Shown: positions 1 through 50,295 of the stretch, piece by piece
Position numbering within the stretch: position 1 is the first letter of the stretch
How the letters are laid out: every line of letters begins with the position of its first letter
IMG/VR virus record: IMGVR_UViG_3300045988_134262
Origin: a virus
Direction: 5' to 3' (one strand)
DNA: 50,295 nt
Made by a program: the position numbers and the translations under genes
Notes under the pieces: generated by a model
Database searches by the model: none
What the model was told of the DNA's origin: nothing
The model's input: the letters and a program-made list of their open reading frames with translations, nothing else

Positions 1-360
1 ACAAATTTCACATTAGCATTGAATAGATATAACAATGATGATGCAGATTTCGTTGAATGCGTATGTTGGGAAAAGATTGCAGAAAATACTGCTCAATACT
101 GCAATAAAGGATCAAAAGTAGCAGTTGAGGGAAGTATTCAAACAGGCTCATATGTTGACAGAGACGGAAATAATAGAAAGACAGTAAATGTATTATGTAA
201 TAGAGTTGAATTTATCAATACAAATAAATCTAGCAATATCCCACAAGTTAATAATCAACAGCCACAAATTAATAATAATTATCATAATTCTAATGAGTAT
301 AATAACTTAGATGATTCCATTAACTCATATGAATTAGATGATGTTGATATTCAATTTTAA
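1..360 (+). CDS. ssb: Single-stranded DNA-binding protein, C-terminal part (gene starts at 50160 and wraps through the window junction)
   Basis: Frame 1 is open from base 1. The joined N-terminus [36 protein letters not shown] is a typical OB-fold SSB start. It has an N/Q-rich linker and an acidic tip DDVDIQF. Confidence 0.85.
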   Translation, partial: TNFTLALNRYNNDDADFVECVCWEKIAENTAQYCNKGSKVAVEGSIQTGSYVDRDGNNRKTVNVLCNRVEFINTNKSSNIPQVNNQQPQINNNYHNSNEYNNLDDSINSYELDDVDIQF

Positions 361-560
361 TGAAAAGTTTATTAAAATTAATAGTAATTAATGTTGCAAT
401 TGGAATATTCATGTTTGTATGCTATTTTGCTGAATATTCCATTATCAACATTATTTATAGATATGCTATTAATTTGCTGAATATTGAATATAGCAAAACG
501 ATAAGCATTATATTATTTATTGTTTTTATGAGGGTTGTTGATACATATGATAAAAATTAA
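360..560 (+). CDS. Small hydrophobic (membrane) protein, unknown function
   Basis: 66-aa ORF starting at the ssb stop (TAATG overlap). It has two hydrophobic stretches. Confidence 0.4.
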   Translation: MKSLLKLIVINVAIGIFMFVCYFAEYSIINIIYRYAINLLNIEYSKTISIILFIVFMRVVDTYDKN

Positions 561-1047
561 TGGAAATTATATAAAAAAAGAATATGATGAAATGGGGAAC
601 GTTGAGATAACATTCTCCTTTCAACATTTTTATGATAAAAAAAAGGCTGATGAACTTAAAGAAGGGCTTTATTGTTTAGAAATTAAAAAACCAAAGTCTA
701 AGCGATCATTGAATCAGAACGCTTATATGTGGGCAATTATCCATGAAATAGCACAAGAACTGCAACAAGATGATATGGAGATATACATATCAGCATTAGA
801 ACAGGCAAACGCTAAATATGAATATGTTATGGGATTAGAAACTATTGAAAATGAGTTGAAAAAATCATTTAGAGCAGTAAAGGTTGTAAGACCAGAGATT
901 TACAAAGGAAAAAAGATGATTGTTTATAAGTGTTTTGAAGGGTCTAGCAAATTTAATACGCAAGAATGCAATAAATTAATAGATGTATTGCTAAGTTGGT
1001 GCAGTGAATTAGACATTAAGATGGAGACTGATATATATGAGGTATAA
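547..1047 (+). CDS. ninB: NinB/Orf-like recombination mediator
   Basis: The motif KRSLNQNAYMWAIIHEIA resembles the lambda NinB RSLDQNRKLWA signature. It lies in the recombination module. Start chosen at the ATG at 547. Confidence 0.55.
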   Translation: MIKINGNYIKKEYDEMGNVEITFSFQHFYDKKKADELKEGLYCLEIKKPKSKRSLNQNAYMWAIIHEIAQELQQDDMEIYISALEQANAKYEYVMGLETIENELKKSFRAVKVVRPEIYKGKKMIVYKCFEGSSKFNTQECNKLIDVLLSWCSELDIKMETDIYEV

Positions 1048-1243
1048 GAAGAACACTATAACTTACGCATTATATATTGATGATGATTTAAAAATAGAAG
1101 GAAATGCATATGATATAGGGAATTATCTAGGAATAAAACCTATAAGCGTATATGGGCTATATAAAAGATATAGGAAAAAAATTAAACCTAGAAAATATCG
1201 AAATTTAAAAATAGTAAGGACGGATATATATGGAGATGAATAA
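1037..1243 (+). CDS. Small basic protein, possible DNA-binding; paralog of 10694..10864
   Basis: Shares Y-A-(L)Y...D(E)LKI.G.A..(I/L).NYL...(I)Y......(R)K...Y(I)GD(D)E with the 10694 ORF. Both ends overlap the next gene start. Confidence 0.5.
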   Translation: MRYKKNTITYALYIDDDLKIEGNAYDIGNYLGIKPISVYGLYKRYRKKIKPRKYRNLKIVRTDIYGDE

Positions 1244-1535
1244 GGAAGATAAAATAGTATTTGATGATGATGTTTTAAAAAAAGTAATTGAACATTATGG
1301 CAATGATTATATGATGGTTGTTGCAATGGAAGAAGCAAGCGAACTTGTGCAAGCAATATCAAAAATCTATAGATATGGAGTAACACTTGAAGCAGTAAAC
1401 CATCTAAATGAAGAAATCGCAGATGTTTTGATCGTTATTGAGGAATTAAAGAAAATTGGCTTTGCTTATGAACCATCAATCAAAGAATGGATTGAAAGCA
1501 AGCAAAAAAGAAGTATGGAAAGGATTAGAAAATGA
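1230..1535 (+). CDS. MazG-like nucleoside triphosphate pyrophosphohydrolase
   Basis: The MEEASELVQA ... LNEEIADVLIVIEEL pattern (EExxE ... ExxD) is typical of small phage MazG domains. Confidence 0.7.
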   Translation: MEMNKEDKIVFDDDVLKKVIEHYGNDYMMVVAMEEASELVQAISKIYRYGVTLEAVNHLNEEIADVLIVIEELKKIGFAYEPSIKEWIESKQKRSMERIRK

Positions 1536-1602
1536 TATTTATTTTTTTAACGTTTATGATTATATTATGGATTATTATGCTATCTAATTAGGAGGTAGAA
1601 AA

Positions 1603-1746
1603 ATGATTGATTATATTTTGATTGCATTATTAATATTTATTGGCATTGCATCTCTTGTTAACTCATACCTATATCAAAAGATAAGAAAAGAATATCATGA
1701 AATGCTGATGAAGGAATATTTAAAGCAGAATGAAAAAAAGATATAG
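1603..1746 (+). CDS. Small membrane protein (47 codons)
   Basis: GGAGG lies 7 nt upstream of the ATG. The N-terminus MIDYILIALLIFIGIASLV is a TM helix. Too short for the supplied ORF track. Confidence 0.4.
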   Translation: MIDYILIALLIFIGIASLVNSYLYQKIRKEYHEMLMKEYLKQNEKKI

Positions 1747-1776
1747 TTTTTAAATAAAATAGAAGGTGTATTTAAT

Positions 1777-2304
1777 ATGCAAGAAATATGGAAAGATATT
1801 GAAGGATATGAGGGATTATACCAAGTTAGTAACTTTGGAAGAATTAAAAGTTTAATACATTATGATGTAGAAAATGGTTATAAAAAGAAAGAACACATTA
1901 TAAATGGATGGATAAATAGAGGATATATGTCAGTAAGTTTATCAAAAAATAAAAAGCACAAGAATTTTTATATTCATAGATTAGTTGCAATAGCATTTGT
2001 TGAAAATAAAAATAATAAGCCTTTTATAAATCATATTGATTATAATCCATTAAATAATCATGTTAATAATTTAGAGTGGTGTACTCAAAAAGAAAATGTT
2101 AATTGGTCAAAAATACATATGAAAAAACCTAGAAAAAAACACAAGAAATCAAATACAGGAGAAAAATATATATATCAAAGAAAAGATAATGGCTTATTTA
2201 GAGTATGTATTCGTGGATATTCAAAAGAATATTGTTTCAAAACATTATCAAGTGCAATAAAAAAGAGAGATGAATTATTAAATGAAATCAATTTTGCAAG
2301 ATGA
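1777..2304 (+). CDS. HNH homing endonuclease (NUMOD4-type N-terminus plus HNH_3)
   Basis: WKDIEGYEGLYQVSNFGRIKS is the NUMOD4 signature. HRLVAIAFVEN...INHIDYNPLNNHVNNLEWCTQKEN is the HNH_3 core. Confidence 0.85.
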   Translation: MQEIWKDIEGYEGLYQVSNFGRIKSLIHYDVENGYKKKEHIINGWINRGYMSVSLSKNKKHKNFYIHRLVAIAFVENKNNKPFINHIDYNPLNNHVNNLEWCTQKENVNWSKIHMKKPRKKHKKSNTGEKYIYQRKDNGLFRVCIRGYSKEYCFKTLSSAIKKRDELLNEINFAR

Positions 2305-2557
2305 AAAGAAATGTTATATAACAGGCTCAACAAATAACTTACATAAGCATCATGTATATATGGGTTCAGATAGAAAAAAAGCAGATAAATGGGGCTGTTG
2401 GGTATGGCTAAGAGCAGATTGGCATAACATGAGTAGTTATGGAGTACATTTTAATAAAGATTTAGATTTAAGGTTAAAAAGAGAGATGCAAGAAGCATTT
2501 GAAAAAAAATTTAGCCATGAAAAATTCATGGAAGTTTTTCACAAGAATTATTTATAA
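2282..2557 (+). CDS. Small HNH-motif-like protein, function unknown
   Basis: The CYITGSTNNLHKHHVY...WLRADWHN...GVH pattern recalls short phage HNH-like proteins. The family was not identified with certainty. Confidence 0.4.
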   Translation: MKSILQDEKKCYITGSTNNLHKHHVYMGSDRKKADKWGCWVWLRADWHNMSSYGVHFNKDLDLRLKREMQEAFEKKFSHEKFMEVFHKNYL

Positions 2558-2666
2558 ATCGCTTATATTTTCGATTCTAAGAGGTTTTTATGTTTACATG
2601 AGTATTTCATCATAAATATAAAAAACTCTTTTTATTTAATAAAAAAACATAGAAAGAAGTGATATT

Positions 2667-3029
2667 ATGCAAAAGTTTATTATAAACGGAAGATTAAATG
2701 GCTTGAATGAGTATACAAACAAGAATAGAAGGAATCCATACGCAGGAGCAAAGATGAAAAAAGACAATGAAACTATTGTTATTTATTATATTAAACGTTT
2801 TAAACTCAAGAAAGTTGATAAATACCCTATCAAAATTAAAATTGATTGGTATGAGAAGAATAGAAAAAGAGATATAGACAATATTACATTTGCAACAAAA
2901 TTTATTTTAGACGGCATTGTTAAAGCAGAAATCATGCAAAATGATAGTCAAAAATACGTTAATGAGATTGAACACCATGTTTATATTGATAAAGACAATC
3001 CAAGAATAGAAGTTTCATTAATTTATTGA
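2667..3029 (+). CDS. rusA: RusA-like Holliday junction resolvase
   Basis: About 120 aa with LNEY...N, then KRDIDNI..ATKFILDGIV.A.IMQNDSQ (RusA D-x-D-N and downstream acidic motif). Confidence 0.65.
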   Translation: MQKFIINGRLNGLNEYTNKNRRNPYAGAKMKKDNETIVIYYIKRFKLKKVDKYPIKIKIDWYEKNRKRDIDNITFATKFILDGIVKAEIMQNDSQKYVNEIEHHVYIDKDNPRIEVSLIY

Positions 3030-3099
3030 TTTTGTCTTGAATAAAATTAAAATATTATTATAATTATATGTAGAAAAATATAGAAAAGGAGTTAGAAGA

Positions 3100-3240
3100 A
3101 TGGAAGAATATTCAGTTATCAGAATTAAAGAAAGCACTAAGAAACTAATTGACAAGGAAAAACAGGAAACAGGTAAATTACTATGGTTTATCGTTGATGA
3201 AGCAATAAAGCAATATGTTTCAAATAATGATAACGAGTAA
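3100..3240 (+). CDS. Small protein, possible ribbon-helix-helix DNA binder
   Basis: 46 aa with an AAGGAG-type RBS. VIRIKESTKKLIDKE...LWFIVDEAIKQYV has a beta-strand then helix-helix pattern. Confidence 0.35.
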   Translation: MEEYSVIRIKESTKKLIDKEKQETGKLLWFIVDEAIKQYVSNNDNE

Positions 3241-3255
3241 AAGGAGCGTAAAAAA

Positions 3256-4248
3256 ATGGCGGTAATTAGAACTATCAAAAATGATAATTATACAACAATG
3301 AGCAATTATCATTTAAAAGATAAGGAATTATCCTTAAAAGCAAAAGGTTTATTGAGCATGATGCTATCATTTCCCGATGAGTGGCATTATTCCGTTAAAG
3401 GATTAAAAGGTATATGCAAAGAAAGTGTCAATACCATAAACGGAATATTAAACGAATTAGAGGAAAAGAACTATTTAGTTAGGAGAAGAAAATATTTAAA
3501 TGGGAAAATTAGTGAATGGGAGTATGTAATATTTGAAACAAATAAAAATCATGATACAGAGTTACTACATCTCAAAAATGAAGATATAGAAAATGAAGAT
3601 ATTGAAAATGTAGATATAGAAAATGTAGATATAGAAAATGAAGACGTATATAAATATACTAAAGGATTAAATACTAAAGTATTAAATACTAATAGATTAA
3701 ATACTAAAGGATATATTGTTCAAAACGATTTAGAAAATCATTTTGAACCATCAGTTATTCAACTAACGCTTAATGATAAAACCTTATATGATGTTAGTGA
3801 AAATGATTTTAAAGAATACGAGGAACTATATCCTAATGTTGATATCATGCAAGAACTAAGAAAGATGAAAGGTTGGCTAAATGCGAATCCTACAAAAAGA
3901 AAAACTAAAAGAGGTATTAAAAGATTTATAAACAGTTGGTTATCAAGGGAACAAGATAAGCCAAAACCTAATAATATTTATAATAATGTTAATATTTCAA
4001 ATAATATCAAAGAAAAACCAACTCCAAAATGGGTTGAGAAACAAAAAGAAAAAGAAAAAAAGCAAAAAGAAATAGGATATACAACAAAAGAATTATTGGA
4101 AATGTATGATAAACAGATTGAAAGTGGCTCAACAGATTTAGCAGAACATACATCTAACTTATTTAAAGAATTAAACGGTTGGAGTATTAAAGAATATAGA
4201 AAAAGTGTTGAAGAACTAAATCAAATTATGGAGCAGAATGGATTTTAA
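3256..4248 (+). CDS. Replication initiator / replisome organizer (N-terminal winged-helix domain, DnaD-like C-terminal region)
   Basis: The N-terminus is YTTMSNYHLKDKELSLKAKGLLSMMLSFPDEWHYSVKGL...LEEKNYLVRRR. The C-terminus MKGWLNANPTKRKTKRGIKRFINSWLSRE is typical of phage DnaD-like initiators. An iteron block sits inside the linker. Confidence 0.7.
   Translation: MAVIRTIKNDNYTTMSNYHLKDKELSLKAKGLLSMMLSFPDEWHYSVKGLKGICKESVNTINGILNELEEKNYLVRRRKYLNGKISEWEYVIFETNKNHDTELLHLKNEDIENEDIENVDIENVDIENEDVYKYTKGLNTKVLNTNRLNTKGYIVQNDLENHFEPSVIQLTLNDKTLYDVSENDFKEYEELYPNVDIMQELRKMKGWLNANPTKRKTKRGIKRFINSWLSREQDKPKPNNIYNNVNISNNIKEKPTPKWVEKQKEKEKKQKEIGYTTKELLEMYDKQIESGSTDLAEHTSNLFKELNGWSIKEYRKSVEELNQIMEQNGF
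3574..3648. repeat. Five tandem 15-bp iterons (GAAAATGWAGATATA) inside the initiator gene; putative origin
   Basis: Read directly. Units start at 3574, 3589, 3604, 3619 and 3634. They translate as NEDIENEDIENVDIENVDIENEDV. Confidence 0.6.
3666..3710. repeat. Three tandem 15-bp repeats (ATTAAATACTAANNN) adjoining the first iteron block
   Basis: Read directly. Units start at 3666, 3681 and 3696. Confidence 0.55.
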
Positions 4249-4264
4249 AAAGGAGAATGGATAT

Positions 4265-4582
4265 ATGAAACTTAAAAATCTAGAAGATATGGTTTTAAAA
4301 ATCATGCAGAGATATGAAGCAACAAGAAGTGATGATTTTGTTTTAATTTATACAGTTTATAGAGAAATGGCAGTAGATGCGGAAATTCTTTTTAATATTC
4401 CGTTAACAGATAGTTTTTCCGACATGATGTTGAATCATAAGAAATATGGATTTCCTTCCTTTGAATCAGTAACGAGAACAAGAAGAAAGATTTTTGAAAC
4501 ACACCCCGAACTAAAACCAAAAAAAATCACTAAAGAAAGAAAAAAAGCAGAAGAAGAATATAAGGAGTATTCTAAATCATGA
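4265..4582 (+). CDS. Hypothetical protein
   Basis: AAGGAG RBS before the ATG at 4265. Its end overlaps the radical SAM gene start (ATGA). Confidence 0.5.
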   Translation: MKLKNLEDMVLKIMQRYEATRSDDFVLIYTVYREMAVDAEILFNIPLTDSFSDMMLNHKKYGFPSFESVTRTRRKIFETHPELKPKKITKERKKAEEEYKEYSKS

Positions 4583-5724
4583 AAAACGATATTAAAAAAT
4601 TCAATCCTTTAAATGTCAGCAGTAAATTCGCTATTTGTGGATTGCCAATAAGAATTGATTCTTATAAAACCTGTTCTTTTGGGTGTAAATACTGCTTTGC
4701 AGAAAATAGAAAAATTATGGAGTATGAGAAGAAAATTCAAGTGGCAAATATTAATCAAGTAAAAAATAAACTAAAAAAAGTATTTGATGATAGAAATGTT
4801 GATAAAACAAATTTCCTAGAAACATTGATTGCTGAAGGTATAACTTGGCATTGTGGAGGAATGAGCGACCCATTCCAACCATGCGAAAAAAGGTTGCAAA
4901 TCACAAAGCAAATATTAGATATTACAAATAAATATGGAATCCATATTTTATTCTCAACGAAAAGCAATACAACGTATAACTGCGACATTAGACCAGATTT
5001 ACATAGTTTTCAATTAAGTGTAACAAATACTGAAAACTTAAAAAATATTGAACCTAATGTTCCGAGCATTGAAAGTAGATATAAATTCTTTATGGAATTA
5101 AAAAATAAAGGGTTTAAAGTTGGCATAAGAATACAGCCGTTTATACCTAATATCTCAACATTGAAAATAGTTGAAATGTTTAAAGATGCAGATAACTTCA
5201 CATTAGAAGGAATTAAAATAGTTCCTCAAAACAAAGAATGCAAAGAATTTATTTTAAAAGAAATGAATTTAAAAAAAGAAGATTTTACGCAGATGGGATT
5301 ATTGAATTTAAAACCAACAATCAGATTAGAATTATATAAAACATTTATTGAATATTTTAAAAAAAATAATATCCCATTCTCAATAGCAGATAATGATTTA
5401 CATTTTATAGGAACTAACAAGTGCTGTTGTGGTGATAGATTGGTGCATAAAAGCACATCATTCAACAATACGGCAATGATTAAGAAATATGGAGAAGATT
5501 ATGCAAAAGAACAGTTAGATGAAGAATTATTTGATTGTGGTGTTCGTGATTGTAAATGTAATCAACTATTTACCTCAAACAGGCAAGAAGGCTGTACAAG
5601 CGTTCAAGATTTCTATGATAAAAGATTTTACAGAAAAACAAGCCCATTTTCTCCAAAATTTCAATATAAGGAAGATGATGAAGAAAAAGAGCAAATAGAA
5701 CAGATAAGTATGTTTGATATTTAG
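4579..5724 (+). CDS. Radical SAM enzyme, spore-photoproduct-lyase/COG1533-like ('DNA repair photolyase' family)
   Basis: Canonical CxxxCxxC (CSFGCKYC) near residue 32. Downstream, GGMSDPFQPCE...ITKQILD...HILFSTKS resembles the SplB-like core (tDPYqp.E ... TKs). Confidence 0.7.
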   Translation: MKNDIKKFNPLNVSSKFAICGLPIRIDSYKTCSFGCKYCFAENRKIMEYEKKIQVANINQVKNKLKKVFDDRNVDKTNFLETLIAEGITWHCGGMSDPFQPCEKRLQITKQILDITNKYGIHILFSTKSNTTYNCDIRPDLHSFQLSVTNTENLKNIEPNVPSIESRYKFFMELKNKGFKVGIRIQPFIPNISTLKIVEMFKDADNFTLEGIKIVPQNKECKEFILKEMNLKKEDFTQMGLLNLKPTIRLELYKTFIEYFKKNNIPFSIADNDLHFIGTNKCCCGDRLVHKSTSFNNTAMIKKYGEDYAKEQLDEELFDCGVRDCKCNQLFTSNRQEGCTSVQDFYDKRFYRKTSPFSPKFQYKEDDEEKEQIEQISMFDI

Positions 5725-5825
5725 TGTTCTAAAACAGAACGGAAAAATGAAGCCTTTTAAGACTTCTTTTTCGTCCTCATATGGTATATAATCAAAATGA
5801 AATATAACTGAAAGGAGATTTAAAA

Positions 5826-6299
5826 ATGGAAATTATTGAATTAAATATTGATGATTTAAAAGCATATGAAAACAATCCAAGAAATAATGATGAAGCCGTT
5901 GAATACGTTAAAAAAAGCATCAAAGAATTTGGAATGAAAGTTCCTTTAGTTATTGATAAGAATAACGTTATTGTAACAGGTCATACGAGATTAAAAGCAT
6001 GTAAGGAATTAGGTTATAAAAAGATTCCTTGCATTGTTGCTGATGATTTAAATGAGGAGCAAATAAACGCTTTTAGATTGGTGGATAATAAAACAAATGA
6101 ATTTGCATCATGGGATTTTGATAAATTAGAAGAAGAATTAAGTTTAATATCTGATATTGATATGAATGACTTTGGTTTTGAAAGCGCAGAAGATATTGAT
6201 ATTGATGCATTTTTTAGTGATGCAGAACCTACAGAAAGCAAGGAAGAAAAGAAGAAAACTATTAAATGTCCTCATTGTGGAGAAGAGATAGAAATATGA
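5826..6299 (+). CDS. ParB N-terminal (ParB/Srx nuclease-like) domain protein with C-terminal zinc ribbon
   Basis: The core is LKAYENNPRNNDEAVEYVKKSIKEFGMKVPLVIDKNNVIVTGHTRLKACKELGYKKIPCIV. The C-terminus carries CPHCGEEI. Its stop overlaps the next start (ATGA). Confidence 0.75.
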   Translation: MEIIELNIDDLKAYENNPRNNDEAVEYVKKSIKEFGMKVPLVIDKNNVIVTGHTRLKACKELGYKKIPCIVADDLNEEQINAFRLVDNKTNEFASWDFDKLEEELSLISDIDMNDFGFESAEDIDIDAFFSDAEPTESKEEKKKTIKCPHCGEEIEI

Positions 6300-7186
6300 T
6301 TATCTATCTAAGTGGACAAGGTGGGATATTTAATCAATCTTACGAAAAGTGGAAAAGGACTAAAAAAAATATGGATATGTACTTAGTGATAAGTGGAGAG
6401 ACAGGAAACCCTCAAATATGTAAGGAAAAATTAGATATGGAAATATATTTAGCAGGTTCAGAAGCACAAGCAAAACAAATGAATGAGGATAATAAAGATA
6501 ATTTATTTAAAGGAACAAATGTATTGCAATCATATTATTATTGTAACGAATTTACTGAAAAAGTAGTTATACCATCATGTGATAGTTTTATGTTGGATAG
6601 TGGCGCTTTTACATTTTTCTCAAGTGGGAAAAATGTAGATTGGAATGATTATATAGAAAAGTATGCTGACTTTATAGTAAGAAATGATGTTAAACTATTT
6701 TTTGAATTAGATATTGATGTTTTAATTGGATATGAAAATGTATTGCGTTTAAGAAAAAAATTAGAATCATTAACGCATAGAAAATGCATACCTGTTTGGC
6801 ATAGGTCAAGAGGATTAGACGAGTTCATCAAAATGTGCAAAGAATATGATTATGTTGCATTAGGTGGAATAGCAATAAAAGAGATAAGCAGAAAAGAATA
6901 TAAATATTTCCCAAAATTAATTAAAATAGCACATGATAACGGAGCAAAAATTCATGGACTAGGGTTTACTAGTTTAAACGGAATAACTAAATATCATTTT
7001 GATAGCGTTGATAGCACATCATGGGTTAGTGGAAACAGATTTGGAAAAGTTTATAAATTTAACGGAAAAACAATGGTATGGTATGACAAAAAAGAAGGTC
7101 AGCGTTTAGCAGATAGCAGAAAAGTAGCAGTTCATAATTTTAAGGAGTGGGCTAAATTTGCTGAATATGCTAAAAATAATTTATAA
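6296..7186 (+). CDS. dpdA: DpdA-like DNA (7-deaza)guanine transglycosylase (TGT superfamily)
   Basis: TGT-like motifs FMLDSGAFTFF (cf. DSGGFQ), ALGGIA, HGLGFT and HFDSVDSTSW (cf. archaeal-type FDSA). It sits directly upstream of queD-queE-folE. Start taken at the ATG at 6296 (GGAG RBS, ATGA overlap). Confidence 0.65.
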   Translation: MIIYLSGQGGIFNQSYEKWKRTKKNMDMYLVISGETGNPQICKEKLDMEIYLAGSEAQAKQMNEDNKDNLFKGTNVLQSYYYCNEFTEKVVIPSCDSFMLDSGAFTFFSSGKNVDWNDYIEKYADFIVRNDVKLFFELDIDVLIGYENVLRLRKKLESLTHRKCIPVWHRSRGLDEFIKMCKEYDYVALGGIAIKEISRKEYKYFPKLIKIAHDNGAKIHGLGFTSLNGITKYHFDSVDSTSWVSGNRFGKVYKFNGKTMVWYDKKEGQRLADSRKVAVHNFKEWAKFAEYAKNNL

Positions 7187-7214
7187 AAGCATTTAGATGA
7201 AAAAGGAGAAAAAT

Positions 7215-7550
7215 ATGTATTATGTTAAAAAAAGAATTGAAGTAAGTGCTAGTCATAAACTTAACTTAAGTTATGAAAGTAAATGTGAAAATCTACATGG
7301 ACATAATTGGATAATTGATATTTACATGAGAAGCGAAGAATTAAATAAAGATGGAATGGTAATGGACTTTACTCATATTCAAAAAGAAATCAAAGATAAA
7401 TTAGACCATAAGAATTTAAATGATGTTCTTTCATTCAACACAACAGCAGAAAATATTGCAAAGTGGATTGCGGATACATTAGGAGAAAAATGCTATAAAG
7501 TTGATGTGCAAGAAAGCGAAAATAATATTGCAACTTATGAGGTAGAATAA
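7215..7550 (+). CDS. queD: 6-carboxy-5,6,7,8-tetrahydropterin synthase
   Basis: C-x3-HGH motif (CENLHGHNW), MVMDF and LDHKNLND. Size is about 110 aa. Confidence 0.85.
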   Translation: MYYVKKRIEVSASHKLNLSYESKCENLHGHNWIIDIYMRSEELNKDGMVMDFTHIQKEIKDKLDHKNLNDVLSFNTTAENIAKWIADTLGEKCYKVDVQESENNIATYEVE

Positions 7551-7551
7551 A

Positions 7552-8208
7552 ATGAAAGTTAATGAAATTTTTAAAAGCATTGACGGAGAAGGATTAAGAA
7601 CAGGAGAATTAACAACTTTTATCAGATTAGCAGGTTGTAATTTAAGATGCTCATACTGCGATACATGTTATGCATTAAAAAATTCTAATGGAACAGAAAT
7701 GTCTGTTGATGAAATTGTTAAAAGGGCAAAAAAATATGATTATAGAAACATCACATTGACAGGAGGAGAACCACTTATTAATAAAGATGTTGATGATTTA
7801 ATTTCTAAATTATGTGAAAATGGGTTTTATGTAAATATTGAAACAAATGGAAGTGTACCTATTGATAAGTACATTTTAAATAAAAACATTCTTATTACAA
7901 TGGATTACAAACTTCCTTCTAGTGGTGTTGAAAAAAATATGAATTTAAACAACTTAGAAAAATTAAGAGCAAATGATGTATTGAAATTTGTTATTGGAAA
8001 AGATGATTTTGATAAAGTTAAGCAGATAATTGAAAAATATAGAATCAAATCATATATTTATTTAAGCCCTGTCTTTGGTGAAATAGAACCTTTTGAAATA
8101 GTTGATTTTATGAAAATAATGCATACACAAGGAATTGATACGTCAAAAATGAGGGTGCAAGTTCAGTTGCATAAAATCATATGGAATCCAAACGAAAGAG
8201 GTGTTTAA
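7552..8208 (+). CDS. queE: 7-carboxy-7-deazaguanine synthase (radical SAM)
   Basis: N-terminus [14 protein letters not shown], cluster motif [10 protein letters not shown], and LTGGEPL. Confidence 0.85.
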
Positions 8209-8209
8209 T

Positions 8210-8776
8210 ATGGATAAGAAAAAAATTGAAAATGCAGTTAGAGAAATTCTTATTGCAATTGGAGAAAATCCCGATCGTGAAGGATTAATTGAGACACCAA
8301 AAAGAGTTGCCAAAATGTATGAGGAAGTGTTTGAAGGCATTCAATATTCAAATGAAGAAATTGCTAAAATGTTTGATAAAAAATTCAAGCAAGAAGGAAA
8401 TGATTTAGTTTTAGTAAAAGATATCCCATGCTTTAGTTACTGCGAGCATCATATCGCATTAATGTATAACATGAGTATTAATATTGCATATATTCCAAAT
8501 GGTTATGTATTAGGTCTTTCAAAATTTGCAAGAATTTCCGACATGGTCTGCAAAAGATTACAGTTACAAGAAAGAATTGGAACAGACATTGCAGATATTT
8601 TAGAAATGATATTAGGAACTGATGATATTGCAGTTGTAATAAATGGAGAGCATTCTTGCATGACTGCAAGAGGTATTAAAAAACCTAATACGAAAACAAG
8701 AACAGCAACATTGCGTGGAAGATTCAAAGAAAACGCTGAATTAAGAAATGAACTATATAATTTACTTTCTAAATAA
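8210..8776 (+). CDS. folE: GTP cyclohydrolase I
   Basis: [33 protein letters not shown] and HSCMTARG are classic FolE blocks. Confidence 0.9.
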
Positions 8777-8805
8777 AAAGATACTCAAAAGAGTATCTTT
8801 TTTTA
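8777..8805 (+). terminator. Rho-independent terminator after folE
   Basis: AAAGATACTC-aaaa-GAGTATCTTT followed by a T-run. Confidence 0.8.
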
Positions 8806-8827
8806 TAGAAAAAAGTTGAAATAATTG

Positions 8828-8856
8828 TTGACTATATATGTAATACATAGTATAAT
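8828..8856 (+). promoter_or_regulatory. Conserved early promoter copy 1 (TTGACT-17-TATAAT) with dyad ATGTAATACAT in the spacer
   Basis: Read directly. Bases 8843-8894 are identical over 52 nt to 44766-44817. Confidence 0.7.
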
Positions 8857-8885
8857 AAATATGTAAAGAAGAGAGGTAAACGAAT

Positions 8886-9254
8886 ATGAAAACAAACTTA
8901 GAAGAAATTATGAACGTAAGAAAAGGACTTGAAGGATATGTTGGTGAAGAATATGATTACAAACTATTCAAAAATTGTGAATGTATGCTTCACAACTTAA
9001 GAGAAAGAATGAGCCACGTTCTAGATGTTGCAATGCATACAGAAGAAAAAGAAGAACTAGAAAATGAATATTTGGAACTAGAAAAAGAATACAATGAACT
9101 GTATGAAGAATTAAAACCTTATATGTTAGCAGTATATGATGGATATAAAGAATACTCAGAACGTTGCTATTATAGATATAACAACGTAATTGATTATAGA
9201 CATTGCGATGATTATTTTATGAATGAAATGGCAATAGAAATATTTAAGAACTAA
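8886..9254 (+). CDS. Hypothetical protein, family B paralog (with 43496..43813 and 45438..45950)
   Basis: Shared blocks K(L/M)F.NC...L.NL and KEYNEL...L.P(Y/I)M...Y.GYK.Y...C. Confidence 0.6.
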   Translation: MKTNLEEIMNVRKGLEGYVGEEYDYKLFKNCECMLHNLRERMSHVLDVAMHTEEKEELENEYLELEKEYNELYEELKPYMLAVYDGYKEYSERCYYRYNNVIDYRHCDDYFMNEMAIEIFKN

Positions 9255-9258
9255 AAAT

Positions 9259-9286
9259 AAGTGAAGCGATAACACTTAAAACACTA
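9259..9286 (+). repeat. 28-bp conserved element copy 1 (AAGTGAAGCGATAACACTTAAAACACTA)
   Basis: One of four near-identical copies, each just downstream of a stop codon. Confidence 0.7.
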
Positions 9287-9310
9287 ATTTAAAGAAAGAA
9301 GGAAAGAAAT

Positions 9311-9520
9311 ATGGAATATAACAAAGAAAATTATATAGGAAGAAAAATCTTGCTTTTTCCAAATGATACATACAGTAAAAAGGTAGTTATCAAGAATGTA
9401 GATGATTTAGGATTTACTATATTGATAACAGAGGCAGAAAAAGAGTCTGGTTACGCAGTAGGAAGAACATATTTTATCAATCATGCTTCACATATTAAAT
9501 TTTTATTTTTGGATTCATGA
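9311..9520 (+). CDS. Hypothetical protein
   Basis: ORF with a purine-rich RBS. No recognisable motif. Confidence 0.5.
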   Translation: MEYNKENYIGRKILLFPNDTYSKKVVIKNVDDLGFTILITEAEKESGYAVGRTYFINHASHIKFLFLDS

Positions 9521-9547
9521 TTTTAAAAGAATTGAGGTAAAAGAAAA

Positions 9548-9802
9548 ATGGAAAAGACAATTAATTTTGAAGGCGATGTTTTAACACTTGTAATAGTAGA
9601 AGAGCCAAACAGTAATTGGGATATATACTATTGCGACAGAAACAAACAACTTTACTATATTGCAAAAAAGAAAGGTTGTGGAAGTGGTTGGTTCGGTGAT
9701 CTATACCATTTAAAAAGACTTAAAATAAGATTTGGTTTCAGTTATGAAAGCATTACTGAAAAGGGTGTTGAATTGGGTATTGATAAAATTTTAGGAGAAT
9801 AA
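9548..9802 (+). CDS. Hypothetical protein
   Basis: ORF with a GAGGT RBS. Confidence 0.5.
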   Translation: MEKTINFEGDVLTLVIVEEPNSNWDIYYCDRNKQLYYIAKKKGCGSGWFGDLYHLKRLKIRFGFSYESITEKGVELGIDKILGE

Positions 9803-9806
9803 AAAG

Positions 9807-10034
9807 ATGAAAATTATTAATGATATAGTTGCTATGGATATGATCCATATTATAGATGATGTAAATATCCTATATGATGTTGATGTAAGAAAAATGCTTG
9901 TATTGGAGACAGTACAAGCATATAAAAGAAACTTAGAACGTGCTGAAAATTTGAAGGAATATAACGATATTCTTTCAGATTTTAGAAACATGCTAGTAGA
10001 TGTTATTGAAGCACAAAAAAAATGTAATGAATAA
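9807..10034 (+). CDS. Hypothetical acidic protein
   Basis: ORF with a GGAG RBS. Confidence 0.5.
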   Translation: MKIINDIVAMDMIHIIDDVNILYDVDVRKMLVLETVQAYKRNLERAENLKEYNDILSDFRNMLVDVIEAQKKCNE

Positions 10035-10059
10035 AAAAAGAAAAAATTAAAACTTTCGC

Positions 10060-10088
10060 TTGTATATATGTATCACATATGCTATAAT
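10060..10088 (+). promoter_or_regulatory. Conserved early promoter copy 2 (TTGTAT-17-TATAAT) with ATGTATCACAT in the spacer
   Basis: Read directly. Followed by the AGAGAGAGGTAAAAGAATATG leader. Confidence 0.65.
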
Positions 10089-10118
10089 ATATATATAGAA
10101 AGAGAGAGGTAAAAGAAT

Positions 10119-10427
10119 ATGACAAATTTAGAAATTGTTGAAAAAGAAGTGGTTGAAAGAGGATTCTTGACAGAAGAAGAATGTGGAAAGATAATTGGAC
10201 AGTATGGAGAATTACCATACAAAACATATCAAGAATGGAAATATAGTGGTTATCAAGTAAAGAAAGGATCTAAAGCAGTTATAAAAACTAAACTTTGGAA
10301 GAAAGTAAAAAGCAAAAAGAAAGAGGAAGAAAGTGAAGATAAAGAAAACAATAAAAAAGTAAGTAACTTTATTATGGTTACTGCATCATTATTTGATTTA
10401 TCACAAGTTGAAAAAATTGAAGCATAG
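10119..10427 (+). CDS. Hypothetical protein (weak ArdC-N/DUF1738-like flavour)
   Basis: YKTYQEWKYSGYQVKKGSKAV loosely recalls the T..QW...G..VkKGEK motif. The C-terminal half is K/E-rich. The family assignment is unsure. Confidence 0.45.
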   Translation: MTNLEIVEKEVVERGFLTEEECGKIIGQYGELPYKTYQEWKYSGYQVKKGSKAVIKTKLWKKVKSKKKEEESEDKENNKKVSNFIMVTASLFDLSQVEKIEA

Positions 10428-10463
10428 GCATAATGCTTATGCTTCAAATAGTAAACAAGGAGA

Positions 10464-10682
10464 ATGAAAAAAATGGAATTAAACGAAGTATTTACAGTTA
10501 AAAAAGGCAAAAGAACATTAAGATGGAAAATTGTTGAGCACCCATATTTTTATTGCTTAACACTTGTTAGAGACCACCCTTATTTAACAAGTGGTGAATG
10601 TTCAAAGGAAGATATGAAACATATGGGTGGGAGTTTTGAAACAATAGAAAAAGCGTATGAATGGGCACAATTAATGTCATGA
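10464..10682 (+). CDS. Hypothetical protein
   Basis: ORF after an AAGGAG. The start is ambiguous between 10464 and 10473. Confidence 0.5.
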   Translation: MKKMELNEVFTVKKGKRTLRWKIVEHPYFYCLTLVRDHPYLTSGECSKEDMKHMGGSFETIEKAYEWAQLMS

Positions 10683-10693
10683 GGGTGATAGCA

Positions 10694-10864
10694 ATGAACA
10701 CTCATAAAGCACTATACGCATATTATGAAAAAGATGAATTAAAGATAGTTGGAACTGCTAGAGAGTTAGCAAACTATTTAAATACGTCTATCTACAATGT
10801 AAGAAGAAGAGCAAGAAAAGAAAAGGATATTATAAAAGTTGGATATATAGGAGATGATGAATAA
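10694..10864 (+). CDS. Small basic protein, paralog of 1037..1243
   Basis: GAGGGTG RBS. See 1037..1243 for the shared pattern. Confidence 0.5.
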   Translation: MNTHKALYAYYEKDELKIVGTARELANYLNTSIYNVRRRARKEKDIIKVGYIGDDE

Positions 10865-11106
10865 TGAAAACGGAAATTCATAAAACTATTTATAGTTGTG
10901 ACTGTTGTAAGAAAGAAGTGCAGTCTAAGGAAGATTTATGCGAATGTGTCATTCCCATGAGGTATTATGATGAATACGGAATACCACATGAACTAATTAA
11001 CGGAGAAGTAGAACTATGTGAAGATTGTTATAAAAAATTAAATGATGTAATTAGAAAACATTTTCATGAATTTCATTATGTATTTTTTCAAGGTGTAAAA
11101 GGTTAA
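10864..11106 (+). CDS. Cys-rich zinc-ribbon-like protein
   Basis: The cysteine pairs CDCC ... CEC ... CEDC are spaced as in a zinc ribbon. Confidence 0.5.
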   Translation: MKTEIHKTIYSCDCCKKEVQSKEDLCECVIPMRYYDEYGIPHELINGEVELCEDCYKKLNDVIRKHFHEFHYVFFQGVKG

Positions 11107-11121
11107 AGGAGATTAGTAAAA

Positions 11122-11310
11122 GTGGAAGTTGATGAAAATAGATTAAACAAACTTTTGAATGCTTTTGGTCATAACTGCGACTATTTGTATCAAGAAGTTT
11201 ATAAAAAATACTGCTGTCATGGAATCATTAATAATGAACCTAATGAATGTAAAAATTGTAAATTTAAAAATAGCAAGTCAATAAAAGAATGGATTAGAAA
11301 GGAAAATTAA
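11122..11310 (+). CDS. Small Cys-rich protein
   Basis: GTG start after an AAGGAG. Contains ECKNCKF and CC motifs. Confidence 0.45.
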   Translation: MEVDENRLNKLLNAFGHNCDYLYQEVYKKYCCHGIINNEPNECKNCKFKNSKSIKEWIRKEN

Positions 11311-11440
11311 TCTATCCTAGTGAAACTAGGTTGAAACTAAATGAATGGTGATATAGTTTCATAAAATCTATTTATCGTGGCTGAATAATAGCAAATTAAT
11401 ATATTAACCAATATCTAAGAATAGATTATTGGTTGATTAA

Positions 11441-12316
11441 TTGGACAATGAATTTATTTTGATTGATAGGGTTGATTCTATCAAGAAAGTTATAAACAAA
11501 TATGGAATTGAAAATTTTGTTATTTCATTTAGTGGAGGAAAAGATTCCACTGTATTATCAAAGTTAATTGATATTGCAATACCTAATAATGATATTCCAA
11601 GGGTATTCATAAATACAGGTATTGAATATAAAGCAATTGTTGATTTTGTGCATGAGAATATGAAAAAGGATAAACGATTTATTGAGATTAAACCATCAAT
11701 ACCTTTAAGCATGATATTTAGAAAATATGGTTATCCTTTTAAATCTAAGGAACATAGTCAATTAGTTCATTTATTTCAGCAAAACGGACATAGCAAAACA
11801 ACTCTTAGATATTATAACCCTCCAGAAAATCGCAAGCGTTTTGGTTGCCCTAAAGTATTAAAATATCAATTTGAAGAAGGAACACAACTTAAAATAAGTG
11901 ATAAGTGTTGCACTAAATTAAAAAAAGAACCATTTACAAAATGGCAAGAAGAAAATAGAAAACCTTATAAAATGACAGGAGAAAGACTTTCGGAGGGTGG
12001 TTTAAGAGCATCTCATAAAGGTTGCTTAGTTATTGATAAGAATAGCAAACTAAAGAAATTTAAACCATTGAATCCTGTCACTAGTGAATGGCTTGAATGG
12101 TTTATAAATGAGTATAAAGTTCAATTATGCAAATTATATGATGAACCTTATAACTTTAAAAGAACAGGTTGTTTAGGGTATCCATTTAATATTAATTTGC
12201 AAGATACATTAGATACTTTAGAAAAGACTTTGCCACTTGAGAAAAAGAAAGCAGAAGCAATTTGGAAAGAAGTATATCAAGAGTATAGGAAATTAAATTA
12301 CAGATTAAAAAGGTAA
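11441..12316 (+). CDS. PP-loop ATP pyrophosphatase, PAPS-reductase-like family
   Basis: SFSGGKDST PP-loop, INTGIEY, CCTKLKKEP, TGERLSEGGLRA and KRTGCLGYP follow the PAPS_reduct block order. The only possible start before the PP-loop is TTG at 11441, and it has no clear SD. Confidence 0.7.
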   Translation: MDNEFILIDRVDSIKKVINKYGIENFVISFSGGKDSTVLSKLIDIAIPNNDIPRVFINTGIEYKAIVDFVHENMKKDKRFIEIKPSIPLSMIFRKYGYPFKSKEHSQLVHLFQQNGHSKTTLRYYNPPENRKRFGCPKVLKYQFEEGTQLKISDKCCTKLKKEPFTKWQEENRKPYKMTGERLSEGGLRASHKGCLVIDKNSKLKKFKPLNPVTSEWLEWFINEYKVQLCKLYDEPYNFKRTGCLGYPFNINLQDTLDTLEKTLPLEKKKAEAIWKEVYQEYRKLNYRLKR

Positions 12317-12379
12317 ATTATAATTATATTTAGCAATATATATTTAGCACTCATATTATTCTTAGTTGGTGGAGTTATT

Positions 12380-12520
12380 TTGCAATATGTACTAGCAGGA
12401 ATATTATTTGTGATTAGTTGTGTTATTTATTTAATAGGTTCAATGATTAAGTTGCTTATAGAAGAACTAATAAATTGGATAAAAGAAAAGATAAAAAGTA
12501 TTTTTAACGAGAATGAGTAA
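12380..12520 (+). CDS. Possible small membrane protein (TTG start)
   Basis: GGTGGAG lies 5 nt upstream of the TTG. The N-terminus is hydrophobic. Weak call. Confidence 0.25.
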   Translation: MQYVLAGILFVISCVIYLIGSMIKLLIEELINWIKEKIKSIFNENE

Positions 12521-12535
12521 AAAGGAGCAAAGAAA

Positions 12536-12796
12536 ATGAAAAATATAGTTATTAGAATGTTAAATGGAGATGAATACCACTTGCATAATACAAGAACAAC
12601 AATTTTAATGACAAGAAATTTTGATGATATGAATTTTATTGAAATTGACAACGCTATTGCAAAAGAAATTATATATGTAAAATATTATTATAATTTCCGA
12701 AATGAACCTCCATTGAATTCAAAAGTAAAAGTATTATCAAGTGTTTCAATTAACTCTAATAATATTACATCAATAAATTATTTAGATGAGGAGTAA
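12536..12796 (+). CDS. Hypothetical protein; homologous to the N-terminal domain of 16378..16923
   Basis: V.I.M(L/V)NGDEY.L and IN(S/A)(N/S)NI(T/V)(S/T)I(N/E) blocks are shared with the first 90 aa of the 16378 ORF. Confidence 0.55.
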   Translation: MKNIVIRMLNGDEYHLHNTRTTILMTRNFDDMNFIEIDNAIAKEIIYVKYYYNFRNEPPLNSKVKVLSSVSINSNNITSINYLDEE

Positions 12797-12799
12797 AAA

Positions 12800-13276
12800 A
12801 TGATTAATTGCGAAAGATACATAGATGATATTTTAAAAACTAATAATTGTGATTTTGGATTTAATAAACGTGATAGAAAAATTATAAAATGTGATGCAAA
12901 ATATTGTGATGAATGTTTATTCAATCCGAAAAATTGTGCATATAAATCAACATGTAATGTTTTAAGATTAAAATGGTTGGCTTCTGAAAATAAAGAACCT
13001 ATTAGGTTGAATAGACTTGAATATGAGGTTTTAAAATTCATAGAATTTGGATATATTGCTAGGGATAAAGAAGGAAATTTATTTTCATTTTGGTATAAAC
13101 CAAGAAAATGTAATGATATTTGGGATTGTGATGTTCCTAAGAATCAAAATTATTCACATGATTTAACTTTATTCAATGAATTATTTAAATTTATTAGATG
13201 GGAAGATGCAGAACCAACTTCAATAGAAGAATTATTAAAAAATTGCGAGGTAACTGAAAATGCTGAAAACAGATGA
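12800..13276 (+). CDS. Family A paralog 1 (Cys-rich N-terminus plus conserved W-E/K-D...EP(T/K)SI C-terminal domain)
   Basis: LNRLEYEVLKFI...YIARDKEGNL...LFNELFKFIRWEDAEPTSIEELLKNCEV aligns with four other ORFs. Confidence 0.65.
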   Translation: MINCERYIDDILKTNNCDFGFNKRDRKIIKCDAKYCDECLFNPKNCAYKSTCNVLRLKWLASENKEPIRLNRLEYEVLKFIEFGYIARDKEGNLFSFWYKPRKCNDIWDCDVPKNQNYSHDLTLFNELFKFIRWEDAEPTSIEELLKNCEVTENAENR

Positions 13277-13457
13277 TATTGCTCAATTTGTCGCAATTAG
13301 TGGACTAATGAATTATTGTAAATCTCATGATGATTGCAAAAATTGCAATATGTATAATCTTTGCAATGTACTGACAGGAGAAAAGAAATTAACGTGGGTT
13401 ATTGATAAAATTATATTTGAACATTCAGATAATGAGGAGGAAAAAGAATATGAATAA
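13260..13457 (+). CDS. Small Cys-rich protein
   Basis: YCKSHDDCKNCNMYNLC. The start lies in a conserved junction TTGCGAGGTAACTGAAAATG. Confidence 0.5.
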   Translation: MLKTDDIAQFVAISGLMNYCKSHDDCKNCNMYNLCNVLTGEKKLTWVIDKIIFEHSDNEEEKEYE

Positions 13458-13917
13458 TGGAGAAAAATACAAAGATAAAATTATTGAAGAATATCAAAAT
13501 TTACTAAAAGAAAAAGTTATTGATGGTGATGGCAATAGAATGAATAGAGCAATTAAGGAAATTGCATATAAATATTGTGGAATGAGATTACTTGGCGCAT
13601 CTAGTACATTTGAATGGTTATTTGATGATTATAAAGAACAACCTATCAAATTAACTAGATTAGAATATTTATTATTAAAGTTATTTTATGAAAAAGATTT
13701 TAGGTATTTAACAAGAAGTGCTGGAGGGTTTTTGTATATGAATAAAGGAAATAATCCTCCTCAAAAAAAAGATGGAATGTGGTTTAATTGCGAATCTTAT
13801 ATAACTTATGATGTAATTAATGATTTATTTCAATTTGTGCAGTGGAAAGATGAACAACCTAAATCAATCAAAAAAATACTAAATAACTGCGAAGTATTTG
13901 ATAATGAAGATAACTAA
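13450..13917 (+). CDS. Family A paralog 2 (lacks the Cys-rich N-terminus)
   Basis: LTRLEYLLLKLF...YLTRSAGGFL...INDLFQFVQWKDEQPKSIKKILNNCEV. GGAGG RBS. Confidence 0.65.
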   Translation: MNNGEKYKDKIIEEYQNLLKEKVIDGDGNRMNRAIKEIAYKYCGMRLLGASSTFEWLFDDYKEQPIKLTRLEYLLLKLFYEKDFRYLTRSAGGFLYMNKGNNPPQKKDGMWFNCESYITYDVINDLFQFVQWKDEQPKSIKKILNNCEVFDNEDN

Positions 13918-13961
13918 ATTAATTATTCTTATGAAAAATGGCGATTATTGGAGGGTTTAAA

Positions 13962-14417
13962 ATGATTAATGCAGAAAAATATAAAAATGAATTAAAATCA
14001 TTAAATGATGCAGATAAATTATGGTGTAGTGCTTTTAATAAATATGATATGACTTTTGACAGTTGTGTAAATGTAAAATGTGAAAATTGTGCATTTAGCG
14101 GTGGCAAAGGTTGCAGGGTAGAACGTTATAATTGGCTATTATCTGAGTATATCGAACATATTGAGGTTAGCGAGTTTGAATATAAGATTCTTAAATATCT
14201 AGCAGATAAAACAAGACATATGTATATCGCAAGAGATAAAAGCGGAAGCCTATATCTCTATGATTCTGAGCCTTGCAAGAGCAACACTAAAAATTTGTGG
14301 ATTGGTAAAGGTACACCACAACTAACACCATTTAATAAACTGTTTAAATTTATCACGTGGGAAGATGATAAACCAACATCAATCAAAGATGTTTTAGATA
14401 ATTGCATTATTAAATGA
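13962..14417 (+). CDS. Family A paralog 3
   Basis: MINAEKYKNEL, a C-x13-C-x4-C-x2-C-x7-C block, YIARDKSGSL and FNKLFKFITWEDDKPTSIKDVLDNC. Confidence 0.65.
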   Translation: MINAEKYKNELKSLNDADKLWCSAFNKYDMTFDSCVNVKCENCAFSGGKGCRVERYNWLLSEYIEHIEVSEFEYKILKYLADKTRHMYIARDKSGSLYLYDSEPCKSNTKNLWIGKGTPQLTPFNKLFKFITWEDDKPTSIKDVLDNCIIK

Positions 14418-14434
14418 AATTATGAAAATAATTG

Positions 14435-14463
14435 TTGATATTATATGTAATACATAGTATAAT
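14435..14463 (+). promoter_or_regulatory. Conserved early promoter copy 3 (TTGATA-17-TATAAT) with ATGTAATACAT in the spacer
   Basis: Read directly. It lies inside the paralog array. Confidence 0.65.
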
Positions 14464-14495
14464 TTACTTGTAAATTGAAAAGGAGGAATAATGAT

Positions 14496-14771
14496 ATGAA
14501 AATAAAACTTAGAACACAGTACGTATTTGAAGGTCTAGAGGATAGATATGAAACATTGCAAAAAATTTTAAAACATAATTTTGGAATTGCTGAATCGAAT
14601 GATGAAGTAGCCGTATTATGTAATGTTATGAATTGCGATAAGTGTAAATATTTTAATGAGGATTATCCTTGTGCAACGCAAGAGGTTTTAGAATTATTAC
14701 ATTTAATTACAATGTTAAGAAAACAAAATTGTCAATATACAGAAATTGAAATTGAAGAAACGGGGCATTAG
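14496..14771 (+). CDS. Small Cys-rich protein
   Basis: AAGGAGG RBS. Contains CNVMNCDKCKYFNEDYPC. Confidence 0.5.
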   Translation: MKIKLRTQYVFEGLEDRYETLQKILKHNFGIAESNDEVAVLCNVMNCDKCKYFNEDYPCATQEVLELLHLITMLRKQNCQYTEIEIEETGH

Positions 14772-14774
14772 AAA

Positions 14775-15248
14775 ATGATTAACGCTGAAAAATTCAAAGA
14801 TGAATTAAGAATAATTATTGATTCAAATAAATTAAATGATTGCGCATTTAGAAAAAATAATAAAACATTTTGTGAGTGTTCTGATACTTTTTGCGAAAAT
14901 TGCATATTTGATAACAGAAAAGGCTGTCAGTACGGACGCATAAAGTGGATGCTTTCAGAGTATAAAGAAGGGATCGTTTTATCAAAACTTGAATATGCAC
15001 TTTTAAAATATATTTTTAACAGAACAAAATATAGATACATTGTTAGAAGTAAACTTGGAGAAGTTTTCGTTTATGAGAACGAACCAATAAAAAACGGTGA
15101 TGATTGGAGCGTTCTTTTAAATGGTGGAGGATTTACAACTATAGTGTTTTTAAGTGAATTATTCAAATTTATAAAATGGTCTGATTTAACAGCAATATCA
15201 ATAAAAGATGTTCTTGCTGATTGTAATGTTATTGATGATAATTATTAA
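14775..15248 (+). CDS. Family A paralog 4
   Basis: MINAEKFKDEL, a Cys block ending CENC, YIVRSKLGEV and LSELFKFIKWSDLTAISIKDVLADC. Confidence 0.65.
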   Translation: MINAEKFKDELRIIIDSNKLNDCAFRKNNKTFCECSDTFCENCIFDNRKGCQYGRIKWMLSEYKEGIVLSKLEYALLKYIFNRTKYRYIVRSKLGEVFVYENEPIKNGDDWSVLLNGGGFTTIVFLSELFKFIKWSDLTAISIKDVLADCNVIDDNY

Positions 15249-15290
15249 TAAAAAAATGATATTAAAAATAGAGTGAGTGGGTTAGATAAT

Positions 15291-15623
15291 ATGAACGTTA
15301 TTTCTATGGAACTGCATGAGGAGCAGATAACAGAGTTACAAAGTAAGATTGAAGAATTAGAAAGCGAAAAGCATTGTTTAGAAGAAGAATTAGAAGATTT
15401 AAAAATTGAAAATGATGATTTGGAAGACAGATATAAAAGTTATAAAGAAACATATCAAAGTGTATTGAATATTTATAATGATAATTTAAAAAAGTTAGAT
15501 GATATGCAAAAATTAAATAGTAAATTAGTTAAAAATAATAAAGAATCTAATAGAGATTTCTTTATTCTTGCAACAGCATATGCTATTACATTAATTATAA
15601 TTATTTACTTATTTATTTTATAA
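15291..15623 (+). CDS. Coiled-coil protein with C-terminal TM anchor
   Basis: An E/L/K heptad-like N-terminus is followed by FFILATAYAITLIIIIYLFIL. Confidence 0.5.
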   Translation: MNVISMELHEEQITELQSKIEELESEKHCLEEELEDLKIENDDLEDRYKSYKETYQSVLNIYNDNLKKLDDMQKLNSKLVKNNKESNRDFFILATAYAITLIIIIYLFIL

Positions 15624-15635
15624 TAGGAGAATGTT

Positions 15636-15875
15636 ATGGAAGATTATAGAACATGTGAATATGAAGATAAAAAATATATATTCCACTGTTTTGAACAATG
15701 GTCAAACGTTATAGGAGAATCTCCTATGATTGGTGGACATTCAGCAGGACAAATTAGTCTTGTGTTTGCCATAATAGAAGATTCAAAAGGCAATATCTAT
15801 CGTGTTGAGCCTACAAATATTAAATTTACCGATAATAAATATATTGATTATTTTTGGGGATTAGACGAGGAGTGA
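15636..15875 (+). CDS. Hypothetical protein
   Basis: ORF with an AGGAG RBS. Confidence 0.5.
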   Translation: MEDYRTCEYEDKKYIFHCFEQWSNVIGESPMIGGHSAGQISLVFAIIEDSKGNIYRVEPTNIKFTDNKYIDYFWGLDEE

Positions 15876-15880
15876 TATAT

Positions 15881-16042
15881 ATGTTATTACATATATTAGA
15901 AAATGTATTTTATATATTTGCTATTATAATGCTGATTATTGGTATTCTTATTGCAATATCAGTAATTGCTATAGCAGTATTCATTATAATGTCGGTATTT
16001 GTAAATGGAATTGTAGAAGATAAGGAGAACAATAATTTATGA
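15881..16042 (+). CDS. Small membrane protein
   Basis: GAGGAG RBS. Almost entirely hydrophobic. Confidence 0.45.
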   Translation: MLLHILENVFYIFAIIMLIIGILIAISVIAIAVFIIMSVFVNGIVEDKENNNL

Positions 16043-16206
16043 CAATAGAAGAATTAAGAAATAAAATAATTGATACGTTGAACGATCAAAAAGTTCGCAT
16101 TGAAGGTGATGAAAGAGATGAGTATTTTAATTACGGTGTTAATACTTGCATAAATTATATTGAAGATATTTTTAAAGAATATGAGGAATCAAAAAATGAT
16201 TGTTAA
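16039..16206 (+). CDS. Small hypothetical protein (55 aa)
   Basis: ATGA overlap with the upstream gene. AAGGAG lies upstream. Too short for the supplied ORF track. Confidence 0.4.
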   Translation: MTIEELRNKIIDTLNDQKVRIEGDERDEYFNYGVNTCINYIEDIFKEYEESKNDC

Positions 16207-16375
16207 TGATAAAAAATTGCACTTATTACTTGAAATGATAAATTTTGTAGCAAACTGCAATTATGTGTATTTTAATTGGTATGGAGAAAGATGTAGGTAT
16301 CAGTTAGATTGCAATGAAAAATGTCCATTCTACAATGTTGAAAATATGATGAAATGGGTAAAAGAAGGAGATTAA
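16196..16375 (+). CDS. Small Cys-rich protein
   Basis: GAGGAA RBS. Contains CRYQLDCNEKCPFYN. Confidence 0.5.
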   Translation: MIVNDKKLHLLLEMINFVANCNYVYFNWYGERCRYQLDCNEKCPFYNVENMMKWVKEGD

Positions 16376-16377
16376 GT

Positions 16378-16923
16378 ATGACTAAATTAAATGTAACTAT
16401 TGAGATGGTTAACGGTGATGAATATTTAATTAAAAAAGACTGTTTTAATCCTAATGAGTACATTAAACAAATGAAAGAAAAACTTAAAAATAATGAAGCA
16501 ATTGAAATTCATGAGGATTATGAATTTTGTTGCAATGATAAAGTGGGCTACAGAACAATAAAACCAACAATAGAAGAACCTTTATTAATCAACGCTTCAA
16601 ACATTGTAACTATTGAATTTGAGAAAGAGCAAATTAAAGAAAAGATTAAGTTAACAAAATTTGAACGTGATATATTAAAACATTGCTTATATAAAAATCG
16701 TAATTATATTGCAAGAGATTATAACGATAACCTAAAAGTATATGAGTATCCACCAAAGAAAGATGGAAAAACTTGGGAAAATTTAATTGATTCCGATAAT
16801 TTAAATTTATGTGAAGATATGTTTTTATGCGTATCATGGAATGATGAAGAACCAACATCAATCGCAGAGTTATTAAAAAATTGTGATAAAGATTGCGAGG
16901 TTACTGAAAATGACAGTAAATGA
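16378..16923 (+). CDS. Family A paralog 5 (12536-like N-terminal domain fused to the family A C-terminal domain)
   Basis: The N-terminus is VTIEMVNGDEYLI...INASNIVTIE. The C-terminus is LTKFERDILKHC...YIARDYNDNL...WNDEEPTSIAELLKNC..CEV. Confidence 0.65.
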   Translation: MTKLNVTIEMVNGDEYLIKKDCFNPNEYIKQMKEKLKNNEAIEIHEDYEFCCNDKVGYRTIKPTIEEPLLINASNIVTIEFEKEQIKEKIKLTKFERDILKHCLYKNRNYIARDYNDNLKVYEYPPKKDGKTWENLIDSDNLNLCEDMFLCVSWNDEEPTSIAELLKNCDKDCEVTENDSK

Positions 16924-17152
16924 AGTATTGGAAAAAATGAATAATGAAGCAACTGCTGTAGTAATTACTATTGGTGGCGATGGTTATTTTATTTGTGCGT
17001 ATAAAAAAGATTTAATAAACAATAAGTGTTTTAAAGAAAAAGTAGGAGATAGAACTGTAACACATTTAGGAGTTACAAGAACATCAAAAGGAGGATTTGG
17101 AATAGCGATCCAATGTGTTATAAATAAAGAGGAGAATAAAAATGATAACTAG
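16910..17152 (+). CDS. Hypothetical protein
   Basis: The start lies in the conserved junction TTGCGAGGTTACTGAAAATG, the same as at 13241-13262. Confidence 0.5.
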   Translation: MTVNEVLEKMNNEATAVVITIGGDGYFICAYKKDLINNKCFKEKVGDRTVTHLGVTRTSKGGFGIAIQCVINKEENKNDN

Positions 17153-17492
17153 ACCAAAATTTGAAGATTATGGATTCCCTAAATCTGAAAATGATTTAGA
17201 ACAATTTGAATTTTATACTTATTATTTAGAGGAGTATTGTGATGAGTTAGAAAAAGCACTTGATAATGCTTGCAAGTATATTCATAATGACGGAATAGAC
17301 GGTTGCCCTTGTAACTATGATTTATCAATAATTTCAGATAAAAAAATGAATGAATGTAATATATGTGATTATCAATGTATTAGTTTCTATGATGAATTAA
17401 ATAGTAGTAAACAACAACAGTATGAATATTTAAAAAAATCCATGAAATGTTGGAAAGAGTATTTTTTAAGAGGAGATGCAGAAAATGATTAA
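17142..17492 (+). CDS. Cys-rich hypothetical protein
   Basis: GAGGAG RBS. Contains CPCNYD...CNICDYQC. Confidence 0.5.
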   Translation: MITRPKFEDYGFPKSENDLEQFEFYTYYLEEYCDELEKALDNACKYIHNDGIDGCPCNYDLSIISDKKMNECNICDYQCISFYDELNSSKQQQYEYLKKSMKCWKEYFLRGDAEND

Positions 17493-17685
17493 AATTGATA
17501 CTATTGTATGCAATGTTATTGATATGGCAATAGATAATAGATTAATGCTTGATGGAAATGAACCAAGTCAAAATAAAAAAGAAGCATTAAAAATAAGAAT
17601 AAATTATCTAAAGCACCTTTTAAATGATTCAAAAGATGAACTTGATGAGATTGAAAGTCTTGAAGAAATAGAAAAATATATATAG
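17476..17685 (+). CDS. Hypothetical acidic protein
   Basis: GAGGAG RBS. This is the last gene before the ORF-poor region. Confidence 0.5.
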   Translation: MQKMIKIDTIVCNVIDMAIDNRLMLDGNEPSQNKKEALKIRINYLKHLLNDSKDELDEIESLEEIEKYI

Positions 17686-17696
17686 AATATAAGTAT

Positions 17697-17826
17697 ATCC
17701 CTATATTGATGTAAATATTTTTTAAAAATTTAGTTACTTGATCTAATCAAAACAAGACTTATAAGAAAATTCTATTAAATACCCGTTTAGATTCTTTTCA
17801 TTTAATCTCATTGTCAATATAGGGAT
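17697..17826 (+). ncRNA. Stem-closed structured element, unit 1 (candidate ncRNA or DNA structure)
   Basis: A perfect 13-bp closing stem pairs ATCCCTATATTGA (17697-17709) with TCAATATAGGGAT (17814-17826). The internal hairpin AGT-TA-CTTG...CAAG-ACT is conserved in unit 2. Confidence 0.4.
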
Positions 17827-17830
17827 TCAA

Positions 17831-17930
17831 TAACGCATTGATATTTAATTTTTAATATTATTAGTTACCTGCACTAATCAAAACAGGACTTTATGCATTT
17901 TAGATTTACCATCTCATTTTCAATGCGTTA
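17831..17930 (+). ncRNA. Stem-closed structured element, unit 2 (paralog of unit 1)
   Basis: A perfect 11-bp closing stem pairs TAACGCATTGA with TCAATGCGTTA. The internal hairpin AGT-TA-CCTG...CAGG-ACT carries a compensatory T-A to C-G change relative to unit 1. Confidence 0.4.
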
Positions 17931-18016
17931 AATAGTGATGAAAACATAAATAAAGAAGAAGAAAGAAGGAAATCACCTCACAGACTAGATTTCCTATGCT
18001 AGTAATCACTATACAT

Positions 18017-18060
18017 AGAAGGTTGATAAAAAAAACACTCTTCAAAAAAATCAACCTTCT
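18017..18060 (+). other. Long hairpin (10-bp stem, 24-nt loop) closing the structured region
   Basis: AGAAGGTTGA ... TCAACCTTCT followed by TAAATTTTT. Possibly a terminator. Confidence 0.35.
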
Positions 18061-18102
18061 TAAATTTTTAAAAAAATATAAGTATCACACATCGCTTATT
18101 TA

Positions 18103-18111
18103 TGATATAAT
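18103..18111 (+). promoter_or_regulatory. Extended -10 promoter (TGATATAAT) with a degenerate operator-like GTATCACAC upstream
   Basis: Read directly. There is no good -35. Confidence 0.4.
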
Positions 18112-18126
18112 ATATATGAAATAGAG

Positions 18127-18318
18127 GTGATAACATTGAACGAAAAAACAAGCAAAGCACAACTTAAAGCAAGTGCAAAATACAATAAGATGAATACAAA
18201 GAATTTTCCTATAAAAGTAAATAAGAAGACAGAAAAAGATATTTACGATCATTTAGAAAAAATTGGAAATGTTAATGGATATATTAAGAATTTAATTAAA
18301 GCAGATATCGAACGCTAA
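18127..18318 (+). CDS. Small ribbon-helix-helix-like DNA-binding protein (candidate regulator)
   Basis: The pattern KASAKYNKMNTKNFPIKVNKKTEKDIYDHLEKIGNVNGYIKNLIKADI recalls small Firmicute RHH/CopG-like proteins. The start is ambiguous between GTG 18127 and TTG 18136. Confidence 0.45.
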   Translation: MITLNEKTSKAQLKASAKYNKMNTKNFPIKVNKKTEKDIYDHLEKIGNVNGYIKNLIKADIER

Positions 18319-18336
18319 AAAGCGTTCATTTTTTTA
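18310..18336 (+). terminator. Rho-independent terminator
   Basis: GAACGC-taaaaa-GCGTTC followed by ATTTTTTT. It overlaps the stop codon. Confidence 0.75.
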
Positions 18337-18339
18337 TTA

Positions 18340-18438
18340 TGTAAAAAATGTAAAAGAATGAGTAAAGTTCGTTGTAAAAAATGTAATAATATGCATAAAA
18401 TTCGTTGTAAAAAATGTAAAAACATGTATAATATTAAT
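18340..18438. repeat. Three tandem 33-bp repeats (TGTAAAAAATGTAAnAnnATGnnTAAnnTTCGT)
   Basis: Units at 18340, 18373 and 18406, read directly. Confidence 0.8.
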
Positions 18439-18604
18439 TGAGGTGAATAGGACACCTCACTTTGGTCGTCAGTAGTTTGTCGTTTTGGTTTACTTGTTTT
18501 CATTTTGGTTTTGTGTCCTCCAAAACACATGAAAGGGTGATTCCTTTCAAAGGGGCTATATATTATATAGTTCCTTTTTTTGTTGCAAAAATAATCAAAA
18601 ATGC

Positions 18605-18633
18605 TTGATTGTATGTGATACATATAGTATAAT
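18605..18633 (+). promoter_or_regulatory. Conserved early promoter copy 5 (TTGATT-17-TATAAT) with ATGTGATACAT in the spacer
   Basis: Read directly. Confidence 0.65.
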
Positions 18634-18662
18634 AAGTATGTAAAGAAAGAGAGGATATAAAA

Positions 18663-18839
18663 ATGAGAGCAAGAATTTATTTAAATGGAAAGAGAATTAC
18701 AAAAAAGAAAGCAAGGGAATTATTTGGAAATGAAAAAGTAGAAAAAAGAATTCAAGAAGCAGAAGAAAGTTTCATTAATGATCCATATGAAGAAATTTCA
18801 TGGATGGACGGAATGGAAATAAGATTTGTATTTAAATAA
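18663..18839 (+). CDS. Small hypothetical protein (58 aa)
   Basis: Conserved leader with an AGAGAGG RBS. Flanked by a promoter copy and a terminator. Too short for the supplied ORF track. Confidence 0.5.
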   Translation: MRARIYLNGKRITKKKARELFGNEKVEKRIQEAEESFINDPYEEISWMDGMEIRFVFK

Positions 18840-18842
18840 ATT

Positions 18843-18866
18843 AAGGTGAGAAATCACCTTTTTTTA
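18843..18866 (+). terminator. Rho-independent terminator
   Basis: AAGGTGA-gaaa-TCACCTT followed by a T-run. Confidence 0.8.
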
Positions 18867-18877
18867 TTTAAAAAATA

Positions 18878-18905
18878 TTGAAAACATTATGAAAATGAGT
18901 ATAAT
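18878..18905 (+). promoter_or_regulatory. Sigma-A-like promoter (TTGAAA-16-TATAAT) lacking the dyad operator
   Basis: Read directly. It drives the ORF-free segment below. Confidence 0.5.
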
Positions 18906-19176
18906 AATACTTGCAACCAAGAGTTGCAAAGATGCATGTTCTTTTACTCAATTTCTTAAATCATTTTTATATAAGCACTTGAAAATAGTGCTTATAAATA
19001 CACCTATAATTCAATAGTAGAATAATCTCCTTATAAGGGAAATACGGAGGGGCAGAACCTTCTAGGTGTACCATCAATGTATCGTTTTTCATTAGTTTTT
19101 TTCTTAAATTTAGTACGAGGAAAACAGAACACTTTTTTCCAAAAGAAGGCAGTGAAGTTATCACTGTCTTTTTTTT
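18906..19176 (+). ncRNA. Candidate structured RNA or regulatory leader (promoter to terminator, no credible ORF)
   Basis: Hairpins at 18911-18929 (7 bp) and 18971-18995 (9 bp). An 8-bp long-range stem pairs 18999-19006 with 19063-19070. A terminator lies at 19148-19176. Confidence 0.4.
19148..19176 (+). terminator. Rho-independent terminator immediately upstream of the late gene block
   Basis: GGCAGTGA-agtta-TCACTGTC followed by T8. Confidence 0.75.
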
Positions 19177-19276
19177 GTTATTGAAAAATTAAATAATATA
19201 TGTATTCAATTAACAAAATATGATAAAATAATGATGTAAATATGAATAAAAAGGAGATGTGAAAGTATGATGTTTT

Positions 19277-19753
19277 ATGGCTAAGCGTGGAAGAAAAGAA
19301 AAGAAAGAATATATACTTGAAAACCTTGAAGTTATAGAACAAATGGTTTCTAAAGGTTATCCCGAGAAAGATATATGTAAACATCTAGGCATAGGAATAA
19401 GCACATTTTCTAAGTATAAAAAGGAATTAATAGAATTATCAACAGTTCTTAATAAAGCAAAGAAAACAAGGCTTGAAGAACTTGAAAACATCTCTTATAA
19501 AACTGCTATGGGATTTGAATATACAGAAGAAAAAACAATTATTCAATTAGATGAAAATGGGAATCCATCAAGAAGGGTTAAGGAAATTTATAAAAAAAGA
19601 GCGCTACCAAATCCTGCAATGCAACAGTATTTAATGAATAACTGGAGTGATGGAAAATATACTAAAGATCCAATGAACGCTAAATTCAAGGAAGAAGAAT
19701 TAAAACTAAAAAAAGAAGCAAATGAATTAATGAAAGATTGGGATATTGAATGA
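19277..19753 (+). CDS. Terminase small subunit-like HTH protein (alternatively a late regulator)
   Basis: MAKRGRKEK..., the HTH DICKHLGIGISTFSKYKK, then ENISYKTAMGFEYTEEKT...LPNPAMQQYLMNNW. This pattern is common in Firmicute phage small terminases. Confidence 0.5.
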   Translation: MAKRGRKEKKEYILENLEVIEQMVSKGYPEKDICKHLGIGISTFSKYKKELIELSTVLNKAKKTRLEELENISYKTAMGFEYTEEKTIIQLDENGNPSRRVKEIYKKRALPNPAMQQYLMNNWSDGKYTKDPMNAKFKEEELKLKKEANELMKDWDIE

Positions 19754-19827
19754 TTAAAGAAAAGTATTGCTTATATGTTCATACTAATTTGATAAATAAC
19801 AAAAAGTATGTTGGAGTAACAAATTAA
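19750..19827 (+). pseudogene. Truncated GIY-YIG homing endonuclease remnant (25 codons)
   Basis: MIKEKYCLYVHTNLINNKKYVGVTN matches the Y.Y.HTN.iNgKkYvGiT N-terminus and is followed by a stop. A different frame stays open from 19800 to 19970. Confidence 0.5.
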
Positions 19828-19969
19828 AATTAATATATGTAAAACCAAATATAAATTCGATTAATTTATTAATTAGAAGTTATGGACATGAAGAAAAATT
19901 AAAAATGCTAATACATAAATGTGAAAGAGCCAAAAAATATTTAGAAGGATATAAAAAGGAGGTAAAATA

Positions 19970-21070
19970 ATGGAAAACAAAACAGTATACGGAATACAAG
20001 ATAATAAATGCTTAGTTGAAATGTATGATAAAGAAACTATCAACATTAAATCAAGTATGCCTGTTTCTAGCAGAGGTTATATTTTTATCGGTGATTCGTA
20101 CGGAGATGGATATACTCCAGATGGCAGTGGTGGTGGAGTTGGTTGGTGCGATAGGTTAAAATCTAAAATGATTAATTGCCATGCTAATGCTAATAACATT
20201 TTCATCAATCATAAAGGAGGAGCGTGCTTTAGTAATCCATCAAATGATTATTTAACACTTTTAAAAGGTGTAGCAAATCAGATTTCCGACAAAAACATTA
20301 TTACTGATGTATTGATCGGAGGTGGATACAATGAACTGCCATATGGAGACCAAAAAGAAAAAGTGCAAGGTTGTATAAATACATTAATTGATTATGTGCA
20401 AAGCACTTATCCTAACGCAGTTGTTCACTTTGCACCATTCGGAGTTGCATTTAAAAATAGGGATAATCAATTTGCATTGAAATATAAATTGATTCCTATG
20501 TATAGAAGTATATCAGCATATAGTCATAAACCTTATATGGTTGTTCCTGGAGCAGAAAATATTCTTTCATTAAGGGATACAATGAGTTCTGATGGAATAC
20601 ACCCTAATTCATGGGGATTAAGTTGTATAGCAGAATATCTGAAAGGTTATCTCATGGGAACTGGAAGTAATATGCAAGAAAAACGTCAGTTATCTGTCAG
20701 AATGAACGGAGGAACATTCAATGGCACTATATATGGACAATCATTCGGAGATATAAATATTTATAGAATTATGTTTGATAAAGGTGTTAATAATCTAAAT
20801 TCTTACAAAACGAATGGATTTAAACTATATACTCCTAATGATAGAGATGCATTCCCATGGAGAGCGCCTAACTTTGGATATACAAGTAATTATGCAATCA
20901 TATATGGAAATAATGGATGGCATACTGTTCCTGTTAGATTCAACGTAACAAATAATAACGAACTATATATGCAGATATTTCAAACTAATTCAAGTAATAG
21001 TGATTATGAAAGTTATTCAAACATTACTAATATTCAGTTAGATGCATGGATTGTCGCTGAAAATATGTAA
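19970..21070 (+). CDS. SGNH/GDSL hydrolase domain protein with C-terminal extension (probable virion-associated esterase)
   Basis: Block I is FIGDSYGDG and block V is SDGIHPN. Located in the fibre gene block. Confidence 0.65.
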   Translation: MENKTVYGIQDNKCLVEMYDKETINIKSSMPVSSRGYIFIGDSYGDGYTPDGSGGGVGWCDRLKSKMINCHANANNIFINHKGGACFSNPSNDYLTLLKGVANQISDKNIITDVLIGGGYNELPYGDQKEKVQGCINTLIDYVQSTYPNAVVHFAPFGVAFKNRDNQFALKYKLIPMYRSISAYSHKPYMVVPGAENILSLRDTMSSDGIHPNSWGLSCIAEYLKGYLMGTGSNMQEKRQLSVRMNGGTFNGTIYGQSFGDINIYRIMFDKGVNNLNSYKTNGFKLYTPNDRDAFPWRAPNFGYTSNYAIIYGNNGWHTVPVRFNVTNNNELYMQIFQTNSSNSDYESYSNITNIQLDAWIVAENM

Positions 21071-21086
21071 AGTTAGGTGATAACCC

Positions 21087-21614
21087 ATGAGAAATATATG
21101 TGATTTAGATTCTTTAGATGGAATTTATACTGGTGTATCTTCAATGGGAAGCGGAGATAATTCAATTGAAATTAGAGTTATATTTCAACGTGAGGAAATT
21201 GAATATTTACAAATTGAAACAAATAGTGAAATATATCAAGTAACGGATTATGCAAAAGATGATAGATTCATATATTATATGATTCCATTTTCTTTATATA
21301 AAGATGTTGGTTTAATGCATATTCAAGTTAAATATGTAGATGGATACGGAAGACAATTTACATTTAAAACTGAAAAACCTTTATTAAATGATAGTGAGAT
21401 AATGGTTACATATGTTGATGAAATATTTTTAATTAAAAGACTAATAGATACTTCAAATAGTCCTTATGACATACCTATAGCAAGTCATGAAAACTTAGGT
21501 GTAGTGCAGATAGGAAATACTATTTCAGTTGACAAAAAAGGTGTTATTGAAGTAAAAAAAGGAGAATTAGTTGAAGCAATCACAAATATTGATATAGATG
21601 CTATTTGTAAATAA
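21087..21614 (+). CDS. Hypothetical structural protein
   Basis: Call based on position in the fibre block. AGGTGA RBS. Confidence 0.45.
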   Translation: MRNICDLDSLDGIYTGVSSMGSGDNSIEIRVIFQREEIEYLQIETNSEIYQVTDYAKDDRFIYYMIPFSLYKDVGLMHIQVKYVDGYGRQFTFKTEKPLLNDSEIMVTYVDEIFLIKRLIDTSNSPYDIPIASHENLGVVQIGNTISVDKKGVIEVKKGELVEAITNIDIDAICK

Positions 21615-21636
21615 TAAATAAGTAGGTGAGGAATAA

Positions 21637-21963
21637 ATGTCAAAATACCTAAATGAAACAGGATTAGCACATCTTTGGAATATCTTAAAAAATACATTTG
21701 CATTAAAAAATCATACTCATGACTATATCATTAATTTAAGACAATATAAGTCAACTTATACTGCAACGGGAAATGTAAGTACTATTCCTATTAATATTTC
21801 TCAATATAGATATGATTCAGATATTTTGGAAGTTTATATTAATGGAATTAGATTGGATAATACAGAGTATACAAACACAAACAACACAAGCATAACATTG
21901 ACTAAAGCAATTGAAAAAAATTGTAAAGTTCATTTTGTTGTTACTAAGGCTACTAATATATAA
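21637..21963 (+). CDS. Hypothetical fibre-associated protein
   Basis: The N-terminus LNETGLAHLWNILKNTFALKNHTH resembles conserved tail-fibre N-termini. Confidence 0.45.
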   Translation: MSKYLNETGLAHLWNILKNTFALKNHTHDYIINLRQYKSTYTATGNVSTIPINISQYRYDSDILEVYINGIRLDNTEYTNTNNTSITLTKAIEKNCKVHFVVTKATNI

Positions 21964-21975
21964 GGAGATGATATA

Positions 21976-22185
21976 ATGAAAGTAAAAGCAAATTTTAAAT
22001 ACAATGATTTATTGTTAAAAAGAGTTGTTGAAAAAGATGAAGTTATTGAAGTTGATGAAGAAAGAGCAAATGTGCTAACAACATCAACATATGACGGAAA
22101 AACATTTTGCGATTTTGTAGAAGAAGAAAAACCGAATATTGAAGAATCAAAACCAAAACGTGGCAGAAGAAATCTATGTAAATAG
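21976..22185 (+). CDS. Hypothetical protein
   Basis: ORF with an AAGGAG RBS. Confidence 0.45.
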   Translation: MKVKANFKYNDLLLKRVVEKDEVIEVDEERANVLTTSTYDGKTFCDFVEEEKPNIEESKPKRGRRNLCK

Positions 22186-22196
22186 GAGGTTGTTGA

Positions 22197-23420
22197 ATGA
22201 ATAATGAAAATTTGATTTTTGTTGACATTGATACAAGAAAAGTAACCATTCCTTTAGATTTTACATTAGGGGTAGTTCACGATGATTCAGTTAAGACTGT
22301 AACATTTCAGTTGCATAAGAAGTCAGATATAACTGACCTTTCAGATTTAACGTTCACAATCAATACAATATCTGCTAAAGGTACTCCAGATATTATTGAC
22401 TGCACCGTAAGAGAGGAAATTGGAGGAGTACTTTATATTTCAGCAATTCTGAAAGGTACAGTGTTTGATTCGAGAGGACGTGCCACGATCAATCTTTGTG
22501 GTCGCAAGTATAACAGTAATAACACCATCATCAAAAAGTGGGGGTCTGAAGACATTACTGTACTTGTTGGAAGTCACACAGATGCTGATAAAGCAATCGA
22601 GGAGCGATATCCAAGCGTTTTAGAAGAATTAAGACAAAAAGTTAACAATCCTAATCTAACAGATGAACAGTTAAGTAGCATCGCTACAAAAGTAGCAGAA
22701 AAAGGGTTCTACACAAAAAGCGAAATTGATAGCATGATTGCTGATATTGTAGTACCTACTAGATTATCACAGTTAGCAGATGATACTACTCACAGACTAG
22801 TTACTGATACAGAAAAAGCAAACTGGAACAATAAAAGTGATTTCGACGGCTCTTATAACTCGTTGACAAATAAGCCTACAATTCCAAGCAATTTATCGCA
22901 GTTGGCAGAAGATGACAGCCACGTTACAGTGACTAGAGCGCAGAAAACCAAGATTGACACTGTACCTACTCAGTTTAAGACAATCACCAACCAAAGCATT
23001 ACAGGAACAGGAAACATAGATATACCGACAGGTGGAACAGGAACATCTATTACTGTAGATACTGCATTATCTAGTACTAGTACCAACCCTGTACAAAATA
23101 AGATAATCAAGGCTGAACTTGATAAAAAGGCAAACAGTACCGATTTAGGTGTTAAAAAAGTAACTCATACCGCTAGTGATACATCTGTTACTATAAATAG
23201 TGGCGAGTATCATGTATTCCCTACAATGACAAGTCTGACTATCACACCAGGAGCAGTCGGAACGGACAAAATGTTTATTTGTGGTTTTGAGTTTACAAGT
23301 GGCGAAACACCTACCGTTTTGACACTTACAGGATGCACATTGAGCAACAGTGATGATGTGACTACAGGTACTTACGAAGTAAACATACTCGGTACTAGTG
23401 CGATTGTGAGGTTGAGATAG
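22197..23420 (+). CDS. Tail fibre / BppU-like baseplate protein
   Basis: The N-terminus is DIDTRKVTIPLDFTLGVVHDDSVKTVTFQL (BppU_N-like). It has repeated LSQLA(D/E)D..H motifs and a T/S/G-rich shaft. Confidence 0.6.
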   Translation: MNNENLIFVDIDTRKVTIPLDFTLGVVHDDSVKTVTFQLHKKSDITDLSDLTFTINTISAKGTPDIIDCTVREEIGGVLYISAILKGTVFDSRGRATINLCGRKYNSNNTIIKKWGSEDITVLVGSHTDADKAIEERYPSVLEELRQKVNNPNLTDEQLSSIATKVAEKGFYTKSEIDSMIADIVVPTRLSQLADDTTHRLVTDTEKANWNNKSDFDGSYNSLTNKPTIPSNLSQLAEDDSHVTVTRAQKTKIDTVPTQFKTITNQSITGTGNIDIPTGGTGTSITVDTALSSTSTNPVQNKIIKAELDKKANSTDLGVKKVTHTASDTSVTINSGEYHVFPTMTSLTITPGAVGTDKMFICGFEFTSGETPTVLTLTGCTLSNSDDVTTGTYEVNILGTSAIVRLR

Positions 23421-23421
23421 T

Positions 23422-23895
23422 ATGGATTTAGTAGAACATAGAAGATTATTAAATAGAAAAGGAAGTGATAATGTGAAGGAATGGGTTAAAGTTTTCGATG
23501 GAAATATTACAGAAATAACTAAAACCATTAATTTTAATAAATTGCCAAGTGGTGAATCGTTTGAATTTGATGAAGTTGTTTTTGAAATAAAGCCAGTTTT
23601 AAATAATACAGGTTCTTTTGTTGTTAGTGGCATCACTACAGGGATTGCATTGACTACTGCAAACACTAGTGCGGACACTGCTTTATCTATTAGTGGTCAT
23701 ATGACTGTTAATCCAATAGGAATTGAGGGCATCGTTATCTCTGAAAACAAAAACGGTTCAATAAAAAGTGAAATACCAAATTATTTCAATAAGTATTCAC
23801 GATTGAGTGGAAAGATTACATCAATCTCTTTTTATAGTACTACAAGTGCTTCTAATTTCACAACAGATACCACAATTCTAATTTATGGAAGATAA
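23422..23895 (+). CDS. Hypothetical fibre-associated protein
   Basis: Call based on position. GAGG RBS. Confidence 0.45.
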   Translation: MDLVEHRRLLNRKGSDNVKEWVKVFDGNITEITKTINFNKLPSGESFEFDEVVFEIKPVLNNTGSFVVSGITTGIALTTANTSADTALSISGHMTVNPIGIEGIVISENKNGSIKSEIPNYFNKYSRLSGKITSISFYSTTSASNFTTDTTILIYGR

Positions 23896-23908
23896 GAGAG
23901 GTGATTAT

Positions 23909-24247
23909 ATGCTTTACAAATTACAAGACAACATTTTAACAAAAGCACCAAAGAGCGTCATTATTGATGGCACTACATATATCAACAACAACGAAGTATT
24001 AAAGCAGTTAGGCTATAAAGAGTTAGTACATGATACTAATGTAGAGGCTGACTCTTATGTATCTAATACAACATATACAGAGGACGATACGCATATTTAC
24101 GAGCATTATGAGTGGTCGAAGTATGAATACACTGAACCTGTGCAAGAACCAACAATCGAAGAACGTTTGACAGAAACAGAAAGCAATGTAACAGAGTTAC
24201 AGATGGCTTTATGTGATATTTACGAAGGGATGAATAACAATGTATAA
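23909..24247 (+). CDS. XkdW-like protein
   Basis: Pattern MLYKLQDN..TKAPKSVIIDGTTYINNNEVLKQLGYKEL, and it sits before an XkdX-like gene, as in PBSX. Confidence 0.45.
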   Translation: MLYKLQDNILTKAPKSVIIDGTTYINNNEVLKQLGYKELVHDTNVEADSYVSNTTYTEDDTHIYEHYEWSKYEYTEPVQEPTIEERLTETESNVTELQMALCDIYEGMNNNV

Positions 24248-24371
24248 AATTTATGCAGATTTGATTGAAAAAGGTCTAAAGACTATTGACGATGTGCCTA
24301 CACGTATTAGGGATAAGGTCAAAAAGGAATTAATCAAAAGGGGTCGTGAAGACCTCGTGGGAGGTAAATAA
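24240..24371 (+). CDS. XkdX-like small protein (43 aa)
   Basis: MYKIYADLIEKGLKTIDDVPTRIRDKVKKEL. The size and position (fibre, XkdW-like, then this gene, then holin) match the PBSX order. Too short for the supplied ORF track. Confidence 0.45.
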   Translation: MYKIYADLIEKGLKTIDDVPTRIRDKVKKELIKRGREDLVGGK

Positions 24372-24373
24372 TT

Positions 24374-24640
24374 ATGGACTTTACACAGTTAACGCAGTAT
24401 TTTGTTTTAGTCGTAATGGTCGCTTGTCTAGTCGTAGGATATATTATCAAGACATCTTTTGATAAAGTACCAAATAAGTACATTCCAACAATTCTTGCGG
24501 TTGTTGGGGCCGTTCTTAACGCAGTAGTTAGTGGCATGTCTGTCAATTCGATTGTTTATGGAGCACTTATGGGGCTTGCTTCTACAGGACTACATCAGGC
24601 CTTTACTAGATTTGTTGAAGGTGAGAAAGAAGGTGTTTAA
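24374..24640 (+). CDS. Holin, copy A
   Basis: Two TM helices. GLASTGLHQAFT is shared with 42414..42674. Confidence 0.7.
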   Translation: MDFTQLTQYFVLVVMVACLVVGYIIKTSFDKVPNKYIPTILAVVGAVLNAVVSGMSVNSIVYGALMGLASTGLHQAFTRFVEGEKEGV

Positions 24641-24856
24641 ATGACTGAGGCACAGGCAGTATACACAGTTATTATTTGTGTTGGAGCGCTAATAGGAGTG
24701 ATGACTCCTGTTCTAAAATTAAATAATAGCATTACTAAACTAACAACTGCATTAGAATATCTAGCCACAGACAATAGAAGACAGGATGCGAGATTAGATG
24801 CACATGCGAAGGAATTGGATGACCACGAAAAAAGAATCAGTCATCTAGAAAAGTAG
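24641..24856 (+). CDS. XhlA-like membrane/coiled-coil lysis protein, copy A
   Basis: An N-terminal TM helix is followed by the coiled coil RLDAHAKELDDHEKRISHLE. Paralog of 42685..42945. Confidence 0.6.
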   Translation: MTEAQAVYTVIICVGALIGVMTPVLKLNNSITKLTTALEYLATDNRRQDARLDAHAKELDDHEKRISHLEK

Positions 24857-24867
24857 AGGATTAAAAG

Positions 24868-25164
24868 ATGAAGATATTCATATCGCAGCCCATGAAAGGC
24901 TTATCAGAGAAAGAAATCAAATCAAATAGAGAGAAGGCTATCAAAAACATCAAGAGCCTATACGGTGATGATGTTGAAATTATTGATAGTTATATCGATG
25001 ACGATGAAAAGCCATTATTTAAGTTAGGTAAGTCAATTGAATTATTATCAACTGCAGATATTATTTATTTATGCAAGGGCTGGAATAAGGCGCGCGGTTG
25101 CAAAATTGAATATATGTGCGCATCAGATTATGATATTAAGATTATTTTTGAAGAAGGTGATTAA
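24868..25164 (+). CDS. DUF4406-like (nucleoside 2-deoxyribosyltransferase-like fold) protein
   Basis: MKIFISQPMKG ... ADIIYLCKGWNKARGCKIEYMCA matches the MKIYIAGPm.G ... D.v..l.gW..S.G...E...A pattern. Confidence 0.5.
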   Translation: MKIFISQPMKGLSEKEIKSNREKAIKNIKSLYGDDVEIIDSYIDDDEKPLFKLGKSIELLSTADIIYLCKGWNKARGCKIEYMCASDYDIKIIFEEGD

Positions 25165-25166
25165 AT

Positions 25167-26054
25167 ATGAAGGTAAACGTACACGGTGGACATTCTCTTA
25201 AATGTAGAGGAGCAAGCGGATTATTAGACGAAGTAAACGAAGATAGAGCGGTAAAGAATAGAGTAATTGAATTGTTACGTGCAAATGGACATACTGTTTA
25301 TGATTGTACAGATGATAACGGAACAACACAAAATGCGAACCTAAAAGCAATCGTTAATAAATGTAATTCACATTCTGTTGATTTGGATGTATCTATTCAT
25401 CTAAACGCAGGAGGTGGAACAGGAACAGAGGTATATATCTATAACAGTAAATCAAAAGCAAAAGATGAAGCAACTAGAATTGCGGAAAATGTTTCTAGTG
25501 CATTAGGTATCAGAAATAGAGGAGTTAAAACAAGTACTAGTTTATACGTATTGAGAAAGACAAAAAGTCCAAGTCTTTTAATTGAATGCTGTTTTGTTGA
25601 TAACGAAACAGATAAAGTAAGATGGAACGCTGACAAGTGTGCAAAAGCAATTGTTGAAGGTATTCTAAATGATGCAGTAAATAATGTTACTCATACAGAA
25701 TCACCAAATCCAAAGCCAACAACAAACCATAACGCAAATGGCTATGATGAATGGGTAGCACGTTTACAGAGAGAACTAAATGATCAGTTTGATAAAGGTT
25801 TGGACGTTGACGGATTAAAAGGTCATAAGACTTTAAATGCATGCGTAACAGTCAAGCGTGGAGCAATGGGAAATATCACAAGATTAATTCAAGAAAGATT
25901 AAATAGCGTTGGATTCAGTCTTTCAACTGATGGAATCTTTGGTGGAAACACTGAAAATGCCGTTAAAGTATTCCAAAAAAATAGAGGATTGAAATCAGAT
26001 GGAATTGTTGGAAGAAATACATGGAATTGGCTTCTTAAAGGAACTAAGATGTAG
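25167..26054 (+). CDS. Endolysin: N-acetylmuramoyl-L-alanine amidase (Amidase_3) with two PG_binding_1 repeats
   Basis: The amidase part has HGGHS...E...D..SIHLNAGGGTG.EV...LLIECCFVDN. The C-terminal repeats are LQRELN...GLDVDG and VFQKNRGLKSDGIVGRNTW. Confidence 0.85.
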   Translation: MKVNVHGGHSLKCRGASGLLDEVNEDRAVKNRVIELLRANGHTVYDCTDDNGTTQNANLKAIVNKCNSHSVDLDVSIHLNAGGGTGTEVYIYNSKSKAKDEATRIAENVSSALGIRNRGVKTSTSLYVLRKTKSPSLLIECCFVDNETDKVRWNADKCAKAIVEGILNDAVNNVTHTESPNPKPTTNHNANGYDEWVARLQRELNDQFDKGLDVDGLKGHKTLNACVTVKRGAMGNITRLIQERLNSVGFSLSTDGIFGGNTENAVKVFQKNRGLKSDGIVGRNTWNWLLKGTKM

Positions 26055-26093
26055 TTAAAAAAATAGTAGCAAATTAAGGATAAAAAGTGGCAT

Positions 26094-26789
26094 ATGAGAT
26101 ACTTCACTAATTTAAATCAATTCTATTCTAGTAAGGAATGGAACAACCTAAAGAAATTTATAATATCACAACGAATAAATGAGAATGGTGATATTATTGA
26201 CGAGTATACTGGAAAACCAATATATAGAAAGTATGATATGGTCTTTCATCATAAGATAGAGTTAAACCTAACAAATGTAAATGACCCTAACATATCATTA
26301 AATCCAGATAACATTATGATTGTATCGCACAAGTCGCATAATGAGATACATGAAAGATTCGGATTCTATCAGAGCAAAGTTATACTAGTACATGGCAATT
26401 CATGCAGTGGAAAGACAACGTTTGTAAAAGAGAATAAAAGGATAGATGATATAGTATGCGATATAGATTCAATATGGCAGATGATTTCTTTAAATGAAAG
26501 ATACATCAAGCCTAATAGATTGAAAGAACCAGTGTTTGATATTAAACGTTCCTTATATGAGATAATTAAAACTAGAAGAGGTTCATGGTTCAATGCATGG
26601 GTTATAACTACATGTCCATATGTTATGGAAAGACAAAGGCTAATTGATAAATTAGGAGTAGATGAAGTTATCCATATTGATACTCCAAAAGATGAATGTT
26701 TAAAAAGATTATATGAAAACCCACAAGGAAGAAACATTGAGGAGTGGGCAAAGTATATAAATGATTATGCTAATAAGTATCAATCATAA
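26094..26789 (+). CDS. HNH endonuclease fused to a P-loop kinase-like (AAA_33-type) domain
   Basis: The N-terminal half has DMVFHHKIEL...IVSHKSHNEIH. The C-terminal half has the Walker A HGNSCSGKTTFV and VIHIDTPKDECLKRL. Confidence 0.65.
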   Translation: MRYFTNLNQFYSSKEWNNLKKFIISQRINENGDIIDEYTGKPIYRKYDMVFHHKIELNLTNVNDPNISLNPDNIMIVSHKSHNEIHERFGFYQSKVILVHGNSCSGKTTFVKENKRIDDIVCDIDSIWQMISLNERYIKPNRLKEPVFDIKRSLYEIIKTRRGSWFNAWVITTCPYVMERQRLIDKLGVDEVIHIDTPKDECLKRLYENPQGRNIEEWAKYINDYANKYQS

Positions 26790-26950
26790 TATATATAATA
26801 GGCATTATTAAACATATTATGATATTCTCCTTTCTTGTAATTTCTACGTTTAATATGTAAGACCTATTTGTATTTAGTAGAGAACTATTAAGACTAATCC
26901 TTTCGCTTGATAGTTCTTTAGTGTATACAAGGATATAAGGAGGTATATAT

Positions 26951-27088
26951 ATGAATAGAATACCTATGAAGAACAAGAGAAGAAAGAAGAAAGAGGAGTA
27001 TAAAGAACATAAAGACTATGAAGATATAAAGAAGAAGCATAAGAAAGAATATGCAGTGAAGAAAAGAATAAATATTGAGGAAAGATAA
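26951..27088 (+). CDS. Small highly basic protein (45 aa)
   Basis: Strong AAGGAGG RBS. The sequence is K/R/E-rich. Too short for the supplied ORF track. Confidence 0.35.
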   Translation: MNRIPMKNKRRKKKEEYKEHKDYEDIKKKHKKEYAVKKRINIEER

Positions 27089-27284
27089 TTATATGATTTC
27101 TTGAAAAGAATATGGATATACCCCAATTCAAAAATTGAATTTTGGTTCTAAAGTAAGTGTGATTGGGTCACGTTTTCCATACAAGCCAATTTTTCAAACT
27201 TTTCAAAAATAAAAACCCTAAAAAATTGAAAATCATATAAAATTATCAAAAATTATGTAAAATAAACAAAAAAGGTGTGATGAT

Positions 27285-27590
27285 ATGACAGAAGAGCAGT
27301 TAAAAAGTATATTTAGCAACTTAGATGATGGAAATAAGGAAGTTTTATCAAGTATGATACCAGATTTTCTTTTTGAACAGGAGCAGATAGAAAAGATTAA
27401 AGAAGCATTATTAAAAATAGGTATTCCAACTAGCAAGTCAAAAGCAGAACAAAAGAAATATCTTTCTAAAGAATATTCAGACTTATCTCAAAGACACGAT
27501 AGCAAGATTAAAATTATACTATCAACTTTAGGTAAGTTTGATGTTAAGGAAGATAGTCCATTGATGGAGATGCTAAAACAGTTTGAGTAA
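27285..27590 (+). CDS. Putative terminase small subunit (call based on position)
   Basis: Lies directly upstream of, and overlaps, terL and follows the HNH gene as in HK97-like cos phages. It has only a weak P27-like PDFL..E motif. Confidence 0.35.
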   Translation: MTEEQLKSIFSNLDDGNKEVLSSMIPDFLFEQEQIEKIKEALLKIGIPTSKSKAEQKKYLSKEYSDLSQRHDSKIKIILSTLGKFDVKEDSPLMEMLKQFE

Positions 27591-29331
27591 GCCTTTATAT
27601 CTCAAGACAAAAGAAACATGGTTGGAAACCTATCAAGATTGCATCAATAAAGGATATATTGATTTATACAATGAGGAAAAAGATGAATACATCAAAACAC
27701 CTTTAATAGTAGGAATGGAAATGAGAAAAGAAATAGATAAATTAGTTGAAGATCTTTCAAATCCTAAATATATCTATGATACAAAAGAAAGTGAAAAAAG
27801 AATTAGATTCAAGGAAACGTGTTGCTTTCAAGGGAAAAAGCCTTTCTTTATGAAGGCTATGAGTTTGATGCTACAGCAAAAAGCATTTTGGGAAGTTGTA
27901 TATAGTTTTAAAATGGCAGATACAGGAATAAGGAGATTTAATGAAGTTCTTGAATTAGTAGGAAGAAAAAACGGAAAATCAACAGACCTTGCAAGTGATG
28001 GAAATTTTGATTTATTTCTTGGCAGTGGTGGTGAGGATATCGTTTGTGCTTCAAATGATGATAAACAGGCTTCTCTTATATGGAAAGAAATAGGAGGTAT
28101 GAGAGGAAGGCTTGATACTAAAAATGAACTCACAAGGCAGAATTTAGCAGAAATAAGAAACGATATAAAGAACATCACAATATTTAAAATGAGTGAAAAG
28201 ACACAAAATAAAGATGGTCGAAATATTGATAAATGCTATTATGATGAAATGCATGATAGCAAGACTAATGAAATATTCATGGCATGTTGGGAAAGTATGT
28301 CCATTAAAGATAATCCGTTACTGATAACAAGTACAACAGAGGGTTTTATAAATGATGGGCTACTTGATGAAAAACTAGAATATGCTAGAGGTGTTTTGAA
28401 TGATGAAATTGATGATGAACATTTCTTGCCATGGTTGTTTACTCAAGATTCAACACAAGAAATATTCCAAGATAAATGGAGTTGGTGCAAATCAAATCCA
28501 TCTTTAATTTATGGAGTAAAGAAATGGTCATTCATTGAAAAGAATATGATTAAGGCTAAGTTATCAAAGTCTTCAAAAGTGCATATGTTATGTAAGGATT
28601 TTAATATCAAGCAGAACAGTGCAGAAGCATGGTTACAAGATGATTGCTTTTACCCTCAAAATATTTATTCACTTGAGGACTTTAAAAACTGCGTAGCAAT
28701 AGCAGGAGCAGATTTATCGCAGACATCAGACTTGACTTGTGTAACTATGATGTTTATGAGACCTAATGACGAGCATAAATATTTCTATAATAAATATTTC
28801 ATTCCCGAAAGCAAATTGGATAGCGATAAAAATGGGGGTGCAAGATATAGAGAGTGGGCGCAAAGAGGGTTTGTTGAAGTCCATGAAGGTAATAGAGTTT
28901 CACTTTCTAAAGTTGCTGAATGGTATTTAAAGGTATTTGAGCAATACAATATTAGAATATTTAAATTAGGATATGACCAACGTTTTGCAAATGATTTCTT
29001 AAATGCTATGAAAGAAATTGGTTACGGATATAAAAAAGGTGAAACTTGCGAAATGATAAATCAGAATAAATATGTAATGAGTACACCAATGAAACATCTT
29101 GAAGCAGACTTAAAATCTCAATATGTTCAAGGACTTAATGAGGTTGACTTGTGGTGTTTCAAAAATACAACTTTTGAAATGGATAACAATGAATTGATAT
29201 TGCCTGCTAAGATGAAAACAGAAATGCGAATTGATGGAACTAGTGCATGCATAGATACTTATGCGATATTATACAGATATGAGAATGAATACATGAAGCA
29301 TGTCAACGAATATAATGGAGGTGTTGAATAG
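27583..29331 (+). CDS. terL: Terminase large subunit (Terminase_1 type)
   Basis: Walker A VGRKNGKST, Walker B-like CYYDEMHD, and a C-terminal nuclease region. The TTG start is inferred because the first in-frame ATG is 43 codons downstream. Confidence 0.85.
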   Translation: MSKPLYLKTKETWLETYQDCINKGYIDLYNEEKDEYIKTPLIVGMEMRKEIDKLVEDLSNPKYIYDTKESEKRIRFKETCCFQGKKPFFMKAMSLMLQQKAFWEVVYSFKMADTGIRRFNEVLELVGRKNGKSTDLASDGNFDLFLGSGGEDIVCASNDDKQASLIWKEIGGMRGRLDTKNELTRQNLAEIRNDIKNITIFKMSEKTQNKDGRNIDKCYYDEMHDSKTNEIFMACWESMSIKDNPLLITSTTEGFINDGLLDEKLEYARGVLNDEIDDEHFLPWLFTQDSTQEIFQDKWSWCKSNPSLIYGVKKWSFIEKNMIKAKLSKSSKVHMLCKDFNIKQNSAEAWLQDDCFYPQNIYSLEDFKNCVAIAGADLSQTSDLTCVTMMFMRPNDEHKYFYNKYFIPESKLDSDKNGGARYREWAQRGFVEVHEGNRVSLSKVAEWYLKVFEQYNIRIFKLGYDQRFANDFLNAMKEIGYGYKKGETCEMINQNKYVMSTPMKHLEADLKSQYVQGLNEVDLWCFKNTTFEMDNNELILPAKMKTEMRIDGTSACIDTYAILYRYENEYMKHVNEYNGGVE

Positions 29332-30578
29332 TGGGATTAATTGATAAATTAGCAAAATATGCAATAAATAAATCTTTTACATGGGCGAGCAGTACAAACG
29401 GAACACCGTCATTTTCTCAATTTGGAGATAATATAATGAATGATGAAACCGTCTTTACAATCACAAATAGAATCCTAGATGAATATTCTAAATTAAAACC
29501 AAGACATATAAGAATCGTCAATGGAAAAGAAGTCAAAGTTACTGATAACAATATCAATGAGGTTTTACAGAATCCAAATAATCTCATGACACAAAGCGAT
29601 TTCTTGAGGAAATGTGCATGGTTACGAGAAACATATAAGAATTGTTTTATTTATCCTACTTATGACCTTTATTATAATCCTACAAATGGAAGAACTAAAA
29701 AGGTGTATAAAGCATTATATCCTTTAAACCCTGTTAGAGTTGATTTTTATGAAGATGATTTAGGCATCATATATGTTGACTTTACTTTTAAAAATGGAAA
29801 TCATAGTGGAAAATTAAGATATGATGAAATCATTCATTGGCGAAAAGAGTTTGGAGAAAATGAATATATGGGTGGAGATATAAATGGAACTGCAAACAAC
29901 ACAACGCTTTTAAAACATCTACAAACTAATGATAAGATGATACAAGCAACATTTAAATCAATAGAAGGATCATTAAAAGTAACGGGTATATTCAGAATGT
30001 CTGGTTTAATCGGAAAAGATAAACTTGAAAAAGAAAGAGAAGAATTTGAAAAAAAATTAAATGATGATAAGAACGGTTTTGTTATACTAGACCAAGGAAC
30101 TGATTATACTCCTATTCCTTTTTATGGAAGAAGTGTCAATAAAGATTTATTAAAGTTTTTTGATGATAAAATCAGAAGACATTATGGAGTTAGTGAAGAA
30201 ATATTAAACGGCAAATATACAAGCGAAGACAAAGAAGCATTCTATGAAACTGTAATTGAAAGTGGTGCTATCAGTTTAGGACAGGCTATTGAAAGAGTAA
30301 TGCTTACACCATTTGCAAGAAAAAACGGAAATAGCATTTTATGCTATACAAGTGAAATACAGATGATGAGTGCAGATAAGAAACTAAAACTTGCAGAACT
30401 ATTATTGCCTGTCGGTGGTGTAACTAACAACCAAGTATTAAGTTGGTTTGGAGAACAACCATATGAAGGAGGAGACGAGCGTTTTATGTCATTAAATTAT
30501 ATCAAGACAAAAGATGCTTCTAAGTATCAAGTAGGAGAACAGAATAATCAGAATGACAGTGGTTCAAATAGTGAATAA
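29331..30578 (+). CDS. Portal protein (HK97 family)
   Basis: Size and position match a portal. GTG start overlaps the terL stop. Confidence 0.75.
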   Translation: MGLIDKLAKYAINKSFTWASSTNGTPSFSQFGDNIMNDETVFTITNRILDEYSKLKPRHIRIVNGKEVKVTDNNINEVLQNPNNLMTQSDFLRKCAWLRETYKNCFIYPTYDLYYNPTNGRTKKVYKALYPLNPVRVDFYEDDLGIIYVDFTFKNGNHSGKLRYDEIIHWRKEFGENEYMGGDINGTANNTTLLKHLQTNDKMIQATFKSIEGSLKVTGIFRMSGLIGKDKLEKEREEFEKKLNDDKNGFVILDQGTDYTPIPFYGRSVNKDLLKFFDDKIRRHYGVSEEILNGKYTSEDKEAFYETVIESGAISLGQAIERVMLTPFARKNGNSILCYTSEIQMMSADKKLKLAELLLPVGGVTNNQVLSWFGEQPYEGGDERFMSLNYIKTKDASKYQVGEQNNQNDSGSNSE

Positions 30579-30583
30579 AAGTT

Positions 30584-30612
30584 TTCAAAGTATATAAAAA
30601 ACATGATATAAT
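30584..30612 (+). promoter_or_regulatory. Promoter with extended -10 (TTCAAA-17-TGATATAAT region)
   Basis: Read directly, upstream of the small zinc-ribbon gene. Confidence 0.4.
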
Positions 30613-30634
30613 TAAGGTGTGAATGAGGTATTAT

Positions 30635-30784
30635 ATGGTTATTAATGGGTGGTATTGTTGCCCTAAATGTAAGCAGAAATTATTTAAAGTAAGTAATGAT
30701 TTCATTGCAAAGGGCATTCAATTAAAATGCAAGAGATGCAAGACTATTATTAATATAAATGAGCCTATGAGCCTATCACATTAA
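30635..30784 (+). CDS. Cysteine-rich KTR-like zinc-ribbon protein (49 aa)
   Basis: WYCCPKCKQKL...LKCKRCKTIININ gives two CxxC pairs. Confidence 0.5.
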   Translation: MVINGWYCCPKCKQKLFKVSNDFIAKGIQLKCKRCKTIININEPMSLSH

Positions 30785-30803
30785 GTTGATAGGTTCATTT
30801 TTT
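30772..30803 (+). terminator. Rho-independent terminator
   Basis: CCTATCA-cattaagt-TGATAGG followed by TTCATTTTTT. Confidence 0.65.
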
Positions 30804-30826
30804 ATATAAAAAAAGGTGGTGAGCGT

Positions 30827-31483
30827 ATGAGTAAGTTAAAGACAGATTATAGAAGTCTTAAAGAAAATAAGGAAATGCGAATAAAAGAAATTAGAGCAGA
30901 TGAAGCAACCAACGAAGACGGAACAAAGAAAATGGTTGTTGAAGGCTATGCAAGCGTATTTGATGAAGAAACATTGATTGAGGATTATGACCTTACTTAT
31001 ATAGAAGTAATTAGAAAAGGTGCGTTTGATGATGCAGATTTTACAGACTGCTGTCTCAAGTATAATCATGGAGATGCAAAAGGAATTCTAGCAAGAACAA
31101 GAAATGGAAGCCTTAAATGCACTGTTGATGAAAAAGGATTATTCATAAGAGCAGAATTAATAGATACAACTGATAATGTAGATATTTATAAATGCATTAA
31201 AGCAGGATTATTGGATAAGATGTCTTTTTGCTTTACTGTTGAGGAACACGAACTAGACCAAAACACAAAGCCTATAAAAAGATATATCACTAAGATAAAG
31301 AAAGTTTGGGATTGCGCAGTGGTAGATGTACCTGCGTATGACGGAACTTCTATATATGCACGTAGTAGGAAGATAGTGGAGACTGAACTGAACCGTAGCA
31401 AGTCATTGGAGAATGACAAGAAAACATTGGAGAATGTTGAATTAGAAAGATTAAAAGCAAAAATTAAAGGAGGATTTATGTAA
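30827..31483 (+). CDS. Prohead maturation protease (HK97 family, S78/U35)
   Basis: VEGYASVFDEE...EVIRKGAFD...YNHG fits the family, and it sits between portal and capsid. Confidence 0.8.
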   Translation: MSKLKTDYRSLKENKEMRIKEIRADEATNEDGTKKMVVEGYASVFDEETLIEDYDLTYIEVIRKGAFDDADFTDCCLKYNHGDAKGILARTRNGSLKCTVDEKGLFIRAELIDTTDNVDIYKCIKAGLLDKMSFCFTVEEHELDQNTKPIKRYITKIKKVWDCAVVDVPAYDGTSIYARSRKIVETELNRSKSLENDKKTLENVELERLKAKIKGGFM

Positions 31484-32811
31484 TGAACATTAAAGAATAT
31501 TTAGAAAAACTTATTCGTTCTAAAAAAGATGAAAGAGATAAGTTATATAAAAGAATTGATGAAAGTGAAGATGTAAAAGAAATTCGTGGGATTGGTGAAA
31601 CTTTAAAAACAATTGCACAGGAAATTGCTGATGCAGAAGCACAGTTACAGGCAATTGAAAATGAACCAGAAGAAGACCCAATGAATGAACCTACAGAAGA
31701 AGGAAAAAGAGCAGAAGATGATAAGAAAGACACTACAGAAGACCCAAAGAAAGACGAAGACGAACCAACATCTGATGATGTAAAGCGTTCAAGCAACTGG
31801 GTTAAGATTGATGAAACAAACATTAGAAAATTATCAAGTACAGAAATAGAAGGAGGAAAAAAGATGGATAAAACAAAACGTGAATTATCTATCAAGGATA
31901 GAGAAGAAAGAGGAAAAGCATTAAAAGAAGGTAGATCAATCACAATTGCAAGTGATATTCTATTGCCAACATATCAGTCAAGTGATTTAGCAACTGCACC
32001 ATTTAGACAGGTTTCTTCATTCGTTGATTTAACAAAGATTAGAAATTTACAGGGTGGAGAATCATATGAAGCACCATTTACTAAATCTTATGGAGAAGGT
32101 GGAACAACTGCAGAAGGTGCAGAATATACAGAAGCAGAAACAACTTTTGGACATGCAAAAGTTAATAAAGTTAAGATTACTGCATATGCAGAATATAGCG
32201 AAGAATTAGAAAAACTTCCTAATGCAGATTATGAAGCAGAAATTAGAAAAGGTATTGTAATTGCATTAAAGAAGAAGATGGCAGAACAGCAGATTGCAGG
32301 AGCAGGAACATCTAATACTTTTATTGGTATTACATCAAAAGTTGCTGATAATACAGCCGTATTAGCATCTGATGATTTAGCAATTTCTAAGATTGACCAG
32401 GATACATTAAATGAGATTATTTTCTCTTATGGAGGAGATGAAGAAGTTGAACAGAAAGGTGTATTAATCTTAAATAAAGCAGACTTATTAGCATTCTCAT
32501 TGGTTAAAAATGAAATCGGTGAACATGCATATAAGATTGATTTAGCAAATCAGACAATTAATACAGTTCCTTATATTATCAATTCAAATTTAAAAGCATT
32601 AGAAAAGGCTAATAAAGATGAATATTGCATGATTTACGGAATTCCTATGTATTATGAAACTGCTATTTTCTCACCTGTTGAAATTAAGAAATCTTATGAT
32701 TATAAATTCAAAAATGGCATGATTGCATATAAGGGTGTTGTTTTTGCAGGTGGTAACACTACAGCATATCGTGGATTCATGAGAATTAAAAAAGGAGATC
32801 CATCAATTTAA
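31483..32811 (+). CDS. Major capsid protein (HK97 fold) with N-terminal coiled-coil delta domain
   Basis: Size and position match a major capsid protein. The N-terminus is an acidic coiled coil of about 130 aa. Confidence 0.8.
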   Translation: MNIKEYLEKLIRSKKDERDKLYKRIDESEDVKEIRGIGETLKTIAQEIADAEAQLQAIENEPEEDPMNEPTEEGKRAEDDKKDTTEDPKKDEDEPTSDDVKRSSNWVKIDETNIRKLSSTEIEGGKKMDKTKRELSIKDREERGKALKEGRSITIASDILLPTYQSSDLATAPFRQVSSFVDLTKIRNLQGGESYEAPFTKSYGEGGTTAEGAEYTEAETTFGHAKVNKVKITAYAEYSEELEKLPNADYEAEIRKGIVIALKKKMAEQQIAGAGTSNTFIGITSKVADNTAVLASDDLAISKIDQDTLNEIIFSYGGDEEVEQKGVLILNKADLLAFSLVKNEIGEHAYKIDLANQTINTVPYIINSNLKALEKANKDEYCMIYGIPMYYETAIFSPVEIKKSYDYKFKNGMIAYKGVVFAGGNTTAYRGFMRIKKGDPSI

Positions 32812-32835
32812 TCAAATAAAAGGTAGGTGATAACA

Positions 32836-33105
32836 ATGAATGATGAACTATTAATAAAAGTTAAAAAAGGCTTAGGAATAACAGGCGATTATCAAGATGA
32901 TACATTGCTAATCTATATTAATGAAGTGGAAGACTTCATGCGTGGAGCAGGTGTTTCTGATGCAATTATTAATAGTAATAGTTCTGTTGGAGTTATCACA
33001 CGTGGAGTTAGCGACTTGTGGGATTATGGAAGTGGTTCTACAGGTCTATCTCCTTATTTTAAGGAACGTGTTGTGCAATTAAGAGCAGGTGAAAAAGATG
33101 TATAG
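32836..33105 (+). CDS. Head-tail connector (gp6-like)
   Basis: LIKVKKGLGITGDYQDDTLLIYINEVEDFM is a typical gp6-like N-terminus. Confidence 0.65.
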   Translation: MNDELLIKVKKGLGITGDYQDDTLLIYINEVEDFMRGAGVSDAIINSNSSVGVITRGVSDLWDYGSGSTGLSPYFKERVVQLRAGEKDV

Positions 33106-33448
33106 ACCTATAGAAGCAAGAGACATGAAAGTACCTTTTAAATTATTTGTAGTTAGTGAATATGAGAAGGTTAAAGGAGTAATGCAACCTAAATCATATG
33201 CAGAAAAAGACTTGATATATTGTAGTTTTAAAACTTATGGAGGTACTGAAAAAGAAGTTAATGGAAGATATGTTATATATGATACTGCAAATGTTATTAC
33301 ATGGTTTAGACCAGACATTCAGAGTGATTGCAGATTAAAAAGAATGAGTGATGGAGCATTATTTGAAATTCTAAATGAACCCGAAAATATTGAAATGAAA
33401 AATCAATATCTTAAATTTAAGGTTCAGAGAATAAAAGGAAAAATGTAA
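33098..33448 (+). CDS. Head closure protein
   Basis: Call based on size and position. Confidence 0.5.
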   Translation: MYRPIEARDMKVPFKLFVVSEYEKVKGVMQPKSYAEKDLIYCSFKTYGGTEKEVNGRYVIYDTANVITWFRPDIQSDCRLKRMSDGALFEILNEPENIEMKNQYLKFKVQRIKGKM

Positions 33449-33449
33449 T

Positions 33450-33893
33450 ATGCCTACTCATAAGTTCAGCATAGACTTTGAAGAAGTCAACAACATGTTA
33501 GATGATTTAAAAAAGGTTGATGGAAATGTTAAAGAAGCAACGGAAGAAGCCTTAACTAAATCACATGAATATATAACACCATTGATAGAAAAGAAACTTG
33601 ATAAAGAAAATTTACCTGCGCATGGTAAATACGCAACAAAAGATAGAGAACATTCAATAAAGCAGATTATCCGAGAACCTAATATACAATGGACAGGGAA
33701 AACTTGCACAATTGATGTTGGATTTAACTTAAATAATTCACCTGTTCCAATTTTTCTCATTAGAGGAGGAAAAGGGGAAGCAGTAAAAGGACTTAAAACA
33801 CTTCTAGAAGGAAGTAAGACAAAAGAAAAAGTTGCAGAGATTCAGCAAGATGTTATCCTTGAAGCAATATCAAAGGCAATGCGAGGTGATTGA
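33450..33893 (+). CDS. HK97 gp10-like tail/neck component
   Basis: Call based on position. Confidence 0.45.
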   Translation: MPTHKFSIDFEEVNNMLDDLKKVDGNVKEATEEALTKSHEYITPLIEKKLDKENLPAHGKYATKDREHSIKQIIREPNIQWTGKTCTIDVGFNLNNSPVPIFLIRGGKGEAVKGLKTLLEGSKTKEKVAEIQQDVILEAISKAMRGD

Positions 33894-34241
33894 ATGGACG
33901 ATTTATTAATAGAAACACTTGAAAAAGTTGGATATGAGGTTATCAAGCAAGGAACAATAGAAGCAGATGAAGAATGTCCAAGAGCATTTTTCACTTATTG
34001 GAATTGGGATAACCCACGAAATGAACACTATGATAATAAATATCATTCAGTTACTTACTATTATCAGATACAATTTTTTAGTGATGATATAAAAATTGTT
34101 GATGTAGCAATGAATAAGGCAGTTGAACTACTAGAAAATAATGGTTTTAATATTGATGAAGAACCTACAGATACGTATAGCGATATTCCAAACTATACGG
34201 GAAAATACTTAGAAGCAAATATAGAAAAAAGGAGGAGTTAG
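33894..34241 (+). CDS. Tail completion/terminator protein
   Basis: Call based on position, immediately before the major tail protein. Confidence 0.4.
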   Translation: MDDLLIETLEKVGYEVIKQGTIEADEECPRAFFTYWNWDNPRNEHYDNKYHSVTYYYQIQFFSDDIKIVDVAMNKAVELLENNGFNIDEEPTDTYSDIPNYTGKYLEANIEKRRS

Positions 34242-34243
34242 AT

Positions 34244-34876
34244 ATGGCGAAAGCAGAAGTTGCAGAATATAGAGGTTGCGAAAATCTAGTTTATGCAGTT
34301 GTTACAAAAGACGATTCCGAAGGTTACACAACAGGAGAAGTCAAAGAGTTAGCAGGACTTGCAGAAGTCGGAGTAACAGTGGAGCAGTCAAGCGAAACTA
34401 AATACTATGATAATAACCCTGCTATAGTTTTAAAAGGACAGGGAGCAGAAACAAGAACGTTTACAATTGACCACTTACCACTTGCATTATTAGCAGAATT
34501 GACAGGACAAGATGTTGATAAGACAACAGGTGCAATCTTAGGCGGTGGAGATGTGAAAAATCCATATTTTGCAGTCGGTTATGTGACAGAAGTAACAAGT
34601 GGAATCAAGACTTACAAATGGTCATTAAAAGGAACGTTTGCTATTCCAGACGAAACAAATACAACTAAAAACGGCGGTACAGATTCAAACAATCTTTCAT
34701 TAGTTTATACAGGTATTGCAACAACTCATAAATTCACTAATGGAGGAAAGAAAACATATGTTGCATTAGAAGACGTTCAGCCAGACGGAAGCACTATTGA
34801 TATGTCAACATGGTTTGATACAGTGCAGACACCCGACACATTATCTAAATTCACTAAGAAAAGCCCAAGCGTTTAA
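34244..34876 (+). CDS. Major tail protein (phi13-like family)
   Basis: AEYRGCENLVYAVVTKDDSEGYTTGEVKELAG resembles the phi13-family N-terminus. Followed by a strong hairpin. Confidence 0.75.
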   Translation: MAKAEVAEYRGCENLVYAVVTKDDSEGYTTGEVKELAGLAEVGVTVEQSSETKYYDNNPAIVLKGQGAETRTFTIDHLPLALLAELTGQDVDKTTGAILGGGDVKNPYFAVGYVTEVTSGIKTYKWSLKGTFAIPDETNTTKNGGTDSNNLSLVYTGIATTHKFTNGGKKTYVALEDVQPDGSTIDMSTWFDTVQTPDTLSKFTKKSPSV

Positions 34877-34895
34877 ACTGAAATATTCAAATATT

Positions 34896-34950
34896 AAATA
34901 GATGGGGAAAGTGGAATTACAATTCCTCTTATTGTCTCCATCTATTTTTT
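34896..34950 (+). terminator. Nested hairpin terminator after the major tail gene
   Basis: AAATAGATGG ... CCATCTATTT encloses GGAATT-ac-AATTCC and is followed by a T-run. Confidence 0.6.
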
Positions 34951-34967
34951 AGTAAAGGAGAAAAATT

Positions 34968-35315
34968 ATGGAATTAGTATTAAATATTTATGGAAAAGAA
35001 AGAAATAAGGAAACAGGTAAAAGAGAAATTATTAAGACATATGAGACAGATGAATATGATTTAATGTTTGGAACAGTTGAGGATATTTTAACAATTTTTG
35101 ATATTGAAAACATGAATGATACAAGCGAAATCTTAAAAATGATAACTAAAGTTATGAATCAGTTAAAGCCTTTATTAAAAGATGTATTCTATGGATTGAC
35201 TGATGAAGAATTAAAGTGCATCAAAGTTAAGGAATTAATTCCTGTTGTTGTTGGCATCTTACAGATTGCAAAAGAGCAGTTCAGTGACGGCTCAAAAAAC
35301 GTGATGAGGGGATAG
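34968..35315 (+). CDS. Tail assembly chaperone (gpG-like)
   Basis: Position before the tape measure gene. Contains a slippery heptamer near its 3' end. Confidence 0.7.
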   Translation: MELVLNIYGKERNKETGKREIIKTYETDEYDLMFGTVEDILTIFDIENMNDTSEILKMITKVMNQLKPLLKDVFYGLTDEELKCIKVKELIPVVVGILQIAKEQFSDGSKNVMRG

Positions 35316-35548
35316 ATGATAATATCCCCGTTTCACAAACATTATATAAATTAACTAATAGCATATGTGAAATGTATCCTTCTTTAAATCCATTCATCAT
35401 AAGAAAGCAGAGAGCAACCGAAGTATTCAGACTTATTCGATTGATCAAGGATAGCAATAAATATAGCAATGAAACTATTGAAAGTGATGGAACAAGACAC
35501 ATGAGAAGAAATGTAACAGGAAAACGAGGAACAGGAGGGTGGATTTAA
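34968..35548 (+). CDS. Tail assembly chaperone frameshift fusion (gpGT-like)
   Basis: A -1 shift at 35294-35300 extends the product with RDEGIDDNIPVSQTLYKL...RRNVTGKRGTGGWI. Confidence 0.6.
35294..35300 (+). promoter_or_regulatory. -1 programmed frameshift slippery heptamer A_AAA_AAC
   Basis: In the gpG frame the codons read tcA AAA AAC. The -1 frame is open from 35288 to the TAA at 35546-35548. Confidence 0.7.
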
Positions 35549-35571
35549 TGTAGATAAAGGAGGTGTTATAA

Positions 35572-38500
35572 ATGGCAAAAGGTAAGGCTAAAGAAGTAAC
35601 AACTAAATTTAAAGTTGATATATCTGATTTTAAAAAAGGTATTACAGAAGCAAATAAGCAGATAAAACTTGCGAATGCTCAATTTAAAGAAGCAAGTTCT
35701 AAAATGGACGATTGGTCAAAGTCTACTGATGGACTTCAAGCAAAAATCAAGCAACTAAATTCTATAATTGAACAGCAAGAAAAGAAGTTGAATGCTTTAA
35801 AAGGAGAACAGGCAGAATATACAAAGGCTCAAGAAGAAGCAGAAAAACATGCAGAAGACTTAAGAAAGCAGATTGCAGAATTATCAAAGCAGTATGAGGA
35901 AAGCGTAAAAGCAACAGGAGAAAACTCCGAAGCATCAAAAGAATTAAAAGGTAACCTTACAGAACTTCAAAAGGAATTGAATCAGACAGTTAAGGAGCAG
36001 GAGCGAAATAAAAAAGCATCTGAAAATCTTAGCATAACAATATTGAATCAACAGGCATCTATAAACAAAACAAAGAGAGAATTAAGCAGTTATGAAAATG
36101 CTTTAAATGATGTTGAAAAAGAAAGTGTTGATACAAGAACATCACTTGAAAGACTTGAAGATACTATAAACAGTCAAGAAAAAGAGATTAAGGAATTAAA
36201 GAATGCATATATGAATGCATCACTTAAGTTTGGAGAAACATCAAGTGAAGCACAAAGCCTTGCATCAAAGATTACTAGTTTGAATGGAGACCTTGACAAG
36301 AACAAGGAAACCATGAATAACTTGAAAAGCAGTGCAAATAAATTAGGTGGCTCATTAGAGGAGACAGGAGAAGAAGCAAGAAATTCTAGCGACGGCTATA
36401 CAATTCTAAAAGATGTTGTTTCAGACTTAGCAAGCAAGGTTATTCAAGAAGCAATACAAGCATTTAAGGATTTAGCAACTGAAGGAGGAAAATCGTTAGA
36501 CCAACTACAAGCATCAACAGGTTCAAGCAATAAAGAAATGAAAGATTTCAAAGATGTGCTTGATGATCTTTATAAAAATAATTATGGCGATAGTTGGGAA
36601 GATTTAGCAGAAAAGATTTCCTTAGTTAAACAGCAGACTTCAAACATGGATTTAGGTTCTGATGAAATTAAAAACATGACAAAGAATCTTATTGTTCTTC
36701 AAGATACATTTGGAATGGATTTCAATGAAACACTTAGAGGTGTTCAAGGGTTAATGCAGAATATGGGTGTTAGTGCTGATGAAGCGTTTGACTTGATTGC
36801 TAAAGGCGCTCAAAATGGTTTGAACAAATCGGGCGAATTAGGTGACAACATTGCTGAATATTCGCAGTTATGGGGTCAAGCAGGATTTAGCGCAGAAGAG
36901 ATGTTTAAGATTCTTCAAAATGGTGTTGATAGTGGTGCATATAACCTTGATAAAGTTAATGATTTAGTAAAAGAAATTGGAATATCTATGGTTGACGGAC
37001 GTTTTGAGGAACAGATGGGAAACTTCTCAACTAAAACACAAGAATTATTTAAATCATGGAAAGATGGAAAAGCAACACAAGCAGATGTATTTAAGTCAAT
37101 CATTAATGATTTATCAACTGCAAAAGATAAGCAGAAATTATTGACAGTTGCTAGTGATACATGGAGTGCATTGGGAGAAGATAATGCAATGAAGGTTATC
37201 TCCTCATTAAATAATGTTAATGATACATATGATGATGTCGCAGGAACTATGAAAAAAGTTGATAATGTTAAATATGATAATTTAGCAAGTCAATGGACAG
37301 AAATAGGCAAAACACTTGAGGTTAATCTTATTCAGCCTATTGTGAACACATTAGAACCTGTTTTAACTGATTTATTAAAATTCGTTATTAAAAATATTGG
37401 TGTTATTGCACCGATTGTAGCAGGAGTTGCAACGGCTTTTGGAGTACTAGCAGGAGCGTTAGCAATTCAAGGACTTATAAGTGGAGTTCAGAAAGCATTT
37501 GCATTATTGAATGCAACAATTGCAATGAACCCGTTTGTATTAATTGCTAGTGCAATAGCAGGATTAGTTGTTGCATTGATATACTTGTGGAATAATTCAG
37601 AAGCATTCAGAAAATTTTGGATTGGTGCATGGGATACTATAGTAGGAGCATGTAAAACAGCAATTGATGATATTACTTCATTCTTTGGTGGCGCATGGGA
37701 TTTAATAACTGGAGTATGGGGTGGATTAGTTGATTTCTTTAGTACGTTATTTGATGGTATCATTAGTGTATTTTCTTCTATCGGTTCATTCTTTAGTGAT
37801 TTATTCAGTTCTATTGTTTCAGTTATCGAAGGAATATGGAGTGGATTAGTTGCAATATTTACAGATGTTTATGCAAGAATGGTTGAAGTGTTCCAACCTT
37901 CTATTGATTTATTCACTAGCATTTTTGGAACTATATTCAGTAATATCAAAATAACGTTTGATAATATAGTTATTATATTTCAATTTGTTTGGTCAAAAAT
38001 AGTTGAAATATTTTCTCCTGTCATTGCTTTTATTACAGATGTATTCACAAGTGCATATAACGGAATACAAGGTGCATGGAATAGTGTTGTAGGATTTTTT
38101 GCAGGAATATGGAATGGAATAGTCAGCATTTATAACGATGTTTCTTCATGGTTCTCAAGTGTTTTTAGTGGAGCAGTTAAAGGAATACAAGGAGCATGGA
38201 ATAGTGTTGTATCATTCTTTGGAGGAGTATGGAATGGTATTCAAGGAATATTCAATGCTGTAAGTTCATGGTTTGGTGGAATTTTCCAAAGTGCATGGAA
38301 TGCAGTAAAAGGAGCGTTCAGCAATGTAGGAAGTTTCTTTGGTGGAATATGGAACACTATTAAATCAGTATTTACAAACATAGGACAGAAAGTAGGACAG
38401 GCAGTTGGAGGAGCATTTAAGAGTGCTATTAATGCAGTACTTAGAACAGCGGAAAATGTTTTAAATTCTCCTATCAATGCCATTAATAGTTTGATTGGAA

Positions 38501-38859
38501 AAATAAATGGCATTCCAGGTCTAAATCTAAAGAAATTGAATACATTTAGTTTGCCAAGACTTGCACAAGGTGGACTTGCTAAAAAGAATAATCCATTTAT
38601 TGCAATGGTCGGAGATAACCCTACACAAGACGAAATAATTTCTCCTGTCAATACAATCAGAAAGATTGTTAATGAGGAATTGCAAGATGTCAAAAGAGGT
38701 TTAGGAGTTATCAATGGTGCATCAAATGTTAATAATGTTTCTAATAATAAAACAGTAAATAATACATTTAACCAATACATTACATCACCAAAAACATTAA
38801 GCACATTAGATATTTACAGACAAAGCAGAAATTTATTAAAAGGAGGAGTTAAGTCATGA
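35572..38859 (+). CDS. Tail tape measure protein
   Basis: 1095 aa. It has an N-terminal coiled coil, a central TMP core (MGVSADEAFDLIAKGAQNGL), TM segments, and C-terminal W/G/F-rich periodic repeats. Confidence 0.9.
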   Translation: MAKGKAKEVTTKFKVDISDFKKGITEANKQIKLANAQFKEASSKMDDWSKSTDGLQAKIKQLNSIIEQQEKKLNALKGEQAEYTKAQEEAEKHAEDLRKQIAELSKQYEESVKATGENSEASKELKGNLTELQKELNQTVKEQERNKKASENLSITILNQQASINKTKRELSSYENALNDVEKESVDTRTSLERLEDTINSQEKEIKELKNAYMNASLKFGETSSEAQSLASKITSLNGDLDKNKETMNNLKSSANKLGGSLEETGEEARNSSDGYTILKDVVSDLASKVIQEAIQAFKDLATEGGKSLDQLQASTGSSNKEMKDFKDVLDDLYKNNYGDSWEDLAEKISLVKQQTSNMDLGSDEIKNMTKNLIVLQDTFGMDFNETLRGVQGLMQNMGVSADEAFDLIAKGAQNGLNKSGELGDNIAEYSQLWGQAGFSAEEMFKILQNGVDSGAYNLDKVNDLVKEIGISMVDGRFEEQMGNFSTKTQELFKSWKDGKATQADVFKSIINDLSTAKDKQKLLTVASDTWSALGEDNAMKVISSLNNVNDTYDDVAGTMKKVDNVKYDNLASQWTEIGKTLEVNLIQPIVNTLEPVLTDLLKFVIKNIGVIAPIVAGVATAFGVLAGALAIQGLISGVQKAFALLNATIAMNPFVLIASAIAGLVVALIYLWNNSEAFRKFWIGAWDTIVGACKTAIDDITSFFGGAWDLITGVWGGLVDFFSTLFDGIISVFSSIGSFFSDLFSSIVSVIEGIWSGLVAIFTDVYARMVEVFQPSIDLFTSIFGTIFSNIKITFDNIVIIFQFVWSKIVEIFSPVIAFITDVFTSAYNGIQGAWNSVVGFFAGIWNGIVSIYNDVSSWFSSVFSGAVKGIQGAWNSVVSFFGGVWNGIQGIFNAVSSWFGGIFQSAWNAVKGAFSNVGSFFGGIWNTIKSVFTNIGQKVGQAVGGAFKSAINAVLRTAENVLNSPINAINSLIGKINGIPGLNLKKLNTFSLPRLAQGGLAKKNNPFIAMVGDNPTQDEIISPVNTIRKIVNEELQDVKRGLGVINGASNVNNVSNNKTVNNTFNQYITSPKTLSTLDIYRQSRNLLKGGVKS

Positions 38860-39716
38860 TTAAGATAACTGTTGAAAATTCAAAAGGAAAACGATTATGT
38901 TTAACTGATGATGAAAACAAATATCAGATTGAATCAGTCTTAGGGCTTAACCCTCCTACTGCTGATATTGCAATGAGCGATAATATTGAAGATGGTGCAG
39001 ATTTTGTGCATTCTAGAATAGGAACAAGAAATATTGTTATTAATCTAGTCATAAAAGGATATGTTGAAGAAAATAGATTGCTGTTGTATGAGTATTTTCC
39101 TAACAAAAAAAATATTAAATTATTTTTTGAAACGGATACAAAAAAGGTATGGATTGATGGATATGTTGAAAGTAATGAACCTAACCCGTTCAATATGCTT
39201 ACAACGTGTCAGATTTCTATATTATGTCCAAATCCATTCTTTAAGGACTTGGAGGAAACCTTAACAGATATGAATATAATTGAACATAAATTCTATTTTC
39301 CTTTTTATACAGTCAATCCAAGACCATTCAGTATATATTCGCAAATAAGCATTCTAAATCTAATTAATGAAGGCAATGTTTCAAGTGGTATGACAATTGA
39401 ACTATATGCAAGAGGAGAAGTTATAAATCCAACTATATATAATCGAGATACAAAGGAATATATAGGAATCGGAAGTGCTGAAAGACCTTTTAAAATGATA
39501 AAAGGAGATACGATATTAATTACAACACATATTAATAATAAAAGAGTTAAATTGATAAGAAATGCAGTTGAAACAAATATATTTAACTACTTAAAAAAAG
39601 GCAGTAAATTCTTGCAGTTAGAAACAGGAGATAACATATTTACATATTCAGCAGAAAGTGGAAATGAATATATTGATATTGATTTTAGATATTATTCTAA
39701 TTATGAGGGAATATAA
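38856..39716 (+). CDS. Distal tail protein (Dit)
   Basis: Lies directly after the tape measure gene. Size is typical. Confidence 0.65.
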   Translation: MIKITVENSKGKRLCLTDDENKYQIESVLGLNPPTADIAMSDNIEDGADFVHSRIGTRNIVINLVIKGYVEENRLLLYEYFPNKKNIKLFFETDTKKVWIDGYVESNEPNPFNMLTTCQISILCPNPFFKDLEETLTDMNIIEHKFYFPFYTVNPRPFSIYSQISILNLINEGNVSSGMTIELYARGEVINPTIYNRDTKEYIGIGSAERPFKMIKGDTILITTHINNKRVKLIRNAVETNIFNYLKKGSKFLQLETGDNIFTYSAESGNEYIDIDFRYYSNYEGI

Positions 39717-39718
39717 TT

Positions 39719-40771
39719 ATGGACGTGATTATAGAAAATGAAAATTTTGAAAGATTGGGATTGATTGAAAATGCTGAATTAATATGGGCAACAAGATATT
39801 ATAAAAGTGGCGATTTTGAACTGCATACATCAGTTACAGAATATTATCTATCATTGATTAAAAGTGGCTTATATGTTGTGCGTGATGATGATGAAGATAA
39901 TGTTGGAATCATTGAAAATTATGAGATAGTAAGCAATACAGAAGATGGCGATAAAATAAAAGTAACAGGAAAATTCGCAGAGGGATATGTATTGAATAGT
40001 AGGGTTATATCTCAACAAACTCTTTTAAGTGGCAATGCTCAATATCAATGTAGAAACCTAGTTGAAATGAATATGATCAATGCAACTGATACTAATAGAA
40101 ATATTAGTTTTGTAAAATTAGGTTCTATTGATAATTCTATTAATGAGGATATACAAATACAGATAACAGGAGCAAACCTTTTAGATAAAATAGAAGAAAT
40201 ATGCGAATCTAAAAGAATAGGATTTAGAATGCCATTAAGAGATAATAAACTCTATTATGAGATGTATAAAGGAATTGACAGGTCATATTCGCAGAATGAG
40301 AATCCATGGGTTGTATTTAGTGATGAATATGATAATTTAAAAGAAGCAACTTATGTATATCAGACTTCAAAATTAAAAAATATTGCATATGTTGCAGGAG
40401 AAGGGGAAGGAATTGATAGAAGAATTGTAAAAGCATATAATGATATTGAGCCTAAAGGATTGAAACGTTTTGAAGTATGGGTTGACCAAAGAAATATGTC
40501 AACCAATAACGGAGAAATATCAGAAGCAGAAATAAAAAAACAGATGTCTGAGGAAGGTTTAGAAAATCTTACATCAATAACAACTGCTTTTGATGGAAGT
40601 GTCTCATTAAGTGGATATACTTATGGCAAAAATGGTGATATATACATAGGAGATATTGTTAGTATCATGAAAACTAAATGGAATAATATGTATATAAATG
40701 CTAGAATTATAGAAGCAATAGAAAGTTTTGATAAAAACGGAAAACAGATAGTTTTAACTTTTGGATTATAA
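39719..40771 (+). CDS. Tail-associated protein (Tal / Gp37-like)
   Basis: Position after Dit. The N-terminus is ENENFERLGLIENAELIWATRYYKSGDFEL. Confidence 0.55.
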   Translation: MDVIIENENFERLGLIENAELIWATRYYKSGDFELHTSVTEYYLSLIKSGLYVVRDDDEDNVGIIENYEIVSNTEDGDKIKVTGKFAEGYVLNSRVISQQTLLSGNAQYQCRNLVEMNMINATDTNRNISFVKLGSIDNSINEDIQIQITGANLLDKIEEICESKRIGFRMPLRDNKLYYEMYKGIDRSYSQNENPWVVFSDEYDNLKEATYVYQTSKLKNIAYVAGEGEGIDRRIVKAYNDIEPKGLKRFEVWVDQRNMSTNNGEISEAEIKKQMSEEGLENLTSITTAFDGSVSLSGYTYGKNGDIYIGDIVSIMKTKWNNMYINARIIEAIESFDKNGKQIVLTFGL

Positions 40772-40786
40772 AAGGAGGTGCGATAG

Positions 40787-42397
40787 ATGATTGAATTAAA
40801 AAGTGGATTTTTCAACGCAGTTATGGTGGATAACGAACCAGATAGAATATATACTGCAGAACAGGTTAATGACTATTTTAAAGGCTTGATTTCTGATAAT
40901 GGAATATTCGCAACAGTTTCAAATGCCTGCCAAGTTATCAAAAATACAGGTATGAGGGTTATTATAAAATCGGGCAGGGGGAAAGTAGGAAATAATTGGT
41001 TTGAGATTGATAAGGATTATACTATTGATATTCCTTCAAGTGATGTAATTTTAAACAGAATTGATAGAATCGTTATCTCAAGAGATAATAGCACACGTTC
41101 AACACAATTAAAATTATTGAAAGGTGAATTATCCTCAAGTCCTACACCTCCAACATTAACAAGAGATGAAACAACGTATGAGATATGTCTAGCAAATATC
41201 ATTGTAAATAAGAATACAACTGCAATCACTGATTCTATGATTCAAGATACACGTTCAAATAATTCTGTTTGTGGGTGGATTGTTGGGTTGATTGAACAGT
41301 TTGATACAACAACATTATTTAATCAATATAAAGATGCTCAAGATACATTCATTGATGAAACAAGCAAAAATTTCACAAATTGGGAGATATCACAAAAAAG
41401 CAATTTTGATGCTTGGTTTAACAATATCAAAGAAACTGTTAAAACTGCGAATATCTATAGAGAATATAAAGCATTATATGCAACAACTTATGAAAACGAA
41501 AAAACATTAACTATCCCTAGTACAATAAATTTTGTGAATAATTCGCTTGATATATTGGAAATTCGTATAAATGATTTTGTACTTGCAAAAGATGAATTTA
41601 GCATCAATACTCAAGGAACACAAGTAATACTTACTAATCCAATAGATAAGATAGGCACAAGAATAGAATTTGTAAATAAAAAATGTGTTGAAGGAACAGT
41701 TGCAGAAAGTACTGTAACAAGACTTGATAAATTAGAAAATAAAGTAAATTCTATTGGCGAATATGTATATGAAGCGACAGGAGATAATGATAATAAAGCA
41801 TTATCAACTATAGTGAAAAATTTCTTGAATGGTGTTGGCAATTATGCAAGTGTTCAAGATAATTCACAACTATATATATTAGTAAGTGGAACATTAGGAA
41901 TTGCTTCATCTATTGATAATAATGTATTTGATTTTACAAGTGACACAACTTCAAAAAGAAAAGCAATCATTGACTTTTCAAGAGCAACTATACCTAATAT
42001 AACATTGACTGATACAACATTAACAGTAATGAGATGTGGTGATAATATCACTATCAAAAATGCTAATATAAAGATTGAGCAAAACAATTCACAAACTATA
42101 TATAGTTTGTATGGAGGAGATCACGAAAATATAAGCGTATATATCAATGGTACTTATGGAACATTATATGGTGCTTATGATTGTCATAGCATTTTGAATA
42201 GCAATATTAATATTGAGAATGCGACAGGAACATGCTATGGTTGCTACTTATGTAAAAAGGTGTTATATAATGAAATCAATATAAATAGTGGAACAAGTAT
42301 AGAAGCAAGTGGAAAGCAGTTACTCATGGGCAACTTCGTAAATCAACCTATAAACGCAGATGATGCGGTTACAAATATAGGAACTATCACATTATAA
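40787..42397 (+). CDS. Putative receptor-binding tail protein
   Basis: This is the last structural gene. The C-terminal half is N/T/S-rich. Confidence 0.5.
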   Translation: MIELKSGFFNAVMVDNEPDRIYTAEQVNDYFKGLISDNGIFATVSNACQVIKNTGMRVIIKSGRGKVGNNWFEIDKDYTIDIPSSDVILNRIDRIVISRDNSTRSTQLKLLKGELSSSPTPPTLTRDETTYEICLANIIVNKNTTAITDSMIQDTRSNNSVCGWIVGLIEQFDTTTLFNQYKDAQDTFIDETSKNFTNWEISQKSNFDAWFNNIKETVKTANIYREYKALYATTYENEKTLTIPSTINFVNNSLDILEIRINDFVLAKDEFSINTQGTQVILTNPIDKIGTRIEFVNKKCVEGTVAESTVTRLDKLENKVNSIGEYVYEATGDNDNKALSTIVKNFLNGVGNYASVQDNSQLYILVSGTLGIASSIDNNVFDFTSDTTSKRKAIIDFSRATIPNITLTDTTLTVMRCGDNITIKNANIKIEQNNSQTIYSLYGGDHENISVYINGTYGTLYGAYDCHSILNSNINIENATGTCYGCYLCKKVLYNEININSGTSIEASGKQLLMGNFVNQPINADDAVTNIGTITL

Positions 42398-42413
42398 AAA
42401 GGAGGTATTAATC

Positions 42414-42674
42414 ATGAATTTAGATTTTTTAACTAATTATTTAGTTTGTGTGATTGTTGGTATTTGCTTATGTGTTGGGTTTGTCATTAAAACAAGCATT
42501 CCAAAGATTGATAACAAATATATTCCATTGATTATGGCAATTTTAGGAATTATATTAAATGTATGGATAAATATGAGTTTCACACCCGATATTATATTAG
42601 GTGGCTTATTCAGTGGTTTAGCATCAACAGGATTACATCAAGCATTTACGCAAATAATCAATAAAGAAGAATAG
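42414..42674 (+). CDS. Holin, copy B
   Basis: Two TM helices. GLASTGLHQAFT is shared with 24374..24640. Confidence 0.7.
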   Translation: MNLDFLTNYLVCVIVGICLCVGFVIKTSIPKIDNKYIPLIMAILGIILNVWINMSFTPDIILGGLFSGLASTGLHQAFTQIINKEE

Positions 42675-42684
42675 AGGTATTCTT

Positions 42685-42945
42685 ATGAATGAAGCACAGT
42701 TTGTTGGAAATGTTATTCTAGCATTGATTACATTAGGATCTTTTGTTGCAATTATCAATAAATTTACGCAACCTATTAATGAATTAAAAATAGTAATTGA
42801 AAAATTGAATAGTTGTATTGAACACATTAAAGAAGATGAAGCAGTACAGAATAAAAGATTAGAAAAGCATGGAATGGAAATTGATGATTTAAAAACACGT
42901 ATTGGAAAAGTTGAAACAAAATTAGAAGTTACTAGCGAGGAGTAG
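42685..42945 (+). CDS. XhlA-like lysis protein, copy B
   Basis: A TM helix is followed by the coiled coil RLEKHGMEIDDLKTRIGKVE. Paralog of 24641..24856. Confidence 0.6.
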   Translation: MNEAQFVGNVILALITLGSFVAIINKFTQPINELKIVIEKLNSCIEHIKEDEAVQNKRLEKHGMEIDDLKTRIGKVETKLEVTSEE

Positions 42946-42967
42946 TTATATAACTGCTCCTTTTTTT
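42939..42967 (+). terminator. Rho-independent terminator ending the rightward late operon
   Basis: GGAGTAGT-tatata-ACTGCTCC followed by T7. Confidence 0.7.
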
Positions 42968-43030
42968 ACGATTGAAAAAAACGTGGACGAAAACATTTAC
43001 GATTGAATTTATACTCATTTTTAATCACAT

Positions 43031-43061
43031 TTAAAAAAATAAGGTGATTCCTCACCTTATT
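43031..43061 (-). terminator. Terminator of the leftward early unit
   Basis: AATAAGGTGA-ttcc-TCACCTTATT is a perfect 10-bp stem. The A-run on the + strand gives a T-run on the - strand. Confidence 0.7.
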
Positions 43062-43368
43062 CAAAATATCCTTCTTCTTTTAATTGCTTTCTTACTGCAT
43101 TCATAAGTTTTCTATAAGTAAGGATTGAACCATCTTCAAGTTCTAGTTCATCACAATCATTAAGATATAAATTAGCATTAATATGAAAGTCGGAGTAATC
43201 TGCTAAAATATAGCGGACGTCTCCTTTCATTGACTTGCTATCTCTTCCTGTTTCTTCAAGATATTCAGACCAGGTTTTAATTCCCAAATCTTTATAATAT
43301 CCATCTAAATCACTTTTTACATCTTCCACTACTAATTTAGTTGCTAATTCAAATTTATTCATATTCAT
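43057..43368 (-). CDS. Hypothetical acidic protein
   Basis: Minus-strand ORF with the conserved leader and promoter copy 6. Confidence 0.6.
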   Translation of the reverse strand: MNMNKFELATKLVVEDVKSDLDGYYKDLGIKTWSEYLEETGRDSKSMKGDVRYILADYSDFHINANLYLNDCDELELEDGSILTYRKLMNAVRKQLKEEGYFE

Positions 43369-43391
43369 TTACCTCTTTTCTTTACAAGTAT

Positions 43392-43420
43392 ATTATATAT
43401 GTAATACATATAAAAGTCAA
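43392..43420 (-). promoter_or_regulatory. Conserved early promoter copy 6 (minus strand, TTGACT-17-TATAAT) with ATGTATTACAT in the spacer
   Basis: The reverse complement was read directly. Its spacer is identical to that of copy 8. Confidence 0.65.
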
Positions 43421-43464
43421 CAACATTTTGAATATTTCTTAGAATTTTCATTATATGAAAAAAT

Positions 43465-43490
43465 GGTGTTTATAGTGTTATCGCTTCACT
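43465..43490 (-). repeat. 28-bp conserved element copy 2 (minus strand: AGTGAAGCGATAACACTATAAACACC)
   Basis: Begins 5 nt after the stop of the minus-strand gene 43496..43813. Confidence 0.7.
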
Positions 43491-43495
43491 TTTTA

Positions 43496-43813
43496 CTAGT
43501 CCTTATAATCAAGTAATACTGGAGAAATTCCACAATGCTTACAATATGCTTTATATCCTTTATAACAGACTTTCATAATAGGTGCTACTATTTCATCTAA
43601 TTCGTTGTATTCCTTCTTTAGCGTTCTATATTCGTAGTTTTTTACGCATTCACAAATACTTGTATCACGCACTAAGTCTTTTATCTCATTGTTTAGATTC
43701 TCAAGTAATGCTAGACAATTACTGAACATTTTAAAGTCATATACTTGTAATTTATAATGATCATTAATGCTTGCCCTTGATTTTTTCACCATTGTTAAAT
43801 TTACATTATTCAT
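43496..43813 (-). CDS. Hypothetical protein, family B paralog
   Basis: See 8886..9254. Contains KEYNELDEIVAPIMKVCYKGYKAYCKHC. Confidence 0.6.
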   Translation of the reverse strand: MNNVNLTMVKKSRASINDHYKLQVYDFKMFSNCLALLENLNNEIKDLVRDTSICECVKNYEYRTLKKEYNELDEIVAPIMKVCYKGYKAYCKHCGISPVLLDYKD

Positions 43814-44022
43814 TATTCAATCACCTCATATTTATTTTTCTTAACGTATGTTTTTGATGTTAAACTTCTAACTCTAAAGTCTGCTTCTTCTGTATTCAAC
43901 CACTTATAAGCATCTTCTAAATTATCAAACTTTTTAGCGTATCCATGCCATTTTCCAAATTCAAACTTTTCAGATACTCCATACACAAATCCATTCTTTT
44001 TGAAATAAGTTTCTACTTTCAT
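43813..44022 (-). CDS. Hypothetical protein
   Basis: Minus-strand ORF behind promoter copy 7. Confidence 0.55.
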   Translation of the reverse strand: MKVETYFKKNGFVYGVSEKFEFGKWHGYAKKFDNLEDAYKWLNTEEADFRVRSLTSKTYVKKNKYEVIE

Positions 44023-44058
44023 ATTCTTTTCTCCTTTCCTATTTCACTTTACGAATAC

Positions 44059-44087
44059 ATTATACTATATGTGATACACATAATCAA
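44059..44087 (-). promoter_or_regulatory. Conserved early promoter copy 7 (minus strand, TTGATT-17-TATAAT) with GTGTATCACAT in the spacer
   Basis: The reverse complement was read directly. It is divergent from copy 8. Confidence 0.6.
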
Positions 44088-44152
44088 TCCTTTTTGTAAC
44101 ATTTTCTATTATTTTCATTTTATGAAAATATCAAAATTAAGCATAAATGTGC

Positions 44153-44181
44153 TTGACTTTTATATGTATTACATATATAAT
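44153..44181 (+). promoter_or_regulatory. Conserved early promoter copy 8 (TTGACT-17-TATAAT) with ATGTATTACAT in the spacer
   Basis: Read directly. Confidence 0.65.
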
Positions 44182-44211
44182 AAAGGTGTAGTAAGAAAGG
44201 GGTAAAAGAAT

Positions 44212-44346
44212 ATGACAAGAGAAGAAATGGATAAACTTAATGTTGGAGATAAAGTGGAAGTAAAAACATATAATACAACAACATCAGCGAAAGTAAACGG
44301 ATTTACTGAAACACTAGATAATGAATTGACTAGATTATGCAAATAA
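44212..44346 (+). CDS. Small hypothetical protein (44 aa)
   Basis: Conserved leader AAGGGGTAAAAGAATATG. Too short for the supplied ORF track. Confidence 0.45.
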   Translation: MTREEMDKLNVGDKVEVKTYNTTTSAKVNGFTETLDNELTRLCK

Positions 44347-44382
44347 AACTACTGATTTAAATGATGACCTATTAAAAAATAG

Positions 44383-44410
44383 AGTGAAGCGATAACACAA
44401 AAAACACTAA
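44383..44410 (+). repeat. 28-bp conserved element copy 3 (AGTGAAGCGATAACACAAAAAACACTAA)
   Basis: Read directly. Confidence 0.7.
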
Positions 44411-44428
44411 ACTTTTTTACAAAAACAC

Positions 44429-44457
44429 TTGTATATATGTATCACATATGATATAAT
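44429..44457 (+). promoter_or_regulatory. Conserved early promoter copy 9 (TTGTAT-17-TATAAT) with ATGTATCACAT in the spacer
   Basis: Read directly. Confidence 0.65.
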
Positions 44458-44487
44458 TTACTTGTAAAGGAAAGAGGGTACAAGAAA

Positions 44488-44685
44488 ATGATTGAAAATT
44501 TATATGCATATCTTATGAATACAAAAGAGAATGAAATTATTATCAGAACATCGCACGTAAAAGGATGTTGGGACGATAATGAGTTCGATGCTAACAAGGC
44601 AGGATTCAACATTGCAAGATTCATCAATCCAGAATATAAAGCAAAGAATGAATTTTCCGAATGTTACAAATTGACAAGAAGATGA
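44488..44685 (+). CDS. Hypothetical protein
   Basis: Single-gene cassette between promoter copy 9 and a terminator. Confidence 0.55.
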   Translation: MIENLYAYLMNTKENEIIIRTSHVKGCWDDNEFDANKAGFNIARFINPEYKAKNEFSECYKLTRR

Positions 44686-44692
44686 ATAAAAG

Positions 44693-44716
44693 GCACTCAA
44701 TAAAGAGTGCTTTTTA
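44693..44716 (+). terminator. Rho-independent terminator
   Basis: GCACTC-aataaa-GAGTGC followed by a T-run. Confidence 0.7.
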
Positions 44717-44750
44717 TTATCAAAAAAATTAAAAAATCACAAAAAATATA

Positions 44751-44779
44751 TTGACATTATATGTGATACATAGTATAAT
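44751..44779 (+). promoter_or_regulatory. Conserved early promoter copy 10 (TTGACA-17-TATAAT) with ATGTGATACAT in the spacer
   Basis: Consensus -35 and -10. Bases 44766-44817 are identical to 8843-8894. Confidence 0.75.
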
Positions 44780-44808
44780 AAATATGTAAAGAAGAGAGGT
44801 AAACGAAT

Positions 44809-45300
44809 ATGAAAACATTTAATGAATCAATGATTAACAATTATAAGGAATTTAATAACAAAGGTAGTTTTGAAATTGAAGGATACATGGTAAAATTCAA
44901 TAACAATACAAAAGAATTAGAAACTGAATATCCATTCGCTAGTGATTTGCGAGTTTGGTGGTTTGGATTAGAAAAAGAAGAAAAAGAAGATAAAAGAGCA
45001 GAACTAATCAAGGAACAGGGATTCGAGGAAATAACAGAAGAAGCAATCAATAAATTAGAAAATATGACAACTAAAAGTGCTAAATTTACACTTGATAGAA
45101 TGCAGAAATATAATCGCAGAATATTCAAGAAAGATAATTTAGTGATTGTACATGGTCAGTGCTATGTAACTGCTAAGGAATTAAAACAGTTAGAAAAGGT
45201 TTACGGTTGTGAAACAAAAGATGCTCAAATCTACTTTGATGAAATCGGAATGATACGTGTATGGAATAAATTATCTAGAGAAGCATGGACTAATAAATAA
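44809..45300 (+). CDS. Hypothetical protein
   Basis: Single-gene cassette. Confidence 0.55.
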   Translation: MKTFNESMINNYKEFNNKGSFEIEGYMVKFNNNTKELETEYPFASDLRVWWFGLEKEEKEDKRAELIKEQGFEEITEEAINKLENMTTKSAKFTLDRMQKYNRRIFKKDNLVIVHGQCYVTAKELKQLEKVYGCETKDAQIYFDEIGMIRVWNKLSREAWTNK

Positions 45301-45364
45301 CAGGAGGGTCGGAAAACCGACCTTCCCAATATATTAAAATAAATAAAAAAGTTATCATATGTAC

Positions 45365-45393
45365 TTGATATTTATATGTAATACATATATAAT
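45365..45393 (+). promoter_or_regulatory. Conserved early promoter copy 11 (TTGATA-17-TATAAT) with TATATGTAATACATATA in the spacer
   Basis: Read directly. This copy has the longest perfect dyad (8-1-8). Confidence 0.7.
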
Positions 45394-45437
45394 ATACTTG
45401 TAGAAAGAAAAGAGTAAACCTCTAAGGAGATAAAATT

Positions 45438-45950
45438 ATGAGCATGAAAAAAATCAGAGAAGTATCAAGAAATATGTCAGTTGAAGAAATAAGAGAAGAT
45501 GTGGAAAGAATTAAAATTGAATTTCCACAATTAGAATCTAATTGTGATTCAATTAATTTCGATAGACCAAAAGGTGCTATCAACAGAGAGTATAAGTTTC
45601 TTCTTGAAGATGTAAAAAGTTTAGAAGATACTGATATTCAAGACTTCTATAAATTTAAAGATTGCCAAGATAGATTAGACAATCTAAAAAAATTAGTTTC
45701 TAATTATTGGGAATGTGATGTAAGTGATTTTGGAGAAGCACTTGCAACAAATAGAGAATTGGCAGAAAAAGAATATGCTTCATTAAAAAAGACATATGAA
45801 GATTTAAGAGAAGCATTAAAGCCAATCATGAAAGATTCTTATAAAGGTTATAAGGCTCATTGCGAGTTTTGCAGAATTCCTTATAGTCATTATGAGGAAT
45901 TTGAAGAAGTAAACGAAGAAGATTTATTTGCTTCAATATTAGGAATGTAG
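45438..45950 (+). CDS. Hypothetical protein, family B paralog (longer N-terminus)
   Basis: Contains KKTYEDLREALKPIMKDSYKGYKAHCEFC. Confidence 0.6.
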   Translation: MSMKKIREVSRNMSVEEIREDVERIKIEFPQLESNCDSINFDRPKGAINREYKFLLEDVKSLEDTDIQDFYKFKDCQDRLDNLKKLVSNYWECDVSDFGEALATNRELAEKEYASLKKTYEDLREALKPIMKDSYKGYKAHCEFCRIPYSHYEEFEEVNEEDLFASILGM

Positions 45951-45963
45951 GGAGGTATCAAGC

Positions 45964-46149
45964 ATGAAAAAATTAAGATTTAAAAAATGGGTAACAAACC
46001 TACTTCTTACAGTTAATTTTATAATCTGCGTTATGATGTTAACTATTCAAGATTTTGATCTATGTTTTACATCATTATTGTTTATGATTGGTATGCCAAT
46101 AATCTTTTTGATTAACTCATATCTTTTAATTGAATACGGAGGAATATAA
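45964..46149 (+). CDS. Small membrane protein
   Basis: Two hydrophobic helices. Confidence 0.5.
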   Translation: MKKLRFKKWVTNLLLTVNFIICVMMLTIQDFDLCFTSLLFMIGMPIIFLINSYLLIEYGGI

Positions 46150-46150
46150 T

Positions 46151-46456
46151 ATGGAATACAGCGATAAAGAAGTGAATGCTATAATCTTTACAGAAAAATA
46201 TAAATACTATAAAGATTATGTAGAACGATTAGAAAAGGATTATGATGGTCTTTTAGATGAAATAGAAGACTTAGAAAAGCAAATCAAAAAACTAAAATAT
46301 GAAAATAGAAATCTAAAGAAGCAAAATAAAGAATACAAAAAAAGCGGTATTCTAAATGATGCAGATGCTCAAAGATATAGAGAAATGTGTATCAGTCAAA
46401 AAAAGAAAATAAATGAATTAAAATTGCTATTAAGAGTAGAAAGATCAAAGCACTAA
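46151..46456 (+). CDS. Coiled-coil hypothetical protein
   Basis: GGAGG RBS before the ATG at 46151. K/E-rich with heptad-like spacing. Confidence 0.5.
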   Translation: MEYSDKEVNAIIFTEKYKYYKDYVERLEKDYDGLLDEIEDLEKQIKKLKYENRNLKKQNKEYKKSGILNDADAQRYREMCISQKKKINELKLLLRVERSKH

Positions 46457-46472
46457 AATAGTGCTTTTTTTA
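46449..46472 (+). terminator. Rho-independent terminator
   Basis: AAGCACT-aaaat-AGTGCTT followed by a T-run. Confidence 0.75.
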
Positions 46473-46505
46473 TTGAAAAAAATTATAAAAATTTGCTATA
46501 TGCGC

Positions 46506-46534
46506 TTGATTATATATGTATTACATAGTATAAT
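46506..46534 (+). promoter_or_regulatory. Conserved early promoter copy 12 (TTGATT-17-TATAAT) with ATGTATTACAT in the spacer
   Basis: Read directly. Confidence 0.7.
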
Positions 46535-46578
46535 ATACTTGTAAAGAGAAGAGGGCAAACCCCTAAAGGAGATCAATT

Positions 46579-46887
46579 ATGACAGACGAAGAACTATTAC
46601 ATAGAATGACGTTCAAAGAAGTAAATGAAATTAGAAAAGACTTGCAAGATAAGTTAGAAATGGTATTATTTAAAAATAATCTTGGAATTAGAATTGCAAG
46701 GGTGCAGTTTGAAGATGAAAAATTAAATATCAATCAAATTTACCCTGTAGAGTTTAAACTAACAATTATGAGTATTGTTGGATTAGATACCTACGCTATG
46801 AGAAGACTTACAAATGCATTAAATGAAATTCGTGCAGAAATAGAAGTAGTAAATAAAGAGTACGAAGGATATACTTTTGTATTTTAG
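46579..46887 (+). CDS. Hypothetical protein
   Basis: Single-gene cassette. Confidence 0.55.
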   Translation: MTDEELLHRMTFKEVNEIRKDLQDKLEMVLFKNNLGIRIARVQFEDEKLNINQIYPVEFKLTIMSIVGLDTYAMRRLTNALNEIRAEIEVVNKEYEGYTFVF

Positions 46888-46915
46888 GAGTGTTAAATCA
46901 CTCCTTTTATTTTTT
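46886..46915 (+). terminator. Rho-independent terminator
   Basis: AGGAGTG-ttaaat-CACTCCT followed by a T-run. Confidence 0.75.
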
Positions 46916-46936
46916 CTAAAAAAGTTTAAAAAAGGC

Positions 46937-46965
46937 TTGATTATATGTAGTACATATAGTATAAT
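46937..46965 (+). promoter_or_regulatory. Conserved early promoter copy 13 (TTGATT-17-TATAAT) with ATGTAGTACAT in the spacer
   Basis: Read directly. Confidence 0.7.
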
Positions 46966-47009
46966 ATACTTGTAGAAAGAAAAGGGTAACCCCCTAAGGA
47001 GAAAAGAAT

Positions 47010-47603
47010 ATGAATACTTACAGAGTTAATAATGATTACATCATGGTAGTAGGAGAAGGAAAAAAAGAAAACGCAGACATCTTATGTTGTTTATATGATT
47101 TAAGTGTTGGTAAGAAACCAACATTAAATACATTAGATTATTTAAAATTAATTCCTAATTTTGAAATAATTAATTTTAATGAAATCAAAAATAAAAACTT
47201 TGATGGAAGATTATGTTGGATAATTCAAAGTGGAATCGCATTTATTGCTGATACTCATACATATGTTGAAATCCTTAAAAATGAGGATTTGAAAGAAATC
47301 AAACCTTTCAATGTAGTAAAAACTTATAGTGATGTTGGTAGCGTAAAAATTGGAAATGATAGTTTTCAATTTAATATTCCTAATGGTTATGGAGATGGAT
47401 ATACAGATGTATTGATTTCTGATACACCAACAGAAGCACCAACCAATGCTGAATATGTTATGCATATTGATGGAGATTTCAATATTTACTCATATGATTG
47501 TGATGCAAGTGATATAGCACATACATTACATGGAGCATATTATGTATTTTCACAAAGAGATGTCAAAGCATCTCATGGAAAAGTGTGGTTTATAAAAGAG
47601 TGA
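47010..47603 (+). CDS. Hypothetical protein
   Basis: Single-gene cassette. Confidence 0.55.
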   Translation: MNTYRVNNDYIMVVGEGKKENADILCCLYDLSVGKKPTLNTLDYLKLIPNFEIINFNEIKNKNFDGRLCWIIQSGIAFIADTHTYVEILKNEDLKEIKPFNVVKTYSDVGSVKIGNDSFQFNIPNGYGDGYTDVLISDTPTEAPTNAEYVMHIDGDFNIYSYDCDASDIAHTLHGAYYVFSQRDVKASHGKVWFIKE

Positions 47604-47617
47604 TAGCACTCTTTTAT
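47595..47617 (+). terminator. Rho-independent terminator
   Basis: AAAGAGTG-atag-CACTCTTT followed by TAT. It overlaps the stop codon. Confidence 0.65.
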
Positions 47618-47652
47618 AACTGCAAAAAGATTAAAAAAATTTAAAAAAAGTA

Positions 47653-47681
47653 TTGACTTTTCTATGTATTACATATTTAAT
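47653..47681 (+). promoter_or_regulatory. Conserved early promoter copy 14 (TTGACT-17-TTTAAT) with ATGTATTACAT in the spacer
   Basis: Read directly. The -10 is imperfect. Confidence 0.55.
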
Positions 47682-47711
47682 TATAAATGTAATAAGAGAG
47701 AGGTAAACAAA

Positions 47712-48107
47712 ATGGAAAAAGTAAGAATGAATAAAATCTGTTATCATGAGTACACAATAGAGAAAATGAGCAAAACAAGAGAATTCTATCATTTCAATGA
47801 TAGAAATTCTAAAGGAGAAAGAATTGAAATTGAATTTACAAAGATTGAAAATGACTACAAAGGACATTTGATAAACCTATGGTATAAAGAAGGTTTTATT
47901 AAAGAAAAATTAGAAAATTATTGGCATGTTGAAGTATATGTCTATGATGAAAAAGGAAATTGTTGTGGAAAGTATAATCCACAAATTTTAACACATGGAA
48001 CAAAAATCAATTTTGATTGGATTCTTGAAGCAACAAAAGAAAATAAAAAACGAATTTTAAATGAAATCATAAAAAGAACTTATGATTGCGAAATTAAAAA
48101 CAAATAA
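47712..48107 (+). CDS. Hypothetical protein
   Basis: Start at the ATG behind the conserved leader GAGAGGTAAACAAAATG. Confidence 0.55.
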   Translation: MEKVRMNKICYHEYTIEKMSKTREFYHFNDRNSKGERIEIEFTKIENDYKGHLINLWYKEGFIKEKLENYWHVEVYVYDEKGNCCGKYNPQILTHGTKINFDWILEATKENKKRILNEIIKRTYDCEIKNK

Positions 48108-48112
48108 AAATC

Positions 48113-48140
48113 AAGTGAAGCGATAACACTTAAAACACTC
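48113..48140 (+). repeat. 28-bp conserved element copy 4 (AAGTGAAGCGATAACACTTAAAACACTC)
   Basis: Begins 6 nt after the stop codon and precedes the RBS of the exonuclease gene. Confidence 0.7.
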
Positions 48141-48165
48141 ATTATAAAAGGAGGAAAAAGAAGAA

Positions 48166-49062
48166 ATGAAAATTACAAACAAAATGGGATTGCCTAAACC
48201 TCTTGTTGATGCAGTTACAAGGGAATATGAGTATAAGCCTAAGCAATACAGCGTTACGGCTTTACTAAAAGGTGCGTGTCAAAATGTACTTGAAAGAAGA
48301 TATGCGAATTGCATTGAACAAGATGTATCTGATATGATATGGGCGATTTTTGGTAGTGCCGTTCATAGTATTCTTGAGAACTCTCAAGAAGAGGATTTTC
48401 AATTAAAAGAGAATTATCTTATTGTTGACATCAACGGATATAAATTAAGTGGAATCTTTGATTTATATGATGAAGAAACTAAAACAGTAACTGATTATAA
48501 AACTGCATCATGTTGGAAGGTAATTTATAATGACTGGGAAGACTATAGAAAGCAGTTATTGATGTATGCATGGATGCTTAAAAAAATCGGTTTTGAATGT
48601 GATAAAGGCGAAATAGTCGCTTTCTTAAAGGATCATTCAAAAACAAAAGCAAAACTTGATAGCAGTTACCCTCAACTACCTGTTTATAAAGTGCAATTTG
48701 AATTTACTGAAAAGGATTTTGAATATATTGAAAAATGGATCATTGAAAGATTTATTGATATTTCAGTTGCAGAAAATACTGATACAGAAAAATTAGAACC
48801 ATGCAATGAGGAACAAAGATGGTTTACAGGCAATAAATATGCAGTGATGAAAAAGGGCAGTAAAAGAGCAATGAGAGTAGTTGACAGTGAAGAAGAAGCA
48901 ATAAATTACATGGATTGGAAAGGAGTAAATGACGATAAACATTACATAGAGAAACGTGAAGGAGAAAACAAGAAATGTGAAGAATACTGCAATGTTGCTC
49001 AATATTGCCCATTCTATAGAAAATTAAAAGGATTAGATGAAGGAGAAAAAGAAAATGATTAA
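48166..49062 (+). CDS. PD-(D/E)XK exonuclease, Cas4/RecB-like with Fe-S cysteines
   Basis: GSAVHSILE, GIFDLYD and VTDYKT are the nuclease motifs. One N-terminal Cys (GACQ) plus the C-terminal CEEYCNVAQYC follow the Cas4-type pattern. Confidence 0.75.
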   Translation: MKITNKMGLPKPLVDAVTREYEYKPKQYSVTALLKGACQNVLERRYANCIEQDVSDMIWAIFGSAVHSILENSQEEDFQLKENYLIVDINGYKLSGIFDLYDEETKTVTDYKTASCWKVIYNDWEDYRKQLLMYAWMLKKIGFECDKGEIVAFLKDHSKTKAKLDSSYPQLPVYKVQFEFTEKDFEYIEKWIIERFIDISVAENTDTEKLEPCNEEQRWFTGNKYAVMKKGSKRAMRVVDSEEEAINYMDWKGVNDDKHYIEKREGENKKCEEYCNVAQYCPFYRKLKGLDEGEKEND

Positions 49063-49456
49063 AAGACAGGATTTAATTAATGATATTTTAGATGTATATG
49101 ATTATATTGATGTATTAGAAATGGAAAACGAGAAGTTGCAGAATGCCGTTCCTAAAATTAGAAGCGCAGAAAAAAGCGTATCTTCTATTGATAAAATTAT
49201 GATTGAAAAAGGTAAAGAAGAAATCTTTAAAGATGTTTTTAGAAATTGGAACAAGGTGAAGTGCAATTATAACGAAGATACGGAAAAATATGAGTTTACA
49301 CCATTCAATAAATGGCTTAAACATAAACTTGAAATGGACTATATGCCTAAAACCCTTTCATTTGAAGATTTTGTTTGTTACTTTAAACATGAACTACAAG
49401 AAAAATATACAAAAGAAAAAGAAGAAGCATTAAAAGAAGCAAAGGAGAATGAGTAA
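49055..49456 (+). CDS. Hypothetical protein
   Basis: GGAG RBS. Overlaps the exonuclease gene end by 8 nt. Confidence 0.5.
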   Translation: MIKRQDLINDILDVYDYIDVLEMENEKLQNAVPKIRSAEKSVSSIDKIMIEKGKEEIFKDVFRNWNKVKCNYNEDTEKYEFTPFNKWLKHKLEMDYMPKTLSFEDFVCYFKHELQEKYTKEKEEALKEAKENE

Positions 49457-50163
49457 TGGAGGAAAAAATCAGTATTTTTTCTAAATTGTTATCAATTCAA
49501 AATGAGTTAAAAGCACCAAAGAATCAATATAATAAATTTGGAAAATATAACTATAGAAGTTGTGAAGATATTTTGGAAGCAATCAAGCCGTTATGCTTGA
49601 AATATGGAGCAGTGTTATTGGTTGATGATTATGTTGAACAGGTAGGAGAACGCTTTTATATTAAGGCAAAAGCAAGTCTTATTGATATTGAGACAGAACA
49701 AGAAATATATGCTTGTGCATATGCTAGAGAAAGCGAAAGCAAAAAAGGTATGGACAGCGCTCAAGTGACAGGTGCAACGAGTTCATATGCTAGAAAATAC
49801 GCTTTGAATGGTTTATTCTGTATTGACGATACAAAAGACGTTGATACTCAAGAATATCAAGAAAAAAAGCAGATGAATAACAATCAATCAAAAAACGTTG
49901 ATAATTTTGAAAGAGTAAAAAATGCTAACTATTATGAGCAAGTAGGAATTGAGCAAGCAACATTATTAGGTGAAATTGATAAAAGATTAGAGGAGTTGCT
50001 TAAATTAGGTGTTGATGTAAAAAGCGAAGGTGCATTGCATTTTATCAATAAGTTTAATAATGGCAAAAATGATATTAATACAATGACACAAGCAGAAAGA
50101 TTTAACTATAAGAATGTATTGGATAAGATGATTGAAATTAAAATGAAGGAGGATAAGAAATGA
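49456..50163 (+). CDS. erf: ERF-family single-strand annealing protein
   Basis: [41 protein letters not shown] and [17 protein letters not shown] are typical ERF blocks. Confidence 0.8.
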
Positions 50164-50295
50164 GCATAAACAGAGTAGTTCTTTTAGGTAATATGACTAA
50201 AGATCCAGAACTAAGAAGAACAGGAAGTGGAAAAGCCGTAACAAATTTCACATTAGCATTGAATAGATATAACAATGATGATGCAGATTTCGTTG
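50160..50295 (+). CDS. ssb: Single-stranded DNA-binding protein, N-terminal part (continues at base 56 of the window through the 55-bp overlap)
   Basis: ATGA overlap with erf. See feature 1..360. Confidence 0.85.
50241..50295. repeat. 55-bp exact copy of bases 1-55 (circular closure / assembly overlap)
   Basis: Direct comparison of both ends shows identical sequence. Confidence 0.95.

What the first reader, a model, noticed from the sequence alone, without database searches (positions are those of the whole stretch)
18878..19176. Promoter-to-terminator ORF-free structured RNA directly upstream of the late block
A TTGAAA-16-TATAAT promoter without the early dyad operator is followed by about 270 nt containing several strong local hairpins. 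These are a 7-bp stem at 18911-18929, a 9-bp stem at 18971-18995, and an 8-bp long-range stem TACACCTA/TAGGTGTA (18999-19006 with 19063-19070) enclosing CTCC...GGAG. The segment ends in a clean terminator (19148-19176) about 100 nt before the terS-like gene. It may be a free-standing sRNA. It may instead be a riboswitch- or antiterminator-type leader that gates read-through into the late genes. I could not match it to a riboswitch class from memory.
Basis: partly seen in the sequence, partly recalled or inferred. Interest (0 to 1): 0.65.

Follow-up and report, generated by a model that had tools for sequence, protein, structure and literature searches.

The report
Hidden phage isoleucine tRNA gene
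The "structured RNA" is a stand-alone phage tRNA gene, most likely an isoleucine tRNA reading the AUA codon, whose unusual but conserved corner ("elbow") hides it from a standard tRNA finder; it is not a riboswitch or a small regulatory RNA.

Summary
The core at 19000-19073 is a complete tRNA cloverleaf. It scores 45.2 bits on Rfam tRNA (threshold 29) and is the only Rfam hit in the window. Its anticodon is UAU (Ile, AUA), its discriminator is A, and CCA is encoded.

The unit reads: promoter, 88-nt leader with two hairpins, tRNA, variable trailer, terminator. It recurs in 13 related contigs. In seven of them a canonical tRNA-Pro sits in front of this tRNA.

ARAGORN misses the gene because the elbow is non-canonical. 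The D loop is AAUAGUA (A18 in place of G18). The T loop is GGCAGAA (G54, G55, G58 in place of U, U, A).

Pattern scans found 38 distinct tRNAs with this elbow in viral and metagenomic contigs. They carry eight anticodons, and several lie in arrays of ordinary tRNAs. The stems covary: 18 of 21 pairs change on both sides. A18 and the variant T loop occur only together.

AUA is 33% of the phage's Ile codons.

The riboswitch, antiterminator and sRNA readings are not supported. This is a phage tRNA, a known kind, with a variant elbow I found no paper describing.

The parts
18878..18905 (+). Sigma-70-type promoter, TTGAAA-16 nt-TATAAT. The inferred start is near 18911-18913.
   Evidence: Matches 11 of 12 positions, the best in 17500-20500. 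It is 97-100% identical in 13 related contigs. The start site is inferred from spacing and was not measured.
18912..18999 (+). 5' leader of the tRNA precursor (88 nt). It contains hairpin 1 (18911-18929), a conserved single-stranded spacer, and hairpin 2 (18971-18995). U18999 is base -1.
   Evidence: Both hairpins appear in the minimum-free-energy fold. The leader is 86-100% identical in relatives. Changes fall in the hairpin loops, or convert G-C to G.U and U-A to U.G as read on the + strand. The short ORF inside it is cut by a stop codon in relatives. Its function beyond being a precursor leader is not shown.
19000..19073 (+). tRNA gene with anticodon UAU (Ile, codon AUA). Acceptor stem 19000-19006/19063-19069, discriminator A19070, encoded CCA 19071-19073.
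   Evidence: Rfam RF00005 scores it 45.2 bits (gathering score 29, E 2.6e-8) across the full model 1-71. It is the only Rfam hit in the window at E <= 0.1. ARAGORN's mitochondrial mode draws the same cloverleaf. Homologues covary in the stems.
19009..19023 (+). D arm AUUC-AAUAGUA-GAAU. The D loop is 19013-19019, with A19016 at the place of G18 and G19017 as G19.
   Evidence: Rfam alignment. The D stem changes with compensation to ACUC/GAGU and GCUC/GAGC in relatives. A18 occurs only together with the variant T loop.
19025..19041 (+). Anticodon arm AUCUC-CUUAUAA-GGGAA. The anticodon is U19032 A19033 U19034, with U33, A37 and A38 in place. The 27-43 pair is an A.A mismatch.
   Evidence: Rfam alignment. 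In close relatives A.A becomes G.U. All five stem pairs change on both sides across the family.
19046..19062 (+). T arm GGAGG-GGCAGAA-CCUUC. The T loop is 19051-19057 and reads G54 G55 C56 A57 G58 A59 A60 in place of U54 U55 C56 R57 A58.
   Evidence: Rfam alignment. The same loop is found in 38 distinct phage tRNA sequences. ARAGORN finds none of them.
19074..19140 (+). 3' trailer. Poorly conserved, with no conserved structure.
   Evidence: Relatives have trailers of 36-89 nt that are 43-86% identical to the window and rich in indels. One is a 9-nt indel that begins two bases after the CCA in the 98%-related contig L001.
19141..19176 (+). Intrinsic terminator: a hairpin with GGCAGUGA/UCACUGUC at its core, followed by U8.
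   Evidence: Terminator scan: 15 pairs. Present in the minimum-free-energy fold. It is 76-93% identical in relatives, with G.U to G-C changes in the stem.

Best explanation
The segment is a monocistronic tRNA transcription unit of a siphovirus-like phage.

What the sequence and comparisons show:
- A consensus-like host-type promoter lies at 18878-18905.
- An intrinsic terminator lies at 19141-19176.
- Between them, at 19000-19073, is a complete cloverleaf with anticodon UAU, discriminator A and an encoded CCA.
- The cloverleaf is supported by strong stem covariation.
- The gene sits where relatives carry tRNA arrays.

What is inferred about how it works:
- The promoter drives a precursor of about 265 nt.
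- RNase P cuts after U18999 and removes the 88-nt hairpin-bearing leader.
- The 3' trailer is trimmed back to the encoded CCA.
- The resulting 74-nt tRNA is charged with isoleucine and reads AUA. AUA makes up a third of the phage's Ile codons and is more frequent in the structural and late genes.
- With U34, the tRNA does not need the host's lysidine synthetase TilS.

The tRNA has a variant elbow. A18 replaces G18. The T loop is GGCAGAA, with G54, G55 and G58 replacing U, U and A. G19-C56 and G53-C61 are kept. I infer that A18.G55 and G54.G58 replace the canonical G18.Psi55 and T54.A58 tertiary pairs, so that the L shape is kept.
For: Identity as a tRNA:
- Rfam tRNA scores it 45.2 bits against a gathering score of 29, across the full model.
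- It is the only Rfam hit in the 50-kb window.
- ARAGORN's mitochondrial mode draws the same cloverleaf with anticodon tat and a CCA tail.

Stem covariation:
- The alignment holds ten distinct 71-nt homologues. They were collected with patterns that fixed only loops.
- 98.6% of cells form standard pairs, against 36-50% when the partner strand is slid.
- 18 of 21 pairs change on both sides.
- 0 of 500 shuffles reach the observed values.

Genomic setting:
- In seven relatives a canonical tRNA-Pro(UGG) lies between leader hairpin 2 and this tRNA.
- In contigs of 116 and 163 kb the homologue lies inside islands of 30 and 22 ARAGORN-called tRNAs. None of those is an Ile tRNA.
- Other tRNAs with this elbow score 43-64 bits on Rfam tRNA and lie within arrays of ordinary tRNAs.
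- L002, a more distant relative of the neighbouring terS-like gene, carries canonical tRNA-Pro(UGG) and tRNA-Ile(UAU).

Isoleucine identity:
- The body is 73% identical (75-79% for two homologues) to a phage tRNA-Ile(GAU) that ARAGORN calls.
- It has A73, C4-G69, U12-A23, C29-G41, A37 and A38. From memory these are the E. coli tRNA-Ile identity set.

Codon use:
- ATA accounts for 333 of 1023 Ile codons, or 27 per 1000 codons.
- It runs at 30.6 per 1000 in 19.2-43 kb and 22.7 per 1000 in the rest.

Conservation by segment: promoter 97-100%, leader 86-100%, tRNA 92-100%, trailer 43-86%.

Coupling within the elbow:
- Among phage tRNA(UAU) genes, AAUAGUA with GGCAGAA occurs in 9 contigs.
- AAUAGUA with a canonical T loop occurs in 0, and AAUGGUA with GGCAGAA in 0.
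- AAUGGUA with a canonical T loop occurs in at least 120.
- Among 359 tRNAs caught incidentally, G55 goes with loss of the D-loop GG (19 of 28 against 3 of 331; Fisher p = 5.5e-22).

Literature:
- U34 tRNA-Ile reads AUA in Bacillus subtilis and in Mycoplasma mobile (PMC3919564, PMC3575796).
- Prophages of Latilactobacillus curvatus often carry AUA-reading tRNA-Ile genes and use ATA more than their hosts (PMC10688831).
Against: - There are no expression, processing or charging data. The start site, the RNase P cut and the Ile identity are all inferred.
- Four nearly universal elbow positions (G18, U54, U55, A58) are not met. ARAGORN rejects the gene in normal mode even at relaxed thresholds.
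- The isolated 74-mer folds only modestly better than shuffles (z = -1.6).
- The window's own copy has an A.A mismatch at 27-43.
- E. coli IleRS charges a UAU tRNA poorly (PMC3575796). Charging therefore depends on an unidentified host.
- The host's own AUA supply is unknown, so the codon-supply argument is only suggestive.
- Sequences in the covariation and contingency tests are not phylogenetically independent. The ten sequences represent roughly five lineages.
- The search patterns fixed the loop sequences, so loop invariance is partly built in.
Confidence: 0.8

Rival explanations
1. It is a tRNA-shaped RNA that does not act in translation. It could be a decoy or replacement substrate against host tRNA-targeting defence nucleases. 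It could instead be a tRNA mimic bound by a protein, as Y RNAs are bound by Ro60. On this view the altered elbow is the functional point.
For: - The elbow departs from canonical tRNAs at four nearly invariant positions.
- Staphylococcal non-proteinogenic tRNA-Gly species also lack the canonical G18 G19 / U55 C56 and escape translation (PMC4574755).
- Phage tRNAs are known to counter tRNA-cleaving defences (PMC10264068, PMC11555353).
- Relatives of the neighbouring gene carry Ro60/TROVE-type genes next to tRNAs or to a partial YrlA-like hit.
Against: - The anticodon loop is fully canonical (C32 U33 UAU A37 A38). A discriminator A and CCA are encoded.
- G19-C56 and G53-C61 are kept. From memory, these form the surface read by RNase P and the ribosome.
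- The same elbow occurs with eight ordinary anticodons inside ordinary phage tRNA arrays.
- Rfam YrlA gives no hit in the window. No TROVE domain was found among the 45 window ORFs scanned.
- A role in counter-defence would not exclude decoding.
Confidence: 0.1
2. It is a decaying tRNA pseudogene. The odd D and T loops are accumulated damage in a gene no longer under selection.
For: - ARAGORN rejects it.
- The window copy has an A.A mismatch in the anticodon stem.
- Its Rfam score (45 bits) is lower than that of the canonical phage tRNA-Ile(UAU) in L002 (63.5 bits).
Against: - The same D-loop and T-loop letters recur in 38 distinct sequences from unrelated phages, while all four stems change with compensation.
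- The two loop changes are strictly coupled.
- Promoter, tRNA and terminator are conserved, while the trailer beside them is free to vary.
- Random decay would not produce these patterns.
Confidence: 0.04
3. The segment is a free-standing regulatory sRNA, or a riboswitch- or antiterminator-type leader whose terminator gates read-through into the terS-like and late genes.
For: - It has a promoter and a terminator with no credible ORF between them.
- It lies about 100 nt upstream of the terS-like gene.
- The 88-nt leader with two hairpins is well conserved and has no assigned role.
Against: - The core is a tRNA.
- No riboswitch, T-box or leader family is hit, even at E <= 10.
- The tRNA-to-terminator stretch, which would hold an antiterminator, varies in length from 36 to 89 nt and has no conserved alternative pairing.
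- A conserved promoter-like and SD-bearing block lies between the terminator and the gene.
- In several relatives of the terS-like gene an endolysin gene, not this unit, lies directly upstream. The gene therefore does not need this leader.
Confidence: 0.03
4. It is an attachment-site relic: a tRNA copy carried because the phage integrates into the host's tRNA gene.
For: Many temperate phages integrate into tRNA genes and carry part of them (PMC10688831).
Against: - It is a full-length tRNA with its own promoter and terminator, placed between the early genes and the packaging genes.
- No integrase was found among the ORFs scanned, and every ORF of at least 100 aa that matched a protein family lies on the + strand.
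Confidence: 0.02

Closest known systems
Phage-encoded AUA-reading tRNA-Ile genes: T4 tRNA-Ile (CAU), L. curvatus prophage tRNA-Ile (CAU, one UAU), and canonical phage tRNA(UAU) genes in IMG/VR
   Same: - It is a single tRNA or small tRNA operon carried by a phage.
- The anticodon is dedicated to AUA, a codon the phage uses heavily (PMC10688831).
- Canonical tRNA(UAU) genes are common in viral contigs. At least 120 contigs carry one with a single D-loop type.
- L002, a relative, carries tRNA-Pro(UGG) plus tRNA-Ile(UAU).
   Different: - T4's tRNA-Ile has a CAU anticodon and a canonical UUCAAAU T loop. It therefore needs lysidine.
- The window's tRNA has U34 and the variant elbow (A18; GGCAGAA). 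The canonical phage tRNA(UAU) genes lack that elbow.
Bacterial tRNA-Ile(UAU): Mycoplasma mobile tRNA-Ile2 and the Bacillus subtilis tilS-deletion suppressor
   Same: - The anticodon UAU reads AUA without lysidine.
- In both published cases U34 is unmodified and the ribosome largely avoids AUG (PMC3575796, PMC3919564).
- This shows that a UAU tRNA-Ile can work, including in a Firmicute.
   Different: - Those are cellular tRNAs. In the abstracts I read, neither paper mentions an unusual elbow.
- M. mobile needs an adapted IleRS (Arg865), and E. coli IleRS charges UAU poorly (PMC3575796).
- Whether this phage's host charges the tRNA is unknown.
Non-proteinogenic tRNA-Gly of Staphylococcus (cell-wall glycine donors)
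   Same: They are natural bacterial tRNAs that lack the canonical G18 G19 and U55 C56 elbow letters (PMC4574755). They are the closest documented precedent I found for a non-canonical D-loop/T-loop pair outside mitochondria, tRNA-Sec and tRNA-Pyl (PMC7609411).
   Different: - They have U18/C18 and U19, so they lose G19-C56 as well. They bind EF-Tu weakly and are diverted from translation.
- Here G19-C56 is kept and the two changed tertiary pairs covary. That points to a preserved L shape rather than a disabled one.
T4 tRNA operon with co-transcribed stable RNAs (species 1 and 2, rnaC and rnaD)
   Same: Both are phage tRNA transcription units that also contain conserved non-tRNA structured RNA (annotation). 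The conserved 88-nt two-hairpin leader here could likewise persist after RNase P cleavage.
   Different: No sequence or Rfam similarity was detected. The T4 RNAs lie 3' of the tRNA-Arg gene, at the downstream end of the annotated tRNA cluster. Stability of this leader has not been tested.
Y RNA-like RNAs (YrlA) with a tRNA-like domain, partnered with Ro60 (Rsr)
   Same: Both involve a tRNA-like fold in a phage or bacterial non-coding RNA. Ro60/TROVE-type genes and a partial YrlA hit occur in relatives of the neighbouring gene.
   Different: The window has no YrlA hit. No TROVE gene was found. This RNA has a complete anticodon arm and an encoded CCA end.

Membership tests
tRNA (Rfam RF00005) | Cloverleaf with 7-bp acceptor, 4-bp D, 5-bp anticodon and 5-bp T stems, scoring above the family threshold | tested here: met
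   45.2 bits against a gathering score of 29, across the full model 1-71. 98.6% of cells are paired and 18 of 21 pairs change on both sides in 10 homologues.
tRNA (Rfam RF00005) | Seven-base anticodon loop with U33 and a purine at 37 | tested here: met
   The loop is CUUAUAA at 19030-19036, giving C32 U33 U34 A35 U36 A37 A38.
tRNA (Rfam RF00005) | U8, A14, G53-C61, and the outer elbow pair G19-C56 | tested here: met
   U19007, A19013, G19050-C19058 and G19017/C19053 are all present. G52-C62 and G53-C61 are invariant in the 21 aligned family members; the search patterns fixed G53/C61 but not G52/C62.
tRNA (Rfam RF00005) | Canonical elbow letters G18 and U54 U55 (T-Psi) A58 | tested here: not met
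   A19016 stands at the place of G18. The T loop GGCAGAA gives G54, G55 and G58. For this reason ARAGORN finds none of the 38 family members. The departures are coupled and conserved, not random.
tRNA (Rfam RF00005) | Discriminator base and 3' CCA | tested here: met
   A19070 is followed by CCA at 19071-19073. CCA is encoded in most family members.
tRNA (Rfam RF00005) | Location among other tRNA genes in related genomes | tested here: met
   It lies beside tRNA-Pro(UGG) in seven relatives. Its homologue lies inside 22-30-gene tRNA islands in L016 and L021. Other members lie within arrays in L179, L213, L167 and L183.
tRNA (Rfam RF00005) | Processed by RNase P, aminoacylated and used on the ribosome | not testable with these tools
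   There are no expression or biochemical data. Base -1 is U in the window and in the 13 contigs that share its module. From memory, this suits bacterial RNase P.
tRNA-Ile, AUA-specific isoacceptor | Anticodon that reads AUA (UAU, or CAU with lysidine) | tested here: met
   The anticodon is UAU at 19032-19034.
tRNA-Ile, AUA-specific isoacceptor | IleRS identity elements: A73, C4-G69, U12-A23, C29-G41, A37, A38 (the E. coli set, recalled from memory) | tested here: inconclusive
   All are present in the window's copy, read directly from the cloverleaf. They are not conserved across the wider family (for example G4-C69 in L035 and A4-U69 in L036). The host is unknown. The body is 73% identical to a phage tRNA-Ile(GAU).
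Riboswitch, T-box or antiterminator leader | Conserved ligand-sensing fold, plus mutually exclusive terminator and antiterminator pairings directly upstream of the regulated gene | tested here: not met
   There is no Rfam hit other than tRNA. The pre-terminator stretch is 36-89 nt long, indel-rich, and 43-86% identical to the window. A conserved promoter-like block intervenes before the gene.
Y RNA-like (YrlA, RF02553) with Ro60 | YrlA fold and a neighbouring Ro60/TROVE gene | tested here: not met
   There is no YrlA hit in the window. No TROVE domain was found among 45 ORFs scanned.

The most novel reading that the evidence does not exclude
The A18 / G54-G55-C56-A57-G58 elbow could be a selected, alternative solution to the tRNA corner that phages use repeatedly. 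I found it with eight anticodon types, and related G55 loops appeared among tRNAs caught incidentally. On this reading its purpose would be to make phage tRNAs independent of host enzymes that read the canonical T loop, or invisible to them. Such enzymes include those that make m5U54, Psi55 and m1A58, and T-loop- or elbow-directed tRNA nucleases used in defence or bacterial competition. That would extend the known 'phage tRNAs evade tRNA-targeting defences' idea from the anticodon loop to the elbow.
Probability: 0.2. Interest if true: 0.75.

Novelty: new variant of a known kind. Interest (0 to 1): 0.42.

Why it matters
**For this window.** One unexplained "structured RNA" turns out to be an ordinary kind of gene. 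The phage carries a single tRNA, and that tRNA matches a codon the phage uses heavily.

**For annotation.** The whole class of tRNAs with this elbow (38 distinct sequences here) is invisible to ARAGORN. The fast, gathering-threshold Rfam scan of the whole window also missed this copy. At least one cultured phage, Edwardsiella phage ET-ABTNL-9, has such a gene left unannotated beside an annotated tRNA-Arg. tRNA counts and codon-supply analyses of phages that rely on ARAGORN are therefore biased low.

**For tRNA structure.**
- The strict coupling of A18 with G55, and of G54 with G58, is natural covariation at two tertiary pairs that are treated as nearly invariant.
- It offers a ready-made test of how much the elbow can change while RNase P, EF-Tu, the ribosome and the CCA enzyme still accept the tRNA.
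- It also raises the question of whether this change buys phages anything.

Tried and rejected
**Finding the tRNA**
- ARAGORN, both default and relaxed (-ps, -ps80, -ps70), found nothing. Only its mitochondrial mode drew the cloverleaf.
- The Rfam gathering-threshold scan of the whole window found nothing. The E-value mode was needed.

**Finding relatives**
- blastn of 18600-19400 against cultured phages gave no match.
- A back-translated search with the terS-like protein in viral contigs gave no relatives.
- An exact 36-mer of the tRNA gave none either. Relatives came from protein homologues and from degenerate loop patterns.
- blastn of family members against cultured phages mostly returned canonical tRNAs.

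**Corrections and flawed runs**
- I had assumed T4 tRNA-Ile has a UAU anticodon. The T4 record shows CAU with a canonical T loop.
- The anticodon-agnostic viral scan had its spacing set one base too long. It caught only tRNAs with 5-nt variable loops. It still showed that the elbow is not Ile-specific.
- MAFFT misaligned family members with longer D loops (A2). I therefore used the gap-free subset A3 for pair counts.

**Alternatives checked and dropped**
- A peptide encoded in the leader: the 16-codon ORF at 18933 is cut to 4 codons in relatives.
- A Ro60/Y-RNA connection: no TROVE gene and no YrlA hit in the window.
- An attP relic: no integrase found.

**Literature**
- Six full-text searches found no paper describing a GGCAGAA T loop or A18/G55 coupling. 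The library is incomplete, so this is not proof that none exists.
Full report
**Checking the observation**

- TTGAAA-16-TATAAT lies at 18878-18905. It is the best promoter-like match in a 3-kb scan, at 11 of 12 positions.
- A 15-pair hairpin with a T run lies at 19141-19175.
- Terminator-like sites are far above chance in this region (9 found, 0.5 expected). Promoter-like sites are not (19 found, 21.4 expected). The promoter call therefore rests on its conservation, described below.
- RNAfold of 18912-19176 gives -65.9 kcal/mol, z = -5.1.
- Only short ORFs of 21-65 aa overlap the segment.

**What the core is**

A relaxed Rfam scan of 18600-19400 returns tRNA (RF00005) at 19000-19070 on the + strand. 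The score is 45.2 bits against a gathering score of 29, with E = 2.6e-8, across the full model. In an E-value scan of the whole window this is the only hit at E <= 0.1. The default gathering scan and ARAGORN had both missed it.

The cloverleaf reads as follows.
- Acceptor stem: ACACCUA/UAGGUGU.
- D arm: AUUC-AAUAGUA-GAAU.
- Anticodon arm: AUCUC-CUUAUAA-GGGAA, with anticodon UAU at 19032-19034.
- Variable loop: AUAC.
- T arm: GGAGG-GGCAGAA-CCUUC.
- Discriminator A19070, followed by an encoded CCA at 19071-19073.

CTCC and GGAG belong to two different arms and do not pair with each other. ARAGORN rejects the gene even at relaxed thresholds, and only its mitochondrial mode draws the same cloverleaf. 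The cause is the elbow. The D loop has A where G18 should be. The T loop reads G54 G55 C56 A57 G58 instead of U U C R A.

**Genome context**

The window is a siphovirus-like phage genome.
- The large terminase is at 27583-29331. Its best match is 50% amino-acid identity to Butyrivibrio phages.
- Portal, capsid and tail genes follow. An amidase endolysin is present.
- Replication and recombination genes are present.
- A 7-deazaguanine pathway cluster is present.
- No integrase or TROVE domain was found among the ORFs scanned.
- The gene starting at 19277 matches PHROG 309, terminase small subunit (E 4e-19).

**Relatives of the module**

Homologues of the terS-like protein and degenerate loop patterns recovered 13 contigs that share the whole module. 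Identity to the window, by segment:

| Segment | Identity to window |
|---|---|
| Promoter | 97-100% |
| 88-nt leader | 86-100% |
| tRNA | 92-100% |
| Trailer | 43-86% (length 36-89 nt) |
| Terminator | 76-93% |

- Leader changes fall in the hairpin loops, or turn G-C into G.U and U-A into U.G on the + strand. That pattern fits an RNA structure on that strand.
- In seven relatives a canonical tRNA-Pro(UGG), which ARAGORN calls in some of them, sits between hairpin 2 and this tRNA. The leader therefore precedes whichever tRNA comes first.
- In the 98%-related contig L001 the sequence is identical from the promoter through CCA. A 9-nt indel begins two bases after the CCA.
- A conserved block follows the terminator. 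It holds TGATAAAAT, a strong ribosome-binding site, and a five-codon upstream ORF that overlaps the terS-like start codon.
- In other relatives of the terS-like gene an endolysin gene lies directly upstream instead.

These facts argue against a read-through gate.

**The wider family and covariation**

A viral-contig scan that fixed only the anticodon loop and the T loop gave 28 hits. Fourteen form cloverleaves, as seven distinct sequences. All seven have UAGU in the D loop, although the pattern did not require it.

A metagenome scan gave 25 contigs, and all of them form cloverleaves.

Ten distinct 71-nt members align without gaps. On the cloverleaf:
- 98.6% of cells pair, against 36-50% for slid controls;
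- 18 of 21 pairs change on both sides;
- 0 of 500 shuffles reach these values.

The ten sequences represent roughly five lineages, so the counts overstate the number of independent events. Even so, every helix shows full compensatory replacement.

In contigs of 163 and 116 kb the homologue lies within islands of 22 and 30 ARAGORN-called tRNAs, none of which is an Ile tRNA.

That is about the chance level, and none forms a cloverleaf.

**The elbow is a coupled variant, not damage**

For phage tRNA(UAU) genes, the four combinations of D loop and T loop give these contig counts:

| D loop | T loop GGCAGAA | Canonical T loop |
|---|---|---|
| AAUAGUA (A18) | 9 | 0 |
| AAUGGUA (G18) | 0 | at least 120 |

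- The elbow is not specific to Ile. An anticodon-agnostic scan found it with UAC, CAU, UGU, GUG, GUU, GAA and UCC as well.
- In a sample of 16 loci, Rfam scores these tRNAs at 43-64 bits inside arrays of ordinary tRNAs. One subgroup with an aberrant D arm falls below E 0.01.
- ARAGORN finds 0 of the 38 distinct members.
- A strict cloverleaf parser found 359 distinct tRNAs that no pattern had targeted. G55 occurs in 19 of the 28 that lack a D-loop GG, and in 3 of the 331 that have one (Fisher p = 5.5e-22). The sequences are not independent.
- Other G55 loops appear, including GGCGGNA, UGCAAYU and AGCGUUA. Positions 54 and 58 appear as U..A, G..G and A..U.
- I infer that A18.G55 and G54.G58 replace G18.Psi55 and T54.A58 by using the same base edges. 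This is chemistry-based inference and was not tested.
- One cultured phage, Edwardsiella phage ET-ABTNL-9, has an unannotated tRNA(CAU) with this elbow beside its annotated tRNA-Arg.

**Likely function**

ATA makes up 333 of 1023 Ile codons in 55 ORFs, or 27 per 1000 codons. It runs at 30.6 per 1000 in the 19.2-43 kb block and 22.7 per 1000 elsewhere.

Several points support an isoleucine identity.
- The tRNA body is 73% identical to a phage tRNA-Ile(GAU) that ARAGORN calls. Two homologues reach 75% and 79%. That tRNA itself has G54..G58 with a normal G18 and U55.
- The window's copy has A73, C4-G69, U12-A23, C29-G41, A37 and A38. From memory, these match the E. coli Ile identity set. They are not conserved across the wider family.
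- Published work shows U34 tRNA-Ile reading AUA in B. subtilis and in M. mobile. Charging depends on the IleRS (PMC3919564, PMC3575796).
- Prophages of L. curvatus often carry AUA-reading tRNA-Ile genes (PMC10688831).

The best-supported reading is therefore a phage-supplied, TilS-independent tRNA-Ile for AUA, made from its own promoter. Transcription start, RNase P and 3' processing, charging and decoding are all inferred.

**Rivals**

- A non-translational tRNA mimic or anti-defence decoy cannot be excluded (0.1). The fully canonical anticodon loop, the CCA end, the retained G19-C56 pair, and the presence of the same elbow in ordinary tRNA arrays make it less likely.
- A pseudogene (0.04) is contradicted by the coupled, conserved loops and by the compensated stems.
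- The sRNA, riboswitch or antiterminator reading (0.03) lacks any family hit and any conserved switch region.
- An attP relic (0.02) lacks an integrase and any cellular tRNA carrying the same loop pattern.

**Comparison with known systems, and novelty**

As a phage tRNA gene this is a known kind. T4's tRNA-Ile, checked directly, has CAU and a canonical T loop.

The variant elbow is the unusual part. A review of non-canonical tRNAs covers Sec, Pyl and mitochondrial tRNAs but has no phage case (PMC7609411). Staphylococcal non-proteinogenic tRNA-Gly lose G18 G19 / U55 C56 altogether (PMC4574755). Papers on phage tRNAs and defence discuss anticodon loops and do not mention the T loop. My searches found no description of A18/G55 coupling, but the library is incomplete.

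I rate this a new variant of a known kind, with moderate interest. The main practical point is that such tRNAs go unannotated.

Noticed in passing
window 19247-19294: A strong ribosome-binding site (AAAGGAG) serves a five-codon upstream ORF, ATGATGTTTTATGGCTAA. Its last codons overlap the ATG (19277) of the terS-like gene, which has no ribosome-binding site of its own. The arrangement is conserved in relatives as ATGATGTTGAATGTCTAA. This suggests translational coupling through a leader mini-ORF.
   Followed up: partly
window 18578-18861: A compact cassette of promoter (TTGATT-17-TATAAT at 18605-18633), 58-aa ORF (18663-18839) and terminator (18843-18860) is present here and in several relatives. 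It is absent from the 98%-related contig L001 and from L185, where the upstream terminator abuts the tRNA promoter. It behaves like a small insertable moron. The ORF has no family match.
   Followed up: partly
window 6266-8776 and 11441-12316: A 7-deazaguanine (queuosine-type) pathway cluster. It comprises a Tgt/DpdA-like ribosyltransferase (6266-7186), QueD-like (7197-7550), radical-SAM QueE-like (7552-8208), GTP cyclohydrolase I (8201-8776), and a PAPS-reductase/NAD-synthase-like protein (11441-12316). It probably modifies the phage DNA.
   Followed up: no
window 12800-13276, 13938-14417, 16354-16923: Three paralogous ORFs all match the same PHROG of unknown function, phrog_22292. This is a small gene family within the early region.
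   Followed up: no
window 19750-19827, compared with L001 3256-3900 and L011 3450-4058: Relatives have a GIY-YIG-type endonuclease gene of 202-214 aa overlapping the end of the terS-like gene. The window keeps only a 25-aa ORF at that spot, followed by a GDSL-lipase gene (19970-21070). This looks like a truncated or replaced homing endonuclease.
   Followed up: no
L002 169-2101; L006 1-1400: Two relatives of the terS-like gene carry Ro60-type genes beside RNA genes. In L002, tRNA-Pro(UGG) and a canonical tRNA-Ile(UAU) lie just upstream of a TROVE + vWA_Ro60 gene. In L006, a DUF2828/DUF7788 gene is followed by a 1-kb gap holding a partial YrlA (Y RNA-like) hit of 36.9 bits, below the gathering score of 69.
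   Followed up: partly
L187 1497-1571 (Edwardsiella phage vB_EtaM_ET-ABTNL-9, MN399336.1): An unannotated tRNA(CAU) with the same variant elbow (D loop AAUAGUG, T loop GGCAGAA) and an encoded CCA lies directly after the annotated tRNA-Arg(TCT). Rfam tRNA scores it 43.7 bits.
   Followed up: yes
L237 292-368 (Alcaligenes phage vB_Af_QDWS595, OK149171.2): Another unannotated tRNA(CAU) in a cultured phage. Its non-canonical T loop is different: AUCGAAA (A54, A60), with a normal GG D loop.
   Followed up: partly
viral and metagenome loci L014-L041 and L162-L360 (all fetched loci except the genome-scan set L042-L161): Among 359 distinct strict cloverleaves not targeted by any search pattern, about a tenth have non-UUC T loops. 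Classes seen are G55 loops (GGCGGNA, UGCAAYU, AGCGUUA, CGCRAUA) without a D-loop GG, C55 loops (UCCGANU) with GG, and A54 loops (AUCGWWA) with GG. Non-canonical elbows seem fairly common in phage tRNAs. The sample is biased.
   Followed up: partly
L035, L036, L162, L171-L174, L180: A subgroup of the UAU/GGCAGAA family has G8 A9 and an aberrant D arm (AGCU-GGUAGUCU-AGCG). Its acceptor, anticodon and T stems covary. However, the three members included in the Rfam scan (L162, L173, L174) were not reported as tRNA at E <= 0.01.
   Followed up: no
L215 2053-2318; L173 498-705; L167 589-792: Other RNA hits in contigs that carry variant-elbow tRNAs: a cyanobacterial-type or permuted tmRNA (75.1 bits), a group I intron at threshold (50.2 bits) next to tRNAs, and a sub-threshold RNase P-like hit (51 bits against 84).
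   Followed up: no

Follow-up and report, generated by a model that had tools for sequence, protein, structure and literature searches.

A palindrome shared by the spacers of 13 phage promoters as the predicted operator of a phage-encoded repressor

A palindrome placed between the -35 and -10 hexamers, and found again at one promoter after another of the same genome, raises the question of which factor, if any, it serves. The window analysed here (50,295 nucleotides) is the complete circular genome, about 50 kb, of a human-gut phage that is probably virulent; searches in it for an integrase, a CI/Cro-type repressor or a partition ATPase found none. An earlier note on this DNA had read these elements as early promoters occluded by one phage factor, and this reading is supported by the computational evidence, namely the symmetry, the registers, the conservation and the promoter-only occurrence of the dyad. 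In the fuller form that we regard as fairly probable, 13 spacer operators would be served by one phage repressor, likely the product of the gene here called g46, for a joint early shut-off; the binding, the repression, its timing and the choice of g46 as the binder we infer from what is directly observed, i.e. the elements with their statistics and conservation, and the linkage of gene and dyad throughout the g46 family.

With relaxed hexamers, 13 clear units are recognized in the 50-kb genome as promoters of the sigma-A type (TTGnnn, 17 bp, TATAAT). Nine of them fall between 43392 and 47681, as had been counted before, and the spacer is exactly 17 bp in 13 of 13, again as claimed. Four of the five further copies then listed (8828, 10060, 14435 and 18605) belong to the set, while the fifth, at 18103, taken for a degenerate copy, belongs to the promoter of g46 itself, which is built differently. 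The hexamers are less uniform than supposed, TTGAYW being replaced by TTGTAT at 10060 and 44429, and TATAAT by TTTAAT at 47653. A genome scan with TTGAYW-N17-TATAAT gave 11 matches versus 0.36 expected, a number reached in none of 100 shuffles. Each promoter lies upstream of its start codon, at a distance of 23-44 nt; the array has more intrinsic terminators than expected (11 versus 1.2), and the leaders downstream of the 13 promoters are also conserved (ACTTGTAAAG...). The 13 promoters are real and non-random, and plainly of shared ancestry. A match to the scan pattern at 40413, within a coding region and without a dyad, looks like chance.

Each of the 13 spacers holds, between the hexamers, a 17-bp palindrome, TATATGT-N3-ACATATA. 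Its core in the exact form ATGTRNYACAT occurs 12 times in the 50-kb genome versus 0.56 expected; all 12 matches lie within promoter spacers, and the whole-genome scan found none outside promoters. The earlier statement that every spacer contains ATGTA-N-TACAT or a variant of it needs one correction, the core at 44059 on the minus strand having one mismatch. Half-sites (TATATGTA) standing alone show no enrichment, 7 occurring outside dyads versus 5.9 expected. In an alignment of the units by dyad centre, positions ±2 to ±6 (TATGT/ACATA) are invariant in 13 of 13, save one change at -5, with a variable central base, and information amounts to 1.0-2.6 bit per position over ±1 to ±6 versus a spacer mean of 0.57 bit in the hexamer-based alignment. 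The -10 hexamer begins 7, 8 or 10 nt downstream of the dyad centre, so that three registers (labelled 2, 4 and 5 below) bear out the shift of up to 3 nt against fixed hexamers noticed before, and mark the dyad as an element separate from the promoter. Furthermore, the -35 of register 2 departs from consensus (TTGATT, TTGTAT), accommodating the left arm of the dyad, and in register 5 a TATA is common to the right arm and the -10, which points to selection on two overlapping functions. Judged by its three registers, its symmetry and its variable central base, the dyad is selected separately from the hexamers, and its prediction as an operator, through which a single factor encoded by the phage represses all 13 promoters, is supported. 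Dyad-free promoters are found in the phage at 3037 (replication module) and 18878 (tRNA); therefore, the dyad is no requirement for promoter function.

Two units lie on the minus strand. That at 43392-43420 (TTGACT, tttatATGTATTACATa, TATAAT; register 5), in which an 8-1-8 palindrome overlaps the -10, drives the ORFan 43057-43368, and that at 44059-44087 (TTGATT, atGTGTATCACATatag, TATAAT; register 2), the one with the mismatched core, drives 43813-44022 and 43496-43813. Divergent from the promoter at 44087 is the first of the plus-strand units of the array, 44153-44181 (register 5), which drives a 44-aa ORF (44212-44346); it is followed by 44429-44457 (TTGTAT, atATGTATCACATatga, TATAAT; register 2), driving 44488-44685 with a terminator at 44693-44710, and by 44751-44779 (register 4), which has the consensus -35 TTGACA and drives 44809-45300. 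The promoter at 45365-45393 (register 5) contains the perfect 8-1-8 palindrome at 45373-45389, correctly described before, and drives three ORFs (45438-46456), with a small hairpin in the leader and a terminator (46447-46467) after them. Further along are 46506-46534 (register 4), which drives 46579-46887 and then meets a terminator at 46886-46905, 46937-46965 (register 2, central base G), which drives 47010-47603, and 47653-47681 (register 5), which, with its TTTAAT, heads a long operon running from 47712 to 3029 and encoding exonuclease, ERF, SSB, NinB, MazG and RusA, the SSB gene spanning the genome ends. The plus-strand units elsewhere are 8828-8856 (register 4), driving the ORFans 8886-10034; 10060-10088 (TTGTAT; register 2), whose first gene (10119-10427) is ArdC-N-like (anti-restriction); 14435-14463 (register 4), driving a series of ORFans (14496-17685), some of them members of a paralogue family; and 18605-18633 (register 2), directly downstream of g46, driving a 58-aa ORF (18663-18839).

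About 70 distinct dyad promoters with divergent flanks are found in four clades (A-D) of related human-gut phages. In the relative L081 the dyad has undergone a symmetric double change to ATGTGT...ACACAT, and in clade C a second dyad lies 23-24 bp upstream. The only small protein found in all of clades A, B, C and D is g46 (18136-18318, plus strand; 60 aa, or 63 aa with the GTG at 18127 as start codon), which is encoded by 11 of 11 dyad-bearing IMG/VR contigs that exceed 44 kb or otherwise carry that region. Its own promoter (18078-18111, plus strand) is the one dyad-bearing promoter of different build: a two-mismatch dyad, ATAAGTATCACACAT (18078-18092), is centred at about -33, an extended -10, TGATATAAT, occupies 18103-18111, and there is no -35. 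This layout, the same in clades A and D, is taken to be the predicted autoregulated promoter of a repressor gene. Two observations speak against g46 as the binder: in clade B the dyad-like element upstream of g46 is found around -47, outside the core promoter, and in clade C the g46 homologue is just 36% identical, the dyad being nevertheless unchanged.

The g46 family comprises about 4,850 small phage proteins, for which Pfam, NCBIfam and PHROG hold no function. Its distant members (40-56% identity, in phages of 37-57% GC) are encoded in small operons behind sigma-A promoters with dyads of related half-sites in their cores: ATAGGTGTATACTTAT, ATAAGTAATACCTAT, ATATGTATACATAT, TAAGTAATACTTA and TATATGTACCCATATA (three copies). 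Thirteen of 22 regex matches lie at most 2 kb upstream of a g46-family gene (p = 4e-5). In the reverse test, a g46-family ORF lies within 3.5 kb downstream of 18 of 50 exact ATAGGTGTATACTTAT sites in IMG/VR, and these 18 are nearly all the sites with promoter context and enough downstream sequence. The genes between dyad promoter and distant homologue are ORFans or full-length ArdC (phrog_7245, E = 1e-70), such anti-restriction genes being present in two of these operons. Part of this linkage could be due to common descent of a single promoter-gene cassette and not to recognition, many loci being interrelated; furthermore, the related dyads differ in inner spacing (N2, N3, N4), which one unchanged binding geometry would not tolerate, and both points count against the proposed reading. 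In the AlphaFold2 model of the protein itself (pLDDT 89), two helices come after an extended segment and one more helix is present at the N-terminus, a predicted topology that fits a ribbon-helix-helix (RHH) protein needing dimerization. Foldseek found no match for it in the PDB, the best hit of a profile search against PDB sequences had E 0.42, Pfam returned just stray weak matches to HicB and Arc in single family members, and no helix-turn-helix (HTH) or annotated-family match was found. A presumed-ribbon residue of the family co-varies weakly with operator type. On the comparative evidence, g46 is the best candidate for the dyad binder.

Three other phage proteins had been put forward together with g46 (then 18127-18318): the 46-aa CopG-like product of 3100-3240 and the HTH-like paralogues 1037-1243 and 10694-10864. 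Comparative genomics singles out g46, and that one of these three uses the dyad as its operator appears unlikely. The first is expressed from the conserved dyad-free promoter at 3037 (TTGAAT-16-TATAAT), as a master regulator might be; the paralogues (E = 1e-7) share an HTH-like segment, relatives of 10694-10864 are present in clades B and C, and an HTH dimer, too, would suit a 17-bp palindrome whose half-sites are spaced by about 10 bp. However, none of the three has a family-wide link to the dyad or specific support, and a weak DUF658 hit is the sole DNA-binding-family match among them. Moreover, 3100-3240, found (on partial data) in clades A and B only, lies directly upstream of a replication initiator (HTH_36/DnaD-like), i.e. 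in a copG-repB arrangement, which makes it more likely a regulator of its own operon; it looks like a replication-module regulator.

It is still less probable that a host transcription factor, of the GntR/FadR type or another global regulator, acts on the dyad and lets early expression follow the condition of the host. The form TGT-N3-ACA resembles what we take to be the general shape of GntR-family operators, and a Pfam search of the phage revealed no classical repressor; but the related dyads accompany g46-family genes in phages whose GC spans 27-57%, hence across very different hosts, and the exact 17-mer, searched in 185,579 genomes, gave among the matches listed scattered singles in unrelated taxa, with no regulon-like clustering.

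Alternatively, the palindrome might have no dedicated binder, being the legacy of promoter-cassette duplication or a spacer that tunes promoter strength (AT-rich bendability, cruciform). The shared ancestry of promoters and leaders would agree with this, and in some phage early promoters, e.g. those of T4, spacer bases are conserved without any repressor. We consider it very improbable, since simple duplication would keep a single register instead of three with hexamers adapting to the dyad, the symmetry is kept even through the double change in L081, the dyad stays constant while flanks diverge, promoters work without it and 8-bp arms are short for stable cruciform extrusion. Finally, MerR-family regulators do bind dyads in promoter spacers, but an activator or spacer-remodelling factor of this type is scarcely credible here: such promoters have over-long spacers of 19-20 bp, whereas the optimal 17 bp of 13 of 13 units, with near-consensus hexamers, leave no need for an activator, which would require a fixed helical phase and not a dyad position varying by 3 bp, and no MerR-family protein was found in the phage.

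Returning to repression by a phage protein, the early genes would be laid out as promoter-gene-terminator cassettes, mostly of ORFans along with one ArdC-N-like anti-restriction gene and a recombination module, and transcribed from 13 strong host sigma-A promoters. In each, one 17-bp operator, packed between the -35 and -10 and partly overlapping both, would receive an oligomeric repressor that keeps RNA polymerase off or blocks promoter opening; since the operator is shared, all cassettes would go off together once the repressor has built up. The weaker promoter of g46, which has an extended -10, lacks a -35 and carries its imperfect operator around -33, would make synthesis of the repressor delayed and self-limited, and the outcome would be negative feedback and early shut-off.

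Known systems share parts of this arrangement. Bacillus phage SPO1 and T5 carry host-takeover arrays of consensus-like promoters for the host polymerase, each with one or few small ORFans and then a terminator, as in the present array; to our knowledge, they have no common palindromic spacer operator and are shut off by other means, whereas here a common palindrome occupies every spacer. Temperate regulons such as those of P1 C1, mycobacteriophage L5 gp71 ('stoperators') and phiC31 (conserved inverted repeats) silence many units through one repressor at many genomic sites. The many copies of one site and the predicted joint silencing are alike; but those systems maintain lysogeny, the P1 and L5 sites are asymmetric and the L5 stoperators lie largely inside transcription units, whereas all sites here are symmetric, in promoter spacers, and in a genome where the lysogeny functions sought were not detected. 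Arc of P22, an RHH protein acting at Pant, is likewise a small phage repressor (about 53-60 aa) whose palindromic operator lies between the -35 and -10 of a strong promoter of the sigma-70 type, and which blocks polymerase binding or promoter opening, as proposed here; the g46 model has the RHH monomer order of extended segment, helix, helix. The differences are that no match of g46 to Arc could be detected in sequence or fold, that Arc serves one promoter of a temperate phage's immunity region and not 13 in a genome without integrase, and that its operator has 21 bp and takes two dimers, compared with 17 bp and 7-8-bp arms.

Aca repressors, the families of the cited paper being HTH proteins, control acr promoters, i.e. 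very strong early promoters of small hypervariable anti-defence genes, through inverted repeats that overlap the promoter core, the regulator gene standing at the operon end (PMC9410906). Strong promoters with core-overlapping inverted repeats and small genes behind them are found here too, distant g46 homologues likewise end their operons, ArdC occurs in two of these, and promoter 10060 is followed by an ArdC-N-like gene; the ArdC-bearing operons resemble anti-CRISPR/Aca autoregulation. Unlike Aca, g46 has no HTH, the anti-defence role of the cargo genes is putative, and the window's regulator gene is served by a promoter of its own, its product being expected to govern 13 separate units and not its operon alone. 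By analogy, the proposed shut-off would follow the same logic as Aca repression, with the geometry of Arc at Pant of P22.

Thirteen promoters of the sigma-A type in this phage genome carry, between their -35 and -10 hexamers, one and the same palindromic element (TATATGT-N3-ACATATA), which very probably serves as the operator of a repressor; the fuller statement, in which the 60-aa product of gene g46 (18136-18318, + strand) is the predicted binder, is judged probable at a lower level of assurance. The window contains 11 matches to TTGAYW-N17-TATAAT against 0.36 expected, and 12 to ATGTRNYACAT against 0.56 expected, all 12 of the latter lying in promoter spacers. When hexamer variants are allowed, 13 units are recognized, nine of them (two on the minus strand) within 43392-47681 and the remaining four at 8828, 10060, 14435 and 18605. 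The promoter array with its dyad, as described in the earlier note, is therefore real, and so are the exact 17-bp spacer, found in 13 of 13 units, and the shift of the dyad by up to 3 nt relative to fixed hexamers, its centre being 7, 8 or 10 nt 5' of the -10 element in three registers. The uniformity claimed for the hexamers and for the dyad core holds for most copies: the -35 element begins with TTG in all 13 and reads TTGA(C/T)(A/T) in 11, with TTGTAT in the other two; the -10 element is TATAAT in 12 and TTTAAT in one; and every spacer contains the dyad core, once with a mismatch. The hexamers and their distance agree with what is expected of sigma-70/sigma-A promoters (17 +-1 bp), and every unit is intergenic, 23-44 nt 5' of a start codon with a Shine-Dalgarno sequence, a position that supports the predicted transcription start about 7 nt 3' of the -10 element. 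In the array at 43-48 kb an intrinsic terminator ends most units (11 terminator-like sites versus 1.2 expected).

With the dyad centre as common origin, all 13 units share an invariant, complementary TATGT/ACATA at positions +-2 to +-6, with one exception at -5, around a variable central base (consensus TATATGTA-N-TACATATA). The information content is 1.0-2.6 bit/position at +-1 to +-6 in this frame, versus a spacer mean of 0.57 bit/position in the hexamer frame, i.e. the two-fold symmetry is conserved independently of the hexamers, as in an operator. The hexamers themselves are fitted to the dyad: in the register nearest to the -35 element the hexamer turns into TTGATT or TTGTAT, making room for the left arm, and in the register nearest to the -10 element TATA is common to the right arm and to TATAAT. 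Half-sites outside the dyads show no enrichment in the window (7 versus 5.9 expected). Thus, an invariant, floating and symmetric dyad, with fitted hexamers and no excess of half-sites, points to a discrete element selected on top of promoter function. Dyad-free promoters are present as well, namely TTGAAT-16-TATAAT at 3037, which precedes the replication module and is retained in clade A of the related phages, and TTGAAA-16-TATAAT at 18878, ahead of a tRNA gene.

In a subset of these promoters the leader preceding the gene is longer (45394-45437, 46535-46578 and 46966-47009 in the window; loci L063, L067, L078, L017, L080 and L009 in relatives), with a hairpin of 4-6 bp at about +12 to +25 followed by an AAGGAG Shine-Dalgarno sequence. 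The stems differ, yet remain complementary (AGAG/CCUC-like, GGGAGUUC/GAACUC, GGAGAACC/GGGUUC and GGGAUAAC/GUUAUC), with minimum free energies of -2.4 to -7.4 kcal/mol; RNAalifold on the mixed hairpins gave no consensus structure, and the hairpins appear when the leaders are folded singly. They may act as 5' stabilisers or translation modulators.

Relatives, collected as IMG/VR contigs through the 17-mer and as loci through the exonuclease and g46, provide about 70 distinct dyad promoters in the same three registers, distributed over four clades (A-D) of human-gut phages whose shared proteins are 36-94% identical. Flanks and leaders diverge between relatives and the dyad is retained, in one case with a symmetric double change (ATGTGT…ACACAT). 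Dyad promoters are absent from phages with an exonuclease at most 64% identical. A scan of IMG/VR for the leader (TATAATNNACTTGTAAAG) gave mostly chance matches and a few promoters with the leader and without the dyad, and a literature search with the motif strings found nothing relevant. In clade C promoters, a second dyad lies immediately 5' of the -35 element, 23-24 bp from the first. Operators paired at this distance, one over or upstream of the -35 element and the other in the spacer or over the -10 element, are thus a feature of clade C and also of many distant loci of the g46 family (loci with such pairs: L441, 1077-1115 and 1681-1720; L442, 1516-1550; L251, L446, L458 and L469); two repressor units may bind them cooperatively from the same side of the helix.

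The window encodes no classical repressor, and g46 is the sole small protein found in all four clades. The gene is monocistronic and has its own promoter, which the earlier note had listed as a degenerate copy at 18103; it is, instead, of a different kind, with an extended -10 element (TGATATAAT, 18103-18111), no -35 element and an imperfect dyad (ATAAGTATCACACAT) centred at about -33. This layout, common to clades A and D, is what would be expected for a weakly expressed, self-limited repressor gene; it is a caveat that in clade B the dyad-like element 5' of g46 is found at about -47. Extended -10-like elements lacking a recognisable -35 also precede other genes that are not behind dyads, namely those of the small terminase subunit (TerS; TGATAAAAT, ~19228-19236) and of a ParB_N protein (TGGTATATA, ~5793-5801), and may form a second, -35-independent class used after early shut-off.

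A profile search (E <= 1e-5) places g46 in a family of 4,853 members with no Pfam domain, no name and no function from NCBIfam or PHROGs. The protein itself has no Pfam match; in a Pfam search with 25 family members, one matched HicB (E = 0.0018) and one Arc (E = 0.15). The best match of the g46 profile to PDB sequences was 2k1o (E = 0.42), hhalign against Arc gave a probability of 0.3, and neither a search of g46 against PDB sequences nor two Foldseek runs against the PDB returned a match. The AlphaFold2 model of the monomer, built from a 106-sequence alignment (pLDDT 89), has an N-terminal helix (residues 7-20), an extended segment with alternating hydrophobic residues (21-33) and two further helices (34-42 and 46-59); the order of these elements fits a ribbon-helix-helix (RHH) protein whose strand forms only in the dimer.

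The g46 family is linked to related dyads also in distant phages. Members with 40-56% identity are found in phages of 37-57% GC, many of them temperate, where the gene closes, or nearly closes, a small operon whose sigma-A promoter carries a dyad of related half-sites. Examples are ATAGGT-GTAT-ACTTAT over the -10 element, often with ATAGGTGTTGACATAT or ATAGGGGTAGACATAT over the -35 element 23 bp away; ATAAGTAATACCTAT and ATATGTATACATAT, each within a 17-bp spacer; TAAGTAATACTTA over the -10 element; and TATATGTACCCATATA, in three copies. With a single regular expression applied to 351 kb, 13 of the 22 matches fell in the 2 kb upstream of the gene, which make up 19% of the sequence (binomial p = 4e-5); with 200 bp upstream the same linkage did not reach significance (p = 0.17), since this distance falls short of the operon promoters. 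Requiring perfect repeated palindromes around the distant homologues proved too strict, and a strict GTA-N0-2-TAC definition recovered only locus L260. In the reverse direction, 18 of the 50 exact copies of ATAGGTGTATACTTAT in IMG/VR are followed on the same strand, within 3.5 kb, by a g46-family ORF (HMM E <= 1e-19), and these are nearly all of the copies with promoter context and enough downstream sequence. The genes between promoter and regulator are ORFans, with full-length ArdC in two cases (phrog_7245, E = 1e-70). At the start of the presumed ribbon, NTxQ…LKLN or a 3-residue insertion goes with the N4-spaced ATAGGT operator, and N, I, M or V with N3-spaced operators. That the ribbon residue follows the operator type is a weak indication, the comparison being uncorrected for phylogeny. 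Two caveats apply to the linkage: the related dyads differ in inner spacing (N2, N3, N4), and the association between gene and dyad may in part be due to inheritance of one cassette and not to recognition.

The earlier suggestion that a dimeric repressor occludes the promoters thus receives in silico support, sharpened to one candidate. On phage entry, the host sigma-A RNA polymerase would fire the 13 strong promoters, leading to expression of the recombination operon and of short cassettes of ORFans, probably host-takeover or anti-defence genes. The g46 protein would be made from its weaker, -35-independent promoter and, on accumulating, would bind the 17-bp operators as a dimer or higher oligomer. 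With the operator overlapping one or both hexamers, RNA polymerase would be excluded or unable to open the promoter, and the whole set would fall silent together; g46 itself would then be limited by the imperfect operator at -33 of its promoter.

Four candidate binders had been proposed at the outset; g46 is singled out by the comparative evidence, and the other three have no specific link to the dyad. Among these, the protein encoded at 3100-3240 resembles CopG in size and in its residue pattern, and its gene directly precedes that of an initiator; residue pattern and gene position are all that suggests an RHH protein, since no homology is detectable: it has no Pfam, PDB or phage match, and BLASTP did not align it with CopG. 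Its more likely target is its own, dyad-free operon. The proteins encoded at 1037-1243 and 10694-10864 are paralogues with a helix-turn-helix (HTH)-like segment, and nothing specific connects them with the dyad. Binding by a host factor is unlikely since dyads of the related type accompany the g46 family in hosts that differ widely in GC content; furthermore, a scan of 185,579 genomes with the 17-mer gave at least 120 scattered single matches, with no clustering, no prophage relative and no clue to the host among the matches listed. As for activation, the 3-bp tolerance in operator position fits occlusion and speaks against a phase-dependent activator, and a MerR-type activator acting within an over-long spacer of 19-20 bp is countered by the optimal 17-bp spacers of all 13 units.

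Repression by g46 would operate in a genome of 50,295 bases and 27% GC, with nearly all genes on the + strand. The last ~60 bases repeat the first ones inside the SSB gene (50164-50295 and 1-360), so that the genome is complete and circularly closed; the junction falls within the SSB gene and within the operon that starts at promoter 47653. Pfam and PHROG scans identify a recombination/replication set (PD-(D/E)XK-type exonuclease, ERF, SSB, NinB, MazG, HNH endonuclease, RusA and a DnaD/HTH_36 initiator), a 7-deazaguanine pathway (DpdA-like, QueD, QueE, FolE), an ArdC-N-like protein as the first gene behind promoter 10060, and a siphovirus late region (TerS, TerL, portal, protease, capsid, tape measure, Dit, Tal, two holins and amidase). 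The same scans of the complete genome found no integrase, recombinase, CI/Cro-type repressor (HTH_3) or ParA, a 157-aa ParB_N-domain protein being the only match related to plasmid-partition or immunity functions. The phage is, therefore, probably virulent, and the temperate lifestyle that goes with a prophage immunity regulon of the P1 C1 or L5 gp71 type is not indicated by its gene content. The region had no megablast match among 50,697 phage records, and the closest isolate by TerL is Butyrivibrio virus Arian, with 51% identity in that protein, which leaves the phage without an annotated relative. Human-gut metagenomes provide its close relatives, as contigs of ~52 kb, and a metagenome scan with the g46 alignment recovered close relatives only, all from human gut; an exact look-up of TerL in assemblies gave no record, and PHROG and Pfam searches with the cassette genes matched almost nothing.

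The 7-deazaguanine module (6296-8776 and 11441-12316, + strand) comprises a DpdA-like transglycosylase (phrog_887, E = 2e-56), QueD/PTPS, radical-SAM QueE and GTP cyclohydrolase I, accompanied by a PAPS-reductase/PP-loop protein, and the phage DNA is probably modified at G. Since each operator half-site has a single, invariant G:C pair, modification could affect it, and repressor binding could differ between modified and unmodified DNA.

Several other elements surround g46. Upstream, 17699-17935 (+) consists of two tandem elements of ~120 nt, each closed by an 11-12-bp stem (CCCTATATTGA…TCAATATAGGG and AACGCATTGA…TCAATGCGTT) and sharing the inner motif TTAGTTACYTG…CTAATCAAAACARGACTT; folded as RNA it reaches -40.5 kcal/mol (z = -3.15), it has no Rfam match, and a non-coding RNA is one possibility, a structure for replication or packaging another. 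Clade D likewise has a gap of about this length ahead of g46. Three 33-bp direct repeats (18340-18438, +; TGTAAAAAATGTAA…TTCGT) are situated between g46 and promoter 18605, at ~0.9 kb on the 5' side of the TerS gene (19277-19753; phrog_309, E = 4e-19), and could be iterons or else repeats for pac or TerS binding; the ORF 19277-19753 had been considered as an HTH regulator and was rejected on its identification as TerS. A tRNA gene with encoded CCA (19000-19070, +; Rfam RF00005, 45.2 bits, E = 1.6e-6), missed by ARAGORN and by the Rfam gathering-mode scan, has the anticodon loop CUUAUAA, hence anticodon UAU, and lies in an ORF-less transcript of ~290 nt between a dyad-free consensus promoter (18878-18905) and a terminator (~19148-19180).

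Paralogue families occur among the early genes: five Cys-rich proteins of ~155-180 aa match phrog_22292 in the region 12800-16923 (12800-13276, 13450-13917, 13962-14417, 14775-15248 and 16378-16923), and a second paralogue set with a C-terminal …Y.GYK..C motif (8886-9254, 43496-43813 and 45438-45950) has each member behind a dyad promoter. An 8-kb tail-fibre and lysis module parts the TerS gene from that of TerL (27721-29331); the module at 22197-26054 adjoins the tail genes in clade C and is thus relocated in the window genome. The two holin genes (Phage_holin_5_2) are in separate modules (24374-24640 and 42414-42674), and the endolysin, an amidase with PG_binding_1 (25167-26054), accompanies the first only.

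Taken together, 13 promoters, one operator and one 60-aa candidate offer a compact model for early timing in a probably virulent gut phage and, if the model is true, a function for a large family of small phage proteins now without one. A broader reading, offered tentatively and with the balance somewhat against it, is that the g46 family comprises unrecognised, widespread Aca-like master regulators of gut Bacillota phages, that dyad promoters mark anti-defence or host-takeover cassettes, and that here the operator-promoter unit was multiplied to at least 13 copies, turning a single autoregulated operon into a genome-wide early regulon. Just as aca genes have served for finding anti-CRISPRs, a dyad-bearing consensus promoter together with a g46-like gene would provide a search handle for early and anti-defence genes in uncultivated phages; for low-GC Bacillota, the promoter-operator pair would be a naturally occurring expression cassette, both strong and repressible.

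Among known systems, the closest in geometry is Arc at P22 Pant, where a small RHH repressor has its operator in the spacer, and the closest in logic is Aca repression of anti-CRISPR promoters, in which a strong early promoter with inverted repeats drives hypervariable small cargo genes and the regulator ends the operon (PMC9410906). The distant g46 homologues, encoded in operons with small genes behind inverted-repeat promoters, share the latter arrangement, whereas g46 of the window is monocistronic with its own promoter and has no HTH domain or homology to the described HTH Aca families (Pfam, NCBIfam, PHROGs); for the cargo, only the ArdC and ArdC-N annotations point to anti-defence, the other genes being ORFans. 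The multi-operator regulons of P1 C1, L5 gp71 and phiC31 are similar in scale, and the early promoter-terminator arrays of SPO1 and T5 in layout. However, there is no homology to Arc or Aca and, with respect to the lysogeny regulons, there are no lysogeny functions and the symmetric sites occur only in promoters, so that membership in none of these kinds is demonstrable. Repression from an operator within the promoter is already known; what would be new is an unannotated family of regulators and the way in which its autoregulated promoter, once multiplied, has come to form an early regulon spanning the genome of a probably virulent gut phage.
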